Shown: positions 1 to 64,000 of the stretch, piece after piece
Numbering within the stretch: the first letter of the stretch is position 1
Layout of the letters: every line of letters begins with the position of its first letter
Origin: Patescibacteria group bacterium
GTDB lineage: Bacteria > Patescibacteriota > Patescibacteriia > JACRDY01
Direction: 5' to 3'
Length of the DNA: 64,000 nt
Assembly (NCBI GenBank): GCA_041671565.1
Contig: JBAZBH010000003.1
Span: 572-64,571, forward strand
Program-made: the position numbers and the translations under genes
The notes under the pieces: generated by a model
What the model was told of the DNA's origin: nothing
The model's input: only the letters and a program-made list of their open reading frames with translations
The model's database searches: none

Positions 1-208
1 TTTGAAATACGCGGTTGAGCCTTTCACCGGCACCGAGACTTTTTGGGGCGTTTTCTCTCAGGGGTTAATAGCCGGTTTGGGTGGGCTCCTGATTTTCGTT
101 CTAGTCAGCCTAGCCTTGAAATCCGAAGAAATGTTGGATTTCGCGGCATCGCTGAAACGGCGGTTTTTGAAAAAAGAGAAGGTGGTGGAGCTGGAGGAAG
201 GAGTTTAA
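1..208 (+). CDS. C-terminal fragment of a membrane protein, 5' end outside the window
   Basis: ORF runs from the window edge; hydrophobic segment GLIAGLGGLLIFVLVSLAL; no family recognised. Confidence 0.3.
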   Translation, partial: LKYAVEPFTGTETFWGVFSQGLIAGLGGLLIFVLVSLALKSEEMLDFAASLKRRFLKKEKVVELEEGV

Positions 209-407
209 AGGAGAATTAAAAATTAATAATTAATAATTAAGAATTAAAAGACGCGGTAAAGAAGGTCGGTTAAAAAAAGCAAAAAGGTCTTGTAGGGGCG
301 GACCTATGTGTCCGCCCGGAATTAGTAAAAAGCGAGGCTTATAGTCTCGTTTTTATCGTAAATAAGCCAAAATACAGTATTTTAATGGGATAAAATAGGT
401 CAAATGG

Positions 408-436
408 TTGACAAGATTTTAGTCTTATGCTATAGT
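408..436 (+). promoter_or_regulatory. sigma70-like promoter (TTGACA-17-TATAGT)
   Basis: TTGACA at 408-413, 17-nt spacer, TATAGT at 431-436; would drive the no-ORF transcript below. Confidence 0.35.
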
Positions 437-442
437 TTAATT

Positions 443-607
443 GCTGCTAGAGAAACCCGCCATTCCTTAATCTCAGGAAAGAGGGAATTCATTCCCTCTG
501 TTCCATCCCGGAAAGAGTGCCTTGGCATCAATCCTCGCCAAATCCACAATCATTAAGGCCTCTTTCCGGGCCACCCTTCCTCTCCCGAATTGACCAGGGA
601 GTTTTTT
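443..607 (+). ncRNA. candidate small RNA with its own promoter and intrinsic terminator; function unknown
   Basis: No ORF of 60 aa or more; internal hairpin gggaattcattccc; long-range complement ccggaaagag / ctctttccgg; terminal stem CTCCC..GGGAG followed by a run of 7 T. Confidence 0.3.
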
Positions 608-610
608 TAT

Positions 611-639
611 TGAAAAAATGGGGGAAATTTGGTAAGATA
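611..639 (+). promoter_or_regulatory. candidate promoter for lepA (TTGAAA-17-TAAGAT)
   Basis: -35/-10-like hexamers with 17-nt spacing just after the upstream terminator. Confidence 0.3.
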
Positions 640-702
640 GTGGCAAGTTCTTCTCTTTGTTTTTAATTCTTTGTTCTTATTTTAACTGCTAGACATCCAT
701 TT

Positions 703-768
703 AGTATATGGTATGTGGTATATGGTATGTCGAGTTGGCGAAATACCATATACCACATACGACATACC
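703..768. repeat. palindromic repeat tatggtatatggtatgtcg family (second copy at 29753-29826)
   Basis: Imperfect inverted repeat visible in the sequence; related copy after the GT-C gene. Confidence 0.55.
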
Positions 769-776
769 TTCATTCT

Positions 777-2543
777 ATGAACTCCATCATCCGCAATTTC
801 TGCATCATCGCTCACATCGACCACGGCAAGTCAACTCTCGCCGACCGTTTTTTGGAATTGACCGGCACGGTGGAGCGCCGTAAGATGCAGGACCAGCTTC
901 TAGACCAGATGGATTTGGAGCGGGAGAGGGGCATCACCATCAAACTCCAGCCGGTGAAAATGAATTACCAGGGTTACATGCTGAATCTGATCGACACGCC
1001 GGGCCATGTGGATTTTACCTATGAAGTTTCGCGGTCACTCGCCGCGGTGGAAGGCGCCATCCTTCTCGTTGACGCGGCGCAAGGCATTCAGGCGCAGACG
1101 CTTGCTAACCTCTATCTCGCCCTAGAACAAAACCTGGCGATTATCCCGGTGATCAATAAAATTGATCTGCCGGCCGCCGATGTGCCCGCGGTCAGCCGCG
1201 AGATTATTAACCTCCTTGGCTGCCAGCCCGAGGAAATCCTCAAAGTTTCCGCTAAAACCGGCGAGGGCGTCTTGGCGGTCCTCGGCGAAGTGATCAAGAA
1301 AGTGCCGCCGCCAATAATTATTGAGAACGCGCCACTGCAGGCTTTGATTTTTGACAGCAAATTTGATGAATACCGCGGCGTTGTCGCCGATATCCGCGTC
1401 ACTGCCGGCCAAGTCAAAAAAGGCGACCGGGTGCAATACCTCGCGACCGGCGCGGTCGGCGAAGTTTTGGAAGTCGGGGTTTTCCGGCCGCAGTTAATAC
1501 CGCAAAACAGTTTGGCGGCCGGCGAAATTGGTTATCTAGTCACTGGCCTGAAAACCGTGGCGGACTGTCGCGTCGGTGACACCATCGGCGTTAGTGACAG
1601 CCAGGCTTTGCCCGGTTACCGCGAGGTGAAGCCCATGGTCTTTGCCGGCATTTTTTGTAAAGAGGGTGACGACTACGCGCAGCTGCGCGAGGCCATGGAA
1701 AAACTTAAACTGAACGATGCCGCGTTGTCTTACGAGCCGGAAAACTCGCCGGCGCTCGGTTTTGGCTTCCGTTGCGGTTTTCTTGGCATGCTGCACTTAG
1801 ACATTGTCCAAGAGCGCTTGCGGCGGGAATATGATCTCAGCCTGATTATTACTGTGCCGTCGGTTGCTTACCGCTTATTTAAAACCAATGGGCAGGAGTC
1901 GATTATCAAAAGCCCGCAGGAGCTGCCCGACGGTTCGGCAATCGAGCGGGTAGAGGAGCCGCTGATGAAAGTCGATCTGGTGGCGCCAAAGACTTATTTG
2001 GGCGGGATTATGGAAATTGCCCAGCAAAAACGGGGCGTCTATCTGAACACCGAGTTTCTGGACGACAAAATCGCCATTCTCCATTATCAGATGCCGCTCG
2101 CTTCCTTGATTATTGATTTTTATGATAAACTAAAGAGCGTCTCGCAGGGTTATGCCTCGCTTAATTATGAATTCGCCGGTTATCAAGAGGCGGCGGTGTC
2201 GCGGCTGGATATCTTAGTCGGCGGGGACAAAGTTGAGGCGCTTTCCACCATTGTTTACCGCGACGAGGCTTACGCGGTGGGCAAAAAGATCGCCAAAGAA
2301 CTGAAAGAAGTCTTGCCGCGGCAGATGTTTGAGATTAAACTGCAGGCGGCGATTGGCGGCACGGTGATCGCCAGTGAAAGGATCGCGGCGATGCGTAAAG
2401 ATGTGACGGCGAAACTTTACGGCGGCGATGTGACGCGCAAACGGAAGCTCCTGGAAAAGCAGAAAAAAGGCAAGAAAAAGATGCGGACGATGGGCAAGGT
2501 GGATATCCCGCCGGAGGCGTTTATGGCAGTACTTAAAAGATAG
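777..2543 (+). CDS. lepA: elongation factor 4 (LepA)
   Basis: N-terminal NFCIIAHIDHGKSTLADR, DTPGHVDF and NKID G-motifs, characteristic LepA C-terminal region; start placed at the internal Met at 777 to avoid the palindrome-derived extension. Confidence 0.9.
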   Translation: MNSIIRNFCIIAHIDHGKSTLADRFLELTGTVERRKMQDQLLDQMDLERERGITIKLQPVKMNYQGYMLNLIDTPGHVDFTYEVSRSLAAVEGAILLVDAAQGIQAQTLANLYLALEQNLAIIPVINKIDLPAADVPAVSREIINLLGCQPEEILKVSAKTGEGVLAVLGEVIKKVPPPIIIENAPLQALIFDSKFDEYRGVVADIRVTAGQVKKGDRVQYLATGAVGEVLEVGVFRPQLIPQNSLAAGEIGYLVTGLKTVADCRVGDTIGVSDSQALPGYREVKPMVFAGIFCKEGDDYAQLREAMEKLKLNDAALSYEPENSPALGFGFRCGFLGMLHLDIVQERLRREYDLSLIITVPSVAYRLFKTNGQESIIKSPQELPDGSAIERVEEPLMKVDLVAPKTYLGGIMEIAQQKRGVYLNTEFLDDKIAILHYQMPLASLIIDFYDKLKSVSQGYASLNYEFAGYQEAAVSRLDILVGGDKVEALSTIVYRDEAYAVGKKIAKELKEVLPRQMFEIKLQAAIGGTVIASERIAAMRKDVTAKLYGGDVTRKRKLLEKQKKGKKKMRTMGKVDIPPEAFMAVLKR

Positions 2544-2650
2544 TTGAAAGTTATAAAGTTATAAAGTTGAAAGTTTAAAAAGGGATAAAGGGTTAAAAGC
2601 AGCGAAGTAACGAGGCCTTTGGCCTCGTTGGTTGAATGGTTAATGAGGAA

Positions 2651-2678
2651 TAAAAAAATCCCGCCGGTGGACGGCGGG
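2651..2678 (-). terminator. intrinsic terminator hairpin cccgccg-gtgga-cggcggg for the minus-strand gene 2712-3050
   Basis: GC hairpin plus an A-run on the plus strand, which is a T-run on the minus strand; near-identical copy at 3134-3171. Confidence 0.45.
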
Positions 2679-2711
2679 TTGAAGAATCGGCTGAATGTGA
2701 TGTGAGTAGGT

Positions 2712-3050
2712 TTATATCCCCTCGGACATCGGTACGGCGCCATCGCTCAGTCGTTCGCGGGCCCAAGGCCGGCCCGCCTGGTCCCAAAATTTACGGACCA
2801 GCTCGGCTTGCGCGATTGTTATGTTGGGCGAGCAGAGAATAGCGAGCAAGAGGATCTCCACCGGGGTGGCGGGAAAAAGTTTTTCCGAAACACTCATGCC
2901 CTTTACATTCTCAACGAGAGCCAAGGTGATCAGTGTTCGCTGATCATCGGGACCGTGGCGGTCGCAAGCTGCCGTTATTTCTTCTTCAGTCGGGCGGAAT
3001 TTTAACGGCAGATCCGCCAACATGGCATGGACTTGGTTCGAACTCGGCAT
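2712..3050 (-). CDS. hypothetical protein, tandem paralog A
   Basis: 112-aa ORF; shares an identical ~65-nt 5' flanking block with the next gene. Confidence 0.45.
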   Translation of the reverse strand: MPSSNQVHAMLADLPLKFRPTEEEITAACDRHGPDDQRTLITLALVENVKGMSVSEKLFPATPVEILLLAILCSPNITIAQAELVRKFWDQAGRPWARERLSDGAVPMSEGI

Positions 3051-3112
3051 TTGGATCTCCTCCCGGGTTGGTTGTGTGCTAGTATTTAAGTCTATTTTTA
3101 AAATAATGTCAA
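3040..3112. repeat. duplicated 5'-flank or promoter block ggttgtgtgctagtatttaagtctatttttaaaataatgtcaag (copy 1)
   Basis: Near-identical copy at 3711-3775, each immediately upstream (minus strand) of one of the two paralogous genes. Confidence 0.6.
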
Positions 3113-3133
3113 GCGGTGGTAAGTTGGTTTTAG

Positions 3134-3171
3134 TTGTTTTTTTAAAAAAACCCCGCCGGTGGACGGCGGGA
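3134..3171. terminator. hairpin terminator cccgccggtggacggcggg, possibly bidirectional
   Basis: Same GC hairpin as 2659-2677, flanked by a T-run upstream and an A-run. Confidence 0.4.
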
Positions 3172-3200
3172 AAGATTGGGTGGAAGAAAGCGGATGATGG

Positions 3201-3710
3201 TCAGTCGGGGCGGCGGTCGGCAATCCAGGGGCTGAAGACTTCCGCCATGAATTTCATAGAAATTGCGAGTTGTTCGTTTGTCAATATACTCTGCCAGGCA
3301 AGAGTATAAATGACACCGAAGATGAGACCGAGTAATTGAGGGAAGTCCATCACTTGGTCGGATTTGTTCTGTGAATCCTGTTTGGTTGTCGGCAGGTGTT
3401 TTATATGACTATACCAAGCCCGGCCGACTTTGTTCAGAAATTCATTGGCAACGGCGCCTTGTTCGGGTGTCAGTTTGTGCCAACAGGCGATGGCGAATAA
3501 GATCACTTCTACGGGGTTGGTTTGTGCGTCATCATCCAACGCATGTATTCCGATGGCGTCTTCACTGCAATAAAGGAAGAGCCTGACTCGCGGGTCGTCG
3601 ATAGAGCCGAGATCATTTACTGCCGTTATTTCGGCGCTCGTCGGTTGACAAAACGGTGGCAAATCTTTCAGTTGGAAATGAGTTGGTATCTCGTACATTT
3701 GGGCCTCCAA
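3201..3710 (-). CDS. hypothetical protein, tandem paralog B
   Basis: 169-aa ORF; same 5' block as paralog A at 3711-3775. Confidence 0.45.
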   Translation of the reverse strand: MEAQMYEIPTHFQLKDLPPFCQPTSAEITAVNDLGSIDDPRVRLFLYCSEDAIGIHALDDDAQTNPVEVILFAIACWHKLTPEQGAVANEFLNKVGRAWYSHIKHLPTTKQDSQNKSDQVMDFPQLLGLIFGVIYTLAWQSILTNEQLAISMKFMAEVFSPWIADRRPD

Positions 3711-3890
3711 TGGTTGTGTGCTAGTATTTAAGTCTATTTTTAAAATAATGTCAAGTGATGGTTACTAATTTTAATTCTATAATATGCATACCAAAGCCAA
3801 AAGAAAAATCATGAAAACCGTCTGGCTGGTGATTAATATCCTGGTGGTGGTTAGTATGGTTGCTTGGACCATGAGTTTTGCATTTTAATT

Positions 3891-3920
3891 TGTAGGGGCA
3901 ATTCATGAATTGCCCCTACC
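3891..3920. repeat. palindrome gtaggggcaattcatgaattgcccctac (family also at 18078-18103 and 24319-24345)
   Basis: Perfect hairpin; three copies in the window, each in an intergenic leader. Confidence 0.6.
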
Positions 3921-3931
3921 GTGGTTATACT

Positions 3932-5725
3932 ATGTCCAAAGTTTGGCAAATCCTGCCGCCCGCGCCGGCGGAGTTTAAAGAGAAATTTCCGGAACAAAAC
4001 CCGGTGGTTTTGCAGTTGTTGTATAACCGCGGGCTGGACACCCAAGGCAAAATCGACGAGTTTTTTAACCCGGACTACGAGACGGATATTCATGATCCGT
4101 TTATTTTCCAGGATATGCAGAAGGCGGTTGACCGGATTTTCCAAGCCGTGGAAAAGGGCGAGAAAATTGTGGTTCATGGCGACTACGACGCTGACGGCGT
4201 CAGCAGTTCAGCTCTAATGATGACGGTTTTAGGCCGGCTGATTGAGGTTTTCGGAGAGAAAGATAGGTTAAACGAGCTATTGAGTATTTATATCCCGCAC
4301 CGGGAAAAAGAAGGTTATGGCCTGAAATTGCCGACAGTTGAGAAGTTGGCAAAAGACAAGGTTAATCTTCTGATTACCGTGGACTGCGGCGTCGCTAACG
4401 CGGCCGAAGTGGTGGCGGCGACCGCGGCCGGGATTGAAGTGATTATCACCGACCACCACCAAGAGCCGCTAATTTTGCCAAAAGCTTTTGCTATTATCAA
4501 TCCGCAGTTAGCTCGCGAGAAATATCCGTTCCGGCCGCTCGCCGGTGTCGGGGTGGCGTTTAAAGTGGCGCAAGCGCTGGCCCGCGAAGCTGAGAAAAGA
4601 AAGCCGGAGGAAAATTGGGAAGGGTTTGTTAAGTGGTTACTCGACTTGGTGGCAATCGGCACGGTCGCTGATGTCATGCCGCTCCTTGGCGAGAATCGGA
4701 CGCTGGTTAAATACGGCCTGGTGGTTTTAAATAAAACGCCGCGTCTCGGCCTGCAGGCCTTGCTCTTCAAGGCCGGCATCAACGGCAACGGCAAGATGTC
4801 AGGTGCCGCGCGCGACGCTTTGCCTAAAAAAGGGCTAAACGCTTATTCCATCGCTTTTCAGATCGCGCCTCGGCTCAATGCCGCCGGCCGGATGGAGCAC
4901 GCCAACACCGCTTACGGCCTCTTGATGGCGACGGATATGGAGACCGCCGAACAACTCTCCGACCAAATTCAAGAAAGCAATGTGGCGCGTCAGAGTCTGA
5001 CCGAGACGATTGTGGAACAAGCGCAAGCTGAGTTTAGCCGCCAAGCCGCCGCCGGCCAAAAGCTCTTGATGGTTTTGGGTGAGGGCTGGCCGACCGGCAT
5101 TCTTGGTTTAGTCTCCGGCAAGTTGACGGACAAGTTTTGCCGGCCGTCGATTGTGGCTTCGGTTTTTGACGGTAAGGTGGTGGCGTCGGGCCGTTCAGTC
5201 GCCGAATTCAATATCTTCCGGGCGCTCCAGAAAGTCGATAAATATTTTGCCAATTACGGCGGCCATCCGGCGGCTTGCGGTTTTACGCTGAAAAATAACG
5301 CCGACTTTTCGGCTTTGCAGGCGGAACTGCAGGCGCTGGCCGCCACCGAACTTAAAACCGCTGATCTCAGTCCGGTTTTGGAGATCGCCGCGGCGGTTAA
5401 ACTCGACGAAATCAGCTGGGGCCTACTCGACGAACTGGAAAAAATGGAACCGTTCGGCGAGGAAAACCCGCGGCCGGTTTTAGCGGTTACCGGCGTGACC
5501 GTCAGCGGGGTGGAGAAAATGGGCCGTGACGGCGCGCATTTGAAAATTCTCGTTAAGCAAGACAACGGCCTGGTCCGCAAACTCATCGGCTTTAGCCTGA
5601 CCAACGGTTTTGGCAATTTACAGCCAGGTGCTAAAATAGATGTGGCGGTGGAGGTGGGGGTAAATGAGTGGAACGGGAATAGGGAACTGCAGTTGAAGAT
5701 AGTGGATATGAAGGTGAGTAGTTAG
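3932..5725 (+). CDS. recJ: single-stranded-DNA-specific exonuclease RecJ
   Basis: DHH motif VVHGDYDADGVSS, DHH/DHHA1 architecture, length about 600 aa; start moved to the Met at 3932, outside the palindrome. Confidence 0.85.
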   Translation: MSKVWQILPPAPAEFKEKFPEQNPVVLQLLYNRGLDTQGKIDEFFNPDYETDIHDPFIFQDMQKAVDRIFQAVEKGEKIVVHGDYDADGVSSSALMMTVLGRLIEVFGEKDRLNELLSIYIPHREKEGYGLKLPTVEKLAKDKVNLLITVDCGVANAAEVVAATAAGIEVIITDHHQEPLILPKAFAIINPQLAREKYPFRPLAGVGVAFKVAQALAREAEKRKPEENWEGFVKWLLDLVAIGTVADVMPLLGENRTLVKYGLVVLNKTPRLGLQALLFKAGINGNGKMSGAARDALPKKGLNAYSIAFQIAPRLNAAGRMEHANTAYGLLMATDMETAEQLSDQIQESNVARQSLTETIVEQAQAEFSRQAAAGQKLLMVLGEGWPTGILGLVSGKLTDKFCRPSIVASVFDGKVVASGRSVAEFNIFRALQKVDKYFANYGGHPAACGFTLKNNADFSALQAELQALAATELKTADLSPVLEIAAAVKLDEISWGLLDELEKMEPFGEENPRPVLAVTGVTVSGVEKMGRDGAHLKILVKQDNGLVRKLIGFSLTNGFGNLQPGAKIDVAVEVGVNEWNGNRELQLKIVDMKVSS

Positions 5726-5740
5726 TAGGCGGAGTTTTAA

Positions 5741-5875
5741 CCAATAACCGCGGTTAAAATGACAAAATCCAAATGACAAATGACAAATCAATACCAAATG
5801 CCAAAAGTCGGTTATTGGATATTGGTCATTTAGTCCGCCAACCGGCGGATGGACATTTGAGCTTTGGCATTTATT
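5741..5875. repeat. intergenic palindromic repeat, ccaatgacc / tggtcattgg family
   Basis: Related copies at 39645-39772 and 43219-43355; contains a gtccgccaaccggcggatggac hairpin. Confidence 0.5.
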
Positions 5876-5894
5876 TATTCTTAATTCTAAAAAT

Positions 5895-6278
5895 ATGAGC
5901 GAAAACGGCGAAAAGAACGGCATAGTTCTTCCATTTCCTAAAAAAGATCAGTCACTTCAAGAAAATGTTGACAGTCAGCAAAGACTTTTAAATAACCAAG
6001 CTTTTTATGTTAGGGTGGAGGAAAAAATTACGAAAGGCGACTATCAATTTTTTGAAAAAATCGATCAATTGCCGGCTGACGCGGAACAGCTTGGACAACA
6101 TGAAAGGTGGTTTTTTGGCAATATTAAGAATAGAAGCAAGGGTGAATTTGATTTATTTCGTTATAGCGGTTTATCTTGGGAAGAATTGGAGAAATTGGAG
6201 GCAGAATTAGCCGCTAGAGAAAAAGAAGTAAAGGTAGTAGAAATTGATTTTAAGAATAAAGGTGAAGCCAATGAATAA
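5895..6278 (+). CDS. hypothetical protein (AT-rich, charged)
   Basis: 127-aa ORF; no recognisable motif. Confidence 0.35.
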   Translation: MSENGEKNGIVLPFPKKDQSLQENVDSQQRLLNNQAFYVRVEEKITKGDYQFFEKIDQLPADAEQLGQHERWFFGNIKNRSKGEFDLFRYSGLSWEELEKLEAELAAREKEVKVVEIDFKNKGEANE

Positions 6279-6690
6279 AAAACTCATCATCTACACCGAC
6301 GGCGGGGCGCGCGGCAATCCGGGGCCGAGCGGCATTGGCGTGGTGATTTATGACGCCCATAAAAAGCCGGTCAAGGAATTCGGCCGGTATATCGGCGAAG
6401 GGACAAATAATCAGGCGGAGTATCAGGCGGTGATTGACGCGCTCGCCGCGGCCGAGAAACTGGGCGCCGAGGAGATTGATTTTTATCTGGACAGTGAGCT
6501 GGTGGTGATGCAACTCCGCGGCGAGTATAAAGTCAAAAACAAGGATCTCGGCTCGCTCTTTGTTAAAGTTTATAATTTAACCGGTAAATTTAAGAAAATC
6601 ACTTACCGCCACATCCGCCGCGAGGAGAACCGCGCGGCCGACCGGCTGGTCAATCAGGCCTTGGACGCGGCGATGACTTCGGGGAAGTAG
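6271..6690 (+). CDS. rnhA: ribonuclease HI
   Basis: IYTDGGARGNPGPSG and NNQAEYQAVIDAL catalytic motifs. Confidence 0.85.
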   Translation: MNKKLIIYTDGGARGNPGPSGIGVVIYDAHKKPVKEFGRYIGEGTNNQAEYQAVIDALAAAEKLGAEEIDFYLDSELVVMQLRGEYKVKNKDLGSLFVKVYNLTGKFKKITYRHIRREENRAADRLVNQALDAAMTSGK

Positions 6691-6724
6691 TCAATTTAGT
6701 CGAAATATTTATCAAAATTATTAA

Positions 6725-7468
6725 TTGTTAATGGATCTATTATTTATCAGTCTATTGGGTCTAGTGATGGGAATAGTAACCTCCATTTCTGGCGGGGCCG
6801 GAGTTTTTGCTGTTCCGACGATGCTGGCTTTTGGCATCCCACCCATTAATGTTTTAGCCCTTAATCGAACTTCTGATGTTGGGGTTGTGCTTGGGGCTTT
6901 AAAAAATTATCATCGCTCCAAAAACATCCAATGGCGGCTCGGTTTAATCGCCGCTTTGCCGATGGGGGTTGGGTCTTTTCTGGGTTCAAATTTTGTCGTC
7001 AATATATCGGAAAGATTTTTGAATTATATAATTTTATTGGGTGTGGTTGTGGGCATATTTTTTCTGCTAAAGCCGATAAAGCCATCCGAGAATTCTGAGA
7101 AGAAATCATTTAGTGTTTTAGGTTTATTTTTTCTGCTGTTGGTGGGATTCTGGAGTGGCGCTCTGGGAATGGCCGGAGCAACCTTTGCAGTGCTGGTATT
7201 AGTTTATTTCTTTAAACTATCTTTTCTTGAGGCGCGAAGCACTCATATCGCGGCGGCGATCCCAGAAACACTTATCTCGACGGCGGTTCTTTATCTAGGA
7301 TCAACGGTTTCCATTATTTTAATGCTGGTTATGTTTATTTCTAGCTTTGTTGGCGCTTGGATTGGCTCTCATCTGGCAGTCAAACACGGTAGTAGCTTCA
7401 TTAAAAGGGCCATGGTTGGCATTGCTATAATTATGATGATTAAGGTCGTTGTTAATTTATTGGCATAG
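6725..7468 (+). CDS. integral membrane protein, TauE/SafE (TSUP)-like
   Basis: 247 aa, about 8 hydrophobic helices, two-fold internal repeat with Gly-rich helices. Confidence 0.45.
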   Translation: MLMDLLFISLLGLVMGIVTSISGGAGVFAVPTMLAFGIPPINVLALNRTSDVGVVLGALKNYHRSKNIQWRLGLIAALPMGVGSFLGSNFVVNISERFLNYIILLGVVVGIFFLLKPIKPSENSEKKSFSVLGLFFLLLVGFWSGALGMAGATFAVLVLVYFFKLSFLEARSTHIAAAIPETLISTAVLYLGSTVSIILMLVMFISSFVGAWIGSHLAVKHGSSFIKRAMVGIAIIMMIKVVVNLLA

Positions 7469-7525
7469 AAAGGCGAATAGTCATTTGGCTAAACGGCGGT
7501 TTTTTTGGTATAATAAAAAGGCTTT

Positions 7526-8587
7526 ATGGGACTATTAACTAAAGAAACCAATTGCCTGGGGATTGATTTGGGGAGCCATAATGTTAAGGTGGTGGAACTC
7601 AAAAAAGAGGGCGGGCGGCCGAAGTTGGTCACCTATGGCTTTTCTGACCGGCAGATTGGCGAGAATGAACCAGAGTTGATTAGCGATTTGCCTGCCTGCG
7701 CCAGCGTGATTAACGAGATTTGCCGCGCCGCGGGCGCGACGACTCGGCGGGCGGTGTTCGCCTTGCCTTCCGCCGCGGTTTTTAGTTCGGTGATCACTTT
7801 GTCTGGTTTAGACAAAGCTTCGGGTACTGAGATTGACGCCGCGGTCCGCCATGAAGCCGCTAAAGTCATTCCTTTGCCTTTAGAGCAAACAACTTTGCAT
7901 TATTATCCGATCAACACCGGTACGCCGATTCCGCCGAACGGTCACGGCCAGACCAAAAATTATCTTTTGACCGCTGCGCCGCGGGAGCTGGTGGCTAAGT
8001 ATTTGGAGCTGATTAAACTCTGCCGGTTAGTCAATGTCGGGCTGGAGACCCAAAGCTTTGCCTTGATTCGTTCCTTGGTTGGCGCGGATAAAAGCGCGGT
8101 CATGCTTCTCGATATCGGCGAAGTTTCCTCCGGGCTAGTAATTGTCAAAGACGGCATCCCGATTTTTAAACGCAATTTGGATTTGGGCGGCCACGATTTT
8201 ACCAGAGTGTTCCAGACCACTTTGAAAGTTGATTGGGCGGCGGCCGAGCAGTTCAAGCGCGATTTAACCAGTTTGCCTGAGCTACAGACTTCAGCGCCGG
8301 TAAGGGGGCTCTTAGAAAACCTGGCTAAAGAAATTAACTACTGTTTTAAGCTTTACTTTGATAAAAACGGCGCCACGGGTGAGAAGATCGAGAAGATTAT
8401 TTTAACCGGCGGCGAAGCGGTCTTGCCTCAATTAGACAGCTATTTGTCAGAAATGCTGAAAATTCGGGTGTTTGTTGGTGATCCCTGGGCGCGCCTCCTC
8501 ACGCCGGCAGAATTGCGGCCGGTTTTGGACCGGGTTGGCCCGAAAATGGCCGCGGCGGTAGGACTGGCGCTTAGAGAAATGGACTAG
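7526..8587 (+). CDS. pilM: type IV pilus assembly protein PilM (actin-like ATPase fold)
   Basis: N-terminal GIDLGSHNVKVVEL, FtsA/PilM-like layout, adjacent to pilin and prepilin peptidase. Confidence 0.7.
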   Translation: MGLLTKETNCLGIDLGSHNVKVVELKKEGGRPKLVTYGFSDRQIGENEPELISDLPACASVINEICRAAGATTRRAVFALPSAAVFSSVITLSGLDKASGTEIDAAVRHEAAKVIPLPLEQTTLHYYPINTGTPIPPNGHGQTKNYLLTAAPRELVAKYLELIKLCRLVNVGLETQSFALIRSLVGADKSAVMLLDIGEVSSGLVIVKDGIPIFKRNLDLGGHDFTRVFQTTLKVDWAAAEQFKRDLTSLPELQTSAPVRGLLENLAKEINYCFKLYFDKNGATGEKIEKIILTGGEAVLPQLDSYLSEMLKIRVFVGDPWARLLTPAELRPVLDRVGPKMAAAVGLALREMD

Positions 8588-8621
8588 TTCAATTAATCGG
8601 GTTGATAATTTTCAATGGTTG

Positions 8622-8687
8622 TGTTAGCCGTCTGGTTGGAAGCGATGCGAATGCTACAAATTACATGCGAATGCTGCGAATAATTCG
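8622..8687 (+). promoter_or_regulatory. conserved ~60-nt upstream element (copy 1 of 3) ctggttggaagcgatgcgaatgctacaaattacatgcgaat...cgaataatt
   Basis: About 85-90% identical copies at 10744-10806 and 22921-22980, each upstream of a +strand gene. Confidence 0.45.
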
Positions 8688-8812
8688 TTGCATTCGCATG
8701 TCATTCGCAGATTAGTATCGCCTCCAGCCGGATGGATAAGTTGAATCCCGCGAATTGTTGGCAAATTTCATTAAACAATTAAAATTGGCATAAAAAATAA
8801 TTTTTAATATCT

Positions 8813-9238
8813 ATGGCAAAAGACAACAATCAAGGCACGATTTTACTGGTGGAGGACGACACTTTTTTGGCAGGGATGTATAAAACCAAGTTTGAGATGG
8901 AAGGCTTCACGATTATCACTGCTGAAGACGGGTTGAAGGGCTTTCAGCTGGCTAAAGAAAAAAAGCCGGATATTATCCTTTTGGACATACTCCTGCCTAA
9001 AATGGACGGTTTTGAAGTGCTGGAAAAAGTCCGCGCCAGCAAAGACACCAAAGACATTCCGGTGATCATGTTGACGAATTTGGGCCAAAAAGAAGATGTT
9101 AAAAAAGGCTTGGAGCGGGGCGCCAACGGTTATTTGATCAAGGCCCACTTTATGCCCTCGGAAGTGGTGGAAAAGGTGAAAATGGTGCTGAAAAACTCCG
9201 GCCAGCCGGTAGCCGAAGACCAAGCGGATTTAAAATAA
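8813..9238 (+). CDS. response regulator receiver domain protein (CheY-like, stand-alone)
   Basis: LLVEDD, phosphoacceptor Asp in ILLDILLP, and a conserved Lys region. Confidence 0.8.
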   Translation: MAKDNNQGTILLVEDDTFLAGMYKTKFEMEGFTIITAEDGLKGFQLAKEKKPDIILLDILLPKMDGFEVLEKVRASKDTKDIPVIMLTNLGQKEDVKKGLERGANGYLIKAHFMPSEVVEKVKMVLKNSGQPVAEDQADLK

Positions 9239-9325
9239 AATAAAAAATTATTCCATTTTAGCCCAATTTTTCCTTTAGCCCGGTTTTAGCGGGTTGAGCG
9301 AAAGATGGGCGAATGGCTAAAAACC

Positions 9326-9772
9326 ATGAATAAACAAAAAGGTTTTACTCTCGTCGAGCTTCTGGTGGTAATCGCGGTTATCGGCCTACTCGCCGTTTTG
9401 GCGGTGGCTTCGCTCAACAGCGGTCACAAAAAAGAGCGCGACTCGCGCCGGCTCGACCAGGTCAGCCAGATCAAGGCCGGTCTGGAAATGTATTTTCAAA
9501 AAAATAATGCTTATCCTCTTGCCACCGAGGCGATTGTCCTGGGCCAAGAGAGTTATGCTTGCCTCGGTCAAAAAGGCTTTACCACCGTGGCGGCTTGCGG
9601 CGAGAAACCGTATTTAGACTTGGTGCCAGCGGCGCCGACGCCGCCGTCGGATAGCGCTTATTATTACGGTTCCAGCGACGGCAGCAGTTACAGCGTGGGT
9701 TTTAACTTGGAAACCGGGTTGAATAACTTGAATTCTGGCGCGCATGTGTTGTCACCGGAGGGGATTCAGTAG
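9326..9772 (+). CDS. type IV pilin / pseudopilin with prepilin N-terminal methylation motif
   Basis: KGFTLVELLVVIAVIGLLA class III signal peptide motif. Confidence 0.75.
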   Translation: MNKQKGFTLVELLVVIAVIGLLAVLAVASLNSGHKKERDSRRLDQVSQIKAGLEMYFQKNNAYPLATEAIVLGQESYACLGQKGFTTVAACGEKPYLDLVPAAPTPPSDSAYYYGSSDGSSYSVGFNLETGLNNLNSGAHVLSPEGIQ

Positions 9773-9927
9773 GTGGTTAGAGAGCCAGACAGCCAGAGAG
9801 TTAGAGAGTTAGAAAATTAGAATCACATAACACATAACATGGAACAAGGAGCTAAGTCGGCGTTTTGTTCCATGTTATGTGTTATGTGATTTTTGAATTA
9901 TTTCAATAAAAATGCTAAAATACCCTC

Positions 9928-10686
9928 ATGAATTGGTTGATTTTCGCTTTAATTTTGGCTGCTGGTTTGGCAGTCGGCAGTTTTATTAGTTGCCTGATTT
10001 GGCGGCTTCGCGTTGGCCGAAGTATCTGGGAGCGTCATTCGGTTTGCCCGCGTTGTCTTCACCCTTTGGGTTTTAAGGACTTGTGGCCGATCTTAAGTTA
10101 TGCTCTGCAAAAAGGCCGTTGCCGTTATTGCCAAGAGTTTATTTCCTGGCAGTATCCGGTCGTGGAAGGCGCGACCGCGATTTTGTTCTGGCTCGCTTAT
10201 TGGCGTTTTGGTTTAAGCTGGCAACTGGCCGCCAATTGCTTGTTTCTGGTGATTTTACTGATAATTTTTATTTACGACCTGAAGTATTATCAGATTTTAG
10301 ATAAAGTGGTTTTACCGGCGATCGCGCTGGCTTTAGTTATTAATTTCTGGCTGGGAGCGGATATTTGGCGGTTGCTCCTCGGTGGACTGGTAGGCGGCGC
10401 CTGGTTTCTTTGGCAATGGCTGGTTTCCCGTGGCCGCTGGGTGGGGGATGGCGATATCCGTCTGGGCTTACTTCTTGGTGTGATGCTCGGCTGGCCGCAA
10501 GTTATTTTGGCGCTGTTTCTTGCTTATATTTCTGGCGCGGCGGTGAGCTTGGCTTTGCTGGCCGCCGGCAAGAAAAAACTGAAGTCGCCCATGCCGCTGG
10601 GCGTGTTTCTCGCCGCTGGCGGCGCGGTTGGTTTATTTTTTGGCGAGGAGATAATCAGTTGGTATTTAAAATTAAGCGGTTTTTAA
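9928..10686 (+). CDS. pilD: prepilin peptidase (A24 family, PilD-like)
   Basis: N-terminal CPRC...CRYC zinc motif, polytopic membrane protein, conserved Asp-containing segments. Confidence 0.8.
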   Translation: MNWLIFALILAAGLAVGSFISCLIWRLRVGRSIWERHSVCPRCLHPLGFKDLWPILSYALQKGRCRYCQEFISWQYPVVEGATAILFWLAYWRFGLSWQLAANCLFLVILLIIFIYDLKYYQILDKVVLPAIALALVINFWLGADIWRLLLGGLVGGAWFLWQWLVSRGRWVGDGDIRLGLLLGVMLGWPQVILALFLAYISGAAVSLALLAAGKKKLKSPMPLGVFLAAGGAVGLFFGEEIISWYLKLSGF

Positions 10687-10743
10687 TATACCAAATCGTG
10701 TTAGTCGCCTTTTATTTTTAGTTGGTAATTAGAGATAATCGGA

Positions 10744-10806
10744 TTAGCCAACTGGCTGGAATGCGATGCGAATGCTACAAATTACATACGAATACTACGA
10801 ATAATT
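10744..10806 (+). promoter_or_regulatory. conserved ~60-nt upstream element (copy 2 of 3)
   Basis: See 8622-8687; lies immediately 5' of the NUDIX gene start. Confidence 0.45.
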
Positions 10807-10812
10807 AATATA

Positions 10813-11325
10813 TTGAATATGCTTCCATATCGGTTTTGCCCCAAATGCGGTGGACGGTTAAAAACGGCCAAACCTTCGGCGCCAGAATGTCGGCAGTGCG
10901 GCTTTATTTTTTTTCAGAATTCGGCCTTAGCTTTCGGCGCGTTGATTATTGACGCTCGGGGCCGGATACTTCTCGCTCGGCGGAAGTTCGCGCCGCAGAA
11001 AGGCAAATGGGATCTGCTTGGCGGCTTTTTACTCTACGGCGAAGAAGCCGAAGACGCGGTGGCGCGAGAGCTAAAAGAGGAATTGGGGATTAAAGTTAAA
11101 GAGTCGCGGTTGATCGGCACAGAAGTAGGCGACTATCTTTTTCAGGGAATAAAGTTTAAAACCATGAATTTGTTTTATTTAGTCAGCGACTGGCGGGGAG
11201 AAATCCGGCCGCAGGATGATGTTGCCTCGGTTACTTGGTTTAACCGCAAAGATTTGCCCCGGACCGGCTGGGCTTTTGGCTGGATCACGAAAGCGATTAA
11301 GAAATGGCAGAGGGGCGAGCTTTAG
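10813..11325 (+). CDS. NUDIX hydrolase with N-terminal zinc ribbon
   Basis: CPKCGG...CRQCG zinc ribbon; Nudix box GGFLLYGEEAEDAVARELKEELG. Confidence 0.75.
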   Translation: MNMLPYRFCPKCGGRLKTAKPSAPECRQCGFIFFQNSALAFGALIIDARGRILLARRKFAPQKGKWDLLGGFLLYGEEAEDAVARELKEELGIKVKESRLIGTEVGDYLFQGIKFKTMNLFYLVSDWRGEIRPQDDVASVTWFNRKDLPRTGWAFGWITKAIKKWQRGEL

Positions 11326-11425
11326 ATTAGTTCATTAGTTCATTAGTTCATTAGTTTATTAGTTTATTAGTTCATTAGTTTATTAGTTCATTAGTTCATT
11401 AGTTTTTAGTTAATTAGTTTGTTGG
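11326..11425. repeat. tandem octamer repeat (cattagtt)n, about 11 units
   Basis: Direct tandem repeat between the NUDIX gene and ligA. Confidence 0.7.
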
Positions 11426-11428
11426 TTT

Positions 11429-13468
11429 ATGGCGAAAAATCTAAATAAAACCGAGGTGCAGGAACGGATGAGTAAGCTGGTTAAACAAATTGATGATCTT
11501 CGCTACCGCTACCATGTTTTGAATGACCCGACCGTTTCGGACGAGGTTTATGATTCGCTCCAGCGAGAGCTGAAATCTCTGGAAGCCGAATACCCCGAGT
11601 TGAAGTTAGCTGATTCGCCTTTATCCCGGATTGGCGGCCGGCCGCTCGATAAGTTTGTTAAAGTCCGCCACGCGGTGCGCCAGTGGTCGTTTGATGATAT
11701 TTTTGAAGAGGCGGAACTCGCCGACTGGGAAGAGCGGATTCTCAAGATTCTGGAAAAGGAAACCGGCGGCCGGCCGAGCCTAGAATATTGCTGTGAATTG
11801 AAAATCGACGGCCTGCATTTAGTTTTAACTTATGAAGGCGGCCGGTTGAAACTCGGCGCCACGCGCGGCGACGGGCTGGTGGGCGAGGATGTGACCCAAA
11901 ATGTAAAAACCATCCAAAGTTTGCCCTTAAAACTCAACCGTGAAGCCGATATTATCGTGGAAGGCGAGATTTGGCTCTCTGCCGAAGAGCTGAAAAAGAT
12001 TAATGAGAAAAGGAAGCAGGCGGGCGAGCCGGAGTTTGCCAATCCGCGCAACGCCGCCGCCGGCACCATCCGCCAGTTGGATTCGCAAGTGGTGGCTGAC
12101 CGGCATTTGGATTGCTTTATTTATGACTGGTCGGGCGGCAGGGAAGTGTTGCCGCGGTCGCAAGTGGAGGAGCTGGAAAGTTTAAAAAAACTGGGTTTTA
12201 AAGTTAATCCGTATTATCGTTTGTGTCACAACATCGCCGAAGTGGCGGACTATTGGCGGACTTGGGAAAAGCGGCGCGGCAGTGAGCCGTATTGGCTGGA
12301 TGGCGTAGTGATTAAGGTTAACCAAAAAGAATATCAAGACCGGTTGGGCTATATTGGCAAAGCGCCGCGTTGGGCTGTGGCTTTCAAATTCCCAGCCGAA
12401 AGGGTAACGACGGTGGTGGAAGACATCCAGATTCAGGTCGGGCGGCTGGGCACCATGACGCCGGTCGCTCATTTGCGGCCGGTCAAACTCGCCGGCACCA
12501 CGGTTAAGCGCGCCACCCTCCACAATGAAGACCAGATCAAAAAACTGGGCGTGAAAATCGGCGACACGGTGGTCATCCAAAAAGCCGGCGACATTATCCC
12601 GGAAGTGGTTGAAGTTTTGCCTGATCTGCGGACCGGCAAAGAAAGAAATTTTAAAATGCCGCAGAATTGCCCGATTTGCGGCTCGCCGGTAAAGAAGCAG
12701 GTGAGTAGCGACAAAAAGGCGGCTGAGAGCGTGGCTTATTTCTGTTCCAATAAGCAGTGCCTCGCCCAAGAGCAGGCGGCGGTGATTCATTTGGTTTCGC
12801 GGAAAGCTTTCAATATCGACGGTCTGGGCGAGAAAATCGTGGAGCAACTGATGGCGGCCGGCTTAGTCAAAGACGCGGCTGATATTTTTACTCTGAAAGT
12901 TGAAGATTTGGAGCCGCTGGAAAGGTTTGCCGAGAAGTCAGCTCAAAATCTAGTTGAGGCGATTGCCGTTGCCAAAACCACGACTTTAGCTAAGTTCATT
13001 TATGCCCTCGGCATCCGCCATGTGGGTGAAGAAACCGCGATTAATCTCGCCAGTCACTTTGGCAGTTTGGACAAATTAATTAAAGCCAGCGCGGAAGAGT
13101 TGCAAAAAGCCAAAGACATCGGCGCCGTGGTGGCAAAGTCGCTCCGGGATTACTTTGGCGCGGCGGTGAATTTGAAGTTGGTTGAGCGGCTACTCGGGGC
13201 CGGGGTGGTGATAAAACAGCCAGAAATAAAGAAACAAAGAAATAAAGAAATTGCCGGCAAAAAGTTTGTGGTAACGGGTACGCTCTCTAGTTTAAGCCGG
13301 GAAGAAGCCAAAGAGCGGATTCGGCAGGCCGGCGGGGAAGTGGCGGAGTCGGTGTCGCGGAAGACTGATTTTGTCGTCGTCGGCGAAAACCCGGGGAGTA
13401 AGGCGGAGAAGGCAAGGGAATTAGGGGTGAAGGTGTTGGATGAAAAGGGGTTTTTGGGGCTGTTATAA
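11429..13468 (+). CDS. ligA: NAD-dependent DNA ligase LigA
   Basis: KxDG adenylation motif (ELKIDGLHL), Cys4 zinc finger, HhH and C-terminal BRCT. Confidence 0.9.
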   Translation: MAKNLNKTEVQERMSKLVKQIDDLRYRYHVLNDPTVSDEVYDSLQRELKSLEAEYPELKLADSPLSRIGGRPLDKFVKVRHAVRQWSFDDIFEEAELADWEERILKILEKETGGRPSLEYCCELKIDGLHLVLTYEGGRLKLGATRGDGLVGEDVTQNVKTIQSLPLKLNREADIIVEGEIWLSAEELKKINEKRKQAGEPEFANPRNAAAGTIRQLDSQVVADRHLDCFIYDWSGGREVLPRSQVEELESLKKLGFKVNPYYRLCHNIAEVADYWRTWEKRRGSEPYWLDGVVIKVNQKEYQDRLGYIGKAPRWAVAFKFPAERVTTVVEDIQIQVGRLGTMTPVAHLRPVKLAGTTVKRATLHNEDQIKKLGVKIGDTVVIQKAGDIIPEVVEVLPDLRTGKERNFKMPQNCPICGSPVKKQVSSDKKAAESVAYFCSNKQCLAQEQAAVIHLVSRKAFNIDGLGEKIVEQLMAAGLVKDAADIFTLKVEDLEPLERFAEKSAQNLVEAIAVAKTTTLAKFIYALGIRHVGEETAINLASHFGSLDKLIKASAEELQKAKDIGAVVAKSLRDYFGAAVNLKLVERLLGAGVVIKQPEIKKQRNKEIAGKKFVVTGTLSSLSREEAKERIRQAGGEVAESVSRKTDFVVVGENPGSKAEKARELGVKVLDEKGFLGLL

Positions 13469-13477
13469 AGAGAATCA

Positions 13478-13612
13478 AAAAAATAATTCAAAATTCAAAA
13501 GGCAAAATTCAAAATTACAAGTAAAAAGTCAAAAGCGGTACCAACTACGACTTTTTACTTTTGACCTGTACTTTTGCCTTTTGAATTTTGACTTTTGACT
13601 TTATTCTTGGTT
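13478..13612. repeat. long AT-rich palindrome, likely a bidirectional terminator
   Basis: aaaattcaaaaggcaaa...tttgccttttgaatttt inverted repeat. Confidence 0.55.
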
Positions 13613-13670
13613 TGTCAATTAGTCGGCCTAGCTGGTATAATAAGGCTGCCTAAATTCAGGCATTTTTCCT

Positions 13671-13961
13671 ATGAAAATCAGCCAAAAAGAAATTGAACAT
13701 ATCGCTAGGCTTGCTCGGTTGGAGCTAACTTCGGCGGACAAGAAAAAATATGCCGGGCAACTCTCGGAGATTTTGGATTATATTGACCAATTAAAAACCG
13801 TTGATACTGCCGGCGTAACGCCGACTTATCAAGTCACCGGCCTCGGCGATGTGTCTCGCGCTGACGAAATTCAGCCGCTTGAAGCGGTTAAAGCGATTAA
13901 AGATAATTGGCCGGATCGGCAGGGTGATTATTTGAAGGTGCCGGGAGTTTTTGATAAATAA
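13671..13961 (+). CDS. gatC: Glu/Asp-tRNA amidotransferase subunit C
   Basis: 96 aa; ARLARLEL...IDQL motif typical of GatC; directly upstream of gatA. Confidence 0.8.
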   Translation: MKISQKEIEHIARLARLELTSADKKKYAGQLSEILDYIDQLKTVDTAGVTPTYQVTGLGDVSRADEIQPLEAVKAIKDNWPDRQGDYLKVPGVFDK

Positions 13962-13964
13962 AAT

Positions 13965-14060
13965 GAGTATTCAGGGAACAGTATGCAGTATTCAGGGGTT
14001 CAGATTAGCCGTTCGGGGATATAGTTCCCTGAATACTGCATACTGTTCCCCGAATACTCA
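13965..14060. repeat. palindromic repeat, gaatactgttccctgaatact family (copy 1 of 3)
   Basis: Inverted repeat cagggaacagtatgcagtattcagggg / cccctgaatactg...; related copies at 40268-40395 and 46271-46372. Confidence 0.65.
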
Positions 14061-14064
14061 AAAT

Positions 14065-15525
14065 ATGGATTTAAATCAACTGACAATCAAAGCAGCCCAT
14101 GAGGGCCTACGGAAAAAGGAATTTTCCGCGAGCGAACTTTTGGCGACTTGTTTTCAGCAACTGCAAAAATGGGAGCCGAAATTGAATGCTTATATTACTC
14201 TGAACGAAGCCGGCGCGGAAAAGGCGGCCCAGGCGGTTGACCGGCGGATTGCCAGTGGCGAAGAAATTTCTTATCTCGCCGGACTGCCGTTCGGGGTCAA
14301 AGACGCGATTTGTACTGAAGGGCTCCGTTCGACCGGTGGGGCGAAAATTTTGGATAATTATTTGCCGCCGTATGACGCGACGGTGATTCGGAAAATCAGA
14401 GCCAGCGGGGGAGTGATAATCGGCAAAAACAATTGTGATGCTTTTGGCCACGGCGCGTCGAACGAAAACAGCGATTACGGCCCGGTGAAAAACCCTTGGG
14501 ATCAGACTAAAGTGCCTGGCGGTTCGTCCGGCGGCTCAGCCGCGGCGGTGGCGACCGATTCTTGCTTTTACGCTGTGGCCGAAGACACCGGCGGTTCCAT
14601 TCGCCAACCGGCGTCATTTTGCGGCGTCACCGGCCTGAAACCGAGCTACGGCCGCAATTCCCGTTATGGTATTATGCCCATGGCTTCATCCCTGGACACC
14701 GTCGGCCCGATTGCCAAAACCGCTTGGGACGCGGCCGCGATTATGGAAACCATGGCGGGTTTTGATCCCCGTGACAGTACGACTTTTAACCAGCCGGCGC
14801 CGCGCTATACCAAGGAAATTGAACGACCGGTTAAAGGCTTGAAACTCGGACTGCCCAAAGAATACTTTGCCGCCGGCCTAGACGCCGAGCACGAGCGGGC
14901 GATTCGCGCCGCGATTAGCGAACTGGAAAGTTTGGGCGTTGAAGTCAAAGAAGTCAGCTTGCCGCACACCCGTTATGCCGTGGCGACTTATTATATTATT
15001 GTGCCGAGTGAAGACAGCGCCAATCTCGCGCGGCTGGACGGCATCCGTTATGGCGTCCGCGAGTCTGCCGACAGTTTGTTTGAAGTTTACGCCAATTCGC
15101 GCCAGAGCGGCCTGCCGGCGGAAGTGAAACGCCGGATTATGATTGGCACTTTTGCTTTGTCGCATGGTTATTATGATGCTTATTACACCCAGGCGGCCAA
15201 AGTCCGGACGCTCATCAAACGAGATTTTACCGAAGTATTTAAAGAAGTTGACGCTTTAGTTACGCCGGTTTCGCCGTTTTCACCCTTTCCGTTAGGCGCC
15301 AAAGCTGATGACCCGCTAGCCATGTACCTGGCTGATATTTATTTGATTCCGGCTAGCCTCTCCGGTGTGTGCGGTTTGTCCGTGCCTTGCGGCTTTACTG
15401 CCCGGAATCTGCCGATTGGTTTGCAGTTGATTGGTCCCTCGCTGGGCGAAGAAGTGGTTTTGCGCCTGGGCCACCAATATCAGGCGGTGACGGATTGGCA
15501 TCAACAGAAGCCCAAATTAAATTGA
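14065..15525 (+). CDS. gatA: Glu/Asp-tRNA amidotransferase subunit A (amidase signature family)
   Basis: Amidase signature GGSSGGSAAAVA...; start moved to the Met at 14065, beyond the repeat. Confidence 0.9.
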   Translation: MDLNQLTIKAAHEGLRKKEFSASELLATCFQQLQKWEPKLNAYITLNEAGAEKAAQAVDRRIASGEEISYLAGLPFGVKDAICTEGLRSTGGAKILDNYLPPYDATVIRKIRASGGVIIGKNNCDAFGHGASNENSDYGPVKNPWDQTKVPGGSSGGSAAAVATDSCFYAVAEDTGGSIRQPASFCGVTGLKPSYGRNSRYGIMPMASSLDTVGPIAKTAWDAAAIMETMAGFDPRDSTTFNQPAPRYTKEIERPVKGLKLGLPKEYFAAGLDAEHERAIRAAISELESLGVEVKEVSLPHTRYAVATYYIIVPSEDSANLARLDGIRYGVRESADSLFEVYANSRQSGLPAEVKRRIMIGTFALSHGYYDAYYTQAAKVRTLIKRDFTEVFKEVDALVTPVSPFSPFPLGAKADDPLAMYLADIYLIPASLSGVCGLSVPCGFTARNLPIGLQLIGPSLGEEVVLRLGHQYQAVTDWHQQKPKLN

Positions 15526-15526
15526 A

Positions 15527-15660
15527 ATGCAAAAATCAAAAATTAAAATGACAATTCAAAATTAAAAATGTCTGGTAGACTAGTTTATAGCTATAAACCG
15601 TTAAACAGCCACTAATTTTACATTTTTTCATTGTCATTTTCCATTTTGATTTTTAATTTT
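15527..15660. repeat. AT-rich palindrome family gtcattttccattttgatttttaatttt
   Basis: Related copy at 44445-44600 upstream of Cys-rich paralog 1. Confidence 0.5.
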
Positions 15661-15665
15661 TACAT

Positions 15666-16103
15666 TTGGTTATGTCCATTACCCTTGCCCCAATTGATTA
15701 TTTCTGGCTAATTTTACTGGTTGCCGTGGTTCTAGGTTTAGCCGTTTTTTTGGTTCGCCGCCGTCGGGCGGTTGAGCCGGAAACTTTAGCCGAGATTAAG
15801 CGGCAATGGCAGGGGATTGAGGATTTATTAAAACAGCCGGGTGGCAGTTCTTGGCAGGTGGCGGTAATGGAAGCGGATAAGCTGGTTGACTACGGTTTTA
15901 AGACTTTAGGCATTCCGGGCAAAGATTTTGGCGAACGGGTGCGGTTTTTCAGCTACCAGAATTCTAGCATCCGCGCGGTTTGGCCGGCGCATCAAATTCG
16001 CAACCGCCTAGTGCATGAGCCGAATTTTAAGCTGGATCAAAAGACGGCAGCGCGGGCGATTAGCCAGTTTAAAGCGGCGTTGAAGGTGATGAAGGTTTTA
16101 TAG
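15666..16103 (+). CDS. hypothetical membrane-anchored protein
   Basis: N-terminal transmembrane helix then a soluble domain; no family recognised. Confidence 0.4.
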   Translation: MVMSITLAPIDYFWLILLVAVVLGLAVFLVRRRRAVEPETLAEIKRQWQGIEDLLKQPGGSSWQVAVMEADKLVDYGFKTLGIPGKDFGERVRFFSYQNSSIRAVWPAHQIRNRLVHEPNFKLDQKTAARAISQFKAALKVMKVL

Positions 16104-16145
16104 CAATAAGCTTTAAGCTATAAGCAATAAGCAAATTCAAAAGTT

Positions 16146-16187
16146 ACAGCTTACAGCTTACAGCTTACAGCTTACAGCTTACAGCTT
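16146..16187. repeat. tandem heptamer repeat (cagctta)x6 inside a palindromic frame
   Basis: Direct repeats flanked by ataagcaataagc / gcttattgcttat. Confidence 0.7.
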
Positions 16188-16199
16188 ATTGCTTATAAC

Positions 16200-17387
16200 T
16201 TGTTTATGTTTAAAAAACTAGCCATCTTATTAGTTATTGCTTGTTTATTTCTACCGACCGTGGTGGCGGCCGCTTTTAAATATGACCTCGGCGTCCACCA
16301 TGAGGATATTAGAATCGTCGGTGGCCAGCTCATCGCTGGCAAAACCATGAACGCCGTGGCGCGAATCCATAATTACGGCTCCGAGGATGCCAAGGGTTAT
16401 TGCTCGTTTTATTTGGGCGAGGCGCTACTCAGCGATTCGCAGGTGATTTCCATTTTGTCTGGCACTTACGACGACGTCTGGGTGGAGTTGCCAGTGCCCA
16501 AAGCCGCTTTTAATATTCGGGTGGTAATCAACATTCAAGGCCAGACCGATGAACGGCCGGAAAATAACCAAGATCAAACTGGCATGCTTTATCCGGATAT
16601 TGATACTGACGGTGACGGCTCGGGCAACCAACAAGACACTGACGATGACAATGATGGCCTGATTGACACTGAAGAAACCAGAATTGGCACCAATCCGCTA
16701 CTTGCCGATACTGACGGCGACGGGCGGCCGGACGGGCAAGACGCTTTTCCGCTCGATCCGGCTCGCTGGCAAGTAGTGGTGGTTCCGCCGCCGGTCGTAA
16801 AACCGGTCGTGGCGCCGGTGGTTCCGGTAGTTGCCAAAACTCCGGCGGCAACTGTTGCCGCTAGTGAATCGGCGCCAAAGCCGGCCGAGCCAGCGCCGCT
16901 GGCTGAGGATAATTTACTTAGTAAAATCAAGCCGACAGTTTTGGGGCTAGAAACCGGTGAGAAAGTTAATATAATTTATCAGCCGCTCGGCTGGGGCAAG
17001 TACAAATTTCAAGCTGATTTGCCGGCCGCCGCAACGGGAGAGGCCAGTTATTTTTGGGATTTTGGCGATGGCGGCCAATCGGCCGACAGCCTCGCTGTCC
17101 ACCATTTTTGGCATGCCGGCCATTTTCAAGTTAAATTAAAGGTGATTGACCAGGCGGGCGCGGTTAAAACCGGAGACTTAAATTTAAGCATTTCTTGGTT
17201 TAATCCGGGCAATTACCAATTGTGGTTGATTGTCTTTTTGCTTTGTGCTATTATTTTTGGACTGCTCTTTAGCTTGCGGTTGGGGCATTTATCCCGCCCG
17301 GTAGAAGTTTTACCCGCGGAACCTGATAAATTAGACGATTTTAATAAATTAATAAATAAAAAATCATATGTCCGAAGAAAAAAATAA
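16200..17387 (+). CDS. secreted/membrane protein with thrombospondin-type-3-like Ca-binding Asp repeats, a PKD-like domain and a C-terminal transmembrane anchor
   Basis: Signal peptide; DTDGDGSGNQQDTDDDNDG and DTDGDGRPDGQD repeats; WDFGDGG PKD-like motif; Pro/Val-rich linker. Confidence 0.5.
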   Translation: MFMFKKLAILLVIACLFLPTVVAAAFKYDLGVHHEDIRIVGGQLIAGKTMNAVARIHNYGSEDAKGYCSFYLGEALLSDSQVISILSGTYDDVWVELPVPKAAFNIRVVINIQGQTDERPENNQDQTGMLYPDIDTDGDGSGNQQDTDDDNDGLIDTEETRIGTNPLLADTDGDGRPDGQDAFPLDPARWQVVVVPPPVVKPVVAPVVPVVAKTPAATVAASESAPKPAEPAPLAEDNLLSKIKPTVLGLETGEKVNIIYQPLGWGKYKFQADLPAAATGEASYFWDFGDGGQSADSLAVHHFWHAGHFQVKLKVIDQAGAVKTGDLNLSISWFNPGNYQLWLIVFLLCAIIFGLLFSLRLGHLSRPVEVLPAEPDKLDDFNKLINKKSYVRRKK

Positions 17388-17973
17388 GTGGTATCAAGAG
17401 GGCGGCTTTATGGCCGGACTGGCGGTCGGCGCGGCAGTAATCGCCGTGGCGGCGTTCGTCGGCATTTTTGTCATGCTCTCGGGTGACGACCAGGGAACAG
17501 TGAACACCAATCAGGCAGTCAATCAGCCAGCAGTCAATCAGCCAGCGGCGGCTATAACCACAGAAGCGCCGACAGCGGCTGGTATCAGCACTTTTTCCGT
17601 CAAAGCCGGAGCCGAAGTTTGTAAGCAAGATGGCAAGCCGGTGATCTACCTTTTCTCCACCACTTGGTGCCCTCATTGCCAGTGGATTAAAGAGACTTTT
17701 GACACCCTAGTGAAAAAATATGTCGCTGAAGGCAAAATTGTCGCTTATCACTGGGAACTGGACACTGGCGATGATACCTTGACCAGCGCGGTGGAAACTG
17801 CCGTCCCAGCCGAGATGGAAGCGGTTTATAAAGAATTTAATCCCAAAGGCTCAATCCCGACCTATGTCCTTGGTTGCAAGTATTTCCGCGTCGGTAATGG
17901 TTATGAGAGCCAGCAGGACCTCAAGGCCGAAGCCGCCGAAATCGAAGCGGCAATTGCGGATTTGTTGAAGTAA
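17368..17973 (+). CDS. thioredoxin-fold thiol-disulfide oxidoreductase, membrane anchored
   Basis: N-terminal transmembrane helix; WCPHC active-site motif. Confidence 0.6.
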   Translation: MSEEKNKWYQEGGFMAGLAVGAAVIAVAAFVGIFVMLSGDDQGTVNTNQAVNQPAVNQPAAAITTEAPTAAGISTFSVKAGAEVCKQDGKPVIYLFSTTWCPHCQWIKETFDTLVKKYVAEGKIVAYHWELDTGDDTLTSAVETAVPAEMEAVYKEFNPKGSIPTYVLGCKYFRVGNGYESQQDLKAEAAEIEAAIADLLK

Positions 17974-18149
17974 GACAAGAAGTTAAGATATCGTAATGAC
18001 CCCGTCGCGGCGGGGTCATTTAGTTTAATTAGATAGGCTTATTTAGCCATGAATGAGCGAGATTTAGTAGAACGATGTGTAGGGGCAATTCACGAATTGC
18101 CCCAAACAAATCATCTTAATTCTACTAATATGTTTTTTCATCGCCTGCG

Positions 18150-18410
18150 GCGGGCTTGTCACTTTTGTGACCAAAAGTAACCAAAAGTCCCGGGGTGGCA
18201 AAAAGCCCGAGCTCGTGGCTTCTACCTACTTCTCGCTCCGCCTCACCTCGCAGTCGCTATCTTTGGTTCTATTCCTAGATATATCGCTTTGCGGCAACAT
18301 ATACCTACTTGATACTCGGGCAGGTCGGCTCGTCTCGGGGCTTTGCCACCCCGGACCCCGATTCTGGTTGGCTTATGTCTTTGTAGCGGTTCTGTCTAGT
18401 AGTTATGGGA
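18150..18410 (+). ncRNA. candidate structured non-coding element, copy 1 of 2; the ORF called across it is probably spurious
   Basis: Shares conserved ends with 33265-33560: 5' ttttgtgaccaaaagtaaccaaaagtcccgg..ggggtggcaaaaagcccg, 3' cggggctttgccaccccggaccccgattctggttgg; long-range complementarity between the ends. Confidence 0.35.
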
Positions 18411-18555
18411 TCTTAAAAACTTATAACTTGTTGTCGGGTTGAAATTAAATCGGAAATCAGCTAGAATAGGGGGTGCCGATTAAAATCGGAATTTTTGTGT
18501 ATTTAAGGGGTTTTTGGAAGGTTGAGGGTTAGTTTAAAAAAATAATGCTGTCTAG

Positions 18556-18638
18556 CGCAGGGAGACCACATAGTGGTCGAGTGCGCTCGCTTGGCCACCG
18601 CCTCCGGCGGGGTCCCGCCGCAGGCGGGAAAAGCGAGA
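18556..18638 (+). repeat. partial tRNA-Ser-like copy with a 34-nt GC-rich insertion (direct repeat of 19033-19115)
   Basis: gcagggagaccacatagtggtcgagtgcgctcgcttgg[ccaccgcc..gcaggcggg]aaagcgag; lacks the T-arm and acceptor 3' strand. Confidence 0.6.
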
Positions 18639-18679
18639 CGATATCATGACATTTTAAAAAATAAGGAATGAGTCCAAAG

Positions 18680-18766
18680 CGGAGAGATCGCATAGTGGTC
18701 TAGTGCGCTCGCTTGGAAAGCGAGTGTGGGGAAACCCACCGGGGGTTCGAATCCCCCCCTCTCCGC
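18680..18766 (+). tRNA. tRNA-Ser (anticodon GGA), long variable arm
   Basis: Cloverleaf by eye: anticodon loop cTTGGAAa, variable arm GTGTGGGGAAACCCACC, T-loop GGTTCGAATCC. Confidence 0.7.
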
Positions 18767-18791
18767 TGTGGACTTATTAAGATGTGTGTTT

Positions 18792-19049
18792 ATGTACACA
18801 GTTTATATAATTGAAAGTTTGTCGAACGGTAGGCATTATATCGGCGTTACTTCTGATCTGGCTCAGCGTTTACGGCACCATAACAGTGGCGCCAACAGGT
18901 CAACTAAGAACAGGGGACCATGGAAAATAGTTTATTCTGAAGTTTTTCCCGATCAAAAAACGGCTTGGTTAAGAGAACGGCAAATTAAGAAATATAAAGG
19001 TGGCGAGGCGTTTAAAAAACTTTTGATAAAAAGCAGGGAGACCACATAG
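18792..19049 (+). CDS. small GIY-YIG nuclease family protein (YhbQ / COG2827-like)
   Basis: YTVYIIES..GRHYIGVT..L..RL..HN...WKIVYSE.F....A..RERQIKK; about 85 aa; stop codon lies inside the downstream tRNA-like repeat. Confidence 0.7.
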   Translation: MYTVYIIESLSNGRHYIGVTSDLAQRLRHHNSGANRSTKNRGPWKIVYSEVFPDQKTAWLRERQIKKYKGGEAFKKLLIKSRETT

Positions 19050-19153
19050 TGGTCGAGTGCGCTCGCTTGGCCACCGCCTCCGGCGGGGTCCCGCCGCAGG
19101 CGGGAAAAGCGAGTATATCGAAAGGTATCGGGGGTTCGAATCCCCCCTCTCTC
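19033..19153 (+). pseudogene. tRNA-Ser-like copy carrying a 34-nt insertion in the anticodon loop and an altered variable arm
   Basis: Complete cloverleaf-length copy ...gcttgg[34 nt]aaagcgag tatatcgaaaggtatc gggggttcgaatcccccctctctccgcc; direct repeat of 18556-18638. Confidence 0.45.
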
Positions 19154-19187
19154 CGCCATGGACTTATTGGGATTTAAAATAGCGACG

Positions 19188-19877
19188 ATGAATCTAAAGG
19201 ATAAAGTAATTGTAATAACTGGTGGTAGCCAGGGTTTTGGAAAAGCTCTTGCGGAGTCTTTTGTTGCCGAAAGATGCCGAGTGGTTATAAGTAGTCACGA
19301 TAAAGAGAATGTCGAGATTGCCTCAAAAAAATTATCTGCCGATTGTTTTTTAGCAGATGTTACTTCTTTTGAAGATGTACAAAAGCTTGGTAAATATGTC
19401 TATGAAAAATACGGAGCGATTGATATCTGGATTAACAACGCCGGAATTCAAATTGCACCGAGCTTGGTTGAGGAGGTTGATATCCAAAAATTGCATCATT
19501 TGTTTGATGTTAACTTCTTCGGGTATTTTTATGGATGCCAAGTCGCACTTTTCTATATGAAAAAGCGGGGCGAGGGCTTGATTATTAATATTAATTCCAC
19601 GGCTGGTCTTGACGGTAAGCCTGAAATTTCGGCATATTCTTCTTCGAAATTTGCAATAAAAGGCCTGACCGAATCGATCCGTAAGGAAATTAAGAACCTG
19701 AATATAAAAGTTTTTGAAATATTTCCCGGAGGCATGAGGACCGAAATATATAAAGAAAAATACCCTGCTGATTTAGATGAATACATGGAAGTAACCTCTG
19801 TCGCGAAAAAAGTAGTTGAAAATTTGAAAGTTGAAAATCCAGAAATAGACTTAGTGATTAAAAGACCAATTAAATAA
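19188..19877 (+). CDS. short-chain dehydrogenase/reductase (SDR) family oxidoreductase
   Basis: TGGSQGFGKALA NAD(P)-binding motif, NNAG, YSSSK catalytic motif; AT-richer than its neighbours. Confidence 0.8.
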   Translation: MNLKDKVIVITGGSQGFGKALAESFVAERCRVVISSHDKENVEIASKKLSADCFLADVTSFEDVQKLGKYVYEKYGAIDIWINNAGIQIAPSLVEEVDIQKLHHLFDVNFFGYFYGCQVALFYMKKRGEGLIININSTAGLDGKPEISAYSSSKFAIKGLTESIRKEIKNLNIKVFEIFPGGMRTEIYKEKYPADLDEYMEVTSVAKKVVENLKVENPEIDLVIKRPIK

Positions 19878-19939
19878 TATTTCAAGTCGTGTTCCTGGAT
19901 TGGAAAGTCTCCTAAAATCATTAAAACACCTTCAAATAA

Positions 19940-20878
19940 GTGGCACTTAACCCGATTTATTCACCAAATTTTATGAAACTAACCTTTAAAATCTTCCTCC
20001 TTACCGCCCTACTTTTAGCCCTAATTTTGGGCCTGCGCTTGGTTTTCGGCGGGCCGGAGGATGGTTGGCTGTGCCAAGACGGCAACTGGGTCAAACACGG
20101 TAATCCGAGCGCGCCGGCGCCGACGAGCGGTTGCGGGGCGGCAGTAAAGGGTTTAATAACCGACGAGCGGGTAAAGGTTGACGAACCGGCGATTAACGCC
20201 GAGGTCACTTCGCCTTTGACCGTCAAAGGTGAGGCGCGCGGCGTTTGGTTTTTTGAAGCTTCGTTTCCGGTCAAACTTCTCGCTGAAAATGGCGAGGTGC
20301 TCGCTAGCGGTATCGCCACGGCGGGCAGTAATTGGATGACTGAAGATTTTGTGCCGTTTGCGGCGTCACTAGAATTTACCGCGCCAGCCGGGACGGCCGG
20401 CAGTTTAGTGTTAGAGCGCGATAACCCGTCTGATTTGCCAGAGAATGACGCGCAGGTGGTGATTCCGGTGAAGTTTGGCGCCGCGGCTGAAACCACGGCG
20501 GTGAAAGTTTATTTTAATAATAACCAACTTGACCCGGAAGTTTCTTGCAATAAGGTTTTCAGTGTGGAAAGAAAAGTAGCCAAGACCGAAGCGATTGCCC
20601 GCGCGGCGTTGGAAGAGCTGTTAAAAGGACCGAGCGCGGCTGATCTCAGCGCCGGGTTCACCACCAGCCTGAATTTCGGGGTGAAAATCCAGCAGTTAAC
20701 TATTGTCGACGGTGTGGCAACAATTGATTTTGATAAAACCCTGGACCAAGCGGTTGGCGGCTCCTGCCGCGTCGGCGCCATCCGCGCCCAGATCACGGAA
20801 ACGCTGAAGCAATTTCCCACGGTTAAAAATGTAATAATTTCCATTGATGGCCGGACCGAAGACATTTTACAACCATAA
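19940..20878 (+). CDS. secreted protein with a GerMN-like C-terminal domain
   Basis: Signal peptide/transmembrane start; C-terminal region resembles the sporulation/germination GerMN domain (EELLKGP...TIDFD...). Confidence 0.45.
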   Translation: MALNPIYSPNFMKLTFKIFLLTALLLALILGLRLVFGGPEDGWLCQDGNWVKHGNPSAPAPTSGCGAAVKGLITDERVKVDEPAINAEVTSPLTVKGEARGVWFFEASFPVKLLAENGEVLASGIATAGSNWMTEDFVPFAASLEFTAPAGTAGSLVLERDNPSDLPENDAQVVIPVKFGAAAETTAVKVYFNNNQLDPEVSCNKVFSVERKVAKTEAIARAALEELLKGPSAADLSAGFTTSLNFGVKIQQLTIVDGVATIDFDKTLDQAVGGSCRVGAIRAQITETLKQFPTVKNVIISIDGRTEDILQP

Positions 20879-21040
20879 ATAAAAGAATTTTTAATTTAAA
20901 ATTTCTAATTTTTAATCAATTTTTAAGGACTAATTTCTAATTTTAAAGGCTACAATAGAGTTCGTGGTTATTTAAAATTAAAAATTATAAATTCATTAAA
21001 AATTAAGAATTTTAAATTAAAAATTGCAATTCTCCCTGTT

Positions 21041-22858
21041 ATGTTAACTCCCGTTGAAGAAATCAAATCCCGCCTCGACATCGTTGACCTACTCCAGGAA
21101 TACATCAAGGTCGCGCAGGCCGGCGCCAATTGGAAAGCGCGGTGCCCTTTTCATAATGAAAAAACGCCGTCGTTTATGATTTCGCGGGAAAAGCAAATTT
21201 GGCATTGTTTTGGTTGTGGCGAGGGCGGTGACATTTTTACTTTTGTGCAGAAAATAGAGGGCTTGGATTTTCCCGAAGCTCTGCGGCTCCTGGCTGACAA
21301 GGCCGGCGTGGTGGTGCAAAAGCAAGATCCCCAGATGTTGAGCCAGCGGGCGCGGCTGATTGATCTTAATGAACTGGCCGCCAAATACTATCAGCGGGTG
21401 CTTCATGATTCGTCGGTTGCCAAAGCCGCGCGGGATTATCTGGCGGGCCGCGGCGTGGACCAGCTGACGATCGATAACTGGCAACTGGGTTACGCGCCGG
21501 ACAGCTGGGACGAGACCGCTAATTTCCTCAAGAAAAAAGGCTACGGCGAGCAAGAAATTTTCCTCGCCGGTTTAACTGTTAAAAAAGACCCCGCCTCTTC
21601 AGGCGGGGCGAGCCGCGGCAGTGGTTTTTATGACCGTTTTCGCGGCCGACTGTCGTTTCCGATCCGCGACCAGCATGGTCAAGTGGTGGGATTCTCCGCT
21701 CGCTGCCTGGAGGCGGACGCCAAAACCGCTAAATATATCAATTCGCCACAGACCGCGATTTTTAACAAAGGCCAAATACTTTTTGGCCTGGACCGCGCCA
21801 AGCAGGAAATTCGTATAGCCAAGATGGCCGTTTTAGTTGAAGGCAATCTGGATGTGATCACTTCCCACCAGTATGGCGTCAAAAATGTGGTCGCCAGTTG
21901 CGGCACGGCGATGACCATTGACCAGGTAAAACTCCTTAAGCGTTACTCGGATAATTTGGCGCTTTGTTTTGACCCGGATGCGGCCGGCCGGCTCGCGGCG
22001 GACCGGGGGATTGAGGTGGCGCTTTCGGCCGGGATGAATGTTAAAGTGATTAAACTGCCGGCGGGCGAAGATCCTGATAAGTTTATTAAAAATCATTCGG
22101 CCGCGGTTTGGCAAGAAAAAATTAAAGCAGCGCGGCCGGTGATGGAGTATTATTTTTCGGAACAGCTGGACAACGCCGATCTCCGCGACCCGCAGGTCAA
22201 AAAAGCGGCCGCCCAGAAACTCCTGCCGGCGATTGCCCGGCTGACCGACTCGGTGGAGCAAACCCATTGGCTGCAAAAATTAGCCGAAAGCCTCTCGGTG
22301 CCGGAGAACATCTTGCGGGAAACGATCATCAAGCTCTTTAAAAAACCGGGCGCGCGCGAAGCGGAAAAGCCGGCTTTGCACGCTTCTTTAAACCGGCCGG
22401 CGGCGGAAAGCGAGCGGTTTTTGGCGATTTTATTTAAATATCCGGAAAATCTGCCTTACGCCATCGAGCAACTCTTGCCGGAAATGCTTTGGGGCGAGAA
22501 AGTGGTCAGGCTTTACACAGATTTGATTATTTATTATAATAGGGCCAAAGCCAATTGGCAGTCTGACAACCGCCTGTGGTGGCAGGATTTCAGCGCCACA
22601 CTGGACAAAGAACTGATCGATTACGCTAACCAGCTGGCTTTATTGATTGAACAGGAAGAAGACGAACTACCGGCTGACAAGGTCAAAGAAGAAATTATTA
22701 CTATCGTGAGAGACTTGAAGAAAGATTATTACACCTCTCAACTAAGAAAAATAGGCACAGAACTCAAACAAGCGGAAAGCGCCGGGCAGGCTGAGGCAGT
22801 GAAAGCCTTGGCGGGAAAATTTTCCCAAGTGGCCGGCCAGCTTTATAATTTGGGTTAA
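21041..22858 (+). CDS. dnaG: DNA primase DnaG
   Basis: CPFHNEKTPSF...CFGCG zinc-binding domain; TOPRIM region (EGNLDV, DPDAAG). Confidence 0.85.
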   Translation: MLTPVEEIKSRLDIVDLLQEYIKVAQAGANWKARCPFHNEKTPSFMISREKQIWHCFGCGEGGDIFTFVQKIEGLDFPEALRLLADKAGVVVQKQDPQMLSQRARLIDLNELAAKYYQRVLHDSSVAKAARDYLAGRGVDQLTIDNWQLGYAPDSWDETANFLKKKGYGEQEIFLAGLTVKKDPASSGGASRGSGFYDRFRGRLSFPIRDQHGQVVGFSARCLEADAKTAKYINSPQTAIFNKGQILFGLDRAKQEIRIAKMAVLVEGNLDVITSHQYGVKNVVASCGTAMTIDQVKLLKRYSDNLALCFDPDAAGRLAADRGIEVALSAGMNVKVIKLPAGEDPDKFIKNHSAAVWQEKIKAARPVMEYYFSEQLDNADLRDPQVKKAAAQKLLPAIARLTDSVEQTHWLQKLAESLSVPENILRETIIKLFKKPGAREAEKPALHASLNRPAAESERFLAILFKYPENLPYAIEQLLPEMLWGEKVVRLYTDLIIYYNRAKANWQSDNRLWWQDFSATLDKELIDYANQLALLIEQEEDELPADKVKEEIITIVRDLKKDYYTSQLRKIGTELKQAESAGQAEAVKALAGKFSQVAGQLYNLG

Positions 22859-22920
22859 TTTTTTGTTCAATCAATTGCGCTAATTATTTATTGTCTGTCA
22901 ATTATTCACGGAATTTGGTC

Positions 22921-22980
22921 TAACCATCTGGCTGGAAGCAATGCGAATGCTACAAATTACATGCGAATCTACGAATAATC
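22921..22980 (+). promoter_or_regulatory. conserved ~60-nt upstream element (copy 3 of 3)
   Basis: See 8622-8687; about 55 nt upstream of the rpoD start. Confidence 0.45.
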
Positions 22981-23038
22981 AAGCGTTTAATTAGTATAAT
23001 TGGTTTTTATTTATTTAATTTTGCCAACAAGGCAATTT

Positions 23039-24271
23039 ATGCCAAAGAAAGCCAAAAATTTTAAAAAGAAAGGCTTCCGCCGCCCGGCCAGTAAACAACG
23101 AAGGTTGTTTAGTCTGGCGGCTCGGCGGGGGAAGAAAGTCGTAGCCAAAAAGCCGGCTGGGGAAGAAAAAATCATTGAGCCGAGCGAGGCGGAGATGCAG
23201 GGTTTTTTGAAAAAAGGCCGGGCGCGCGGTTTTATCACCGAGGCGGAAGTTTTGCACTATTTTCCCCGGGTGGAGTATTATTTGGATAAATACGAAATGT
23301 TTTTGGATTGGCTCGACAAAAACGGCATTCAAATGATTGAAGTCAAGGGCGGCCTTTTAGGCAACCGCGGGCCGGCGGTTAAAGAAAAAAACAATAAAGA
23401 CGGCAAAACTTCGCTGGAAGAATCGCTCCATATTGATCTCAGCGAGATTTCCGCTGACTCGATTCAGATGTATTTGCGGGAGATCGGCAAGGTGCCGCTC
23501 CTGACCGCCGAAGAAGAGGTGTCACTCGCTAAACGAAAAGAAAAAAACGACAAAGAAGCCTCGATGCGGCTGATTGAAGCGAATTTGCGGTTGGTGGTTT
23601 CGATTGCCAAAAAATTCGTAGGCAAAAGCTTATCGCTTGCCGACTTGATCCAAGAAGGCAATATCGGCCTTTTCCGCGCGGTCGAAAAGTTTGAATACCG
23701 CAAAGGCTATAAATTTTCCACTTACGCCACTTGGTGGGTGCGCCAGGCGATTACCCGCGCGCTCGCCGACCAGTCGCGGACAATCCGCATTCCGGTGCAT
23801 ATGGTGGAGACGATTAACAAGTTCCAGCAGATTGAACGGCAGTTGATTCAGGACCTCGGTCGCGAGCCTCTGCCTGAGGAAATTTCGGCGGAAATGGGGG
23901 AAGACCTTGACAAAGTCCGCCATATCATTAAAATATCCCAAGATACCATCTCGCTTGAGACTTCGGTGGGCGAGGATGACGAGGACAGTACGCTCGAAGA
24001 CTTTATTGAGGATGTCCGTTCGGTCACGCCTGACCGCTCGGCCGCCCTCCAGCTCCTCCGCGACTATGTCAAAGATATTATTCGCGATTTGTCGCCTCGC
24101 GAACAGAAAATCCTGGAAATGCGTTTTGGTCTGGGCGACGGCGTCTCCCACACTTTGGAAGAGGTGGGCAAGGAATTTGATGTCACGCGCGAACGGATCC
24201 GGCAGATTGAAGCTAAGGCCCTGGAAAAAATGCGCCATAGCCAGGGGATAGAGAAGTTGATGGACTATTAG
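23039..24271 (+). CDS. rpoD: RNA polymerase sigma factor RpoD (sigma-70, group 1)
   Basis: Region 2 ([24 protein letters not shown]), 2.4/3.0 and region 4 ([20 protein letters not shown]) motifs. Confidence 0.85.
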
Positions 24272-24318
24272 AAAGAATTAAGAATTAAAAATTAATAATT
24301 AAGAATTGAAAGACCGTG

Positions 24319-24345
24319 TTGTAGGGGCAATTCATGAATTGCCCT
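24319..24345. repeat. palindrome gtaggggcaattcatgaattgccc (family copy)
   Basis: See 3891-3920. Confidence 0.6.
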
Positions 24346-24428
24346 CAAGGATTGAAAGTAGCGGAGTGACACAGCCTCTGGCTGTGTTATAGTAAAGGCA
24401 GTAATTTTCTAAAAATAATTTTGAGTAT

Positions 24429-24500
24429 TCGGGGGTAGCTCAGTGGTAGAGCAGGTGGCTGTTAACCACCTTGTCGCAGGTTCGATCCCTGTCCCCCGAG
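24429..24500 (+). tRNA. tRNA-Asn (anticodon GTT)
   Basis: Cloverleaf by eye: acceptor TCGGGGG/CCCCCGA, D-arm GCTCAGTGGTAGAGC, anticodon loop CTGTTAA, T-loop GGTTCGATCC. Confidence 0.7.
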
Positions 24501-24524
24501 TTCTCAGAATTATTTTTTTTGCTC

Positions 24525-24600
24525 AGTGGTAGAGTCCGCCGCGGCGGATTAACCACCTTGTCGTCCGCCGATTCGGCGGATCCCCCGAGTTCTATCGCGG
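24525..24600 (+). repeat. degenerate tRNA-Asn fragment in which arms are replaced by tccgccgcggcgga and tccgccgattcggcgga hairpins
   Basis: gctcagtggtagag[tccgccgcggcgga]ttaaccaccttgtcg[tccgccgattcggcgga]tcccccgag aligned to the intact tRNA upstream. Confidence 0.6.
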
Positions 24601-24811
24601 ATTTTTTGTTTTGAAAAATATAGCCGGTGGCTGCTTGTCCCGCTTCAGCGAGCGCCAGCGAGCTGAGGCGGGATTAACCATCTGGTTATCTCCTACGGAA
24701 CCTTCTGAGTTTTAATGAAAAACATCAGCAAAACTGGTATTTTATGATGAGAGTTACATTAATAACTTAAAAGTGTTATACTGTTTATATAATTCATAAC
24801 TATAAATCACT

Positions 24812-25285
24812 ATGAAAAACAAAGAAATTGTTTGGCTGGTAGTGGCTATTCTGGTTATCGCGGTAATTGTCGGGGTTGTTTACTATGAGCTAAACAAAGA
24901 ACAATTGCCACCGTCGCCAATTAACATGGCTGATAATCAAGTGGAGATTTTGGTTGGTACTGAAAAAACCGGTGTGGTACTAGCGCCAAAGACAGAGGCG
25001 GGTTTGAGCTATCAACAAGTAGTTGATAAATATAAAGGTTACCGCTTCCAATTTAACGACCAGTGCGCCACCATTCCTAGCACTCAGACTTTTAAAAATG
25101 GAACGCGGGTGATGTTTGACAATCGAACAGCAGAACAAAAAACCATTGCTCTTGATGGTAAAGGCTATACCATCGGGTCGTATGGATTTATTATCTTGCC
25201 TTTGTCTGCTAGAACTCTACCCCATACCATCAAAGTGGATTGCGACCAACAATATAACACCGCTCAAATTTACTTACAAAAATAA
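24812..25285 (+). CDS. hypothetical secreted/membrane-anchored protein
   Basis: N-terminal transmembrane/signal segment; no family recognised. Confidence 0.4.
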   Translation: MKNKEIVWLVVAILVIAVIVGVVYYELNKEQLPPSPINMADNQVEILVGTEKTGVVLAPKTEAGLSYQQVVDKYKGYRFQFNDQCATIPSTQTFKNGTRVMFDNRTAEQKTIALDGKGYTIGSYGFIILPLSARTLPHTIKVDCDQQYNTAQIYLQK

Positions 25286-25359
25286 TTTCGAGCCTTGAGT
25301 ATTAGTTTAAATAAAAAATCGTTCAAAAGGCGATTTTTTATTTTTTATCAACCTAGTTT

Positions 25360-25445
25360 GTTGGTGGTCGTACCCCGCTAGGGAGAGTTAGTGAACTGTA
25401 CTGGATTAGCCACCTTGTCGCCCGCCGCGGTGAATCCCCCGAGCC
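25360..25445 (+). repeat. second degenerate tRNA-like fragment with a GC hairpin substitution
   Basis: ...ttagccaccttgtcg[cccgccgcggtga]atcccccgag; followed by hairpin terminators at 25448-25490. Confidence 0.45.
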
Positions 25446-25558
25446 TTGAAAAAAGCCAGGTTTAAGCCTGGTCTTTTTCTTTTTTAAGATAAAAAAGACC
25501 GCGGTGCCCAGAGTGTGGGCGCGGCGGTCGGGGGTTAAATGTGAGGATTGAAATGATG

Positions 25559-26878
25559 TCATCCGTCCAGTTTTTCAATCGCTTGTTGTATCAGTGCATA
25601 AGCAATCGGATTTTTTTGCGCCAGAATGTTCAGCGCGAATTGAATGGCATTTTTTTCCGAACAGATGGTGGCCATGGGCACATCTGAAGGCAGGCGGAGG
25701 CTGCTCCAAATGTCTTCGGGGTGGCTGTCCAAAGTTGCCGGCACGCTGATCACCGGCCAGGAGGTGCGGGCAGCGAGCATGGGCCCGAGGCCGTTGCTCA
25801 TGCCGACTTGGGCGATAATGACGCCACCGTCCGGGTATTGGCCGAGCAGTTTTTCCAGAGTTTCCAGGCAATGGGCGGGTGATTTGTGACCTGAGGCGAC
25901 GATGTCGTTGACCGAGATCCCGTTTATCTTCGGCAATTCGCCCCACTTGTCTTTATCCGAACCGCGCCAGAAAATCAGCGCTTGCTGGGGCAGGCGGAAG
26001 CGGCTGATGAGATCCGCCACGAGCTGGTAATTTTTTTCCACTTCGGCCGTCAGGCCGTTTTGCCGAAAGACTTCTTTGCTCAGCTCTTTCCAGGGGAAAT
26101 TGCGCAGGCGCCAGCTGTCGTTGTCAATGACATCAGCGAGCCGTAATTTGCCATCGGCGTCCAATCCGAATTCGATTTTGAAGTCGATCAGGCGGCAACC
26201 GAGTATTGCCCAGACGCCCTCCAGCACCAAGAAGGTCTGGCGCAGGTATTGTTCCAGTTGATTGAGATTGATTCCGCGGAGGACAGTATTGGCCGGGTTG
26301 ATGCCGACGCTCAGTATTGACGCGCCATCCCAGTGCGGTTTTTTGGAGTGCAACAGCGTCCACTTCGGCGCATATGGATTTAGGATGAGGGGATCTTCCT
26401 CACCTTTTTCCGGATCCAGCCCTTCAATTACGATTTGGCCGCCAGCAGTTAGGCGACCTTTAGTGGTTTTGAGGAAAAATTCGGTTACGAGCCGATGAAA
26501 GCGGTGGGGCGGTGAGTCGGTCGGCAGAGTGAGTTCAGGTCGCCGTTTGGTATAGCTACCGACGGCATGGCGGCGCGCCACGACTTCCAGTGGAATCATA
26601 ACGCAATTGTTCGCCACGAATTCGGTCGGCGAAATTTGCTCGATATAGGCCACGGGGATGCCGGCTTGCTGGAGTAATTCGAATACCCGGCAAGTGGTGG
26701 CGGTCGCGCTGGTTGCTTTACTGGCGAATTGTCTGGTCAGTTTGGAATTGTCGTTGGCGGTGATGTCATTTTTATTTTCAACAATCACCAGGTCGGGCTG
26801 ACCGACGACCCCCCAGACCTTTTTCGTTTTTCCTTCAGATAATAGCTGTCCTTTTTCGTATTCCATCGTTTTCTCCAT
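25559..26878 (-). CDS. fusion protein: SAICAR synthetase (PurC) N-terminal domain plus PurE-like (AIR carboxylase / N5-CAIR mutase) C-terminal domain
   Basis: N-terminus GKTKKVW..LVIVENKNDITANDNSKL and C-terminus QVGMSNGLGPMLAARTSWPVISVP recognised by motif; start moved to the internal Met (MEKTMEYEKGQ). Confidence 0.55.
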   Translation of the reverse strand: MEKTMEYEKGQLLSEGKTKKVWGVVGQPDLVIVENKNDITANDNSKLTRQFASKATSATATTCRVFELLQQAGIPVAYIEQISPTEFVANNCVMIPLEVVARRHAVGSYTKRRPELTLPTDSPPHRFHRLVTEFFLKTTKGRLTAGGQIVIEGLDPEKGEEDPLILNPYAPKWTLLHSKKPHWDGASILSVGINPANTVLRGINLNQLEQYLRQTFLVLEGVWAILGCRLIDFKIEFGLDADGKLRLADVIDNDSWRLRNFPWKELSKEVFRQNGLTAEVEKNYQLVADLISRFRLPQQALIFWRGSDKDKWGELPKINGISVNDIVASGHKSPAHCLETLEKLLGQYPDGGVIIAQVGMSNGLGPMLAARTSWPVISVPATLDSHPEDIWSSLRLPSDVPMATICSEKNAIQFALNILAQKNPIAYALIQQAIEKLDG

Positions 26879-27036
26879 TTTCGTAGTGTTTTCAGTTGTC
26901 AATTTGCGGCCTACTGTTGCTGGGTTTATCTTAGATAAAGCCGCGGTTTTAGTCAAGGCGAGCCTAGGCTATCCAGTTCAGGCTATTTTCTGCTATAATT
27001 AGGGTATTATTTATAATTTAACTAAAAAATCATTTT

Positions 27037-27465
27037 ATGGAGAAAAACCACTTAATTCGCACAATTTATTTGTATTTGTTTTCTTTGGTCGGGTTAGTCT
27101 TGTTGGTGATTGGGGGAGTCGGCCTCGTTAATCTGGGGCTAAAAACCTATATTTTTACGGCCGCCTATAGCGACCAGTATTATGGTCGGACCGTGCCAAT
27201 GCCGGCGGTTACCGAGAAAGCCGTTCTTGATAGCCAAACTTCGGGCAAAAAAGTGGAGGTGACGGCGGCGGAGCAGCAGCAGTTGGAATACTGGCTGGTG
27301 GACTATAAAAATTGGCAAGAGACGGATAGTAAAGTTGACTATGCCAAAGCCCAACGCCAGCGCGACGCGGCTAATGACATCGCCATGATCATCATCGGTT
27401 TGCCGCTTTACTTGATCCATTGGTCAATTATCAAGAAAGAAACCAAAAAAGCCAGTTTAGCTTAA
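27037..27465 (+). CDS. hypothetical membrane protein
   Basis: Two transmembrane helices; no family recognised. Confidence 0.4.
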   Translation: MEKNHLIRTIYLYLFSLVGLVLLVIGGVGLVNLGLKTYIFTAAYSDQYYGRTVPMPAVTEKAVLDSQTSGKKVEVTAAEQQQLEYWLVDYKNWQETDSKVDYAKAQRQRDAANDIAMIIIGLPLYLIHWSIIKKETKKASLA

Positions 27466-27561
27466 AAGCAGATAAAACGGTCGCTCGCGGGCGGTCGTTT
27501 TGTTTTATGCCTGACTTGCGGCGAGGAAGGGGAAAGGCTATAATTTTAGCATTAAAACGAT

Positions 27562-28272
27562 ATGCCCAACCGGATTTGCTTAGTTATTCCGACTTATAAC
27601 GAGGCCGCCAATATTAAAACCTTGCTAGCGCGGATTTTTGCTTTAAAGATTAATGAGTTATCGGTGATTATTGTGGATGACGGTTCACCCGACGGCACCG
27701 GTCAGCTGGTTAGCCAGTTGATGATGGAGTGGCCGATTTTTTTAATTTCCCGGCCAGGTAAATTGGGTCTCGGCACGGCTTACATTGTCGGCTTTCAGAA
27801 AGCCTTGGCGCTCGGCGCCGAGCTGATTTTTGGACTGGACGCCGATTTGTCGCACGATCCGGCAGCCATCCCGGAATTTCTCTCGGCCGCCGAAAGCGCT
27901 GATTTGGTGATTGGTTCGCGGCGGGTGGCCGGCGGGCGGATTATCGGCTGGAACGGTTGGCGGCATTTTTGCAGCGCCGGCGCTATGTGGTTCGCTCGGA
28001 CGATGCTAAACCTAAAAACTCGCGATGTCACCAGCGGTTACCGCTGTTACCGCCGAGTCGTCTTGGAAAAAATTGATTTAAACGGCATTCAAAGTAACGG
28101 TTACGCTTTTTTGGAGGAAGTGCTCTATCGCGTCGCCGAAGCCGGTTGGCGGATTAAGGAAATCCCGATTGTCTTCCATGACCGGCGGCAAGGCCAGTCC
28201 AAGCTATCCGGGCGCGAAATCTTCAGTTTTTTTCTGACAATTTTAAGATTAAAGTTTAGCCGCCATGATTAA
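27562..28272 (+). CDS. family 2 glycosyltransferase (dolichol/polyprenol-phosphate mannosyltransferase-like)
   Basis: VIPTYNEAANI, VDDGSPDGT, DADLSHDP motifs. Confidence 0.8.
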   Translation: MPNRICLVIPTYNEAANIKTLLARIFALKINELSVIIVDDGSPDGTGQLVSQLMMEWPIFLISRPGKLGLGTAYIVGFQKALALGAELIFGLDADLSHDPAAIPEFLSAAESADLVIGSRRVAGGRIIGWNGWRHFCSAGAMWFARTMLNLKTRDVTSGYRCYRRVVLEKIDLNGIQSNGYAFLEEVLYRVAEAGWRIKEIPIVFHDRRQGQSKLSGREIFSFFLTILRLKFSRHD

Positions 28273-29752
28273 GCAGTTTTATCAAAAACATCACACTGGC
28301 ATAATCTTGGCGGTTTTAGTTTTGGCCGCTTTGCCGCTGCGGCTCTATCTCCTCCTGCACCGCGGTTCGTTTTGGTTTGACGAGGCGTTTAGTATCCATT
28401 TTGCCGCCCTGGACTGGGGTCGGATTTGGTATTACATGCTCAATGAAAACAACCCGCCCCTGCATATTTTTATTTTGCATTTATTCAGTTTTATTTTTCC
28501 TTTATCCGAGGTGGCGACGCGGCTGCTGTCAATAATCTTTAGCTTGATTTCAATCCCGGTGATTTACGCGCTGGGCAAAAAGATGTTCGCCAGCCGCGAG
28601 GTGGGCTATTGGGCAGCCGGTTTTGTCTCAATTTCGGTTTTACAGCTGCTTTTTAGCGTGGAGGCGAGGCCTTATTCTTTACTATTTCTGCTCTCACTCC
28701 TGTCCACTTACTTCTATTGGGATTTTCTCGGTGGGAAGATAAAATCGAAGTCTTGGTGGCTGTATCTATTTTTTACCCTCGCCTTAGTTTACACCCATCT
28801 TTTCGGCTGGTTGATTGTCGGCACGCAGATTTTAGTTTTAATGATTAATTGGCGCCGTTCGGATTGGCGGAAATTTTTGCCGGCCGTGGCCGCGGTGCTC
28901 GGGGGTTTTCTGATTTGGTATTGGCCGGCCTTTAGCTTAAAAATACAGATGCCTATTAGTCAGGGTTGGTTTTTTAGCACCGATAATTGTTGGTATTTTG
29001 GCTTAAAAAGGATTCAGCAGGCGTTGGTATTTATCGGCGACGGCTGGTGGTATAATCTGATTTTTGGCGGGTTGATTGCCGGGCTCCTGATTTTGGCGCT
29101 ATTTCATTTGCCGCCTAAAAATCAGCGCCCGCCTTTATTTACCGCCGCGATTTGGTATTGTCTGATTCCCTTGATTTTCCCCCTGACTCTTGGTTTTTTG
29201 CCGGCTAAATATTATATTGGCTGTTTTCTCGGCTTATATCTGCTTTTAGCCTTGGGCGCGGTTAATCTGAAATTATCTTGGCGACGACAGCTAATTGCCG
29301 GTGTTTTTCTCTGGCTACTGTTTTTCAACTTTGGTTATAGTATGGCGACTTTTGTCCATCATGACTGGTCGGCCGTCGGCGACTATTTAGCCGAAGAACA
29401 AGCGGTCGGCGCGGAAAAGGTAATTGTCAGCCGGTTTCATTATGGTTTGATGCTGGATTATTACTATCACGGCGATTTGCCGGTGATTGAATTTTTACCG
29501 CTGAAAGGCAAATCAGCCGACGACGATCTGAATTTAATCAAATACAACTGGCTCCATTATTTAAACCAAGATAATATCAATGAACTAACCGCGATTGTTG
29601 GTGACAGTCGGCGAGTGGTGCTGGCGCAAAAAGAAATTAGCACAGAAAAGCTGGTAGAGGAGTGGTTTCGGCAAAACGGCTGGCGGCAATTATCGCGCAA
29701 GAATTTTTTGTTTATGGACGGGTTAGAGGTTTTTCTCTGGGAGAAGCCGTAG
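28265..29752 (+). CDS. GT-C fold membrane glycosyltransferase (ArnT / PMT / GT39-like)
   Basis: Polytopic; first-loop FDEAFSIHFA (DE motif) typical of ArnT/PMT-type transferases; gene overlaps the GT2 gene. Confidence 0.6.
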   Translation: MIKQFYQKHHTGIILAVLVLAALPLRLYLLLHRGSFWFDEAFSIHFAALDWGRIWYYMLNENNPPLHIFILHLFSFIFPLSEVATRLLSIIFSLISIPVIYALGKKMFASREVGYWAAGFVSISVLQLLFSVEARPYSLLFLLSLLSTYFYWDFLGGKIKSKSWWLYLFFTLALVYTHLFGWLIVGTQILVLMINWRRSDWRKFLPAVAAVLGGFLIWYWPAFSLKIQMPISQGWFFSTDNCWYFGLKRIQQALVFIGDGWWYNLIFGGLIAGLLILALFHLPPKNQRPPLFTAAIWYCLIPLIFPLTLGFLPAKYYIGCFLGLYLLLALGAVNLKLSWRRQLIAGVFLWLLFFNFGYSMATFVHHDWSAVGDYLAEEQAVGAEKVIVSRFHYGLMLDYYYHGDLPVIEFLPLKGKSADDDLNLIKYNWLHYLNQDNINELTAIVGDSRRVVLAQKEISTEKLVEEWFRQNGWRQLSRKNFLFMDGLEVFLWEKP

Positions 29753-29826
29753 AATGTGGAATATGGTATATGGTATGTCGTATGCCGCTATATACTATAT
29801 ACCACATGCCATATTCCACATTCCAA
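29753..29826. repeat. palindromic repeat tatggtatatggtatgtcg family (copy 2)
   Basis: See 703-768. Confidence 0.55.
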
Positions 29827-29951
29827 TAGGTTAATAGTAATAAAATTATAAATAAAGCTGATTTTATTAAACAGCAACTGGCTAGATTTTACAAAGGTTT
29901 TATGTTAAACTAAGCTTAAATCCGCCTGTCTGGCGGGATAAATGAAAAATT

Positions 29952-31109
29952 ATGAAAAAGACCTTAATTGGCTTGCTGGTTTTTACCTTATTTTCCTGTT
30001 TAGCGCCAATCAATTCTAGTTTGGCGGCCGTGGATTTAACGCCGGGCGATTTGGTCAAAACGGCTGGCAATTCCACGGTTTATTATTACGGCTATGACGG
30101 CAACCGCCACGCTTTTCCCCTGGAAAAAGTCTTTTATTCCTGGTATGCCGGTTTTGACAGCGTCAGGACGATTAGCGCCAATGATCTAGCTGCTTTGCCT
30201 CTTGGTAAAAGTATTTTAATGAAACCGGGCACTTATTTACTTAAACTAGTGACTGACCCTAAGGTTTACGCAGTGGAACCAGAGGGTAAATTAAGATATA
30301 TCTCGTCGCCGTCTCAAGCCAGCCAGCTTTATGGCGGGTCTTGGGAAAGTTTGATTGTTGATTTACCTGATTCGTTTTACGGTGATTATCAGGACGGCGG
30401 GGCTTTGGAGCTGAACCGCCACCCGACCGGCACGGTTTTTCGCTGGCAAGGCGAGCCGGACAATTATTATTATTTGGTTAATGGCTATGCCCGCAAGTTT
30501 GTTTCTTCGGCTTATTGGCACAGTTACCATTTTAATCCGCGATTTATTAAGGATTTAGCTTATCAGAATTTTCATTACCGCGGTGGCGACAGTATTACTC
30601 AATATCAAGTGGCTTTAGGCGACACAGCCCAGACTCTAATCGGCGCGGAAGCGAAAACCCTAATTAATTATGCCAAGGGTGGCAGTGGCGGCGATGGGTT
30701 GTGGGGTACCTATTATAGCGGCAAAGATTTAACTAATCGGGCCTTTGAACGGCTGGATGGGCAAGTTAATTTTGACTGGGCTAGCGGTTCGCCGGGCAGT
30801 GGACTCGGTAGTGATAATTTCTCTGTCCGCTGGGAAGGCCAAGTAAATGTTAATAGCGACAGCACGGTGACATTTTTTGTCCAGTCCGATGACGGCGCCC
30901 GGCTTTATCTGGATGGCAGTTTGGTGATTGACAGTTGGCAGAATTATCAGCCGAAAGTCAACGGTTGGCATCAGGGCAGTGTTTATTTGACCAGCGGCTC
31001 GCATGATATTAAGCTGGAATATTTTGAAGTGACCGGCGGGGCTTATGTCAAATTATGTTGGAATAAACAAGGCGAGCTAATCCCCCAGGGTAATTTATTC
31101 AGCCGCTAG
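29952..31109 (+). CDS. secreted protein with C-terminal PA14 domain
   Basis: Signal peptide; GLWGTYYSG..FDWASGSPG..FSVRWEGQV..GARLYLDG pattern typical of PA14. Confidence 0.55.
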   Translation: MKKTLIGLLVFTLFSCLAPINSSLAAVDLTPGDLVKTAGNSTVYYYGYDGNRHAFPLEKVFYSWYAGFDSVRTISANDLAALPLGKSILMKPGTYLLKLVTDPKVYAVEPEGKLRYISSPSQASQLYGGSWESLIVDLPDSFYGDYQDGGALELNRHPTGTVFRWQGEPDNYYYLVNGYARKFVSSAYWHSYHFNPRFIKDLAYQNFHYRGGDSITQYQVALGDTAQTLIGAEAKTLINYAKGGSGGDGLWGTYYSGKDLTNRAFERLDGQVNFDWASGSPGSGLGSDNFSVRWEGQVNVNSDSTVTFFVQSDDGARLYLDGSLVIDSWQNYQPKVNGWHQGSVYLTSGSHDIKLEYFEVTGGAYVKLCWNKQGELIPQGNLFSR

Positions 31110-31111
31110 TT

Positions 31112-31528
31112 ATGTATTTACTGATTAATACCACGGTTAATGACCATTTGCTGCTCGGTTTAGCGGACGCCAAAGGTCGCGTCGTCAGCTGGCAAGGCAA
31201 AGAGGTCGGCCGTGAACAAGCGGAAAAGTTGTTGCCGTTCCTTGACCAGTTGCTCCGCGCGCAAAAGTTAAAGCTAAAAAATCTAAAAGGCATAATCGTG
31301 GTCGCCGGTCCGGGCGGCTTTAGCTCGGTGCGACTGGGTCTGGCGCTCGCTAATACCTTGGGTTATAGCTTAAAAATTCCGGTGATAGGTTTAAAAAGCA
31401 GCCAGTTTCCCGATTTAGAAAGTTTATTTCAAGCGGGGATCAAAAAGCTAATTGGCAAGAAATCGTTCGCCTTTGTTCAGCCATTTTACGGCGCTCCACC
31501 ACGGATTACTAAGCCAATTAAGAGATAG
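31112..31528 (+). CDS. tRNA t6A biosynthesis protein TsaB (YeaZ)-like, short form
   Basis: N-terminal LLINTT..LLLGL and VVAGPGGFSSVRLGLALANTL motif. Confidence 0.5.
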   Translation: MYLLINTTVNDHLLLGLADAKGRVVSWQGKEVGREQAEKLLPFLDQLLRAQKLKLKNLKGIIVVAGPGGFSSVRLGLALANTLGYSLKIPVIGLKSSQFPDLESLFQAGIKKLIGKKSFAFVQPFYGAPPRITKPIKR

Positions 31529-31533
31529 TTATT

Positions 31534-33144
31534 ATGGCGCAAGACAAACTATACATTCCTAATTTTATCGTCAAAATGGCGGCGACTTTTAAGGTGGCAG
31601 AAAAGGAAGAGAAAGAGTCATTGGACGACGACACCAAAATTAAAGTCAGCCGGGTGGTCGGCAAGGTTTCGTTGATTTACGAGAAATTACGGAATGTGGT
31701 GGACTATAATGACGAGCATTTACTGCGGAAAAACGCCATTTTTCGGATCCTTAAGCGGTTAATGCTCCTCGAACGCCGGACCGATAAAATCGGCCTGATT
31801 CTTTTGCAAGAGCTGATCCGGATTAATTATCTGCCCAATAACACCATTCCTGAATCGCGGACCAAAGAAGTCGACACGATTATCAAGAAATATCTGGTTC
31901 TGGACGAGATTGGCCACCGGGCCTACAAGTCGCAGGCCGCTTACAAACTGAATGTTTGGTTTTTGCACATTGCCGCTTGCGAGATTGAAGACCTGCTGTT
32001 TGACTTCCATCAGCGCCAGGCGTTGACCCTGGCGATGGTCAAAGTCTTGCGCCAAGATGTCGGCCTGCCGGAGACGATCAATGAAAAAGACCAGCAATTG
32101 CTGTTTAATTTGGCGGTTCTGCGGAGCCTTTTGAAGTCCGACGAAGTGATTTTGTATTATTATCTTTTGTCCGAGCTTTACCCTAATTTTTTGTCGGTCG
32201 AGCCCAATCGCGAAGAATTGACTAAAATGGTTTGTAGCTGGCAGGCGGTGAAGGGGAAAATGGACTATTACCTCAATCACCCTTTCCGTAACAAGCTGGG
32301 CCGGATTGCCAGAAAATACGCCGTGTACTTTTTAATTTTGCGGGATGTCCTGCAGGATGATCCCAAGCAGATTGACCAGATTTTAACCCACCCCAAAGTG
32401 CTGGAAGCTAAAGTCGCCGAGATTTGCCAGCGCCGGTACAAAGAGATCCGCGCCAAAGTGGTGCGCTCGGTGTTTCGCAGTATCGTTTATATTTTTATCA
32501 CCAAAATGGCTTTAGCTTTAGTCTTGGAGGTCCCGGTCGATTACTTTTTGGAGCAGAGCCTAAATTATACGGCCTTGCTGGTGAACATCACTTTTCCGCC
32601 GTTTTTGATGCTGGCGATCAGTTTGTTTATCGTTTTGCCTAAAAAGAAAAACACCGAAAAAATTGCCCAAAAAATCAATGAAATCGTTTACCAATCGGGT
32701 AGCGGCGAGCAAAAATATCAGCTGAAGCCGAAAGAAGGCCGGGGCTCGGTACTCAATCTTTTTTTCCACCTTTTTTACTTTTTGGTTTACGGCCTGACTT
32801 TTGGCGCCGTGGTTTGGTTCTTGCGGTTAATTAATTTTAATTACCTTTCCGGCGCGATTTTCATTTTTTTCCTCTGCGTGGTCAGCTTTTTTGCCGTCAA
32901 TATTCGTTACAAAGCCCGTGAGCTGATTGTCTTGGACCGGAAAGAGGGTTTGATTAACTTTCTTTTCGACCTGTTTTCCTTGCCGATTGTCCGCATCGGC
33001 CAGTGGCTGTCGATTAAAATTTCCAAGATCAATATTTTTGTTTATTTTCTGGATTTCATCGTCGAGGCGCCGTTGAAGATAATTTTGGAGGTGATTGAAC
33101 GGTGGTTTTCGTTTATCAGGGAGAAGAAAGAAGAGATTTACTAA
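31534..33144 (+). CDS. hypothetical polytopic membrane protein (536 aa)
   Basis: Large soluble N-terminal region followed by 4 or more transmembrane helices; no family recognised. Confidence 0.4.
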   Translation: MAQDKLYIPNFIVKMAATFKVAEKEEKESLDDDTKIKVSRVVGKVSLIYEKLRNVVDYNDEHLLRKNAIFRILKRLMLLERRTDKIGLILLQELIRINYLPNNTIPESRTKEVDTIIKKYLVLDEIGHRAYKSQAAYKLNVWFLHIAACEIEDLLFDFHQRQALTLAMVKVLRQDVGLPETINEKDQQLLFNLAVLRSLLKSDEVILYYYLLSELYPNFLSVEPNREELTKMVCSWQAVKGKMDYYLNHPFRNKLGRIARKYAVYFLILRDVLQDDPKQIDQILTHPKVLEAKVAEICQRRYKEIRAKVVRSVFRSIVYIFITKMALALVLEVPVDYFLEQSLNYTALLVNITFPPFLMLAISLFIVLPKKKNTEKIAQKINEIVYQSGSGEQKYQLKPKEGRGSVLNLFFHLFYFLVYGLTFGAVVWFLRLINFNYLSGAIFIFFLCVVSFFAVNIRYKARELIVLDRKEGLINFLFDLFSLPIVRIGQWLSIKISKINIFVYFLDFIVEAPLKIILEVIERWFSFIREKKEEIY

Positions 33145-33264
33145 GATTAAGGAAATTAAATAGCGGAGTAACGGGGCATCTGCCCCGTTGTGCTTTTCGG
33201 AATGACACAGCCTCTGGCTGTGTTTTTTAGTTTGGTAGGATAAATTTTCTTTAGCCCTCGCCGG

Positions 33265-33560
33265 GCAGGCGTTACTTTTGTGACCAAAAGTAACCAAAAG
33301 TCCCGGCCTGCCCGCAATGCTTCGCATAGCAAAGCAGGCGGGGGTGGCAAAAAGCCCGATCTTCGTGGCACCTTTCTACTGCTCGCCCCGCTTCATCCCG
33401 CCAGTCGCGACTGGCGGGACGAGCCTCGCAGTCGCTACCTTTGGTTCTATTACCCCTATATATCGCTTTGCGGCAACATATATTTACTAGTTAGCCGAAA
33501 GGGTCGGTTCGTCTCGGGGCTTTGCCACCCCGGACCCCGATTCTGGTTGGTTTTGTACTT
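33265..33560 (+). ncRNA. candidate structured non-coding element, copy 2 of 2
   Basis: See 18150-18410; differs by internal insertions while the 5' and 3' conserved blocks are near-identical. Confidence 0.35.
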
Positions 33561-33770
33561 TTGAAGGAAAGACACTGTAGAGGAGTGCTCTAATAAAAGT
33601 CACCTTACAGCCTAACCGGCTGTTTTTTTGTTAGCTTTAGCCTAATTTAATTGTGGATAAATCCGAGTGGTTGCTTTTTATAGTTTGGTGGTGTATAATG
33701 GTATGTAGTGGAGGAATGTGGATAAAGGTGGGGAGAACTTAGACAAAGGGGGATAATAAAAATAAGGCTT

Positions 33771-34199
33771 ATGTTTATTGGGGAATATCAGCACAGTTTG
33801 GATGAAAAGGGCCGTTTAGCCATACCGGTTAAGTTTCGCCGCGAACTGGCTAAAGCGGTGGTGACCAAAGGCCTGGACGACTGCTTGGTGATTTATCCGG
33901 CGGCGGAGTGGAAGAAGCTCGCCGATAAACTTGCTTCCTTGCCAATTTCCCAAGCCAATACCCGGGCGTTCTCGCGGCTAATGCTCGCCGGCGCCATGGA
34001 TGTGGCAGTTGACGGCCAGGGGAGAGTCGGCCTGCCGGATTATCTGCGCGAATTTGCCGGCTTAAACAAAAAAGTGATTATTACCGGCCTATATAATCGG
34101 GTGGAAATCTGGGATCAAGCCAAATGGGAGAAATATCGCCAGGGCGTGGAAGGCCAGAGCGGCGAGATTGCCGAGAAACTGGGCGAACTAGGGGTTTAA
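33771..34199 (+). CDS. mraZ: transcriptional regulator MraZ
   Basis: MFIGEYQHSLDEKGRLAIP and a second SpoVT/AbrB-like repeat. Confidence 0.85.
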   Translation: MFIGEYQHSLDEKGRLAIPVKFRRELAKAVVTKGLDDCLVIYPAAEWKKLADKLASLPISQANTRAFSRLMLAGAMDVAVDGQGRVGLPDYLREFAGLNKKVIITGLYNRVEIWDQAKWEKYRQGVEGQSGEIAEKLGELGV

Positions 34200-34219
34200 G
34201 ATCTTTTAAACAAGTTTTT

Positions 34220-35158
34220 ATGCCTAATGTGCATGTGCCGGTGCTTTTGCAGGAGGTAATGGCAGGGTTAGGGCCCCAGGCTGGCCAGTTAATCGTTGAC
34301 GGCACTTTGGGCGGCGGCGGTTACACTCTTGCCATAGCGGCGGCCGGCGCCAAGGTGCTAGCGATTGACCTGGACCAGAGCGCGATTGAAGAATTTAAAA
34401 TCAATAAAGAATATCAAAAGTTTAAAAAACAAATCACACTAGCAAGCGGCAATTTTGCCGATTTAAAAAGCCTTTGCCATGAAAACGGATTTAATCCAAT
34501 CAACGGGTTGGTTCTTGACCTGGGCCTATCATCTAATCAACTGGCAGATCCAGAGCGGGGATTTTCTTTCCAAAGTGAAGGATCTCTGGACTTAAGGTTT
34601 AATCCGGCGGCGAGCCCTTTAACCGCGTTTGAGATAATCAACAGTTATAAAACCGAAGAGTTACAGCAGATTTTTGCGGAATTTGGCGAGGAAACCTTGG
34701 CCCGACCTATCTCCCAGAAAATCGACGAGATGAGGCAATCGGCCAAGATTTCAACGCCAAAAGAGCTAGCCGAGATTGTCAGCGGTGTTTACCACCGGCA
34801 CTTTAAAAAACCGAGCCGCCTGCATCCCGCCACCAAGGTTTTCCAAGCCTTGCGGATTGCGGTCAACGGCGAACTGGACAATTTAATGGCGGTGTTGCCG
34901 GCCGCGCTGGAGCTGTTAACTCCGGGCGGACGGCTGGCAGTTGTCAGTTTTCATTCGTTGGAAGACCGGATCGTGAAAAACTTCTTTCGGACCGCGGCGC
35001 GCGACTGTATATGTCCGGTGGAAGCGCCGGTCTGCCAATGCCACCATACGCCGGAGCTGAAAATATTAACCAAACGACCATTGACTGCCAGCGCTGAAGA
35101 GATCCAGGCCAATCCGCGGGCGCGGAGCGCCAAACTCCGAGTCGCCGAGAAAATTTAG
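34220..35158 (+). CDS. rsmH: 16S rRNA m4C1402 methyltransferase RsmH (MraW)
   Basis: HVPVLLQEV, DGTLGGGGY, LDLGLSSNQL motifs; follows mraZ. Confidence 0.85.
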   Translation: MPNVHVPVLLQEVMAGLGPQAGQLIVDGTLGGGGYTLAIAAAGAKVLAIDLDQSAIEEFKINKEYQKFKKQITLASGNFADLKSLCHENGFNPINGLVLDLGLSSNQLADPERGFSFQSEGSLDLRFNPAASPLTAFEIINSYKTEELQQIFAEFGEETLARPISQKIDEMRQSAKISTPKELAEIVSGVYHRHFKKPSRLHPATKVFQALRIAVNGELDNLMAVLPAALELLTPGGRLAVVSFHSLEDRIVKNFFRTAARDCICPVEAPVCQCHHTPELKILTKRPLTASAEEIQANPRARSAKLRVAEKI

Positions 35159-35185
35159 TCCTAGGGTAACGGGAACTGTCACTTA

Positions 35186-35605
35186 GTGAGAATTCCCGTT
35201 ACTTTGGGCCTAACTATGACCACCTACATCCAAAACAAAAAAACCCACCTTCTCCGCCAAATCGGCGGATTCGGCGGGCAAGCAAAACAAAAAGACAACG
35301 GGCGCGAGACAAGTCGGGTTTTTAGTTATCGGCATTTAAATATCGGTTTAATCTGCCTGATAATTTTGACCGGATTTTTTTATTTAACCCAAGTCAACGC
35401 TTCGGCGGTCAAAGGCTATATTATTGCTGACCTAGGCGCGAAACTGGAAGCGGCCCAGACCGAGAACCGGAAACTGGAGTTAACCAGCCAGTCTTTGCAG
35501 TCAGTTGGTGATTTGGCAGAGAAAACCAAGGAGCTCGGTTTAGTGGACGCCGGTCAGGTGGAATATCTGCAAGCGCCGGGCGGGGTGGTGGCGGTGGCGA
35601 GGTAG
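35186..35605 (+). CDS. FtsL-like cell division protein (single transmembrane helix plus coiled coil)
   Basis: Position after mraZ-rsmH, single transmembrane helix, periplasmic coiled coil. Confidence 0.5.
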   Translation: MRIPVTLGLTMTTYIQNKKTHLLRQIGGFGGQAKQKDNGRETSRVFSYRHLNIGLICLIILTGFFYLTQVNASAVKGYIIADLGAKLEAAQTENRKLELTSQSLQSVGDLAEKTKELGLVDAGQVEYLQAPGGVVAVAR

Positions 35606-35608
35606 GGG

Positions 35609-35690
35609 GTAGCTTGTAGCTTGTAGCTTGTAGCTTGTAGCTTGTAGGTGGTAGGTGGTAGACGGACTAGGTCCGTTTTTTTGTTTGGTA
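35609..35690 (+). terminator. tandem (gtagctt)x5 repeat followed by hairpin acggactaggtccgt plus a T-run
   Basis: Direct repeat then stem-loop and TTTTTTT after ftsL. Confidence 0.5.
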
Positions 35691-35746
35691 AAATAATCAA
35701 AATTGTTATAAAATGTCTAAAATTAGAGTAAAAATAGCTAAAATCA

Positions 35747-35775
35747 TTGACAGAAATATAGTTTTACGCTATGAT
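35747..35775 (+). promoter_or_regulatory. near-consensus promoter TTGACA-17-TATGAT upstream of the DGR target gene
   Basis: Hexamers at 35747-35752 and 35770-35775; AGGAGG ribosome-binding site at 35957-35962 before the ATG at 35970. Confidence 0.5.
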
Positions 35776-35969
35776 AACCAGTTAGTACTTTCAACAAAGA
35801 CAAATTGGTCCTGGCTTTCTTTTGGTTATATTTATACAATAAGTTAATCAAAAGAAGGCCAAGGACAACCCTTTGGCCATTTGTCGTGTCTGTCTGTTAT
35901 TGGCAGTAATATGCTCGGCAATGGGGTCGAGTGTAAAACTGTTTGACAGCAGATGCAGGAGGAAGTCAG

Positions 35970-36584
35970 ATGTCCGATATCACTGTGGAACAGTTGGGCG
36001 AACTTATCGCCCAGGCAAAGTCTAAGGACGGGAAGCCGCCGCGAGTTACTCGCGAAAATCTGCAAACCTTCTTGCGCAATCCAGACGGATTCGTCGCGGG
36101 CGGCACGCAGTATCTCCGTCTCCTCCCAGGCCAGCCGCTCACCATCGGTCCGACCAGCGGTTCCCGAATCATCGCCAATGCGGTCGATGTGTTCAAGGCT
36201 GGTATTGACGGCGATTTCAACAACTGGGGAGTTAACCGACCGGCGAAAGAGACCGAAGAAATGGTGATCAGCCCTCCCTACGAGCTGGTGACCAACGGCA
36301 AATTCGCCGAGATTTTTGGCTCGTTGTCGGCAGACCCGCGCCGACTGTGCTGGACGCAGGACCAGATCATTAAATATGTGGTCACGCACCCTGACCAACT
36401 CGGCGCCAACAGGAACTTTTTTCTGACCGAATCGGGTGGGGAGTTCTTCGTGGTCGATGTGTATGTGTACGACGACGGTCGGCTCAACGCCGATGTCGGC
36501 CGGTTCGACCTTGCCCGTGTCTGGCGCGCCGAGGACCGGCATCGGTTCTTCGCTCCGCAACTGGCGAATCCTTTGGCCGTTTAG
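35970..36584 (+). CDS. DGR target (variable) protein; the variable repeat encodes its C-terminal ~40 residues
   Basis: Last 122 nt of the coding sequence form the VR; good ribosome-binding site; C-terminal FFVVDVYVYDDGRLNADVGRFDLARVWRAEDRHRFFAPQL is the diversified segment. Confidence 0.7.
   Translation: MSDITVEQLGELIAQAKSKDGKPPRVTRENLQTFLRNPDGFVAGGTQYLRLLPGQPLTIGPTSGSRIIANAVDVFKAGIDGDFNNWGVNRPAKETEEMVISPPYELVTNGKFAEIFGSLSADPRRLCWTQDQIIKYVVTHPDQLGANRNFFLTESGGEFFVVDVYVYDDGRLNADVGRFDLARVWRAEDRHRFFAPQLANPLAV
36444..36565 (+). repeat. DGR variable repeat (VR)
   Basis: 122-nt match to 36908-37029 with 16 mismatches, each at a TR adenine (11 A->G, 3 A->C, 2 A->T). Confidence 0.85.
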
Positions 36585-36907
36585 GCCCCTGGACGCTTTG
36601 TCACTCTTTCCCTTGGGCTCTCAAGATGCACATGCACTTGAAGTCCAAGGGATTTTTTTATACAATAACTATGCAGTTTGGAAAATTTGCGGCTACGGCT
36701 TCAAATCAAAACTGTTGAAGATCATTATTCCAGAATTTCGTTGGATATGTCTTGCGAAAGAGTGAAAATGCTTTCCATAATAAAAAACAGCCAGTTGGTG
36801 CCAGCAGCTAGTGGACTTCTATGTCCCAAATAAAATTCAACCCTAAGTCCGTCCGCCAACCGGCGGACGGACAAGGGGCGGTGACTAAAGACGGCTGGTG
36901 GCACATT

Positions 36908-37029
36908 TTCTTCGTGGTCAATGTGAATGTGTACGACGACGGTCAGCTCAACGCCAATGTCAACCGGTTCGACAATGCCAATGTCTGGAACGCCGAGAAC
37001 CGGCATCGGTTCTTCGCTCCACAACTAAC
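36908..37029 (+). repeat. DGR template repeat (TR), rich in AAC/AAT codons in the VR frame
   Basis: Invariant non-A positions and adenine-only differences versus the VR; not inside a credible gene. Confidence 0.85.
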
Positions 37030-37038
37030 TGTTTTCTC

Positions 37039-37422
37039 TCATCTATTATTAGGGGTGGGAGTTTTTTGTAAAAGACCTTTCTTCCACCCGCCCAGCATCC
37101 GACCGATCTCATCTAGTTTTTGAGACAACTCCGTATATTTATCGGTATGGATACATTTGTTTTCCCAAGCCAATTGGATGAAAAATTTCAGAATATCCAG
37201 TCGCGGTATAACCTTACCCAGTCCGACTATTTTTTGTTCTGGCGGCAAGTAGGAAGTGGCATAAGTTAATTCCAGTAAATTAAGAAAAACCGAGTCAATT
37301 TTTTGACCCAGGCCGAAACGCTCTACCTTGGGAAAATTACGATGTAAGACCTGCCAATATTGATAAGCTTCTTTTTCCTTGGTTATTACCACGGGTAATC
37401 CCCGGTTAGTACTAAAAGTCAT
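37039..37422 (-). CDS. avd: Avd-like accessory variability determinant (four-helix-bundle / 23S rRNA IVS protein family)
   Basis: 127 aa; ..YQYWQVLHRNFPKVERFGLGQKIDSVF..LAWENKCI..LSQKLDEIGRMLGGW matches the four-helix-bundle family pattern; lies between the TR and the RT. Confidence 0.6.
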   Translation of the reverse strand: MTFSTNRGLPVVITKEKEAYQYWQVLHRNFPKVERFGLGQKIDSVFLNLLELTYATSYLPPEQKIVGLGKVIPRLDILKFFIQLAWENKCIHTDKYTELSQKLDEIGRMLGGWKKGLLQKTPTPNNR

Positions 37423-38474
37423 ATGAATAAACAGTTAGTTAATTATGATCAAATTATCTCAATAGATAACCTCCTAGCTGCTTGGCGAGGATTTATTACT
37501 GATAAGAAATCACGGCCGGATGTTCAAGAGTTCTCCTTAAAACTGATGGATAATATTTTTCAGCTCCACGACGAATTGTCATCCGGCCGTTATCGCCACG
37601 GCCCTTATTCAACTTTCCATATTTATGACCCTAAACATAGGGTTATCAGCAAGGCATTGGTTAGAGATAGGTTAGTCCACCATGTAGTTTTTAATGAGCT
37701 TTATCGCATTTTTGATCCCGTATTCATTTACCATTCCTATTCTTCCCGGGTCGCTAAGGGCACACATTTGGCGGTTCTTAACTTATTCCATTGCCTGCGC
37801 CAAGTCAGCCATAATTACACCCAGACCGTCTATATCCTCAAATGCGATGTTAAAAAGTTCTTCTGGAGTGTGAATCACCAGAAGCTTTTGGCCATAATCC
37901 AAAACAAAATTAAAGACGAGAAGTTCTTTTGGCTAATCAACGAGATAATAGGTAGTTTTTCGTCGGCAGGTGAAATTGCTAAGGGGGGGGGGGATTAAAG
38001 GGACTGCCCATTGGCAATGCTACTTCGCAGATTTTTGCTAACATATATTTAAATCAACTAGATCAATTTATTAAGCATCGACTTAAAGCCCAGCACTATT
38101 TTCGCTACGCCGATGACTTTGTTATTGTTAATAAAAGTTCGGATGATTTAAACTCCACCTTAACACAAATTAGAGAGTTTTTACAGCGGGAATTATTACT
38201 CGAGCTTCATCCCGGCAAGGTTTCCATTCAAAAGTTTAGGCAAGGCGTAGATTTCCTTGGCTATGTTATTTTGCCGCGTTATCTTGTCCTGCGGACTAAA
38301 ACCAAAAAACGGATGCTAAAGAAAATTCCTTTGAGAAAGTTGGCGTTAGAGCAGGGTTTAATTACCCCAGAATCATTTAACCAATCTTTGCAGTCATATT
38401 TGGGAATTTTAAAGCACTGCCGGGGACGCAAGATAGAGCAAATAATACGGAGAATTATTGATTTACAGCCATAG
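37423..38474 (+). CDS. DGR reverse transcriptase, reading frame interrupted by a +1 shift at an 11-G tract
   Basis: RT motifs across two frames: RHGPY..FHIYDPKHRVIS..RDRLVHH (frame 1) then GLPIGNATSQIFANIYLNQLD and YFRYADDFVIV (frame 0, to 38474); the two frames join at the G11 run at 37983-37993. Confidence 0.75.
37983..37993 (+). repeat. poly-G homopolymer (11 nt) inside the RT gene
   Basis: 9 or 12 G would give a continuous ~350-aa RT; 11 G truncates it after ...IAKGGGD. Confidence 0.9.
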
Positions 38475-39617
<1,143 letters not shown>

Positions 39618-39644
39618 GAATGTCGGTATCCGGTGTTTAAACCT

Positions 39645-39772
39645 CTAACCACGGTTAAAATGCCCAATGACCAAATCCCAATGTCCAATCAATGCCCAAT
39701 GACCAAAGGTGGTAATTGGACATTGGTCATTGAAATTTGATTGGTCATTGGAGCTTGGGCATTGGGCATTAT
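39645..39772. repeat. intergenic palindromic repeat, ccaatgacc family
   Basis: See 5741-5875. Confidence 0.5.
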
Positions 39773-39896
39773 TCTTAAATTTTTTCTATAAAAAAACCGC
39801 CCTACGGCCATCCGCGGGGTATTTTTAGTTAGTCCGCCAAGTTACCGCCGGTCGGCTATTTAAAGTTCGCTCTTTTTGTGTTAAAATAAAATCGCC

Positions 39897-40265
39897 ATGA
39901 AAAGTCAAAATCTACTCTTACTTTCAGGTAAATTTATCGCCAAAGACATCGTTGGTAATGTTTTATATTGGCCAGTTTGGTGGTATTCCGCCGGACTGGC
40001 GATTTTTGTTAAAGAGCGCTGGCAGAGCCTGCGGGATTTTGAAGGTGAAGTGGGGCTGACAGTTTGGATTGTTAACTGGTTCAAGCCAATGTATGGCGAG
40101 TCAGATCTGGTTGGCAAGGCGATCAGTTTTGTCATGCGGACGGTGATGATTGTTTTTAAGGCTTGGCAAATCGCGCTTTATTTCTTTTGCCAGGTGGCGG
40201 TGGTGGCTATCTGGCTACTTTTGCCGCCGGTCGCGGTTTGGCAGGTGGTTAAAGGGTTGATTTAA
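39897..40265 (+). CDS. hypothetical small membrane protein
   Basis: Three hydrophobic segments; no family recognised. Confidence 0.35.
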   Translation: MKSQNLLLLSGKFIAKDIVGNVLYWPVWWYSAGLAIFVKERWQSLRDFEGEVGLTVWIVNWFKPMYGESDLVGKAISFVMRTVMIVFKAWQIALYFFCQVAVVAIWLLLPPVAVWQVVKGLI

Positions 40266-40267
40266 AT

Positions 40268-40395
40268 AAGTATTCAGGGATCAGTATTCAGTATTCAGGG
40301 AACTATATCCGCGAACGGTGAATTTGAATCCCTCCCTGATCCCCGAATACTGTTCCCTGAATACTAATGCTTGAATACTGTTCCCTGAATACTCA
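40268..40395. repeat. palindromic repeat, gaatactgttccctgaatact family (copy 2)
   Basis: See 13965-14060; immediately upstream of the clpC-like gene. Confidence 0.65.
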
Positions 40396-40401
40396 TTCAA
40401 T

Positions 40402-43188
40402 ATGGTTGATAAAATTCAAAAATCCAACTTCTTCCCCGTGGTCTGCCCCGACTGCGGCGGGCGCGGTTGTCCCGGTTGCCATGAACTGGGCCTGCTTTAC
40501 TGGTATTCTGACCTGGACCCGGACCAGCCGGAGCAGTATATTCTGGCTTGGCATAAAGCGATTGACTGGCAGCATATCGCAGGGCGCCAGATCGAGTTTT
40601 GGTTTATCAAAATTGTCAGTTTTTTACTCTTGGTTTTTGGCGCTCTGGGGCTGATCGCCGGCCTCTGGTGGCTCGGTGAAATAATTATCTCGCCGGGTTT
40701 AAGTTTATCCGACCAGCTGGATTTTTGGGGCAAGAGGGAATTCGGCGGTGACGGCCGAGTGGAGTTTTTTTGGCTCAGTATTCTCATTGATTTATATTCA
40801 TATTATCGCTATGCCCGAGCGAGCCGAGTCAGAAGCCAGGTGATTAAAAAAGTTTGGCATGAGGGCGCGCCGGCGGTTGAGGGCGCGGCGCTGGCGGCGC
40901 CGGCTTGGTCCACGGTGGTTGATTCTCCAGCCGAGAAGATTGATATTAGTTTAAGTTATGATCCGGAAGCGCTGAAAGCCGTGGAGCAAGCTTGGCGGAT
41001 TGCCAAAAACTGGCATCACGCCGAAGTTTTGCCGATTCACCTTTTGGCCGGATCTTTTAGCAGTAAAAAGCTGGGGGTGATTTTTGGCCGGTTGGGCGCG
41101 GACTGGGAAAAGTTGGCAAGTGGAGTTAAAACCACTTTAAGCAAAATTCCCCGCGGAGCGGCTAGCCCGGTCCTCTCACTTAGCTTTAAAAAAGTTTTGT
41201 TTGCCGCTTATCAAGAAGCCTACCTGGGGCGCCAAGCTAAGGTGACGATCGCCGAACTTTTGATGGCGATTGACAGCGAGAAAAGCTCGGCCGCGAGCCT
41301 GCTTTATAATCTGGAAATCGAAAACGACCAAATCCGCAATGTCGTGGTTTGGCTGCAGATTAATGATAAATTGCGTCGCCAGTGGCAGAAATATCATCGC
41401 CTGGGCCATCGGCGGCCGCGGGGCGAGGTCAACAAGTCCTATACCGCCGTGATGACCCAGTATTTGGACAAATTTGCCGTTGATTTGACGCGCCAGGCCG
41501 CTTACGGGCTGTTTCCGGCGAGCATCGGCCAGGAAGAGGAAATTGATGAAGTTTTCCGGGTTTTACAGGGCAGCAGCGAGAGTGTGATTTTGATTGGTTG
41601 GGCGGGCGTGGGCAAGACGACAATTCTCGAAGAAATTGCCCAGCGGATGATTGCCGACGAAGTGCCAAAAATTCTGCAAGATAAAAGGCTAGTGTCGCTG
41701 AGTGTGCCGAAATTGACGGCCGGCGCCACGCCGGCGGAAGCCAATCAGCGGCTCCTGCGGATTTTCGATGAAATCCAGCGCGCCGGCAATGTGATTTTGG
41801 TGATCGAAGAAGTGCATGATTTGGTCGGCATCTCCACCGGCACCGAAGAAAGCTTGGATCTCGCCGAAGCGTTAATCAATTATTTAGCCAAATACCGAGT
41901 TTCCGCCATTACCACCACCACACCCAAAGATTACAGTTATTTGGAAGCGAAAACCAGCCTCGGCAATTATTTACATAAAATCACTGTTGACGAACCGCAG
42001 GGCAATGAGGCGATTCAGATTGTGGAGAGCCGGATCGGGCCGATTGAATACACCAATAAAGTTTTCTTTTCTTATGCCGCGGTAGCCGCCTCAGTCACTC
42101 TTTCCACCCGCTATATCCATGAGCGGTATCTGCCGGCAAAAGCGATTGATCTTCTGAAAGAAGCGGCCGTCCAAACCGCCGGCAGCCGTGGCCGTGGCGC
42201 GACCGTCATGCCCGAAGATGTGGCTTTGGTAGTTTCACAGAAAACCAAAATTCCCCTGACTAAAATCGGCGCCGCGGAGTCCAAAAAACTGGTTAACCTG
42301 GAAGCGGAAATCCATGAGCGGATGGTGGACCAAGCCGAGTCAGTCAAAGAAGTGGCGGCGGCGCTCCGCCGGGCGCGCGCCGGTCTCCGCGACCAGAAGC
42401 GGCCGATTGCCAATTTTCTGTTCCTCGGCCCCACCGGCGTCGGCAAAACCGAGCTCGCCAAAACCATTGCCGAAGTCTATTTTGGCAGTGAAACCAACAT
42501 GGTCCGTTTAGACATGTCCGAATATCAAACCAAAGAAAGCCTTTACCGCTTGATCGGCGCGCCCACCGGCGAGCAGGCCGGCGGTTATCTGACCGAGGCG
42601 ATTCGCCGCCAGCCCTTTGCTTTGGTGCTTTTTGACGAAGTAGAAAAGGCGCACCCGGATATTCTTAACTTGTTTCTCCAAGTCATGGATGACGGCCGCC
42701 TGACTGACAACGCTGGGCGGACGGTGGACTTTACCAACGCGATTATTATCATGACCTCGAATGCCGGCACCAAATATATTCAGGAGCAAGTTAAGGCCGG
42801 CGTGGATATGGCAGCGATCAGAGCCGAGATGATCAATAACCGCCTCGGCGAGTTCTTCCGGCCGGAGTTTCTCAACCGTTTTGACGCCATCAATGTCTTT
42901 AAACCGTTAACCATCGCCGAGGTCAATCAAATTGCCAGTCTAATGATCAAAAAAGCCGCCAAGAATCTCCTGCAAGACGGGGTGGAGTTAGAGGTGACTC
43001 CAGCCGCGGTCGCTGAGCTCGCCGCCGCCGGCTTTGACCCGCAATTCGGCGCCCGGCCGCTCCGCCGCGTGATTCAGGAGCGGATTGACAATACGCTTGC
43101 CAATTTGAAATTGGAAAATAAGTTTAAAAGGGGGGACAAGGTGGTGTTTGATGTTGGGGGGAAGGTGGAGGTGGTGGGAGGGAATTAA
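40402..43188 (+). CDS. Clp/Hsp100 AAA+ chaperone (ClpC/ClpB-like, two nucleotide-binding domains) with an N-terminal zinc ribbon and transmembrane segments
   Basis: CPDCGGRGCPGC; two hydrophobic helices; Clp-N repeats; Walker A GWAGVGKTT and GPTGVGKTELAK; sensor and C-terminal D2-small domain. Confidence 0.75.
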   Translation: MVDKIQKSNFFPVVCPDCGGRGCPGCHELGLLYWYSDLDPDQPEQYILAWHKAIDWQHIAGRQIEFWFIKIVSFLLLVFGALGLIAGLWWLGEIIISPGLSLSDQLDFWGKREFGGDGRVEFFWLSILIDLYSYYRYARASRVRSQVIKKVWHEGAPAVEGAALAAPAWSTVVDSPAEKIDISLSYDPEALKAVEQAWRIAKNWHHAEVLPIHLLAGSFSSKKLGVIFGRLGADWEKLASGVKTTLSKIPRGAASPVLSLSFKKVLFAAYQEAYLGRQAKVTIAELLMAIDSEKSSAASLLYNLEIENDQIRNVVVWLQINDKLRRQWQKYHRLGHRRPRGEVNKSYTAVMTQYLDKFAVDLTRQAAYGLFPASIGQEEEIDEVFRVLQGSSESVILIGWAGVGKTTILEEIAQRMIADEVPKILQDKRLVSLSVPKLTAGATPAEANQRLLRIFDEIQRAGNVILVIEEVHDLVGISTGTEESLDLAEALINYLAKYRVSAITTTTPKDYSYLEAKTSLGNYLHKITVDEPQGNEAIQIVESRIGPIEYTNKVFFSYAAVAASVTLSTRYIHERYLPAKAIDLLKEAAVQTAGSRGRGATVMPEDVALVVSQKTKIPLTKIGAAESKKLVNLEAEIHERMVDQAESVKEVAAALRRARAGLRDQKRPIANFLFLGPTGVGKTELAKTIAEVYFGSETNMVRLDMSEYQTKESLYRLIGAPTGEQAGGYLTEAIRRQPFALVLFDEVEKAHPDILNLFLQVMDDGRLTDNAGRTVDFTNAIIIMTSNAGTKYIQEQVKAGVDMAAIRAEMINNRLGEFFRPEFLNRFDAINVFKPLTIAEVNQIASLMIKKAAKNLLQDGVELEVTPAAVAELAAAGFDPQFGARPLRRVIQERIDNTLANLKLENKFKRGDKVVFDVGGKVEVVGGN

Positions 43189-43218
43189 TAATTAAAAATT
43201 AAGAATTAAGAATTAAAA

Positions 43219-43355
43219 TGTCCAATATCCAAGCCCCAATGACCAATAACTCCCTGGTTCGGGTTTTAAACTTTTAACTTTTGAACTTGATTGGGATTTG
43301 AAAATTGGTCATTGATTGGTTATTGGGATTTGGTCATTGGTCATTAATCACAAGA
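43219..43355. repeat. intergenic palindromic repeat, ccaatgacc family
   Basis: See 5741-5875; overlaps the 5' end of the ORF called at 43305, which argues for the later start. Confidence 0.5.
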
Positions 43356-43361
43356 TTATTC

Positions 43362-44486
43362 ATGCTTGGTTTATATATTAATTATTTCCTCGCCTTCTCC
43401 GCCGCGTTCATCCTGGCGGTTGTTTTTACTTGGGCGGCGCGGGCTTTGGCGCTTCACTGGGGAGTCGTTGACCGGCCGGACGGCGGGCGGAAGTTGCACT
43501 TGGAGCCGGTGCCGCTGCTCGGCGGACTCGGAGTTTTTTTGGCTTTTTTCGCGGTGGTGTTTTATTTTGCCTATGGCACTGACATGCTGGTCGGCCAGAA
43601 TATTTTGCTGAAATACCTTTGGGCTTTGCTGGCGGCCGGCGGGCTCCTGATGATCGGCGGCGTTCTGGATGACAAGTTTAATCTCAAGCCGAAGTGGCAG
43701 ATCGTTTGGCCGATACTCGCGATTCTCGCGGTCATCGCCGGCGGCATCGGCGTCAGCAAAATCACCAATCCGTTTGGCGGTTTATTGTATTTGGACCAAT
43801 ATCAGTGGATTTTCTTTTGGCATAACGGCATTGCTTACAAGTTGACATTATTCGCCGATTTGTTAACCTTTTTTTGGCTCCTCGGCATGATGTACACGGT
43901 GAAACTCCTCGACGGGTTGGACGGCCTGGTGTCGGGTTTTGGCGCGATTGGCGCTTTGATTATTTTTCTTCTGTCCACGGCGACCCGTTGGTGGCAGCCG
44001 GACACGGCGCTCCTCGCGATCATTCTTTGCGGGGCAGCCTCCGGGTTTCTGGTCTGGAACCGCCATCCGGCTAAGATTTTCCTAGGCGAAGGCGGGCCGC
44101 TCTTTATTGGTTTTATGCTGGGAGTTTTGTCAATCATCGCCGGCGGCAAAATCGCCACCGCGCTACTGATCATGGGCGTGCCGATCTTGGATGTTCTCTG
44201 GGTGATTTTGCGGCGGCTGTTCTGGGAAAAGAAAAATCCTTTCCGCTCCGCCGACCGCGGCCATTTGCATTTCCGCCTTCTGGATATCGGCCTATCGCAC
44301 CGCCAAGCAGTCTGGGTGCTCTACCTTTTTGCCGCCGGGTTTGGCTCACTCGCGCTTTTTCTCCAAAGCCAGGACAAATTGATCGCGCTGGGCGCGGTGG
44401 CGGGGGTGATGATAGTACTCGGTGGAACTTTAGCAGTCGTTAGTCGTGAAAAAAATGTAAAAATAAAAAATCAAAATGGAAAATGA
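43362..44486 (+). CDS. polyprenol-phosphate N-acetylhexosamine-1-phosphate transferase (MraY/WecA family)
   Basis: DRPDGGRKLH..P.LGG, DDKFNLKP, VKLLDGLDGL, NRHPAKIFLGEGG motifs; start uncertain (43305 or 43362). Confidence 0.7.
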   Translation: MLGLYINYFLAFSAAFILAVVFTWAARALALHWGVVDRPDGGRKLHLEPVPLLGGLGVFLAFFAVVFYFAYGTDMLVGQNILLKYLWALLAAGGLLMIGGVLDDKFNLKPKWQIVWPILAILAVIAGGIGVSKITNPFGGLLYLDQYQWIFFWHNGIAYKLTLFADLLTFFWLLGMMYTVKLLDGLDGLVSGFGAIGALIIFLLSTATRWWQPDTALLAIILCGAASGFLVWNRHPAKIFLGEGGPLFIGFMLGVLSIIAGGKIATALLIMGVPILDVLWVILRRLFWEKKNPFRSADRGHLHFRLLDIGLSHRQAVWVLYLFAAGFGSLALFLQSQDKLIALGAVAGVMIVLGGTLAVVSREKNVKIKNQNGK

Positions 44487-44600
44487 CAATGAAAAATGTA
44501 AAATTAGTTCTTTACCCCTGATACCCCGGCTTATAGTAAGTAGTCAATCTACTAGACATTTTTAATTTTAAATTGTCATTTTCCATTTTGATTTTTCCAT
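44445..44600. repeat. AT-rich palindrome family gtcattttccattttgattttt
   Basis: See 15527-15660. Confidence 0.5.
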
Positions 44601-44614
44601 TTTCAATTATTTCT

Positions 44615-46270
44615 ATGCCTGCCTGTAAAAACTGCCAATCCGCCTTCACTATCTATCCCGAGGATATTAAGTTCTACGGCCGGATTGGCGTGCCCGAGCC
44701 GACACTCTGTCCGGATTGCCGAGCGCAAGAACGGCTGGCTTGGCGCTCGGAGCGGAGCTTACACTATCGGCAGTGCGATCTCTGCGGCCGCGATCATATG
44801 TCCAGTTACGCTGAGAGTGCGCCGTTCCCGGTATATTGTTTGGATTGCTGGTATTCGGATAAATGGGACCAACTGCAAAACGGCCGGGAGTTTGATTTTA
44901 ATCGGCCATTTTTTCCGCAATTTCACGAGCTACAACTACTTTCTCCGCGCGGCAGCCTATTTGTCAGCCAAGGCACGATTTTTAACAGCGATTACACCAA
45001 TACTGTCACCAATGTCAAAAATTGTTATCTGATTTTTGGCAGCAATGATTGCGAGGATTGCTATTATTCCAGTTTTCTCAAGAAATGTTTCAGCGTTAGC
45101 GATTGCACCGAAGTCTATCAATCGGAAAAATGTTATGACTCGGTTAATTGCGAGCAGTGTTATAATGTCGTCGGTTCCAATAATTCCCGCGGTTGCCGCG
45201 ACAGCGCTTTCCTCGAAGATTGTTCCGGCTGTTCTGACTGCTTTGGTTGCGTTAACCTCCGCAACCAGAAATTTTGCCTCTGGAATGAGCAACTGTCAGA
45301 ATCGGAATATCGCCGCCAGGTAGGGGAAATAGACTTGCATTCCCGTAAAGCGTATGAAAGGAATTGGGATATCTTCAATCAGTTGAGAATCGCCAAAGGC
45401 GTGTATAAATATTATCACGGCGTGCAAAATATCAATTCAACCGGGGATTATCTCTCGCGTTGTAAAAATGCCTTTCATGCTTTTGATTGCTACGATGTCG
45501 AAGATTGCCGCTATGTTACCCGGTTAACCGGCTCAAAGGATTGTTTTGATGTCGACCATTTCGGCTGGGCCGGGCTGGAGTCAGTTTATTACAGCGCCAG
45601 TTGTGGCAACAGCGCCAGTAATTTAAAGTTTGTCAGCCAAGTTTGGGGTAGTTGCCGTAATATAGAGTATTCTAATCTTTGCCTTAACAATTGCCACGAC
45701 TGCTTTGGTTGTGTGGCACTGACGCATAAACAATTCTGTATTTTTAACCGGCAATATGAGGAAGAAGAATACCTAAAATTAAAAGAGAAGATTATTGAGC
45801 ACATGAAAAAGTCCGGCGAGTACGGCCAGTTTTTTCCGAAAAGCTTTTCTCATGTGCCATACCACGATTCACTGGCTCAAGATTATTATCCGTTGACCGC
45901 CGAACAGGCGCAAGAGCAGGGTTGGCGCTGGGAAGAAGAGGATAAGAAATATCAACCGGCCACGGTGCAACTGCTGGATAATTTAGCTGAAGTTAAAGAC
46001 GAGATTATTAAAGAGGTTTTAGTTTGTGCCGAGTGCGGGCGGAATTATAAGATTGTTAGCCAGGAGTTAAAAGTTTATCGGGCAATGGACCTGCCCTTGC
46101 CAGCCAAATGTTTTGATTGCCGCCTGCGAACCAGACTAAACCGAAAGAATCCACGGCGATTTTATAATCGGCAATGCGCCAAATGCGGCACGGAAATCAA
46201 AACCACCTACGCTCCCGACCGGCCGGAGAAGGTTTATTGCGAGGAGTGCTACCGCAAGGAAATATACTAA
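44615..46270 (+). CDS. Cys-rich paralog 1 (about 550 aa): conserved zinc-ribbon-like N and C termini, variable CxxC-rich centre
   Basis: N-terminus MPACKNCQSAFTIYPEDIKFYGRIGVPEPTLCPDCR; C-terminus ...RPEKVYCEECYRKEIY; both shared with the genes at 58922 and 60673. Confidence 0.6.
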   Translation: MPACKNCQSAFTIYPEDIKFYGRIGVPEPTLCPDCRAQERLAWRSERSLHYRQCDLCGRDHMSSYAESAPFPVYCLDCWYSDKWDQLQNGREFDFNRPFFPQFHELQLLSPRGSLFVSQGTIFNSDYTNTVTNVKNCYLIFGSNDCEDCYYSSFLKKCFSVSDCTEVYQSEKCYDSVNCEQCYNVVGSNNSRGCRDSAFLEDCSGCSDCFGCVNLRNQKFCLWNEQLSESEYRRQVGEIDLHSRKAYERNWDIFNQLRIAKGVYKYYHGVQNINSTGDYLSRCKNAFHAFDCYDVEDCRYVTRLTGSKDCFDVDHFGWAGLESVYYSASCGNSASNLKFVSQVWGSCRNIEYSNLCLNNCHDCFGCVALTHKQFCIFNRQYEEEEYLKLKEKIIEHMKKSGEYGQFFPKSFSHVPYHDSLAQDYYPLTAEQAQEQGWRWEEEDKKYQPATVQLLDNLAEVKDEIIKEVLVCAECGRNYKIVSQELKVYRAMDLPLPAKCFDCRLRTRLNRKNPRRFYNRQCAKCGTEIKTTYAPDRPEKVYCEECYRKEIY

Positions 46271-46372
46271 GGGATCAGGGAACAGTATGCAGTATTCAGG
46301 GGTTCTTATTTGCCGTCCGTGGATATAGCCCCTGAATACTGAATACTGTTCCCTGAATACTAATTATTAAAA
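46271..46372. repeat. palindromic repeat, gaatactgttccctgaatact family (copy 3)
   Basis: See 13965-14060; directly 3' of Cys-rich paralog 1. Confidence 0.65.
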
Positions 46373-46378
46373 ATATCT

Positions 46379-47626
46379 ATGTACAATAAACGAACTCTAC
46401 CCAGCGGCCTCACCGTCCTCACCGCGCCGCTCCGCGAGACCCAGACCGTCACGGTTTTGCTTTTAGTCAAAGTCGGCTCGCGCTATGAGGAGAAGACGAG
46501 CAACGGCTACTCGCATTTTCTGGAGCATTTGATGTTTAAGGGCACGACGAAACGGCCATCAACTTTGGTTCTCAGCCGCGAGTTGGATGCCGTTGGCGCG
46601 GATTACAACGCCTTTACCGGCAAGGACCACACCGGCTATTACATTAAAGTTAACGCCGCCAAGTTGGAGCTGGCTTTAGATCTACTTGCCGACATGATTT
46701 TTAATTCGCTCTACGACGGGGCGGAGATTGAACGCGAAAAAGGCGTGATTGGCGAGGAAATCAATATGTACCAGGATAATCCGCTGATGTTTGTGGAAGA
46801 CATGGCCGAGGAAATGATTTTTAGCGGCAACCACTTGGGCTGGTTGATTAGTGGCAGTAAACAGACAGTTCAGGCCGCCAGCCGGCAGAAACTGCTCGCT
46901 TATCGCAGCCAGTTTTACCAGCCGGCGAATATGGTTTTGACGCTCGCGGGTAAAGTGAATCCCGGCGCAAATAAACTGATTAACAAATACTTTGGCGGCG
47001 AAACGGAAAAACACCAGCCGAAAAAGTTTGAGGCTTTTAAAACCAAGCAAACCGCGCCGCGGATTAAAAACTTAAACAAAAAAACCGATCAAGTGCAGGC
47101 GGTTATAGGTTGGCCCGGGATCGGTTACGACCACCCGGATGTCTACGCCGCTTATCTTCTCGCAATAATTCTCGGCGGCAATATGAGCTCGCGGCTGTTT
47201 ATTGAGGTGCGGGAACGGCGAGGGCTGTGTTACTACATTCGGGCGATGAATAATGTTTATCAAGACACCGGCTGTTTTCTGATCCAGGCTGGCCTCGACA
47301 AAAAGCGCGTGCCTGAGGCGGTTAAAGTTATTCTTGGTGAAGTGGAAAAATTGAAAAACCAAGCCGTCAAGCCGGACGAACTGAAACGGGCGCAGGAGTT
47401 TCTCCGCGGCAAGCTGGCAATTGAGCTGGAAGACTCGGAAAAGCTGGCTGACTGGTATGGCAAGCAAGAGTTGCTCTCCGGCGAGGCGCTGGCGCCGGAA
47501 GAAAAGATTAAAAAGATTTTGGCGGTTAAGCCCGGTGATATCAGCCGCCTTGCCAAAAAACTGCTGGTAAAATCAAGATTAAATATCGCGACGATTGGCG
47601 GACCGCAACGGTTGCGGCTAAGCTAG
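46379..47626 (+). CDS. M16 family zinc metallopeptidase (pitrilysin/insulinase-like)
   Basis: Inverted zincin motif HFLEHLMFKGT (HxxEH). Confidence 0.75.
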   Translation: MYNKRTLPSGLTVLTAPLRETQTVTVLLLVKVGSRYEEKTSNGYSHFLEHLMFKGTTKRPSTLVLSRELDAVGADYNAFTGKDHTGYYIKVNAAKLELALDLLADMIFNSLYDGAEIEREKGVIGEEINMYQDNPLMFVEDMAEEMIFSGNHLGWLISGSKQTVQAASRQKLLAYRSQFYQPANMVLTLAGKVNPGANKLINKYFGGETEKHQPKKFEAFKTKQTAPRIKNLNKKTDQVQAVIGWPGIGYDHPDVYAAYLLAIILGGNMSSRLFIEVRERRGLCYYIRAMNNVYQDTGCFLIQAGLDKKRVPEAVKVILGEVEKLKNQAVKPDELKRAQEFLRGKLAIELEDSEKLADWYGKQELLSGEALAPEEKIKKILAVKPGDISRLAKKLLVKSRLNIATIGGPQRLRLS

Positions 47627-47654
47627 CCATTTGCTATACTAGTGTGGAATTATT

Positions 47655-48416
47655 ATGGTGCAAAAATTAGTAATTTTAGCTAATTGGAAGATGAATCTAA
47701 CGCTCCGAGAAAGCGCTCTGTTGGCGCAACAGTTCAGAGCTATCAAGCCAGTTAAACCGGCAGAATTAGCGATCTGCCCGTCATTTATTGCGTTAGAAGC
47801 GGTCGTTAAAGCCTTGAAAGGCAGCGCCATCAAACTCGGCGCGCAGAATTGCGCGGTTAAAGAGTCTGGCGCCTTGACCGGCGAAGTTTCGGCGCGGTCG
47901 TTGAAGGCGCTCGGTTGTCAATATGTTATCCTTGGCCACTCAGAACGGCGGCAGATATTAGGCGAAGGTATGGCAACGGTTGGGCAAAAAGCGGCGCTGG
48001 TGCTGGCGGCCGGCTTAACTCCGGTTATTTGTGTCGGCGAGAGCTTCCGCGAACGGCAAAAAGGGGAGACCGTGAAAATTATTGCCAGACAGTTAGCCGA
48101 AGCTTTAAAGACGATAAAAAAATTGCCTGCCCGGCGGATATTAATCGCTTACGAGCCGGTTTGGGCCATCAGTACCGCCGGTCGACGGCCGGCAACCGGC
48201 GTTGAAGCCGAAGCGGTGTGTCGTCAGATTCAAAAGATGCTGGTTAAAATCTTTGGCCCGAAGGCGGCGGCAAAGCATTTTCAAATCATTTACGGCGGCA
48301 CGGTGAATGGCCAAAATATCAAAGAGTTCGCCGGTTCAGCTGTGATTAGCGGCTTTCTAGTTGGCGCGGCGTCATTGACTGTCAAGGCTTGGCGGGCACT
48401 AGTTAACAATATTTAA
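47655..48416 (+). CDS. tpiA: triosephosphate isomerase
   Basis: ANWKMN, GHSERR, YEPVWAIGTG-like YEPVWAISTAG, IIYGGTV motifs. Confidence 0.85.
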   Translation: MVQKLVILANWKMNLTLRESALLAQQFRAIKPVKPAELAICPSFIALEAVVKALKGSAIKLGAQNCAVKESGALTGEVSARSLKALGCQYVILGHSERRQILGEGMATVGQKAALVLAAGLTPVICVGESFRERQKGETVKIIARQLAEALKTIKKLPARRILIAYEPVWAISTAGRRPATGVEAEAVCRQIQKMLVKIFGPKAAAKHFQIIYGGTVNGQNIKEFAGSAVISGFLVGAASLTVKAWRALVNNI

Positions 48417-48417
48417 T

Positions 48418-49305
48418 ATGACTCTATTTAATATTATAATCTTCGGGATAATTATTGTTTGTCTTTTGGTGATTATTTTTATTGTCGGGCGGAAGTTTTC
48501 CAAATTAGCCCAAATTAATCTAGAAACTTTACCGGAAGTAAAGGCGAGCGCGACCAAAGAAAGAATTGTCCGGGCGAAGTTGGAAAGAAATATCTTAATT
48601 CCTTTTAGGCATTTTCTGAAAAAAGCCAAACCGGCGGCGGTGGTGGCAGGGGAGATTGTGCGGCGGTTAGTGGAGAAGACATTAGAATGGGAAAAGAAAT
48701 ACAGCCGACCGCTTAAAACCGGCGGGAAAACCGCCGAAACATCAGCGCAGAAAGTTGCCTTGGTGGCGGCGGGTTATGACCTGCTGGCGGCGGGTAAAGA
48801 AGCCGAGGCGGAAAAGAAGTTTATTGACGCCATTGCTCTGGATCCGCAGGCGGTTGAAGCCTACCATGGCCTGGGCGAGCTTTATTGGGAACAAGGCAAG
48901 TTAGCCGAAGCGCAAGAAACTTTTGAATATATTATTAAACTTAACGCCGATAATTACGACGCTCATTCGCACCTGGGCAATATCGCCGCGGCCAAAGGCG
49001 ACTGGGCGAAAGCGCGTGATTATCACCAGAAATCAATTAGCCTAGACTCTCAAGCGGCGGTGCATTATTTGGATATCGCCCGGGTTTATCAAGAAATGGG
49101 GGAGCCGGCTAAAGCCTATGAATCCCTGGAAAAAGCGGTTGGCCTGGAGCCGAATAACCCGCGAAACCTTGACGCTTTATTAAATTTGAGTATAATGATG
49201 AACAAGAAAAAGGAAGCTCGCGATCTTTTAAAAAAGTTGAGAGAAGTTAATCCGGAAAACCAGAAATTGGACGAGTTTGAAGGAATGATTCGGAAGATGA
49301 AATAA
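48418..49305 (+). CDS. membrane-anchored TPR-repeat protein
   Basis: N-terminal transmembrane helix; several 34-residue TPR-like repeats (AEA..KF..A..LDP, A...LG..Y). Confidence 0.55.
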   Translation: MTLFNIIIFGIIIVCLLVIIFIVGRKFSKLAQINLETLPEVKASATKERIVRAKLERNILIPFRHFLKKAKPAAVVAGEIVRRLVEKTLEWEKKYSRPLKTGGKTAETSAQKVALVAAGYDLLAAGKEAEAEKKFIDAIALDPQAVEAYHGLGELYWEQGKLAEAQETFEYIIKLNADNYDAHSHLGNIAAAKGDWAKARDYHQKSISLDSQAAVHYLDIARVYQEMGEPAKAYESLEKAVGLEPNNPRNLDALLNLSIMMNKKKEARDLLKKLREVNPENQKLDEFEGMIRKMK

Positions 49306-49306
49306 T

Positions 49307-49375
49307 GCCGTCGTAGCTCAGACCCGGCCCTAGCGGGCCGTAGGCCCGGGGCTGGTAGAGCAATCCCATGGCTCG
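49307..49375 (+). repeat. tRNA-Thr 5'-half pseudo-copy with a GC-rich insertion in the D-loop
   Basis: gccgtcgtagctcag[acccggccctagcgggccgtaggcccggggc]tggtagagcaatcccatgg aligned to the intact tRNA-Thr at 49413. Confidence 0.55.
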
Positions 49376-49412
49376 TTTCGTCTTTTAAGTAGTAAGTATA
49401 ATTTATAATTAC

Positions 49413-49488
49413 GCCGTCGTAGCTCAGTTGGTAGAGCAATTCCATGGTAAGGAATAGGTCCGCGGTTCAATTCCGCGCGACGGCTCCA
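49413..49488 (+). tRNA. tRNA-Thr (anticodon GGT), CCA encoded
   Basis: Acceptor GCCGTCG/CGACGGC, D-arm GCTCAGTTGGTAGAGC, anticodon loop ATGGTAA, T-arm CGCGGTTCAATTCCGCG, CCA at the 3' end. Confidence 0.75.
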
Positions 49489-49527
49489 GTTTTAATAACT
49501 GGTATTAGCAGTTGCAGTAAATAACTT

Positions 49528-49785
49528 ATGTATAATGTTTATATCTTAAAATTAGCCAATGCCGATTTGTATGTTGGGTCAACCGGTAACATTAAAAATA
49601 GAATAAAACAACATCAGGCGGGGCAGAGCCAATATACTAAGAAATGTTTGCCGGTTAAGTTAATATACTTCGAATGTTATTGTAGTAAGAAAGACGCTTT
49701 AATTAGAGAAAAGTTTTTAAAAAGCGGCAGAGGCAGGGAAGTAATCAAAAAACAATTAGAAAACACCCTTAAGGTCAAAAGATAA
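49528..49785 (+). CDS. small GIY-YIG nuclease family protein (YhbQ/COG2827-like), second copy
   Basis: MYNVYILKLANADLYVGSTGN..NR..QH; same family and length as 18792-19049; embedded between tRNAs. Confidence 0.65.
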   Translation: MYNVYILKLANADLYVGSTGNIKNRIKQHQAGQSQYTKKCLPVKLIYFECYCSKKDALIREKFLKSGRGREVIKKQLENTLKVKR

Positions 49786-49884
49786 TTTGAGGTAGTGCCA
49801 GTTTGTCAACTGGGGCTGATCCGCCGAATCGGCGGACTGGCTTTGCCTTCGGGGCCGACGAATGATATTTTAATAGTTATATAA

Positions 49885-49966
49885 GGGTCGGTACCAAAGC
49901 GGTCAACTGGGGCTGACTGTAAATCAGCTGGCTTTGCCTTCGGGGGTTCGAATCCCTCCCGGCCCA
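49885..49966 (+). tRNA. tRNA-Tyr (anticodon GTA), long variable arm
   Basis: Acceptor GGGTCGG/CCGGCCC, anticodon loop CTGTAAA, variable arm TGGCTTTGCCTTCG, T-loop GGTTCGAATCC. Confidence 0.7.
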
Positions 49967-50342
49967 TATCAGAGAGAACGAATTAGTTAGTTCGTTCTTT
50001 TTGATTTATAACTGGGGCTGATCCGCCGAATCGGCGGACTGGCTTTGCCTTCGGGGGTTCGAATCCCTCCCGGCCCATATCAGAGAGAACGAATTAGTTA
50101 GTTCGTTCTTTTTGATTTATAACTGGGGCTGATCCGCCGAATCGGCGGACTGGCTTTGCCTTCGGGGGTTCGAATCCCTCCCGGCCCATATCAGAGAGAA
50201 CGAATTAGTTAGTTCGTTCTTTTTGATTTATAACTGGGGCTGATCCGCCGAATCGGCGGACTGGCTTTGCCTTCGGGGGTTCGGACCTGTCCGCCGTAGC
50301 ATCCGCCAGCAGGCGGAGCGGTGGCGGATCCCTCCCGGCCCA
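49967..50342 (+). repeat. three tandem ~111-nt units: terminator-like hairpin plus a tRNA-Tyr 3' fragment with the anticodon arm replaced by tccgccgaatcggcgga; the last unit has a 44-nt T-loop insertion
   Basis: Units at 49967-50077, 50078-50188 and 50189-50342; a partial unit also at 49806-49856 upstream of tRNA-Tyr. Confidence 0.8.
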
Positions 50343-50867
50343 AATTAAAAACATCTCAAACAGTCAGAGGTGTTTTTTTGTAACATTCTTAGTTAACCCG
50401 CGTCTAATTAGTTAGTAGACACTTTTTTTATGACAATTAATGGCCAAAATTTATCCAGCCTCGCGGCCGGTCTGCGGCCGAGCCGTTTTAGCCCCCGCGC
50501 CAAATATGCCTTGGCCGCGGCGACTTGCCTTAAGTTCGGCGGGCTGATTTTTTGGCTAATAATCAGGGGTTAAGCTAAAAAATAGCAAATTATTTTTAAA
50601 TGCCTGGTTTTAAAACAGCCGGGTTTTTTAACTGTCATAATTCGCTAGAAAATGCCCGTCTTGGCCGGCAAACGGTTAAAATAAGGCATTAATCCATTTA
50701 TCCACAATTTCCTTGACGGCAGCCGTTAAACTGCTATACTACAGCCAGTTTACCGCAGACCACGGGCAATCAATAAGCCCCGTGCAGGTAAAAGAGCCAG
50801 ATTTTGGCTAAATTTATGTCTGCGGCTAGATCCGCAGATTTTTATTTTATATTGAAACATTATATTT

Positions 50868-51395
50868 ATGCCAAAATCTAAACAACAGAAGGAAGTAGAA
50901 GTTAAGGAATTAACTGAGAAATTCAGTAAAGTTAAGTCCGTGGTTTTTGCCGATTTGCAAAAACTTCGCGTCGCGGAAAACACCGAGCTTCGCCGGCTCT
51001 GCCGCAACGAAAAAATTGACTGCGTGGTCGCCAAAAAAACTTTATTGAAGCGGGTTTTGGACAGCCATGGCTTGGGTGAAGTCGACACCAGCGTGCTTAC
51101 CGGCAGTGTGGCGACCGTCATCAGTTATGGCGATGAAGTGGCGCCAGCCAAAATTTTGAGCAAGTTTAATAAAGAACATGAAAAACTGCTCATTTTGGGC
51201 GGTATTTTGGAAAAGAAATTTGTCGGTCTGGATGTCATCAAAAGCTTGGCGCAATTGCCGTCTAAAGACGAATTGATCGCCAAAGTCGTGGGCAGTATTG
51301 CCGCGCCGCTTTCCGGCTTCGTCAATGTTTTGCAGGGTAATCTCCGGGGTTTGGTCTATACCTTACAAGCGATCAAAGACAAAAAAAGCAATTAG
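50868..51395 (+). CDS. rplJ: 50S ribosomal protein L10
   Basis: Length, sequence pattern and position directly upstream of rplL. Confidence 0.85.
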   Translation: MPKSKQQKEVEVKELTEKFSKVKSVVFADLQKLRVAENTELRRLCRNEKIDCVVAKKTLLKRVLDSHGLGEVDTSVLTGSVATVISYGDEVAPAKILSKFNKEHEKLLILGGILEKKFVGLDVIKSLAQLPSKDELIAKVVGSIAAPLSGFVNVLQGNLRGLVYTLQAIKDKKSN

Positions 51396-51621
51396 AACCC
51401 ATCTCAAAAAATAATTTATGGCTCATTTTCATCCGGTTTTGGCTGCAAAAAGTTCAGATTTCGTCGTCATAACACCGTTATACCTCCTCAATCTTCACTT
51501 TTTTCGCTCAAAACCGTTCTGAAACTGACTCAAAATTATTTTTAAGATGGATTCTAATAATTTAAATAATCAAAATTTGGTTCTTTGGCCAAACGGCCTT
51601 GAGCCCTAATCAATAAAATCT

Positions 51622-52029
51622 ATGTCAGACGAACAAAAGAAAGAAGTTGAGGTTCCGGCTAAATTCAAAACTTTGGTGGAAACCATCGAACAGTTGTCAG
51701 TTTTGGATCTCGCCGAGTTAGTTAAGATTTTAGAAGAAAAGTTCGGCGTCTCGGCGGCGGCTCCGGTGGCCATGATGGCGGCTGGTCCGGTTGCGGGCGC
51801 GGAAGCGGCGGAAGAAAAAACCAGCTTTGATGTCGAGTTGACTGCCTCTGGCGCCAACAAAATCGCGGTGATCAAAGCGGTTCGCGAAGTGACCGAGATT
51901 GGCCTCAAAGACGCCAAAGACTTGGTTGATGGCGCGCCGAAGATGATCAAAGAAGGTGTGAGCAAGGAAGACGCCGCTAAGATTAAGGCTAAAATTGAAG
52001 AGGCTGGCGGTAAAGTCACCTTGAAGTAA
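51622..52029 (+). CDS. rplL: 50S ribosomal protein L7/L12
   Basis: Ala-rich hinge and C-terminal [32 protein letters not shown]. Confidence 0.9.
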
Positions 52030-52154
52030 GATTAAAACTTTCAGTTATTTTAAAAGCCGTTCTCAACTGAGAGCGGTTTTTGTTTATTAATTTTATGATT
52101 TATTTTAATTATTTTGCTATATAGATAGTAAGTAAGTTTTAAAGAATATAGATA

Positions 52155-52195
52155 AAAAATGTGGCCGTGGTACTAGTACCACGGCCGATGTTCAA
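52155..52195 (-). terminator. perfect palindrome tggccgtggtactagtaccacggcca downstream of the minus-strand gene
   Basis: 26-nt perfect inverted repeat after the stop of 52202-52936 (minus strand). Confidence 0.45.
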
Positions 52196-52201
52196 GCGTG
52201 A

Positions 52202-52936
52202 TTAGTTGGTGCGCCGCGGGCGACAGAAGATGTAGGTGGCATCGTGACCACACGAAGATCCCATGCCTCCGAAATCCGCCGAGAGTCGCAGAATCCGATT
52301 ATTGACGCCGTTGCGCGCGTTTTCGACGACAAACACGGCCGGCCCAACATCGTTATAACGTTGATCTTTGATGGGTCTCATGGCGACATGAAGATACTGT
52401 TCAATGCCAGGTCGTTGGTCTGGCCATTGTAGCCGTAGTTGGGGACCAACTTCGGGAAGGCAAATTTCCAGACCAAACTCTTTGGCGCGGGCGAACATGT
52501 CGCTCAGTCTCGCATCACCGTTCAGAACCAGATCTTTACTTGAGGCCAACACCAAGTCGACTTCACATTCATGATCAGAGATTTGGAAGTCAGCTTGGCA
52601 CATGATGCCACCCGCGGAGGAATCAATAGCGAAACCCCTCTCCTCGAGAACGATGCGGAAGTCATCCTCAATTCGGAGGCCCGTGCCGAGTTTAATCGTC
52701 TTCCACGGTGGACAGGTCGCGAAGTGTTCCTTTGCTCGCCTCATTCTCAGGCTGTCGGCAGGTGCGGCTGAAAATTTATCCAGTCGTGGCCTGGTTCTGA
52801 CCGCCTCGACGAATAGAGCGATCGCCTCCCTTGTGTGTTGAATTACCCACTGGGCGTCCTGGTTTGAAAGAGCGAAGAACGCTTTCTTGCACATCTGCAA
52901 GGCTGCCAAGAAACGGTCAATCTGTTCTGTAGTCAT
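52202..52936 (-). CDS. hypothetical protein in a compositionally atypical, GC-richer segment
   Basis: 244-aa ORF; local GC visibly higher than its neighbours; palindromes on both flanks; no family recognised. Confidence 0.4.
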   Translation of the reverse strand: MTTEQIDRFLAALQMCKKAFFALSNQDAQWVIQHTREAIALFVEAVRTRPRLDKFSAAPADSLRMRRAKEHFATCPPWKTIKLGTGLRIEDDFRIVLEERGFAIDSSAGGIMCQADFQISDHECEVDLVLASSKDLVLNGDARLSDMFARAKEFGLEICLPEVGPQLRLQWPDQRPGIEQYLHVAMRPIKDQRYNDVGPAVFVVENARNGVNNRILRLSADFGGMGSSCGHDATYIFCRPRRTN

Positions 52937-53184
52937 GGCTAACTCCTTTCTGACTATTTGTACAGACTGATACTGTTGGGCTACGCCGTTTTGGCTTTGC
53001 CACAGCAGAAAAAAGCCTTAAAAGGGCTACTTTCTTCTGTGGCAAAATAATTAACCAATCTCATCGCATTGATATCCTTTCTTACCATATCTAAACTAAA
53101 AAATCAACTGGCGGTGAGCCAGTTCAAGAAACTAGAGTAGTTCTGGAAAAACAAAAACCTCTGGCGGGGAGGCGGCGGGCGGTT

Positions 53185-54192
53185 TTAATAGTAATTGGTC
53201 TCCACATTAGGTTGCCAGTATTTTCTATAGGCTTTATCGGTAGCTGCGCGGCAAACGCTGGCAAAAATGCATTGGTCGTGGTGGGGTAAATTAACCACCA
53301 AAGTGAGAGTGCAGGGTTTTTTATTGCAGGTTTGGTCTTGGCAAAGAATTTTTTGGTTGCAGCAACTTCGGCCTAGCGACCAAAAAAGATAGTCCAGTTG
53401 ATTGTAGTCGCGCCCGGAAGCCGGCGCCAGGCTTTTTATCGCCGCGACGGTAGCCGCCCTCAGTTCATAGTCAGATTTAACCTTTTTTCGGTTTTGCAGT
53501 TTGATTTTCAAATTATTATTTAATATCTCAATGCACCCTAGCCGGAGCAATACTCTTTGCAGGTGATAGTCTACCGGGGGAATTATATTTTGCGGGTCTT
53601 TAATTTTTAATAACTTGGCGCTGGCCGCTAATTGGATAAAAACCGTGCTTTTCTTTTTCAGCGGGTCATTATACGGCTTGATCTCTGCCAATAACTCGTA
53701 TAATCCTTGGCCGTTATTAATCAGCCGGTTGCCGCTCTGTTTTACTAGATTGCTGACTTTATTTTGGTATTTTTGATTTAAGACTTTTGCCACCTCTAGA
53801 ATAATTTTTGACCTTTCGGCCAGCCGGTCAAGCGTGCAATGTTTTGGGTTGCCATCTTCAGAAAAAATAATTTTAAGCTCTTTAGCTAAACTGCCGGTTG
53901 ACAGATTAACTAAATAAGCCGGATCGATTAACCGAGAGTTATTTTTAGCTAAACCGGCAAAAGCGGATTCTAAATAATCCCAGCCTTTAAGATTGAGTTT
54001 TTTGTTTATTAGCGTATGGGTTTGATGGCAAATGGCAACGCAAAAAATATAAGCCCTTAATTTTATTTCTCGGTCGGCCGCCAAGGTTATAAACTCGCGG
54101 CGAGAAAAGGTTTTTTTGAAATTAAGACAGCCGATCAATTTACTGACCCGCTGGCATTGCTGACAGTTAATTTTTAAGGCTGTTTTGGTCAT
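53185..54192 (-). CDS. hypothetical Cys-rich protein, possibly metal/Fe-S binding
   Basis: N-terminal CQQCQ..C and C-terminal CCNQKILCQDQTCNKKPC..C clusters; 4-nt overlap with the upstream gene. Confidence 0.4.
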   Translation of the reverse strand: MTKTALKINCQQCQRVSKLIGCLNFKKTFSRREFITLAADREIKLRAYIFCVAICHQTHTLINKKLNLKGWDYLESAFAGLAKNNSRLIDPAYLVNLSTGSLAKELKIIFSEDGNPKHCTLDRLAERSKIILEVAKVLNQKYQNKVSNLVKQSGNRLINNGQGLYELLAEIKPYNDPLKKKSTVFIQLAASAKLLKIKDPQNIIPPVDYHLQRVLLRLGCIEILNNNLKIKLQNRKKVKSDYELRAATVAAIKSLAPASGRDYNQLDYLFWSLGRSCCNQKILCQDQTCNKKPCTLTLVVNLPHHDQCIFASVCRAATDKAYRKYWQPNVETNYY

Positions 54193-56633
54193 TGCAAATC
54201 AATCTGGTAAATCAAATTGCCGCTAAGGAGGTAAGCGGCTTTATTTTTTTCGTTGATGGCAAAATCTTTGAGCTGGCCAAAGCTGTCGGCTGAGTATTGG
54301 GCGGCCAGGCGGCCGTTGGTTTTATTGATGACCACTAAGCGGCGATTTTGCGGGTCAAGGATGTAGAGATAATCGGTCGCGGCATTGGTCCAGATTTTAG
54401 TGGCGGTAGCGAGCGACGGTTCGACAGTGTCATATTGCCAATCGCGATTTTTGCCGCTGGACATTTTTTTGATCTCCGCGGTGTTGGTCAAAAGATAGAC
54501 ATCGCCGTCGGCAGCGATAGCAGTGGCTGTTTTAAGGTCGCTATCGTCTCTGACCCAAGGGCTAGCGGCGCCAAAGCCGCTGCCAGCCGGTTGATAGCGG
54601 TAAATTTGGCTCGCGGCGCTATTCAAAATATACAGCCGATTATTGTAAATCGCCAAATCGTTAATTTTATTTTCTTGCCCGGCTAAGTTAATCGGCGCCT
54701 CGGTCAGCGAATTGGCCGCCGGGTCCAGCCGGACTAGGCCATTGCCGCCGTGATAATAGGTAATGGTTTTTTGATTAATAAAGCTAAATTTAATTTGCGG
54801 GTTAGTTGAGATCAGATTAAGCGGCGTTACTTTTTTGTCCGCCAAATCCAGGCGATAAAAGGCGCCGGTTAAGTCGTTAATCGTATAGAGTTTTTGGTCA
54901 ATCAGGTTTAGAGAATTGGCCGTGAACGGCTGGCCAATTGCTTGCGGCAAGTCGGCCAGAAGCTGGGGGGTAACGGTGACGCGCCGTTGCAGTTTGTTGT
55001 CTAGGGCAAGGAGCTGGGCTTCAAGCGTGGCGGTGTTTTTTTGCCGTTTGGCAGCGGGGGTGAATTGGCTGTCCAAAACTTTCGCGGCGGCCAAAAGCTG
55101 CCCGGCGCGGGCAGTATCGTTATAAATTAGGGCGCTTTCCGCTTCGCTGTATTTTTGTTGAATTTCCGCCGTTAGCCGATTATAAGTTTTTTGTTCCTCG
55201 CCGCTGAGGCGATTTTGCCCGAGCCAGACCAGGCTTTCAGCGAGAATAATAAATAAAATTAAGCAAGCGACCACCAAAATTTGGCTTTGGCGGGGCCAGG
55301 CTTTGACGCGGTTTATGCCTCGGGCGAGAAGCGTTAGGCTGCGGCTGTAAATAATTTTGCCGTTTTCGCGCCACCGCCGTTTTTGATTAATTAACCCGCG
55401 CTGGAAGCCCAAGCCGGCGGCTTTGACAGAGCGGACGCCAGCAATGCCCCGGAGCAGGATTTTTTGTCCCTCGAGTTTAGCTGCCGCCAGCGGTTGGATT
55501 TTGTTAGCCGGGGTTTTGATTCTAGCCGGTTCTTTGGCGGGCTGAATTTGAGGTTTTCTCGCCACTAAGCCAGAAGCCTGGTCAGCCAGCCGAGAAAGCT
55601 CAGACCTTTTTTGGTCAGCCCTTTTCTTTTGCTGATATGCCTGATAGCCGCGGTAAGCGGTTTGGGCCGTGGTTTTGGTCTTAGCCACCAGCCAAGCGGA
55701 GTATTTTTTAACATTAAATTTTAACGGGGGAGAGAGATATTCTTCGGTTGTCTTTTCGGTGACGACCAGATGTTCTAGTGATTTTTGGGGCAGGCGGATC
55801 TCGGATTCGCCGCGGACTTCGGCCGGGCCGGGATTAAGTTTGATAATAATGCTGGAAAAAGTGGTGTTAATGCTGGCTTCCAGGAGCAGGTCTTTAAGGT
55901 GGCGGGTGGCGGCGGCGGGCTCCAAAGTGGTCAGGGTTTGTTTGATTTTATCGAGCGAAAGGTAGTCTAAGAGGCTGTTGGTGCAAAAAAGCAGCGAGTC
56001 GTTTTTGTTAATCTGGCCGTTAACGATATGCGAGAGGATTTTGAACGGGTTGATTTTTTCTTCCCGGCCGCCGGCGGTATCCAGGATGTTGACTAAGCGG
56101 TATTCCTGGCTTTTGAGCTGATGAATCAGAAAAGCGCTGGCATTGCCGACAGCGGCAAAGTGGACGGTCTCGTCTTTAAAAACACCCAAAATAATGTTAA
56201 TTTTCTGGAGGAGATTAGCGAGCTTGCCGCCCTTGATCAGTTCAATCAGCCGGTCGTTAAAAACTTGAATGGATTTTTCAAAAGTTTCTTCCACCGAAAT
56301 GGCGCGATTGGGCCGGCCGAGGGTCAACTGAATATTGCTTTCGCCGTAATAATATTTTTCCATTTCTTCGGCGAGGTGGCTGACCGTGTCCCAAAGGGCG
56401 CGATCCGGCGATTCAATCTCAATAATGCCAAAAAGCCGCCCCAAAGTTTGTTCTTTATCCAAACTCGGCGTGGCAATAAAAATTTTGCAAGTAGAATTGT
56501 TTTTATCCGGTGAGTAAATGAAGAGTTGGCTGAATTGAGGAATCATAAGAGTGCAGAGTGCAGAGTGCAGAGTGCAGAGCTGAGAAAGTAATTTTTTCTC
56601 TGTACTCTGCTCTTCGTACTTCGCACTAATCAA
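54189..56633 (-). CDS. PP2C-type Ser/Thr phosphatase fused through a transmembrane segment to a C-terminal beta-propeller
   Basis: N-terminal PP2C/SpoIIE-like motifs (..IEIESPD..FAAVGNASAF..); a hydrophobic helix around residue 440; repeated LYILN/VYLLT/LYILD blades. Confidence 0.55.
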   Translation of the reverse strand: MISAKYEEQSTEKKLLSQLCTLHSALCTLMIPQFSQLFIYSPDKNNSTCKIFIATPSLDKEQTLGRLFGIIEIESPDRALWDTVSHLAEEMEKYYYGESNIQLTLGRPNRAISVEETFEKSIQVFNDRLIELIKGGKLANLLQKINIILGVFKDETVHFAAVGNASAFLIHQLKSQEYRLVNILDTAGGREEKINPFKILSHIVNGQINKNDSLLFCTNSLLDYLSLDKIKQTLTTLEPAAATRHLKDLLLEASINTTFSSIIIKLNPGPAEVRGESEIRLPQKSLEHLVVTEKTTEEYLSPPLKFNVKKYSAWLVAKTKTTAQTAYRGYQAYQQKKRADQKRSELSRLADQASGLVARKPQIQPAKEPARIKTPANKIQPLAAAKLEGQKILLRGIAGVRSVKAAGLGFQRGLINQKRRWRENGKIIYSRSLTLLARGINRVKAWPRQSQILVVACLILFIILAESLVWLGQNRLSGEEQKTYNRLTAEIQQKYSEAESALIYNDTARAGQLLAAAKVLDSQFTPAAKRQKNTATLEAQLLALDNKLQRRVTVTPQLLADLPQAIGQPFTANSLNLIDQKLYTINDLTGAFYRLDLADKKVTPLNLISTNPQIKFSFINQKTITYYHGGNGLVRLDPAANSLTEAPINLAGQENKINDLAIYNNRLYILNSAASQIYRYQPAGSGFGAASPWVRDDSDLKTATAIAADGDVYLLTNTAEIKKMSSGKNRDWQYDTVEPSLATATKIWTNAATDYLYILDPQNRRLVVINKTNGRLAAQYSADSFGQLKDFAINEKNKAAYLLSGNLIYQIDLQ
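56536..56578. repeat. tandem heptamer (cagagtg)x4 with a complementary downstream arm
   Basis: Direct repeat in the leader of the minus-strand operon. Confidence 0.6.
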
Positions 56634-56708
56634 GGAATTGCGATTTTTGCTGGTTTGTATTATACTATAGATAAGGAAAAGATAAAATAGCAGTCAAGAT
56701 TTAAACTT

Positions 56709-57350
56709 ATGCTTGAACACTTATTTGGTTCAGGGGCGCGGGTCAAACTTTTACGGTTGTTTTTGAACCACCCGCAAAGTTCTTATTATGTCCGCGAGTT
56801 GACGCGCCTCGCTAAACTGCAAATTAATGCGGTCCGGCGCGAATTGGAAAACCTGGAAGAGTTGGGGATTATTGTTGGCTCGCAAAAAAATCCCAATCCG
56901 GTTATCAGTGAAGGCGCCAAGGCGCCAGCGAAAGGCCGGCCGGTAAAAGCCGCCAAGGGCTCTGGCGGGCAAGAAAAAAAGTATTATCAAGCCAATGTTA
57001 ATTATGTCCTTTTTCCGGAGCTGAAAGCCTTGATGCTGAAAGCTCAACTGCTTCTGGAGCACGATTTGATCAAAAAAATCGGCAGCCTGGGAGCGGTTAA
57101 GTATTTGGCTTTGACCGGCATCTTCGTCGGCTTTATCGGCGCGCCGACCGACCTGTTTATTGTCGGCAGTGTCAATAAAGACAAACTGACCAAACTCATC
57201 CGCCGGTTTGAGCGCGAGCTGAACTACGAAATTAATTTTACCCTGATGCCGCTCTCGGAGTATCAGTACCGCAAAGATATTACTGACCGTTTTCTTTATA
57301 GTATTTTGGAAAACAAAAAAATTGTGGTGGTTGATAATTTTAAAACTTAA
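56709..57350 (+). CDS. winged-helix transcriptional regulator (ArsR-like N-terminal domain)
   Basis: ARVKLLRLFLNHPQSSYYVRELTRLAKLQINAVRRELENLEELGII HTH region. Confidence 0.5.
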   Translation: MLEHLFGSGARVKLLRLFLNHPQSSYYVRELTRLAKLQINAVRRELENLEELGIIVGSQKNPNPVISEGAKAPAKGRPVKAAKGSGGQEKKYYQANVNYVLFPELKALMLKAQLLLEHDLIKKIGSLGAVKYLALTGIFVGFIGAPTDLFIVGSVNKDKLTKLIRRFERELNYEINFTLMPLSEYQYRKDITDRFLYSILENKKIVVVDNFKT

Positions 57351-57387
57351 GGAGGATTGAAGGAGAGTTAATTCATAACTACAATAT

Positions 57388-57738
57388 ATGGAAATCAAAC
57401 AGCCCAAAGACGGTTCATTTCTCAATGATTTTGAGAAAAAGCATATTCCGGAGGTTAAATTACCTCGGACAATCCGTCTGGGCAAAGAGATTAAAATTAA
57501 GGTTCAAGTCGGCGAAATGGTCCACCCAATGATCCCGGAACACTATATTATTTGGGTAGCGCTTTATCGCGGCGAAGAGTTGATCCAAAAAAATCAGCTG
57601 GCGCCGGGCAATCAACCGGAAACCGTTTTTTTGTATCAAGTGACCGGCGGCGAAGAGTTGCGTTGCCTCGCTGAATGCAATATCCACGGCATTTGGGAAA
57701 AGAAATTTGAGATAAAAATTTCCAAAGTTAAAAAATAA
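57388..57738 (+). CDS. superoxide reductase (neelaredoxin-type 1Fe-SOR domain)
   Basis: [22 protein letters not shown] and CNIHGIWE align with the SOR motifs EKHVPVIE, HP..EHHI.WIEL and CNIHGLW. Confidence 0.65.
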
Positions 57739-57748
57739 GCTAAATTTT

Positions 57749-57871
57749 ATGGCAGTACAAAATGTCGGTGAAAAATATCATTGCAATGTTTGCGGTAACG
57801 AGGTGGAGGTCACCACGGTTGGTGGCGGCACTTTGGTTTGCTGCGGGCAGGAGATGGAACTAAAACAATAG
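57749..57871 (+). CDS. desulforedoxin-like small rubredoxin-type iron protein (40 aa, absent from the ORF track)
   Basis: [40 protein letters not shown]: CxxC...CC pattern and GGGTLVCCG identical in style to desulforedoxin. Confidence 0.55.
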
Positions 57872-57912
57872 TTATAAAGTTATAAAGTTCGCTATCAGCC
57901 AACTTTCAACTT

Positions 57913-58587
57913 ATGTTATATATCGTGGCGACGCCGATTGGCAATTTACAGGATATAACCGCGCGGGCGCTGGAAATACTCGCGGGCGTTGATTTGATTT
58001 TATGCGAAGACACGCGCCAGACACAGAAACTACTTAACCACTATCAAATCAAAGTCCCAACGCTGAGCTACCATCAGCACAGCCAGCTGACCAAGATTGA
58101 TTTGATTCTGAAGCAACTCGCCGACGGCAAAAATCTGGCTTTAGTCAGCGACGCTGGCACGCCCGGTGTTTCCGACCCAGGCAGTTTTTTGGTCAAAAAA
58201 GTAGTGGAACGATTTGGCGCTGAAATAAAAATTATTCCCGTGCCCGGAGCGACAGCTTTGGGCGCTTTGTTTTCAGTTGCGGGTCTGTCGGGTGACGACT
58301 TTTTATTCCTCGGATTTTTGCCGCACAAAAAAGGCCGGCAGACGCTGGTTAAAGAAATTATCGCGAGCGAGCGGACGGTTATCCTGTACGAATCGCCGCA
58401 CCGGATTAAAAAGTTGTTGCAAGAATTAATTGAGTTTGGTCTTGCCGACCGGCCGCTGGTCGTCGGCCGCGAGCTGACCAAGATGTTTGAAACCATTTAC
58501 CGCGGCACCGCGGCGGAGATTGACGGGCAATTGACGGCGGACCAGGTGAGGGGGGAGTTTGTGGTGGCGGTTGGGAGAAGTAATTAA
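57913..58587 (+). CDS. rsmI: 16S rRNA (cytidine1402-2'-O)-methyltransferase RsmI
   Basis: LYIVATPIGNLQDIT, CEDTR, tetrapyrrole-methylase fold motifs. Confidence 0.85.
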   Translation: MLYIVATPIGNLQDITARALEILAGVDLILCEDTRQTQKLLNHYQIKVPTLSYHQHSQLTKIDLILKQLADGKNLALVSDAGTPGVSDPGSFLVKKVVERFGAEIKIIPVPGATALGALFSVAGLSGDDFLFLGFLPHKKGRQTLVKEIIASERTVILYESPHRIKKLLQELIEFGLADRPLVVGRELTKMFETIYRGTAAEIDGQLTADQVRGEFVVAVGRSN

Positions 58588-58846
58588 TAATTAAAAATTA
58601 AGAATTAATAATTAAGGTGCTAGGCCGTCGGAACTGGGATTAAGGATTAGGAGCTAAGATCCGTCAGCTGACGGACTTAATTCTTAATTCTTAATTCTTA
58701 ATTCTTTTTTTGTGCAACCTAATCTCGCTCAAACTTATTATCGGGATGAACAGCAAAAAAACCGTCAGCCGCGGCCGTGGCTGTATTGGCTGATTTTCGC
58801 CGGGGTGGCGGCCGTCGCCGCAATTGCGATTGAATTGGTTTAAAAG

Positions 58847-58918
58847 CACAGATTTACACAGATTAACACAGATTAGCACGGATCTGTGAGTATCTGTGTT
58901 AATTTGTGAAGATTTGTG
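58847..58918. repeat. palindromic hairpin cacagatttacacagattaacacagat... bracketing the 5' side of Cys-rich paralogs 2-3
   Basis: Near-identical element at 62351-62421 on the 3' side of paralog 3. Confidence 0.7.
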
Positions 58919-58921
58919 TTT

Positions 58922-60571
58922 ATGCAATGTAAAAACTGCCAATCCATCTTCACTATCTACCCCGAGGACCAAAAGTTCTACGCTAAAATTGGCGTGCCCG
59001 AGCCGACAAGCTGCCCGGATTGCCGGCAACAAAACCGTTTAGCTTGGCGCAACGAGCGGTTTTTGTATAAAAGAAAATGCGATCTCTGTCAAAAAGATAT
59101 TATTTCTTTTTATTCGCCGGACAAGCCTTATATTCAATATTGCCCGGAATGTTGGTGGAGCGACAAATGGGAAACGCCGGCGTTAGACTACGATCCCAAT
59201 CGGCCATTCTTTGAGCAATGGGCTGAACTTTTACGCCAGACGCCGCACTTAGCATTGATTATTTCCCATGGGGAAAACAGCGATTACTGCCCACACTCGG
59301 TTTATTACAAAAATTGTTATCTCTGTGTTTCCGGAGTGACGGGTGAAAATATTTTTTATTCTTATTGGGTTAATAATTCTTTTGAATGTTTGGATTGTAG
59401 TTTATGTTTTGATTTGCAACAGTGCTATGAATGTCTATATTGTCGGAATCTTTTTTCTTCTTATTATTGTTTAGATTGCGAGAACTCGTCGGAGTTGGCG
59501 TTTTGCCGTGATTGCGTTAGTTGTCATAATTGCCTTGGTTGTGTTGGTCTCCGTCATCAGGAGTATCAAATTTTTAATCAAAAAGTCAGCTCAGAGGAAT
59601 ATCAACGGCAATTGGCCGAGGTCAAAGCTAATCCGCAATTATTTGCCAAAAAATTTCGTGAGTTTAGTCTTAAATTCCCCTGTCTTTTTGCTGACATTCA
59701 ACATAGTGAAAATTCCACCGGTGATCGTTTGACTAGTTGTAAAAATTCCCATAATTGTTTTGACGCGGAAAATTTGGAGGACTGTGCTTATATTTGGAAT
59801 CTACCACAAGGCGCAAGCGCCTGTCAGGATATTAATTACTCACCAAAAGCAGAAATGAGTTATGACGCCATGAGTATTGTGAATAGTAAATACATATTAA
59901 ATAGCGTCAGTTGCTGGGATTGCTCTTTTGTTAGTTATTCTTGGCAATGTTTTTACGGTCAAAATCTTTTTGGTTGCATCGGCTTAAAACACGGCAATTA
60001 TCAGATTTTGAATAAAAAATATTCCGAGGAAGAGTATAACCAGTTGAAGAAAAAAATTATTGACGACATGGTCGCGCAAGGAATTTACGGAAAACTTTTT
60101 TCAATAGAGTATTCGCCGTTTGCTTATAATGAGACCAGCGCGGCGGAGCATTTTCCTTTAACCAAGGAGGGGATTTTGCGGCGCGGCTGGAGTTGGCAGG
60201 ATAATTTACCGGGTACTTTTGGTCAGGGCACGGTTGGCAATCAACATTTAACCTTAGTTGATATTGATGAGAAAATCTTAAACGCGGTTTTCACTTGTAG
60301 TTTATGCCAAAAAAATTATAAACTGATTAAGCCGGAATTAAAATTTTATCGCCTGCATGGCTTAATCTTACCTCATCATTGCCATGATTGCCGTTATGCT
60401 TTAAGAATGAAACTGCGTAATCCGCACCGGCTGTGGCATCGGCAATGTATGTGCGAGAATGCTGAACATAATCATCAAGAGCGGTGTCAGAACGAATTTG
60501 AAACCACCTATTCTCCCGACCGGCCGGAAAAGGTTTATTGCGAGGAGTGCTACCGGAAGGAGATCTATTAA
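58922..60571 (+). CDS. Cys-rich paralog 2
   Basis: MQCKNCQSIFTIYPEDQKFYAKIGVPEPTSCPDCRQQNRLAWRNER...; C-terminus RPEKVYCEECYRKEIY. Confidence 0.6.
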   Translation: MQCKNCQSIFTIYPEDQKFYAKIGVPEPTSCPDCRQQNRLAWRNERFLYKRKCDLCQKDIISFYSPDKPYIQYCPECWWSDKWETPALDYDPNRPFFEQWAELLRQTPHLALIISHGENSDYCPHSVYYKNCYLCVSGVTGENIFYSYWVNNSFECLDCSLCFDLQQCYECLYCRNLFSSYYCLDCENSSELAFCRDCVSCHNCLGCVGLRHQEYQIFNQKVSSEEYQRQLAEVKANPQLFAKKFREFSLKFPCLFADIQHSENSTGDRLTSCKNSHNCFDAENLEDCAYIWNLPQGASACQDINYSPKAEMSYDAMSIVNSKYILNSVSCWDCSFVSYSWQCFYGQNLFGCIGLKHGNYQILNKKYSEEEYNQLKKKIIDDMVAQGIYGKLFSIEYSPFAYNETSAAEHFPLTKEGILRRGWSWQDNLPGTFGQGTVGNQHLTLVDIDEKILNAVFTCSLCQKNYKLIKPELKFYRLHGLILPHHCHDCRYALRMKLRNPHRLWHRQCMCENAEHNHQERCQNEFETTYSPDRPEKVYCEECYRKEIY

Positions 60572-60672
60572 ATATATTAAAAATTAAAAATCAAATAGCA
60601 AAAAGACATAGTAAAAATTAAAAATAGCCATCCAAATTTTTACTATTTGATTTTTAATTTTTTATATATTTC
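60572..60672. repeat. AT-rich palindrome between paralogs 2 and 3
   Basis: aaaaattaaaaatcaaatagcaaaaag..aatttttactatttgatttttaatttt. Confidence 0.55.
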
Positions 60673-62349
60673 ATGCCTAGCTGTAAAAACTGTAATCAAT
60701 TTTTCACCATCTACCCCGAGGACCAAAAGTTCTACGCTAAGATTGGCGTGCCCGAGCCGACCGAATGCCCGGACTGTCGGCAACAACGGCGTATTGGCTG
60801 GCGGAATTTTTTTAATTTGTATGAACGAAAGTGTGAGCTGACTGGCGCGAAAATTATCTCGATGTTCGGCCCGGAGCCGGGGTATAAAGTAATCAACCCG
60901 AAAGACTGGTACTCGGATAAATGGAATCCGCTGGATTACGGTCGCGATTATGATTTTAGTAAATCCTTTTTCAGCCAGTTTGCCGAGCTTTACCGGGCGA
61001 TACCGCATATGGCGCTGATCCAATTAAATTGTTATAACAGCGATTATTGCAATATCATCGGCAACGCTAAAGGTTGTTATATGATGTTTGGTTGTGTGAA
61101 TTCGGAAAACTGCCTTTACGGCCATGTCGTTTGGCAGTGCCACGATTGTTATGATTGCTTGTATTTGCGGAAATGCGAGCTTTGTTATCAGGCGATTGAC
61201 TGCGACGAGTCTTACGGTTTGTTTTACTGTAGCGATTGCGCTGGTTGTAATAACTGCCGCTATACTTACCACTGCAAGGGTTGCCAGGATTGTGTTGGTT
61301 GTTACGGCCTGATCAATCAGCGGAATTATGTCTTGAACCAACCGACGGCCAATGGCGATGATTTCCAGGTTAAGGCGGCGGCATTCATGGCTTTAGGCGA
61401 AAAAGAAAAAGCCGCCAGAATCGCGGAATTAAAACGAACCGTGCCGGTTAAAGAAAGGGAAATGGTGGGCGCAGTGAATTGTAGCGGCAATTATATCTAT
61501 CACAGCAAAAATTGCCACGATGCTTATGATGTTAAAGATTGCGAGGATTGCCGTTATGCCTCTTCGATGGAGTTTCATAAAGACGCTTACGATGTCAGTT
61601 TTACCGCTTGGCGCGGGGAACTAATGTACAATAATCTGACCACTCATGGCCGCAAGATGATCGGCTGCCACCATTGCTTTAGCCAGACGGAAAATTTGTG
61701 TTATTGCCAAGAAACCAACTCGGTTAAAGATTGCTTCGGTTGTATAGGCCTACACAACAAAGAGCAGTATTGCATTTTGAATAAAAAATATTCCGAAGGC
61801 GAATACAATAGTTTGAAAGAAAAGATTATTAAACAAATGACGGCAGCCCCAGCATCCCAGCATGCGCGGGACAAGTCCGCGGGGCAAGTGGGGGAATGGG
61901 GCGAATTTTTTCCGCTCGCTGACTCGCCTTACAGTTATAATGAAAGTATTGTTAATGAATACTTTCCCTTAACTAAAGAGCAGGCGACAGCCAAAGGCTA
62001 CCGCTGGTTGGACCGCAACCAGCGCGAATACCAGCCGCAGAGTTACCAAATGCCGGCCGATATTAAAGAAGTAAAAGACGAAATTTTGCAAGAAGTTTTG
62101 GCTTGCGTTAAATGCGGACGGAATTATAAACTGGTTAAGCCCGAGTTGGATTTTTATCGCCAATATAATCTGCTGGCGCCGACGGAATGCTTCTACTGCC
62201 GGAACGAGGCCAGGCTAGCAAAACGCAACCCGCGCAAGTTATTTATTCGGCAATGCGGTTTTTGCGGCAAAGAAATCAACACCACCTACGCGCCGGACCG
62301 GCCGGAGAAGGTTTATTGCGAGGAGTGCTATCGGAAAGAAATATATTAA
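60673..62349 (+). CDS. Cys-rich paralog 3
   Basis: MPSCKNCNQFFTIYPEDQKFYAKIGVPEPTECPDCRQQRR...; C-terminus identical in style. Confidence 0.6.
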   Translation: MPSCKNCNQFFTIYPEDQKFYAKIGVPEPTECPDCRQQRRIGWRNFFNLYERKCELTGAKIISMFGPEPGYKVINPKDWYSDKWNPLDYGRDYDFSKSFFSQFAELYRAIPHMALIQLNCYNSDYCNIIGNAKGCYMMFGCVNSENCLYGHVVWQCHDCYDCLYLRKCELCYQAIDCDESYGLFYCSDCAGCNNCRYTYHCKGCQDCVGCYGLINQRNYVLNQPTANGDDFQVKAAAFMALGEKEKAARIAELKRTVPVKEREMVGAVNCSGNYIYHSKNCHDAYDVKDCEDCRYASSMEFHKDAYDVSFTAWRGELMYNNLTTHGRKMIGCHHCFSQTENLCYCQETNSVKDCFGCIGLHNKEQYCILNKKYSEGEYNSLKEKIIKQMTAAPASQHARDKSAGQVGEWGEFFPLADSPYSYNESIVNEYFPLTKEQATAKGYRWLDRNQREYQPQSYQMPADIKEVKDEILQEVLACVKCGRNYKLVKPELDFYRQYNLLAPTECFYCRNEARLAKRNPRKLFIRQCGFCGKEINTTYAPDRPEKVYCEECYRKEIY

Positions 62350-62350
62350 A

Positions 62351-62421
62351 CACAGATTTACACAGATTAACACAGATACTCACGGATCTGTGCTGATCTG
62401 TGTAAATCTGTGAAATCTGTG
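62351..62421. repeat. palindromic hairpin cacagattta... (3' bracket)
   Basis: See 58847-58918. Confidence 0.7.
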
Positions 62422-62425
62422 TTTT

Positions 62426-64000
62426 ATGAATGATCCTTTTGTCATCCGCGGGGATAAAATCAAGGGCGCCAGCTTGTCGCGCGATAAGCGGCTAAGTTGG
62501 ACCGAAGGGATTTTTGAAACCGCCGGCTCGGGCCAAATGACGCTCGGTTCGGAACGGAGCCAATTTTTGGGTTCGGCGATTTCGGAAAAGAAGATTAAGT
62601 TGTTTTTAGTTATCAGTTTATTGCTTCTGGCTTCGCTTCTGGGGCGGAGTTTTTATTTGCAGACGGTCAAAGGCGCCTATTACCACAATCTGGCCGAGGG
62701 CAATCGGCTGAGAATTTCTTCGCTACCGGCTTCGCGCGGCGTGATTTTTGACCGGACCGGTCAGCAACTAGTTAAAAATGTTCCGGATTTTAATTTATTA
62801 ATCACCCCGGCCGATTTGCCGGCTGACACCGTGGCGCGCCTCAAAGTTTTGACGGAAGTTTCTAGCTTGGTTAATTTGTCGGTGGCGGAAATCAATAATT
62901 TAATCAGCGAACACGAGCCTTATATTTATCAGCCGATTTTGATCAAATCCGGTTTGGATTATCAAGCGACGCTGCGCGGCAAACTGAAAGAAGCCGAGTG
63001 GCCGGGTGTTAGCCTGACCACCGGTTCGCGGCGCGATTATCTTTTGGCTTCAGGCGAGGAAACGGCTTATTCTTTGGCGCATGTCCTTGGTTATAACGGC
63101 CAACTGTCCAAAACTGAATACGAAAAGCACGCCGGCGAAGGCTATTTTCTTAACGATCAAATCGGCAAAACCGGGCTGGAGTTATATTATGAAAAAGAGC
63201 TCAAGGGTTATAATGGCCAAAAACAAGTGGAAGTTGACGCGCTGGGCCGGGAGAAGGAGATTATCGGCCAAACCGAAGCCATCGCCGGCCAAGATTTAAT
63301 TTTAAATATTGATTACGGTTTGCAAAAGGAAGCCGAGAAGGCTCTCAGCGCCGCTTTAAAATCTTTTAATAAGCGCCGCGGAGCGGTGGTGGCGCTAAAT
63401 CCGCAAAACGGCGAAATTTTGGCTTTAGTGTCACTGCCGGCCTATGACAGCAATAAGTTTTCCGCCGGCATTTCCGTGGCCGATTATAGTCTCTTAAGCA
63501 ATAATCCAGAGCGGCCGCTCTTTAACCGCGTTGTTAGCGGCGCTTATCCGTCCGGTTCCACCATCAAGCCGGTGATGGCGACAGCGGCTTTAGCCGAAGG
63601 TGTAATCACGCCGCAGACGACATTCAATAGCGTGGGCGGGATAAAAATTTTGGATTGGTTTTTTCCGGATTGGAAAGCCGGCGGCCATGGCATTACTAAT
63701 GTTTATAAGGCGATTGCCGAATCAGTCAACACTTTTTTTTACATGATTGGCGGCGGTTATCCGGCAGATGGCAATCCGACGCACCCTTATCAGTTTAATG
63801 GCTTGGGGCCGGAGAAAATTACCGCCTGGCTGAAAAAATTTGGCCTGGGGACGGCGACGGGGATTGATTTGAACGGCGAAGCCGACGGCTTTGTGCCATC
63901 GGTGGAGTGGAAAAATAAAACTACCGGCGAGCAGTGGTATATCGGCGACACTTACAATTTGTCCATTGGCCAGGGCAACTTACTGGTGACGCCTTTGCAA
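62426..64000 (+). CDS. penicillin-binding protein 2 / FtsI-type transpeptidase (3' end outside the window)
   Basis: N-terminal transmembrane helix, dimerisation domain, SxxK-region context (..GSTIKP..), frame open to the window edge. Confidence 0.75.
   Translation, partial: MNDPFVIRGDKIKGASLSRDKRLSWTEGIFETAGSGQMTLGSERSQFLGSAISEKKIKLFLVISLLLLASLLGRSFYLQTVKGAYYHNLAEGNRLRISSLPASRGVIFDRTGQQLVKNVPDFNLLITPADLPADTVARLKVLTEVSSLVNLSVAEINNLISEHEPYIYQPILIKSGLDYQATLRGKLKEAEWPGVSLTTGSRRDYLLASGEETAYSLAHVLGYNGQLSKTEYEKHAGEGYFLNDQIGKTGLELYYEKELKGYNGQKQVEVDALGREKEIIGQTEAIAGQDLILNIDYGLQKEAEKALSAALKSFNKRRGAVVALNPQNGEILALVSLPAYDSNKFSAGISVADYSLLSNNPERPLFNRVVSGAYPSGSTIKPVMATAALAEGVITPQTTFNSVGGIKILDWFFPDWKAGGHGITNVYKAIAESVNTFFYMIGGGYPADGNPTHPYQFNGLGPEKITAWLKKFGLGTATGIDLNGEADGFVPSVEWKNKTTGEQWYIGDTYNLSIGQGNLLVTPLQ

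What the first reader, a model, noticed from the sequence alone, without database searches (positions are those of the whole stretch)
35747..38474. Complete diversity-generating retroelement: target gene with C-terminal VR, TR, opposite-strand avd, and RT
A 122-nt segment at the 3' end of the ORF 35970-36584 (VR, 36444-36565) matches a downstream non-coding segment (TR, 36908-37029). The 16 differences all fall at adenines of the TR (11 A->G, 3 A->C, 2 A->T), and these adenines sit mostly in AAC/AAT codons. That is the signature of DGR mutagenic homing. An Avd-like four-helix-bundle gene (37039-37422) and a reverse transcriptase (37423-38474) follow. The RT carries DGR-type motifs GLPIGNATSQIFANIYLNQLD and YADD. 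Adenine-directed diversification is therefore targeted at the last ~40 residues of a 204-aa protein of unknown binding specificity. The cassette sits between a ftsL-like gene and tgt, with its own near-consensus promoter.
Basis: partly seen in the sequence, partly recalled or inferred. Interest (0 to 1): 0.9.

Follow-up and report, generated by a model that had tools for sequence, protein, structure and literature searches.

The report
Patescibacterial DGR with slippery RT gene
This is a genuine diversity-generating retroelement of the ordinary Patescibacteria type, which rewrites the last 40 residues of a small binding protein, but its reverse transcriptase gene is broken at an unstable run of 11 G's, and such runs may act as an on/off switch in this clade.

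Summary
The repeat is real. VR 36444-36565 and TR 36908-37029 differ at 16 positions, all at TR adenines (P~4e-13). A relative (L001) shows 15/15, and each VR follows its own TR at non-A sites.

Avd (Pfam bAvd, PHROG "Avd protein of DGR") and a DGR-type RT (IGNATSQ, YADD) are present. The TR-(avd)-RT order is the standard Patescibacteria architecture.

The element is not "complete" as assembled. The RT is split at a G11 run (37983-37993). G9 or G12 would restore it. A second MAG carries the same element with G10.

In relatives the same RT loop holds (GA)n, (CT)n or poly-G tracts:
- 28 of 47 tract-bearing loci are out of frame, against 0 of 104 without a tract.
- Four elements differ between samples only in repeat number.
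- Other relatives carry the tract at the avd/RT junction instead, and none carries both.

Verdict: an ordinary DGR, a new member of a known kind. It has one unreported and testable feature, a likely slipped-strand on/off switch on the mutagenic enzyme.

The parts
35747..35775 (+). Sigma-70-like promoter of the target gene (TTGACA-17-TATGAT)
   Evidence: It matches 11 of 12 positions and is the best site in the region. L001 has TTTACA-17-TATAGT at the same place. Function is inferred.
35776..35969 (+). Structured 5' leader of the target gene, including a 29-bp hairpin (35886-35956) and the SD GGAGGAAG (35958-35965)
   Evidence: MFE is -73.9 kcal/mol with z = -6.5. Region 35815-35969 is 94% identical to L001, against 83% for the CDS. 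The hairpin keeps 4 pairs through compensatory changes in 3 sequences. It was found only in these 3 loci. Role unknown.
35970..36584 (+). DGR target gene, 204 aa: an N-terminal helical module of about 45 aa plus a variable-protein domain of about 155 aa
36444..36565 (+). Variable repeat (VR), residues 159-199
   Evidence: 16/16 mismatches to the TR fall at TR adenines. Orthologues vary at the same codons.
36535..36565 (+). IMH-like 3' end of the VR (CCGGCATCGGTTCTTCGCTCC followed by G/A differences from the TR)
   Evidence: A 21-nt invariant GC-rich stretch is followed by three A>G differences that are identical in the window and L001. Assigned by analogy with BPP-1 IMH/IMH* (PMC5758913).
36609..36659 (+). 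Strong hairpin plus T7: terminator of the target gene, and a possible counterpart of the post-VR inverted repeat of other DGRs
   Evidence: The hairpin is -28.2 kcal/mol and is followed by TTTTTTT. It is conserved with an indel in L001.
36638..36666 (+). Candidate promoter for the TR RNA (TTGAAG-17-TACAAT)
   Evidence: It matches 9 of 12 positions and overlaps the terminator. Weak and inferred.
36667..36907 (+). Conserved non-coding spacer / putative TR-RNA leader
   Evidence: 87-91% identical to L001. An 18-nt hairpin insertion (36849-36872) is present only in the window.
36908..37029 (+). Template repeat (TR)
   Evidence: It is 94% identical to the L001 TR, and the 7 non-A differences between the two TRs are each copied into the matching VR.
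37036..37067 (+). Hairpin plus T6 directly after the TR, overlapping the avd stop on the other strand: candidate 3' end of the TR RNA
   Evidence: Terminator-like site. 97% identical in L001. A similar hairpin with a T-run occurs in 19 of 102 related loci, against 1 of 120 controls, so it is not universal.
37039..37422 (-). avd accessory gene (127 aa)
   Evidence: Pfam bAvd scores 55.7 bits against a cut-off of 40. NCBIfam DivGenRetAVD scores 70 bits, below its cut-off of 80. PHROG 3206 'Avd protein of DGR' gives 2e-18.
37423..37998 (+). RT, N-terminal reading frame (191 codons, motifs 1-3), ending in a stop just after the G-run
   Evidence: RVT_1 matches residues 71-169. The start ATG abuts the avd start (CAT|ATG).
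37983..37993 (+). G11 simple-sequence tract in the RT loop between motifs 3 and 4. It puts the gene out of frame.
   Evidence: It is the only G/C homopolymer of 8 or more in the 64 kb. G9 or G12 gives a full-length 349/350-aa RT, while G8, G10, G11 and G13 truncate it. The same tract is in contig L004. A second MAG encodes the exact G10 product, 205 aa.
37983..38474 (+). RT, C-terminal part in the +2 frame (motif 4 GLPIGNATSQ, motif 5 YADD, thumb)
   Evidence: RVT_1 profile positions 117-205. The restored 350-aa protein matches PHROG 1423 at 1e-108 and thousands of 340-360-aa Patescibacteria RTs.

Best explanation
The region is a chromosomal diversity-generating retroelement of the Patescibacteria (CPR) type, with architecture target-TR-(avd)-RT.

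Proposed mechanism:
- An RNA containing the TR is made. It probably starts near 36673 and ends at the hairpin plus T-run at 37036-37067. (Inferred.)
- The RT, working with Avd, copies it into cDNA and misincorporates opposite template adenines. (Established for BPP-1; inferred here.)
- The cDNA replaces the VR at the 3' end of the target gene, guided by the GC-rich IMH-like end. (Inferred.)
- This recodes nine AAY/CAG codons on three beta-strands and a loop of a small, divergent lectin-like domain.

What is shown here is the footprint: A-only differences in two lineages, and concerted TR/VR evolution at non-A sites.

In the state sequenced, the RT cannot be made. A G11 run in the permissive loop between motifs 3 and 4 shifts the frame, and a stop follows at once. 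The tract is unstable: the same element has G10 in another MAG, and relatives show repeat-number polymorphism with identical flanks. The most likely reading is that the element sits in an OFF state of a slipped-strand ON/OFF switch. Gain of one G or loss of two would restore the RT and restart diversification. The switch role is inferred, not shown.
For: TR/VR:
- 16/16 mismatches fall at TR-A, P = 4e-13.
- L001 shows 15/15, and all 7 TR-TR differences are mirrored in the cognate VR.
- The orthologues P0002 and P0003 vary at the TR-AAY codons.
- The same target family has A-biased TR/VR pairs in four other RT loci: 19/19, 20/22, 15/15 and 16/16, and 17/20.

Avd.

RT:
- Motif 4 IGNATSQ and YADD are present.
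- PHROG 1423 matches at 1e-108.
- Scores for group II intron, retron and DRT models are far below their cut-offs.

Architecture:
- B3 is the CPR norm (PMC5758913).
- avd(-) lies head-to-head with the RT in 124 of 126 loci.

Frameshift and tract:
- establish the frameshift and which tract lengths restore the frame.
- The G10 allele of the identical element is in a second MAG, and the target protein is identical in both MAGs.
- Among loci with a loop SSR, 28 of 47 are out of frame, against 0 of 104 without one (Fisher P = 3e-18).
- Four elements have 400+400 nt of identical flanks and differ only in repeat number. Two of them are seen both in and out of frame.
- Of 121 dereplicated RT loci, 49 have the SSR at the avd/RT junction, 26 in the loop, and none in both (P = 1.4e-7). 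There is almost no other G/C or dinucleotide SSR in 912 kb.
Against: - Only out-of-frame alleles (G10, G11) of this particular element were found. No G9 or G12 allele is in the protein collection.
- Long G-runs are error-prone in short-read data, and several contigs end at such tracts.
- No read-level data were available, so within-population length heterogeneity and VR microdiversity are untested.
- The VR is identical in all assemblies of this strain. That fits an OFF state but equally fits an inactive element.
- Transcription start and end of the TR RNA, and the promoters of avd and RT, are only consensus matches.
Confidence: 0.7

Rival explanations
1. This is a fully intact, ordinary DGR. 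The G11 (and the G10 in the other MAG) are homopolymer sequencing or assembly errors, and the true tract is G12 or G9.
For: Poly-G tracts of 10 or more are hard for short-read platforms. Contig L004 ends 8 nt after the tract, and several related contigs end at their tracts. Two assemblies of the same element disagree on the length. The rest of the RT is undamaged.
Against: Both independent calls are out of frame, and neither is the in-frame length. Dinucleotide tracts, which are much less error-prone, show the same behaviour in relatives: 28 of 47 out of frame, and repeat number differing between samples with perfectly identical flanks. Loci without tracts are never out of frame (0 of 104).
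Confidence: 0.17
2. This is a decaying DGR. The RT is a pseudogene and the cassette is a relic that no longer diversifies its target.
For: Only truncated RT alleles are known for this strain, and the VR is identical in all its assemblies. One relative (L130) has lost the RT segment downstream of its tract.
Against: The single lesion lies exactly in a reversible tract. Both RT halves are free of stops and keep every catalytic motif. avd is intact. TR and VR are identical at all 92 non-A positions. The TR still carries its AAY codons. The same tract position is kept across many lineages and is mutually exclusive with a junction tract, which argues for selection rather than decay.
Confidence: 0.08
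3. The frameshift is bypassed during expression. Transcriptional slippage or -1 ribosomal frameshifting on the G-run yields a low, constant level of full-length RT, so the tract tunes dosage rather than switching.
For: The required shift is -1 on a run of G's, where tRNA-Gly can re-pair in any frame. SSRs of G, GA or CT contain no stop in any frame.
Against: Relatives are found in both wrong frames (+1 and +2), which no single programmed shift corrects. DNA-level length changes are directly observed. No stimulatory structure was looked for or found downstream.
Confidence: 0.05

Closest known systems
Patescibacteria/CPR diversity-generating retroelements (architecture B3 of Wu et al. 2018, PMC5758913; DGR clade 2 of Roux et al. 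2021, PMC8144416)
   Same: Gene order target-TR-(avd)-RT with avd on the reverse strand. A single adjacent target. A 350-aa RT that is 50-75% identical to thousands of Patescibacteria RTs. A chromosomal, non-phage context. A small target protein without a known domain.
   Different: As far as the searchable literature shows, no description of these DGRs mentions simple-sequence tracts in the RT or at the avd/RT junction, or RT genes that are out of frame at them. I could not check whether this target's VR class corresponds to one of the 'UVR1-6' or ungrouped CPR VRs of Wu et al., because the supplements are not held.
Bordetella phage BPP-1 DGR (mtd-avd-TR-brt), the experimental prototype
   Same: A TR/VR pair with adenine-specific substitutions concentrated in AAY codons. 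The VR is at the C-terminus of the target. There is a GC-rich IMH-like end with a few fixed TR/VR differences, a hairpin downstream of the VR, an Avd four-helix-bundle partner, and an RT with [I/L]GxxxSQ.
   Different: avd is inverted and lies between TR and RT, so the ~140-nt 'Sp' RNA between TR and brt has no obvious equivalent. Here the TR is followed by a short hairpin plus T-run. The element is chromosomal rather than on a phage. The target is not a tail fibre and resembles lectin folds only weakly. The RT carries an unstable tract.
Slipped-strand phase-variable contingency loci (poly-G genes of Campylobacter and Neisseria; CT/GA-repeat genes of Helicobacter; e.g. PMC6321876, PMC2823697)
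   Same: A homopolymer or dinucleotide tract lies inside an ORF. Its length varies between otherwise identical sequences and moves the gene in and out of frame. The tracts have no stop codon in any frame.
   Different: Known contingency genes mostly encode surface structures, restriction-modification enzymes or receptors. Here the gene is the mutagenic polymerase (or its partner Avd) of a targeted hypermutation system, so the switch would control mutability itself. Reversibility and phenotype are untested.
C-type-lectin-fold DGR variable proteins (Mtd, TvpA 2Y3C, FGE-sulfatase-type targets)

Membership tests
Diversity-generating retroelement | Two near-identical repeats (TR, VR) whose differences fall at adenines of one copy | tested here: met
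   16/16 at TR-A, P = 4e-13. The relative L001 shows 15/15.
Diversity-generating retroelement | VR inside (at the 3' end of) a protein-coding gene, with the TR outside the target gene and near the RT | tested here: met
   The VR covers codons 159-199 of ORF 35970-36584. The TR lies 324 nt downstream of the stop and next to avd/RT.
Diversity-generating retroelement | Reverse transcriptase of the DGR clade (motif 4 [I/L]GxxxSQ, YxDD, about 350 aa, no maturase or endonuclease domains) | tested here: met
   LPIGNATSQ and YADD are present. PHROG 1423 matches at 1e-108 over residues 7-344. The group II model scores 70 and 73 bits against a cut-off of 300, and retron and DRT models are far below cut-off. 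The nearest relatives all sit beside avd. No DGR-RT-specific curated HMM was available.
Diversity-generating retroelement | Intact RT open reading frame | tested here: not met
   There is a frameshift at G11 (37983-37993) and a stop at 37996-37998. The downstream frame has no start codon until 38271. A second MAG has G10, which is also truncated.
Diversity-generating retroelement | Accessory variability determinant (Avd) | tested here: met
   Pfam bAvd scores 55.7 against 40. PHROG 'Avd protein of DGR' gives 2e-18. The NCBIfam equivalog scores 70, below its cut-off of 80.
Diversity-generating retroelement | IMH/IMH* at the 3' ends of VR/TR, and an inverted repeat downstream of the VR | tested here: inconclusive
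   A 21-nt invariant GC-rich stretch is followed by three fixed A/G differences shared with L001. A -28 kcal/mol hairpin lies 44 nt after the VR, but it is followed by T7 and may simply be a terminator. Function is not testable here.
Diversity-generating retroelement | Hypervariability of the VR among strains or within populations, confined to TR-A positions | tested here: met
   Between lineages it is met: the window, L001 and L002 differ at the AAY-derived codons. Within this strain no variation is seen, since the VR is identical in 3 assemblies and 2 MAGs. Read-level data were not available.
C-type-lectin-fold variable protein | CLec/FGE-like fold with the VR on the ligand-binding face | tested here: inconclusive
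Slipped-strand phase-variable (contingency) gene | Simple-sequence tract within the ORF whose length sets the reading frame | tested here: met
   G11 lies in the RT. G9 and G12 are in frame, the other lengths are not.
Slipped-strand phase-variable (contingency) gene | Tract-length polymorphism between otherwise identical sequences, with both ON and OFF lengths | tested here: inconclusive
   This element shows G10 and G11, both OFF. Four related elements differ only in repeat number, and two of them show both ON and OFF lengths.
Slipped-strand phase-variable (contingency) gene | Reversible high-frequency switching with a phenotypic consequence | not testable with these tools
   This needs read-level or culture-based data.
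Group II intron / retron | Intron RNA domains with a maturase, or msr/msd RNA | tested here: not met
   Rfam finds no intron or retron RNA in the window. Protein models are far below cut-off.

The most novel reading that the evidence does not exclude
Patescibacteria DGRs carry a built-in slipped-strand switch. A hypermutable poly-G, (GA)n, (CT)n or (GT)n tract sits either in the RT loop between motifs 3 and 4 or in the overlapping 5' ends of avd and RT. It stochastically turns targeted hypermutation on and off in a population. The window shows one such element caught in the OFF state. This would be a second-order contingency system, a mutable switch controlling a mutator. It would also offer an answer to how DGR activity is restrained in organisms with few regulators.
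Probability: 0.5. Interest if true: 0.8.

Novelty: new member of a known kind. Interest (0 to 1): 0.55.

Why it matters
As a DGR, this adds one more example to a clade known to be rich in them. It also puts a name-less family of more than 1000 clusters on the list of diversified binding proteins, now with a confident structural model.

The more useful outcome concerns regulation. How DGR mutagenesis is controlled in nature is poorly understood. If the unstable tracts in RT and avd are real switches, then the fraction of cells able to diversify is set by repeat slippage. Metagenomic surveys that require an intact RT would then systematically miss OFF-state elements. The link between tract phase and VR diversity could also be tested directly in existing time-series metagenomes.

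Tried and rejected
- Invertible avd segment. A perfect 12-nt inverted repeat (37023-37034 / 37429-37440) brackets avd. However, inversion would remove the RT start codon, about 0.5 such repeats are expected by chance in 4 kb, and the reverse orientation is fixed in 124 of 126 relatives. Rejected as a switch. A TR-end/RT-start RNA pairing remains possible.
- Extra targets. No other VR-like copy exists in the window.
- Known RNA families. There is nothing at gathering thresholds, and only chance-level hits at E of 1 or less in 35600-37500.
- Group II intron, retron or defence RT. Scores are far below cut-offs.
- First AF2 run on 3 sequences. It was useless (pLDDT 48). The rerun on 90 family members gave pLDDT 90.
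- Foldseek against PDB gave no meaningful hit, and afdb50 was unavailable.
- Phage origin. No relative of the target is in IMG/VR, and the target has no PHROG hit.
- Leader hairpin as a widespread motif. A covariance model found only its three training loci among 96 sources.
- Hairpin plus T-run after the TR as a universal feature. It is present in only 19 of 102 relatives.
- Classification of the junction tracts as lying in avd, in RT or in a UTR. The result was mixed and too rough to build on.
- Paul et al. 2017 and the supplements of Wu et al. 2018 are not held.
Full report
**Observation.** The 122-nt segment 36444-36565, at the 3' end of ORF 35970-36584, aligns without gaps to 36908-37029. 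There are 16 mismatches, and every one is at an adenine of the downstream copy: 11 A>G, 3 A>C, 2 A>T. The downstream copy has 30 A's in 122 bases, so the chance that all 16 fall on A is about 4e-13. Thirteen mismatches change nine codons (residues 163, 165, 171, 175, 177, 181, 183, 186, 189), eight of them AAY in the template. The last three (37021, 37027, 37028) are the same in a related element. They are better read as fixed IMH/IMH* differences than as fresh mutagenesis. No other copy of the repeat exists in the window.

The RT is not one ORF. The frame starting at 37423 ends at 37996-37998 after 191 codons, directly behind a run of eleven G's (37983-37993). Motif 4 (GLPIGNATSQ), YADD and the rest continue in the +2 frame to 38474. 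That frame is closed by TAA immediately before the G-run and has no start codon until 38271. G9 or G12 would give a normal 349/350-aa RT. G8, G10, G11 and G13 truncate it.

**Identity of the parts.**
- The 127-aa reverse-strand ORF passes Pfam bAvd (55.7 bits against a cut-off of 40). It hits PHROG 3206 'Avd protein of DGR' at 2e-18, and falls just short of the NCBIfam equivalog cut-off.
- The restored RT matches PHROG 1423 at 1e-108 across its length.
- The RT has more than 6000 homologues with E below 1e-30, mostly 340-360-aa proteins from Patescibacteria MAGs.
- The RT scores far below threshold for group II intron, retron and DRT models.
- Rfam finds no intron or retron RNA.
- tgt downstream is confirmed. 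The 'ftsL-like' ORF has no family match.

**Architecture.** The avd and RT start codons abut head to head (CAT|ATG at 37420-37425). This looked odd at first, but it is the rule. Wu et al. (PMC5758913) define architecture B3, TR-(avd)-RT, and state that it accounts for 90% of CPR DGRs. In 126 related loci with a detectable avd, 124 have it on the reverse strand directly upstream of the RT. Roux et al. (PMC8144416) place Patescibacteria DGRs in a cellular clade of their own.

**Evidence of activity over evolutionary time.**
- Locus L001, from another sample, has a target 80% identical and sits in a different genomic context, next to a serine recombinase. It carries the same cassette with 15/15 mismatches at TR adenines.
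- The two TRs differ at seven non-A sites, and each VR carries its own TR's base at all seven. This shows homing after the lineages split.
- A third orthologue (L002) varies at the same codons.

**The target.**
- Only three full-length close homologues exist. A profile search of 1.84 billion cluster representatives found 1701 relatives, 1052 of them with E of 1e-10 or less. Nearly all are 150-260 aa, with the match (query residues ~45-200) at their C-terminus.
- No member has a Pfam domain, and no PDB sequence matches.
- Among RT-centred loci, four independent ones encode this family next to a TR with A-biased mismatches: 19/19, 20/22, 15/15 and 16/16, and 17/20. It is therefore a recurrent DGR target family.
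- AF2 on a 90-sequence alignment gives pLDDT 90 and pTM 0.77. The VR covers strands 158-166, 172-178 and 192-194 and the loops between them, with variable residues alternating along the strands.
- I read this as a very divergent lectin-like domain, with the fold assignment unproven.
- There is no signal peptide or membrane segment. The first ~45 residues form a helical module shared with other small proteins whose C-terminal halves differ.

**The G-run is not an isolated accident.**

*The window's own tract.* It is the only G/C homopolymer of 8 or more in the 64-kb window.

*Recurrence at the same loop.* Aligning RT homologues showed GGGG or ERERER peptides at the same loop. At the DNA level these are poly-G or (GA)n tracts.

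*Frame status.* I took 151 related loci in which both halves of the RT could be placed.
- 47 have a tract of 8 nt or more in this loop, and 28 of those are out of frame.
- 104 have no tract, and none is out of frame (Fisher P = 3e-18).

*Polymorphic elements.* Four elements were each sampled in several metagenomes. Each has 400 nt of perfectly identical sequence on both sides of the tract and differs only in repeat number:
- (AG) tract of 20, 18 or 16 nt.
- (CT) tract of 29, 33, 39 or 43 nt.
- 24 or 22 nt.
- 14 or 16 nt.
Two of them are seen both in and out of frame.

*A second tract position.* Relatives lacking the loop tract often have one, mostly poly-G of 8-13, at the avd/RT junction, where the two genes' 5' ends meet or overlap. 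Of 121 dereplicated loci, 49 have a junction tract, 26 a loop tract, and none both (P = 1.4e-7). Almost no other G/C or dinucleotide tract occurs in 912 kb of flanking sequence.

*The window's own element is polymorphic.* A second NCBI MAG encodes identical Avd and target proteins. Its RT fragment is 205 aa, and its sequence is exactly the product predicted for G10.

**Interpretation.**
- Shown: this is a DGR. Its RT is out of frame as assembled. The tract length differs between two MAGs. Homologous tracts in relatives are hypermutable and frequently out of frame.
- Inferred: the tract works as a reversible slipped-strand ON/OFF switch, and this population is OFF. This fits the identical VR in all assemblies of the strain.
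- The tract is polymorphic in two assemblies, so a sequencing-error explanation cannot be dismissed (I give it about 0.17). It does not explain the dinucleotide tracts of relatives.
- Pseudogenisation (about 0.08) is disfavoured. The only lesion sits in a reversible tract, and everything else is intact: avd, both RT halves, and TR and VR identical at all 92 non-A sites.
- Expression-level slippage (about 0.05) cannot correct both wrong frames seen in relatives.
- Four literature searches found nothing that links DGR RTs to simple-sequence repeats or phase variation. Key subscription papers could not be read.

**Other anatomy (inferred function only).**
- The promoter at 35747-35775 matches 11/12.
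- The 5' leader is highly structured (z = -6.5). Its distal 155 nt are more conserved than the coding sequence (94% against 83%). It contains a 29-bp hairpin supported by four compensatory pairs in three sequences. The hairpin is restricted to this subfamily.
- A -28 kcal/mol hairpin plus T7 lies after the target gene.
- A weak promoter overlaps that hairpin.
- A hairpin plus T6 lies directly after the TR. It is 97% conserved in L001 but present in only 19 of 102 relatives.
- The target gene is 54-59% GC, against 39-42% for avd and RT.

**Verdict.** This is a real, typical Patescibacteria DGR, so a new member of a known kind, and by itself of modest interest. The frameshift sits in a hypermutable tract that recurs across the clade. 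That makes a specific, unreported and readily testable hypothesis: repeat slippage gates DGR mutagenesis.

Noticed in passing
Loci L010, L014, L017, L018, L020-L022, L026, L028, L030, L034, L036, L043, L046, L050-L052, L054, L055, L060-L065, L067, L070-L074, L078, L080, L083, L084, L096-L101, L106-L108, L111, L114, L141 (16-60 nt upstream of RT residue 8): In relatives that lack the loop tract, a poly-G of 8-13 nt lies where the divergent avd and RT 5' ends meet or overlap. Sometimes it is (GT)n, (CT)n or (GA)n instead. In a rough frame analysis, avd or RT often lacks an in-frame start across the tract. Several contigs begin or end exactly at it.
   Followed up: partly
window 35886-35956 (also L001 5917-5987, L002 5908-5980): A 29-bp hairpin lies just upstream of the target gene's Shine-Dalgarno sequence. 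In only three sequences it has four compensatory base-pair changes and one broken pair. The distal leader (35815-35969) is more conserved than the coding sequence. The hairpin was not found in 93 other loci. Role unknown.
   Followed up: partly
window 35609-35647: A perfect heptamer tandem repeat, GTAGCTT x5.6, starts a few bases after the stop codon of the ftsL-like ORF and is followed by GTAGGTG units. Every unit contains TAG.
   Followed up: no
window 37023-37034 and 37429-37440: A perfect 12-nt inverted repeat (AACTAACTGTTT / AAACAGTTAGTT) joins the 3' end of the TR to codons 3-6 of the RT and brackets avd exactly. In L001 it is kept with one change that stays compatible with G-U pairing. 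It could pair TR and RT sequences in a long transcript, or it could be chance.
   Followed up: partly
window 35970-36104 (residues 1-45); proteins P0004-P0008: The N-terminal helical module (MSxITVEQLGELIAQAK...RVTRENLQAFLRNP) is shared at about 70% identity with other small proteins. Their C-terminal halves are unrelated in sequence and end in ...W..CRFLAVRK, which looks like a different DGR variable domain.
   Followed up: no
L002 5993-6598 and 6604-7116 (GCA_964550465.1): This relative has two tandem paralogues of the target gene. No avd or RT lies within 6 kb on either side, so the locus is either a remote target or has lost its DGR core.
   Followed up: no
L001 4304-5638 (minus strand) versus window 35186-35730: Homology between the two cassettes starts at about window 35815. 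Upstream, the window has the mraZ-rsmH-ftsL-like cluster, whereas L001 has a large serine recombinase. The cassette therefore occupies different genomic sites and may be mobile.
   Followed up: no
window 36849-36872: A GC-rich hairpin (TCCGTCCGCC-AACC-GGCGGACGGA) sits in the VR-TR spacer. It is absent from L001 (an 18-nt indel) in an otherwise 87-91% identical region.
   Followed up: no
L130 3541-3700: In this relative the RT sequence jumps from the (AG)7 tract directly to the C-terminal thumb region (...ESFNQSLQSYYGILKHC...). This is an internal deletion that starts at the repeat.
   Followed up: no
window 35850-36600 versus 37050-38550: The target gene is markedly more GC-rich (54-59%) than avd and the RT (38-42%) within the same cassette.
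   Followed up: no

Follow-up and report, generated by a model that had tools for sequence, protein, structure and literature searches.

The window, a 64,000-nucleotide stretch of DNA from a Patescibacteria group bacterium, carries a diversity-generating retroelement (DGR) of the chromosomal CPR type, in which the target gene with its variable repeat (VR) is followed by the template repeat (TR), by avd on the minus strand, and by the reverse transcriptase (RT) (Table 1). The start codon of avd (CAT at 37420-37422 on the plus strand) adjoins the RT start codon, and the same divergent arrangement of avd and RT is found in the relatives L163, L247, L249 and L251; in CPR gene order, avd on the opposite strand corresponds to the B3 architecture (PMC5758913). 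The two copies of the direct repeat differ at 14 positions over 119 nt, with 14 of the 14 mismatches at adenines of the TR, whose core contains 28 A. Because the second copy has A at every one of these differences, it is assigned as the TR and the first copy as the VR. Public assemblies call the target gene as 204 aa starting at 35970, and a Pfam search with it returned no match. The surrounding DGR is genuine: a DGR-clade RT (recognized in the 12-G reading only, as described below), TR/VR differences at adenines, and an adjoining Avd occur together, and adenine-specific mutagenesis operated at this element in the past.

Table 1. Features of the window's DGR and loci of relatives that carry a perfect repeat in the same RT loop.
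Feature	Position or locus	Strand	Evidence or remark
DGR target gene, 213-aa ORF	35943..36584	+	Carries VR at 3' end
Variable repeat (VR), 3' end of target gene	36444..36562	+	Direct repeat pair with TR
Template repeat (TR)	36908..37026	+	119-nt direct repeat, 88% identical to VR
bAvd accessory gene, divergent from RT	37039..37422	-	Pfam PF22296 bAvd, E=7.8e-15
RT N-terminal segment, frame 0, 191 aa, RT motifs 1-3	37423..37998	+	GGG GAT TAA directly after tract
G11 homopolymer, proposed slipped-strand switch	37983..37993	+	Current state probably OFF
RT C-terminal segment, frame +2 (-1)	37983..38474	+	GGGGLKGLPIGNATSQ (motif 4), YADD (motif 5), thumb
Loop poly-G 8-12 in relatives	L050, L064, L066, L072, L163, L247-L251		
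Loop (AG)7-13 in relatives	L060, L083, L084, L100, L104, L127, L134, L135, L142		
Loop (CT)14-21 in relatives	L062, L081, L132		

The RT gene is interrupted by a homopolymer of eleven Gs (G11) within the sequence ATTGCTAAGGGGGGGGGGGATTAAAGGGACT at 37975-38005. Frame 0, read from the ATG at 37423, ends with ...GEIAKGGGD at a TAA codon (37996-37998). Frame +2 (equivalent to -1) is open from the first G of the tract, reads GGGGLKGLPIGNATSQIFANIYL...YADD..., and runs to a TAG codon at 38472-38474; downstream of the tract its translation is GGGGLKGLPIGNATSQIFANIYLNQLDQ...YFRYADDFVIV.... This C-terminal segment of ~163 codons has no start codon of its own, with no ATG, GTG or TTG before 38271. When the length of the tract was changed in silico, 9 G or 12 G gave a single ORF of 349 or 350 aa, respectively, whereas with 10, 11 and 13 G the product was cut short at 205, 191 and 206 aa. 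Pfam RVT_1 matches the 12-G product at residues 71-283, a region that spans the tract (E=6e-24). These readings confirm the initial annotation, which had proposed that the eleven Gs split the RT between two frames, that the first of them terminates at ...IAKGGGD*, that 9 or 12 Gs would give one continuous RT of ~350 aa, and that the RT motifs continue across the tract; motifs 1-3 lie before it, and motif 4 and YADD after it. The annotation had also regarded the listed 191-aa and 67-aa ORFs as the two halves of one gene. That a single gene is involved holds true, but the 67-aa ORF (38271-38474) is only the tail of the second half, since the -1 frame offers no earlier start codon.

G11 stands out in its surroundings. 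It is the sole G or C run longer than 7 within the 64 kb; the next G runs have a length of 6 (four cases), the longest C run is 7, at 18753-18759, A and T runs do not exceed 8, and dinucleotide repeats of five or more units are absent from the window. An order-0 model predicts 0.02 G runs of 11 or more per window, and the tract is not a chance occurrence. As in contingency genes, it is a perfect repeat, longer than the threshold of instability, inside an ORF in which the gain or loss of single units alters the reading frame.

The same tract length recurs in other assemblies. A search of public assemblies for sequences identical to the Avd of the window and to its 191-aa RT fragment retrieved a MEGAHIT-style ENA contig (ERZ27249449 k141_464877) that is 100% identical to window positions 36722-40998, and a Logan contig (SRR18595301) that is 100% identical to 35759-38001, both with G11. 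The presence of G11 in two other assemblies of the same organism makes a one-off assembly error unlikely and weakens the alternative that the initial annotation had kept beside a switch. The SRR18595301 contig ends 8 nt after the tract, and a further Logan contig (SRR6484324) matches 36690-37955 and ends 28 nt before it; two contig breaks beside the tract would be expected from a branching or poorly covered homopolymer. Among the three consensus assemblies of this species that span the tract, which may share reads, no variant of tract length was seen, and the look-ups with Avd and the RT fragment gave G11 contigs only, without an in-frame allele of this species. A search of 5.8 billion proteins found no full-length product at 90% identity or more and nothing above 75%, which is weak evidence because the window's own 191-aa fragment is also unlisted there; a look-up of the neighboring TGT protein likewise gave no record.

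Apart from the tract, the RT appears intact. The 12-G reading contains motif 4 ([IL]GxxxSQ) as GLPIGNATSQ, as well as YADD, and it retains all 48 columns that are invariant in a 48-sequence alignment (A1), which are found on both sides of the tract. No second lesion was seen in the RT, avd or the TR. On either side of the tract the reading frame is open, and the further disabling mutations and lost conserved residues typical of a pseudogene were not found, although intact flanking frames are also compatible with a possible, very recent inactivation of the RT. The nearest proteins are RTs labeled as Patescibacteria (CPR), with 50-75% identity. Among PDB sequences, the best match of the repaired RT is the Bordetella bRT (8ub7, E=2e-41), and the alignment of the N-terminal segment to it begins at residue 8. 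An AlphaFold model of the 12-G protein, built on 48 homologs, has a pLDDT of 89, and its best fold match is the same Bordetella DGR RT (TM 0.80/0.84).

The alignment to bRT places the tract in an insert that corresponds to an 11-residue gap in the Bordetella enzyme, and model residues 181-190, which comprise the tract stretch, are predicted with low confidence (mean pLDDT 55). In an alignment of 120 homologs, this insert varies freely in length and sequence, and it is located between the conserved ..SF.. that follows motif 3 and the G[LI]P[IL]GN of motif 4. The tract therefore lies in a loop between motifs 3 and 4 that is flexible and tolerant of length.

Many homologs carry GGGG, RERERE or SLSLSL at this spot in the protein alignment. 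We examined the DNA of relatives, drawn from JGI metagenomes and a set of 185,579 species-representative genomes, using search patterns downstream of the site, so that detection was independent of the reading frame, and scored the frame of each locus from the distance between motif 3 and motif 4 modulo 3. The loop peptides are encoded by perfect repeats, namely poly-G of 8-12, (AG)7-13 or (CT)14-21 (Table 1), and at least 15 diverged CPR/DPANN relatives carry a long perfect repeat in this loop between motifs 3 and 4, among them one with a poly-G repeat whose contig is labeled archaeal (L072). Except for one pair, nucleotide identity among the repeat-bearing loci is below 85%, and the loop repeats are thus spread over many lineages. 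Since the encoded peptides differ, the feature that these loci share is the repeat and not the peptide. Selection for the peptide itself, as a Gly linker or a charged RE repeat, was considered and judged unlikely, given three unrelated peptides and codons that are always perfectly repetitive. Elsewhere, G/C and dinucleotide repeats were found in four cases in 773 kb of flanking sequence.

Frame-blind scans revealed that 8 of 15 repeat-bearing RTs are split at the repeat (L050, L062, L064, L066, L127, L132, L135 and L142), compared to 0 of 137 repeat-free RTs (Fisher p=1e-9). The remaining seven are in frame despite the loop repeat (L060, L072, L083, L084, L100, L104 and L134). Eight splits are a lower bound, because the ranking of matches favors unsplit genes. 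The 77 phage-type DGR RTs taken from IMG/VR all lacked a repeat and were unsplit at the loop site. An ortholog of the window RT, in L247, has the same flanks and an in-frame G12, ..GGGGLKGLPIGN; it encodes ..AVGGGGLKGLPIGN, exactly the window's 12-G reading, and the window tract is one G shorter. The initial annotation had suggested comparing orthologous RTs for a Gly run at this position, and such a run is found both in this ortholog and, as GGGG, in other homologs.

Several relatives exist in alleles that differ in repeat length only. L163 (JGI) has G8 and an intact RT of 341 aa (ON), and the L164, L165 and L166 contigs from three ENA assemblies have G9 and a split RT (OFF); apart from this one G, the sequences match completely over 1.2-2.9 kb, TR and VR included. 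Similarly, the RT is split in L062, a GenBank Uhrbacteria MAG with (CT)16, and intact with 400 aa in L081, an ENA contig with (CT)14, and over 4.5 kb these two loci are set apart by a single gap and no mismatch. Another (CT)14 contig (L082) differs from L062 by three mismatches and one gap, and a third (CT)n allele, (CT)21, is found in L132. Length polymorphism between otherwise identical genomes, which is a hallmark of contingency loci, is thus present at the homologous site in relatives.

Protein clusters at 90% identity present a comparable picture, with full-length RTs alongside N- and C-terminal halves, each on long contigs and each found repeatedly. The (AG)n cluster P0037 contains full-length forms of 341-356 aa and halves on up to 25 contigs, a figure reached by one C-terminal half, and cluster P0065 contains intact (ER)5 and (ER)6 forms as well as a split pair encoded by adjacent genes (OGE82740/OGE82741). 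Clusters with five or fewer repeat units, P0007 (locus L001, (AG)5) and P0015, have no split members, and the poly-G-type homologs are listed as singletons only. The OFF alleles of relatives fall in both alternative frames. ON forms differ by whole codons, as in (ER)5 versus (ER)6 or 400 versus 402 aa, which hints that tracts may pass through OFF states and return.

Based on these observations, we propose, with a probability of roughly two-thirds, that DGR mutagenesis is controlled by a slipped-strand ON/OFF switch, with G11 as its OFF state. The initial annotation had put forward such a switch in hedged form, and this suggestion gains support from the loop repeats of relatives and from alleles that differ in tract length alone; splits are seen only where repeats exist, and ON and OFF alleles both occur in several independent assemblies. 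According to this model, slipped-strand mispairing during replication would add or remove Gs. A tract of 12 G (or 9) would yield the full RT of 350 aa (or 349 aa), with the tract read as a Gly-rich stretch in the length-tolerant motif 3-4 loop, and in this ON state RT and Avd would transfer the TR RNA sequence to the target gene's VR, with errors specific to adenines. A tract of 11 G, like one of 10 or 13, would end translation directly behind it, and the 191-aa fragment made from 11 G, which lacks motif 4 and the catalytic motif YADD, would make no cDNA and leave the VR frozen. The assembled window would then represent the OFF state, and lineages would toggle heritably and reversibly between diversifying and locked states. 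RT and Avd are both required for mutagenic retrohoming in Bordetella BPP-1, and an OFF tract should therefore freeze the VR. The VR is identical between the window and the SRR18595301 contig, which fits an OFF state and equally fits a dead element. From comparative sequence data we infer that the window tract itself is probably still switching, and that switching may be reversible, frequent and selected.

An alternative, which we consider unlikely, is non-adaptive decay: the tolerant loop would be a hot spot for repeats, and G11 would be a recent loss-of-function in a young pseudogene without selected switching. Such decay would account for the finding of G11 alone in this species and for a VR that is unchanged between assemblies. 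Frequent indels at repeats would generate OFF alleles even if switching were not selected, and OFF is at least as frequent as ON in relatives, as mutation pressure alone predicts; moreover, the TR is apparently missing in the L062 lineage, and some such DGRs may be decaying. The lack of a second lesion in RT, avd and TR argues against decay, as does the fact that at least 15 diverged lineages have kept perfect tracts, of three motifs, at one loop, because synonymous interruptions (GGA/GGT) should be favored if OFF were merely deleterious. The near absence of G/C and dinucleotide repeats elsewhere (the four cases in the flanks, and none in the rest of the window) and the whole-codon differences among ON forms also speak against decay.

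Recoding is improbable. Here G11 would be functional, and transcriptional slippage or -1 ribosomal frameshifting on GGG GGG would set a fixed low level of RT. The required shift is indeed -1 on a perfectly re-pairing Gly run, the zero-frame stop is located two codons past the tract, and programmed frameshifting has been proposed for a phage DGR RT that is encoded in three overlapping frames (PMC8008677). However, no stimulatory RNA structure is predicted downstream (z=-0.28), relatives have directly in-frame alleles, and OFF alleles occur in both frames and at dinucleotide repeats, with no single conserved direction. On these grounds, programmed frameshifting was rejected as the main explanation, while some leaky slippage on the 11-G run may be superimposed on a DNA switch. 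A role of the tract in polypurine-tract priming was also considered and dropped, given that the (CT)n variants place pyrimidines in the mRNA.

Least probable of all is a sequencing or assembly error that conceals an intact RT with 12 (or 9) Gs, for although long G homopolymers are error-prone on several platforms and the L247 ortholog has G12, identical G11 tracts are found in the MEGAHIT-style and Logan contigs, long intact genes occur elsewhere in the window, and the OFF alleles of relatives recur in many independent assemblies. General assembly sloppiness was rejected: the rest of the window contains long intact genes of up to 928 aa, and among the adjacent gene pairs tested by Pfam none share a family or resemble a split gene. 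A poly-G artifact of two-color chemistry was rejected as well, since the tract is internal and flanked on either side by coding sequence that matches, and relatives carry (AG)n or (CT)n at the same site.

A count of all long repeats in the loci of relatives revealed a second repeat site in many CPR DGRs that have no loop repeat. In these, poly-G of 9-12, (GT)n, (TG)n or (GA)n lies near the RT start, 15-45 nt upstream of the first conserved RT motif, at the junction where RT and avd meet head-to-head. On the avd strand the poly-G tract is poly-C and encodes Pro-Pro-Pro at about codons 8-10, as in the avd N-terminus of L005, MKNFLSTPPPEGFEAPLIH. RTs in this class have MHQR.....GGG....IISLENL at the N-terminus or are annotated with a start at MGGG.... 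L117 (G10) and L118 (G8) are identical over 3.9 kb except for the junction tract, and one protein cluster of the class displays three N-terminal frame states. The presumptive avd start is in frame in 8 of 32 junction loci, and in 20 of the 32 the tract is one nucleotide above the in-frame length, a bias that could reflect a predominant OFF state, insertion bias, or +1 frameshifting at CCC-C. No tract of this kind is present where avd and RT meet in the window itself.

A broader proposal, for which we see even odds, is that repeat switches at the motif 3-4 loop or at the avd/RT junction form a general, selected control layer of CPR/DPANN DGRs, which would render DGR hypermutation stochastic, heritable and reversible. 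In the junction variant, a single poly-G/C tract would be shared by the opening codons of avd and the 5' end of the RT. To our knowledge, little has been learned about how DGR mutagenesis is regulated. Diversifying a receptor or binding protein that already works should carry a cost if it goes on without restraint, and a repeat switch in the RT, and possibly in Avd, would be a simple answer to this problem. If the proposal is correct, a contingency locus governs a diversity generator, and populations are mosaics of diversifying and locked cells, in which the variant stays frozen in most cells and sequence space is explored by a small subpopulation that is continually renewed. A practical consequence would be that gene callers and DGR finders that need an intact RT ORF miss or mislabel many CPR DGRs, as exemplified by the half-length 'hypothetical proteins' OGE82740/OGE82741. 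Repeat switching may also matter for surveys in which VR diversity decides whether a DGR is counted as active or inactive (PMC8144416).

The mechanism itself, an intragenic poly-G contingency tract, is known, and the element is a CPR-type DGR of standard make-up; what appears to be new is a repeat switch in the RT of a DGR, and apparently in avd too, that recurs across CPR lineages. A full-text literature search, the scope of which did not extend to Paul et al. 2017 (Nat Microbiol, CPR DGRs), found no link of DGR RT or Avd with repeats or phase variation.

Compared to known DGRs, the window element resembles that of the Bordetella phage BPP-1 (8ub7) in its RT fold (31% identity), in motif 4 (GxPxGxxxSQ) and YxDD, in the bAvd partner, in TR/VR differences restricted to adenines, and in the location of the VR at the 3' end of the target gene. 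Unlike the window RT, the BPP-1 bRT is a single ORF without the loop insert or a repeat, and the CPR gene order, with avd on the opposite strand, is a further difference. The only report found of a DGR RT that is not one ORF concerns Quimbyvirus, in which three overlapping frames were explained by two programmed translational frameshifts (Benler et al. 2021, PMC8008677) and the DGR likewise bears signs of adenine mutagenesis; its authors noted that all other DGR RTs had been predicted to be single ORFs. The report mentions neither a repeat nor a length polymorphism in Quimbyvirus, whereas in-frame and out-of-frame alleles of CPR DGR RTs coexist and differ by repeat length.

Poly-G/C tracts are well represented among contingency loci: C. 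jejuni NCTC11168 has 29 polyG/C tracts of 7 or more (PMC4965091), and a G tract switches a pilus in Bifidobacterium breve (PMC9187656). The window tract resembles the contingency loci of Campylobacter jejuni, Neisseria, Haemophilus and Helicobacter in being a perfect homopolymer of 8-13 within an ORF. Further shared features are the predicted switching of translation by one-unit indels, alleles (here those of relatives) that differ by tract length only, and the rarity of such tracts elsewhere in the genome. Those loci mostly control surface structures or restriction-modification enzymes of host-adapted bacteria, whereas the gene that would be switched here encodes the RT of an environmental CPR bacterium's hypermutation system. 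The position is different as well, since this tract lies mid-gene, in a loop of the catalytic domain, and not near the 5' end.

In Salmonella, changes in the copy number of a tandem repeat in mutL act as a mutator switch. Phasevarions, in turn, depend on phase-variable mod methyltransferases (PMC10123105). The switch proposed here would be of the same second-order kind, with a repeat that toggles an enzyme altering many downstream molecules or the supply of mutations. It would differ from both in its output, which is the site-specific retroelement mutagenesis of one gene and not methylation or genome-wide mismatch repair.

Repeat counts across the fetched loci show that CPR DGRs have another conserved repeat site, at the head-to-head junction between the accessory gene avd and the RT. 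The repeat is a poly-G of 9–12, in some loci replaced by (GT)n, (TG)n or (GA)n. On the avd side it supplies poly-C/Pro codons close to the N-terminus, and on the other side it falls within the 5′ end of the RT. Such junction repeats are present in the loci listed under that name in the table below and in ∼40 more. Tract length is variable, as seen in L117 and L118, which carry G10 versus G8 with 0 mismatches across 3.9 kb. The presumptive avd start is in frame in only 8/32 loci; in 20/32 the tract is 1 nucleotide too long. In the window, the start codons of avd (CAT on the + strand) and the RT (ATG) together occupy 37420–37425 with 0 intergenic bases; the promoter of each gene must therefore sit within the coding sequence of its opposite partner.

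Long tracts of G or (GA)n also occur at a few other places in or near DGR loci and may represent additional switch positions. The G11 of L128 lies within the RT, ∼170 nt upstream of motif 4, and the G14 of L147 is situated 400 nt upstream of the RT.

Positions of repeat tracts in or near DGR loci and of two other genes in the window
Feature	Locus	Position	Strand	Profile match
Junction repeat	L005	2965–2973		
Junction repeat	L008	2963–2972		
Junction repeat	L009	2969–2978		
Junction repeat	L016	2962–2973		
Junction repeat	L021	2965–2975		
Junction repeat, (GT)10	L023	2957–2976		
Junction repeat, G10	L117	1454–1463		
Junction repeat, G8	L118	1456–1463		
Long G or (GA)n tract	L128	1228–1238		
Long G or (GA)n tract	L147	1099–1112		
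Long G or (GA)n tract	L044	1547–1572		
Long G or (GA)n tract	L056	4105–4118		
Stand-alone RNase H-like gene	Window	6244–6690	+	RVT_3 / RNase_H, E = 5e-22
138-aa ORF	Window	31112–31528	+	TsaD/TsaB, positions 25–90 of 264 only

Within the RT loop, the protein clusters P0014, P0034 and P0026 are close relatives with identical flanking residues (KRKIHDEKFLRLIEEIISSFASP) and differing repeat types, ERER from (AG)n versus GG from a G-run. Different repeats between the same flanks thus suggest, from sequence comparison, that the repeat motif turns over at a fixed loop site. In the Uhrbacteria lineage with a (CT)n loop repeat, the DNA upstream of the RT showed no TR/VR direct repeat in either L062 (1–3100) or L081 (1–2600). 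At its contig start, L132 (1–60) carries an A-rich, TR-like copy of L062 2447–2504, which is VR-like. The apparent absence of a TR reflects either assembly collapse of VR and TR or a real deletion removing the TR.

Logan contigs L254 and L253/L256 end at window 37955–38001, around the G tract that splits the RT. The contigs come from two independent assemblies of this organism, and their breaks lie 28 nt short of the tract and 8 nt past it, as would be expected if the tract were heterogeneous in, or poorly resolved by, the sequencing runs concerned.

Elsewhere in the window, the 138-aa ORF may, judging from its partial profile match, encode a short TsaB-like protein; the 536-aa ORF that follows had no Pfam match. 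To our knowledge, the RNase H domain is absent from DGR RTs; the DGR and a stand-alone RNase H-like gene occur here in one 64-kb window.

Follow-up and report, generated by a model that had tools for sequence, protein, structure and literature searches.

Patescibacteria (CPR) are tiny symbionts with genomes of approximately 1 Mb. They account for a large part of bacterial diversity, and the majority of the proteins specific to the lineage have no explanation. The Cys-rich family described here, three members of which are encoded in a 64-kb stretch of a Patescibacteria genome (hereafter the window, meaning the whole stretch that was analyzed), resembles several known systems in some of its parts. 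Its termini match, in several cases below the curated cut-offs, zf_Tbcl (PF13451), zf_Tbcl_2 (PF23477), and TIGR04272 (CxxC-x17-CxxC; "probable treble clef"), with which they share CxxC...CxxC pairs and an F-x-I-x3-D-x2-FY-x-K motif that leads into a basic helix. Its core was compared to narrow beta-solenoids, specifically the Tenebrio antifreeze protein (1EZG), the spruce budworm antifreeze protein (1M8N), the ryegrass ice-binding protein (3ULT), and curli CsgA (8C50), and the same tripeptide Cys repeat is found in phage (Cys-x-x)n proteins (PHROG phrog_15341, function unknown; examples on L085, L086, and L090). The antigenic-variation families pilE/pilS, vlsE, and msp2 are also multicopy with recombination acting on conserved ends, and the palindromes of REP/BIME-like or MITE-like repeats, like those found here, are imperfect, intergenic, and present in several repeated families. 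Lastly, a 2025 survey found orphan coupling-protein homologs in most CPR genomes and left their role open; homologs of the VirD4 type number approximately two per genome in CPR, most of them lie at a distance from virB4, and they may have been exapted (PMC12102498). It is this type of ATPase that stands beside many arrays of the present family. The overall explanation that we favor, with a probability of roughly 0.4, is that the proteins constitute a family of cytoplasmic zinc/solenoid scaffolds whose gene ends appear to have undergone conversion in this genome and whose flanking hairpins are features of the genome at large.

Protein architecture and the Cys-x-x core

Three intact paralogs of 549–558 aa were present in the window: paralog A (44615..46270, + strand; 551 aa), which is identical to P0001, a hypothetical protein from a Patescibacteria MAG; paralog B (58922..60571, + strand; 549 aa); and paralog C (60673..62349, + strand; 558 aa), which lies in tandem with B. 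The original prediction, made from the DNA letters, had described three Cys-rich paralogs of about 550–560 aa, and these were confirmed as complete ORFs. A TTG at position 44573 was rejected as the start of A because homologs begin with MPxCKxC, and the ATG of B was favored over a GTG at 58916 because D3, a paralog from the same genome, also begins with MQCKNCQ. Paralog A is 40–43% identical to B and C, and Cys makes up 7.2–7.7% of the proteins.

Each protein is built, in order, from a double treble-clef zinc-ribbon module, two solenoid halves, and a second zinc module. In A, the N-terminal double zinc module (44615..44866, +; residues 1–84) opens with a zinc knuckle from residue 4 and comprises site 1 (C4, C7, C32, and C35) and site 2 (C54, C57, C75, and C78). 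It is followed by an aromatic/acidic junction of near-invariant columns (44867..44986, +; residues 85–124; DFDFxRPFFxQF ... NSDY), within which the AlphaFold2 model of A places a helix at residues 99–109. Solenoid half 1 (44987..45292, +; residues 125–226) consists of approximately 34 consecutive (Cys/Ser/Val)-x-x triplets and ends in a CxxCxxCxxC motif (C203, C206, C209, and C212). Two inter-solenoid helices (45293..45400, +; residues 227–262), the most variable segment of the family, separate it from solenoid half 2 (45401..45748, +; residues 263–378), which is an internal duplicate of half 1 (BLASTP E = 1e-10). A capping helix and a highly conserved acidic linker (45749..46009, +; residues 379–465; GEWGEFFP, YNET, PLTKEEA, and G..W) then lead into the C-terminal double zinc module (46010..46267, +; residues 466–551), which is basic (family mean net charge +6.5) and homologous to the N-terminal module (BLASTP E = 4e-17).

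The zinc ligands C4, C7, C32, and C35 and their C-terminal counterparts C521, C524, C542, and C545, each set forming two CxxC knuckles, are 90–100% conserved across the family. The second N-terminal site is complete in 22% of family members and degenerate in paralog C, as it is in most of the family; the Cys of the optional sites (C57, C75, and C78; C474 and C502) co-occur (r = 1.00). Pfam matches in A, B, C, and 70 family members were confined to the termini. PF13451 matched the N-termini of B and C at 28.3 bits, above its gathering cut-off of 24 bits, as well as 32 of the 70 members; among the three N-termini, that of A alone had no PF13451 match, and it aligns column for column with those of B and C. 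Scores for PF23477 (A, 25.9 bits; C, 21.6 bits; cut-off, 27 bits) and TIGR04272 (A, 21.5 bits; C, 16.9 bits; cut-off, 36 bits) fell below the curated thresholds, and PF23477 matched 56 of the 70 members at E ≤ 0.1. A sequence search of the PDB with the family profile returned nothing beyond weak LIM-like matches to the last zinc ribbon. Unlike these profiles, which describe small domains of unknown function, the present proteins carry two double modules that bracket a 380-aa profile-free core.

For that core, no match was found in Pfam, NCBIfam, or PADLOC with A, B, C, and the 70 members, and nothing similar to the central fold was found in the PDB. The original prediction had recognized no known family in these proteins, and the profile and structure checks agreed with it in that neither sequence nor fold matched any protein whose function is known, while yielding confident AlphaFold2 models for A (pLDDT 90.8, pTM 0.91) and C (pLDDT 88.0, pTM 0.89), with the elements of C in the same order as those of A. 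In half 2 of A the model has short strands 6–7 residues apart, a spacing also seen in C. The central Cys columns keep a strict period of 3, with V, S, A, or T as substitutes in other members; the autocorrelation of the solenoid sequence peaks at every multiple of 3; and entropy by triplet phase is 1.28 bits at the putatively inward position vs 1.82 and 2.06 bits at the outward ones. Judging only from the secondary-structure string and the periodicity, the period-3 positions would face inward and make up the core of coils with roughly 12 residues each. The two other triplet positions would be exposed on the outside and would vary from paralog to paralog. A search for a longer period in the sequence, from which the coil length could be fixed, gave only weak maxima, at 12, 24, and 33.

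A possible likeness to Tenebrio-type beta-solenoids would lie in the clear period of 3 and in the 6–7-residue strand spacing, here known from the secondary-structure string. The best structural matches were all beta-solenoids at low Z (curli CsgA, ice-binding/antifreeze proteins, and left-handed beta-helix acyltransferases), and no significant structural similarity to the Tenebrio-type Cys ladder was found. The phrog_15341 profile matched residues ~118–221 of A, B, and C (E = 1e-7 to 7.5e-5), and homology with these phage proteins is uncertain because the composition is biased. The phage proteins also differ in being near-perfect repeats of 149–304 aa that lack zinc modules, some of them with a different C-terminal domain, phrog_31265.

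The Cys-packed center of the original prediction was upheld by family means of 14.9 and 11.1 Cys in two central blocks, and these Cys could bind metals. A role in metal storage, redox buffering, or electron carriage, for which the Cys ladder of the solenoid (e.g., the near-invariant CxxCxxCxxC) would supply the ligands of zinc, iron, or Fe-S clusters, accords with the overall Cys content, with the stability of the central Cys count across the family, and with the roughly ten central Cys that are at least 90% conserved (C203, C206, C209, and C212 at 92–98%, plus about six more); the family's hosts are moreover anaerobes with few redox proteins. However, most of the central Cys are freely exchanged for Val, Ser, Ala, or Thr, which is the behavior of core-packing residues rather than of metal ligands, the variable Cys columns do not co-occur in fours in the manner of the zinc sites, and no ferredoxin, rubredoxin, or metallothionein profile was matched. 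We consider such a role quite unlikely.

Conservation, gene ends, and flanking hairpins

The family comprises 2,492 clusters (representatives at 50% identity; membership at E ≤ 1e-30) and is almost confined to Patescibacteria. The best 120 matches to A had coverages of 97–100% and identities of 40–100%, indicating collinear full-length homology, and orthologs of A in other genomes are 57–61% identical over their full length. One 731-aa member, P0134, bears a long N-terminal extension that looks GNAT acetyltransferase-like by eye, a single case that is uninformative on function. No description of the family or its domains was found in the papers searched, and the CPR protein-family papers among them mention neither zinc nor cysteine.

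Family-wide entropy was 1.72 bits in solenoid half 1 vs 1.71 and 1.66 bits in the zinc modules, with higher values in solenoid half 2 (2.09 bits) and in the inter-solenoid helices (2.66 bits). A hypervariable center is therefore contradicted by a first solenoid half as conserved as the zinc modules and by the full-length identity of the orthologs; the contrast of conserved ends with a divergent center does hold within the source genome but is mostly local rather than family-wide. There, the identity of A to its same-genome paralogs is 0.78 over residues 1–25 and 0.87 over residues 526–551 and ranges from 0.13 to 0.63 in between, and these two terminal segments are closer to the paralogs of their own genome than to orthologs. 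Since identity between copies is high solely at the extreme ends, the conserved lengths given at first, ~100 aa at the N-terminus and ~150 aa at the C-terminus, were overestimates, though the strong likeness of the extreme ends themselves was borne out.

The similarity extends to synonymous sites and into non-coding sequence. Identical residues are encoded by identical codons in 77% of cases in the first 35 codons vs 52% inside (p = 8e-10), and blastn tracts of 84–94% identity cover only the gene ends and adjoining hairpins. The 5′ tract of A (44624..44755, +) is 79.5% identical to B over 132 nt, and the matching 5′ tracts of B (58928–59032) and C (60682–60786) are 87.7% identical; the 3′ tract of A (46200..46270, +) is 90% identical over 71 nt to B (60501–60571), which in turn is 87% identical to C (62281–62350). 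At both gene ends, over the initial ~35 and the final ~24 codons, the source-genome paralogs thus look homogenized, most simply by gene conversion, and it is to this proposed process in the source genome that we attribute the impression of conserved ends around a divergent center. Codon-level homogenization was not seen in the arrays of three other genomes (L097–L099) and is therefore lineage-specific, and the extra likeness that termini generally show within a genome is modest and drawn from non-independent pairs. Recombination at the conserved ends, as originally suggested, accordingly has a signature in the source genome but not in those three arrays.

Long hairpins occupy all five spacers that flank A, B, and C (coordinates without strand), so the palindromes said to bracket each locus are indeed on both sides of all three genes. 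Upstream of A lies a hairpin (44450..44612) with relatives at 15520–15667 and upstream of another paralog, D4, on contig L095; the downstream hairpin (46264..46367), of the GTATTCAGGG type, has relatives at 13961–14058, at 40264–40368, and, on L095, downstream of D3. In front of B, the spacer contains a first hairpin of the TTAATTC type (58586..58706) and a second of the CACAGAT type (58844..58921), whose units are ~10 nt apart and which ends at the start codon. Over 106 nt that include the first codons, the region of this second hairpin matches the D2/D3 spacer of L095 at 94% identity. An A+T-rich hairpin (60567..60674) fills the B–C spacer from stop codon to start codon, and the hairpin downstream of C (62347..62427, with 62351–62412 as its narrower bounds) is a copy of the CACAGAT-type hairpin upstream of B. 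The arms measure 27–55 nt in the flanking hairpins and 27–56 nt overall, and each arm consists of small units about 7 or 10 nt long; folding z-scores were −6.9 to −10.3 for the five flanking hairpins folded (all but 58586–58706) and −6.9 to −12 for all seven that were folded.

The window contains 16 strong hairpins, all intergenic, vs none in three shuffles of the window, and 11 of the 16 are away from family genes. They fall into sequence families of 75–94% identity that are repeated across the source genome, some beside unrelated genes. Although spacers flanking the family carry hairpins more often than others do (5/5 vs 11/38; post hoc p = 0.0045), in other genomes a hairpin accompanies just 8 of the 264 family-gene ends. 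The flanking hairpins are general intergenic repeat elements of the source genome and not, as had been supposed, parts of the gene family. A search of the whole window against Rfam gave four tRNAs and no hairpin family; the hairpins are probably terminators or REP-like elements, and they differ from REP, BIME, and MITE repeats in their long unit-built arms and in often filling a spacer entirely from a stop codon to the next start codon.

These observations bear on the model first proposed for the locus, a diversifying family of surface or toxin-like proteins that exchange cassettes through conserved ends, with the hairpins as recombination sites. The model draws on the many paralogs, on the DNA identity of 84–94% between loci at gene ends and some adjoining hairpins, and on the enrichment of hairpins in the flanking spacers. 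The multigene family is real, with six or more members in the source genome (A, B, and C together with D2, D3, and D4 on L095); however, A, B, C, D2, and D3 are each an intact ORF that has its start codon, which leaves no silent partial cassettes, and the centers have orthologs in other genomes at the identities given above. Solenoid half 1 is as conserved as the termini, and the hairpin families also occur beside unrelated genes and are missing from 256 of the 264 homolog ends elsewhere. Nor do the family proteins have a signal peptide or membrane segment (maximum 19-residue Kyte-Doolittle mean of 0.65–1.08); they are therefore predicted to be cytoplasmic, and a surface or toxin role is unsupported. 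Cassette exchange in a surface family is, in our judgment, highly improbable.

Arrays, neighboring genes, and candidate functions

The family usually occurs in tandem arrays, with two to three copies at 44 of 84 loci. Within 3-kb flanks, to which the neighbor counts are limited, a TrmB-type gene was near the family at 22 of 80 loci and a VirD4-like ATPase at 11 of 80, across several CPR classes; among six long contigs, four had a TrmB gene and three a VirD4-like ATPase. Homologs of either gene were absent from the three window loci, where the family genes sit among housekeeping genes, from L095, and from two other contigs. The array-adjacent ATPases (type PF02534, PF12696, PF01935) have a DUF8128 N-terminal domain and weak similarity to HerA and mad8; four examples lacked a membrane segment, and no VirB4 gene was present within the listed 10-kb flanks of the long contigs.

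Such neighbors raise the idea that the proteins are type IV secretion-like effectors or substrates, whose basic, genome-specific C-terminal end would be read by the VirD4-like ATPase for delivery to a host bacterium, the arrays being an effector repertoire. Beyond the adjacency of VirD4/TraG-like genes in several CPR classes, type IV secretion systems are widely distributed among CPR (PMC12102498), the proteins lack a Sec signal, the C-terminal module is basic, and the termini are more similar within than between genomes. Yet the last of these points to gene conversion rather than to selection on a recognition signal, given that it reaches synonymous sites and non-coding flanks. The adjoining ATPase has no membrane anchor, the window has no VirD4-like neighbor, and a rigid, Cys-packed protein with four zincs would be an awkward substrate; most VirD4-type genes lie away from virB4, and one cultured species can grow epibiotically without the homolog (PMC12102498). 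We regard secretion as unlikely. Rather unlikely, too, is a sensor or effector of an undescribed anti-phage or anti-plasmid system in which the paralogs would cooperate with an HTH regulator and an ATPase of the HerA/FtsK type, the phage (Cys-x-x)n protein being a mimic or a relative. The tandem, diversified paralogs adjoining an HTH regulator and an ATPase weakly similar to HerA and mad8 fit this scheme, as does the Cys-x-x repeat of the phrog_15341 phage proteins; however, PADLOC gave no match for the family, the ATPase matches are generic P-loop similarity, the window neighborhood is one of housekeeping genes, and the phage similarity may be compositional only.

Our best guess is that the protein would be an intracellular zinc-stabilized binding scaffold. 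The zinc modules, the C-terminal one basic, and the conserved aromatic/acidic junctions would provide a common binding or docking function, and different paralogs may recognize different macromolecular targets, either nucleic acid or protein. DNA mimicry was rejected, the solenoids being only mildly acidic. In many CPR lineages the scaffold's partner may be a soluble VirD4/TraD-like ATPase, with a TrmB-type regulator in control. A broader proposal, possible but doubtful, is that the family forms the variable part of an undescribed Patescibacteria-wide module of TrmB-regulated arrays and soluble DUF8128 VirD4-like ATPases, the latter being the orphan coupling proteins of PMC12102498; that the arrays serve either as specificity adaptors or cargo in the handling of macromolecules, or as a conflict system; and that the Cys-x-x solenoid is a new fold class shared with phage proteins.

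Relation to described systems

In the source genome this family takes up six or more genes, each 1.65 kb long, and arrays elsewhere reach six adjacent copies, with nine or more within 21 kb. The family has thousands of diverged members and a confidently predicted core fold to which no solved structure is related, and the papers searched do not describe it. The link to TrmB and a soluble VirD4-like ATPase offers a testable handle on both the family and the orphan coupling-protein homologs. For the locus itself, the earlier reading is corrected in two respects: no hypervariable cassette occupies the center, and the hairpins are a property of the genome rather than of the genes.

In contrast to pilE/pilS, vlsE, and msp2, it is the ends that are homogenized here, the centers are old and have orthologs elsewhere, and the copies are full genes for proteins predicted to be cytoplasmic. 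The orphan VirD4-type homologs of Patescibacteria were described without mention of neighbors from this family (PMC12102498), whereas the ATPases beside its arrays carry DUF8128 and lack a membrane segment, and the window has none of them.

Paralogs, copy number and taxonomic range

The three Cys-rich paralogs of the original prediction are real, each an intact + strand ORF: A (44615-46270, 551 aa) and, side by side and each 40-43% identical to A, B (58922-60571, 549 aa) and C (60673-62349, 558 aa). The window appears to come from Patescibacteria (CPR), and A is identical to a protein of a 'Patescibacteria group bacterium' MAG. The neighbors are housekeeping genes, encoding a family-4 glycosyltransferase, an M16 peptidase, a TPR protein, a desulfoferrodoxin-type protein, and a TP_methylase-family protein, together with a ClpB-like protein, triose-phosphate isomerase, and a PBP2/FtsI-like gene identified by eye; the ORFs at 54189-56633 (−, 814 aa) and 56709-57350 (+, 213 aa) had no Pfam match.

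A search with A as the query returned 3,810 matches, the best 120 of which were all full-length (527-590 aa), all from Patescibacteria, named either 'hypothetical' or 'zinc-ribbon domain containing', and 40-100% identical to A (40-61% excluding P0001, the database copy of A itself). When 1.84 billion representatives were searched with a profile, 2,492 clusters matched at E ≤ 1e-30, and at least 548 matching loci were found in species-representative genomes, with the family present in Peribacteria/Peregrinibacteria, Gracilibacteria, Abawacabacteria, Saccharibacteria, Paceibacteria, and others. A few loci lie beyond Patescibacteria, an example being a 1.87-Mb Bdellovibrionota contig from a predatory-bacterium MAG; its full-length member, in a locus of 57% G+C, was possibly acquired by this non-CPR lineage through horizontal transfer. 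The proposal of a multigene family was borne out: a second contig of the same genome (L095), which shares the window's hairpin motifs, carries three additional paralogs, and this genome therefore holds at least six copies. Elsewhere, two to three full-length copies occurred within 3 kb in 44 of 84 fetched loci, and one contig carried six consecutive copies, with no fewer than nine across 21 kb.

Terminal zinc modules and probable central solenoid

Known Pfam and NCBIfam profiles matched only the paralogs' termini, with PF13451 (zf_Tbcl) passing its cut-off of 24 on the N-termini of B and C (28.3 bits) and PF23477 (zf_Tbcl_2) and TIGR04272 scoring slightly under theirs on the C-termini. Residues 1-84 of A are homologous to residues 468-551 (32% identity, E=4e-17), and each terminal module has a pair of Cys4 sites. 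Across the family, conservation is 90-100% for sites 1 and 4, whereas a full site 2 is found in just 22% of members, among them A and B but not C, and a full site 3 in 70%; the Cys of the optional sites 2 and 3 co-occur perfectly. By mean net charge the C-terminal module is basic (+6.5) and the linker preceding it acidic (−6.3). Near a large family array, a stand-alone 98-aa protein (L098, 189-485) consists of a zf_Tbcl and zf_Tbcl_2 pair only, which suggests that the terminal module is autonomous.

The centre, originally taken to be strongly divergent, is not hypervariable. Family-wide mean column entropy was 1.71 bits in the N-terminal zinc module, 1.72 in solenoid 1, 2.66 in the inter-solenoid helices, 2.09 in solenoid 2, 1.73 in the helix plus linker, and 1.66 in the C-terminal zinc module, and A has orthologs that are 57-61% identical across its full length. 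The earlier contrast between ends and centre arose from the extreme ends of the genes: identity to same-genome paralogs versus orthologs is 0.78 versus 0.48 for residues 1-25 of A and 0.87 versus 0.75 for residues 526-551, whereas in all other windows of A the paralog identity is lower or equal and the ortholog identity higher or equal.

The centre is internally duplicated (residues 137-228 versus 283-380 of A, E=1e-10), each half closing with FGC-x-x-L...N...S-x-EEY followed by a helix. Its Cys-bearing columns keep a strict period of three, with 25 consecutive triplets at residues 146-221 of A and positive autocorrelation at every multiple of 3; in other members Val, Ser, Ala, or Thr occupy these columns, and the Cys phase is the more conserved (1.28 bits versus 1.82 and 2.06 for the remaining two phases). 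AlphaFold2 with a 122-sequence alignment gave confident single-body models of A (pLDDT 90.8, pTM 0.91) and of C (pLDDT 88.0, pTM 0.89), the secondary-structure elements following the same order in both. The modelled centre shows an isolated bridge at every third residue, along with short strands spaced by 6-7 residues, from which we infer a probable narrow solenoid with coils of roughly 12 residues and the Cys/Ser/Val phase facing inward. No hydrophobic segment or signal peptide was found in the proteins, which argues against the surface or toxin role first suggested.

Apparently homogenised gene ends, and hairpins

Recombination at the conserved ends, also part of the original prediction, was upheld. 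When identical codons were counted at identical residues among A, B, C, and D2 (a paralog on L095), the first 35 codons showed an excess over the interior (123/159 versus 566/1089, p=8e-10), as did the last 24 (84/129, p=0.005). Matches between paralogs in blastn were confined to the gene ends, where B and C share 88% identity across 106 nt (5′) and A and B share 90% across 71 nt (3′); two tracts, one of 133 nt at 93% and one of 106 nt at 94%, extended into the neighboring hairpin. The end similarity bears the signature of segmental gene conversion, and this signature is specific to this genome; no codon-level excess was present at the ends in three other arrays tested. Among the sequences compared, no copy from outside this genome ends in the tail CEECYRKEIY, and termini are somewhat more alike in within-genome pairs than in between-genome pairs matched for interior identity, the pairs being non-independent.

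The palindromes said to bracket each locus do occur around A, B, and C, in each of the five adjoining spacers, as long imperfect hairpins that often span from stop codon to next start, but they are not a family feature. Likewise, they occupy 11 other spacers (704-767, 8654-8710, 9821-9891, 13485-13602, 13949-14075, 15531-15654, 16102-16193, 20886-21025, 29752-29823, 39659-39770, and 40265-40400), with none in the shuffled window. Their arms consist of short units repeating at roughly 7 or 10 nt (CACAGAT, GTATTCA, ATGGTAT, TAAGC, CCAATG), and the hairpins fall into several sequence families with 75-94% identity between copies, L095 included; these families also adjoin unrelated genes, the type downstream of A recurring at 13961-14058 and 40264-40368. 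Around homologs in other genomes hairpins are rare (20 in 595 kb, and 8 of 264 gene ends), so it is this genome that they characterise. Their excess at family spacers (5/5 versus 11/38 others, p=0.0045, post hoc) may stem from co-duplication or co-conversion, and they may serve as terminators or be REP-like or mobile elements.

Other repeats adjoin tRNA genes. A 111-nt unit present 3.2 times at 100% identity (49928-50283) begins within tRNA-Tyr (49885-49966), each unit comprising the 3′ part of the tRNA and a terminator-like hairpin; its origin may lie in a genuine duplication, in a scar left by integration, or in an artefact of assembly. Between tRNA-Thr and tRNA-Tyr, a small 85-aa ORF (49528-49785) looks by eye like a GIY-YIG nuclease. 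The gene for tRNA-Asn (24428-24501) is enclosed by 25-nt inverted-repeat arms (24411-24435 and 24493-24517) that extend the acceptor stem into the flanks, and tRNA-Ser is flanked on both sides by an exact 81-nt copy (18557-18637 and 19033-19113). Two further repeat pairs of about 120-130 nt share 87-88% identity (18246-18374 with 33424-33553; 36444-36562 with 36908-37026).

Gene neighborhood and likeness to known systems

The gene neighborhood in other CPR genomes is the best functional lead. Within 3-kb flanks of 80 loci spanning several classes, a TrmB-family HTH gene (PF01978), usually divergent, occurred in 22 and a VirD4/TraG-like ATPase (PF02534, PF12696, PF01935, N-terminal DUF8128) in 11; in 10 of those 11 the ATPase gene follows the family gene on the same strand, for the most part directly next to it. 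On six long contigs the two were found on four and three, respectively. Neither neighbor was found within this window. A recurrent cassette in other Patescibacteria (L096, L097, L098, and L099) combines a TrmB-type regulator, 2-9 tandem family copies, and a soluble DUF8128 VirD4/TraG-like ATPase. A survey of 2,918 CPR genomes counted 5,713 VirD4-type homologs, only 148 of them near virB4, and raised exaptation to another role as a possibility (PMC12102498); at about two per genome, adjacency to the family is far above chance. The neighboring ATPases have no membrane segment and gave only generic matches to known systems. The family is an uncharacterised one found across CPR, its proteins predicted to be cytoplasmic and to combine zinc ribbons with a probable Cys-ladder solenoid. 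Most likely, at low to moderate confidence, they act as scaffolds for binding that are linked to the soluble VirD4-like ATPases.

Near-perfect (Cys-x-x)n repeat proteins (phrog_15341) are encoded on phage contigs L085 (5911-6684), L086 (5710-6561, 6592-7506), and L090 (5992-6441, 6502-7053). They have no Pfam match, their genes are sometimes paired in tandem, and a subset has, at the C-terminus, a conserved domain (phrog_31265) that includes WHTCETTHCRAGW. Their homology to the family solenoid is uncertain because composition is biased, and their match to the family is limited to the solenoid region.
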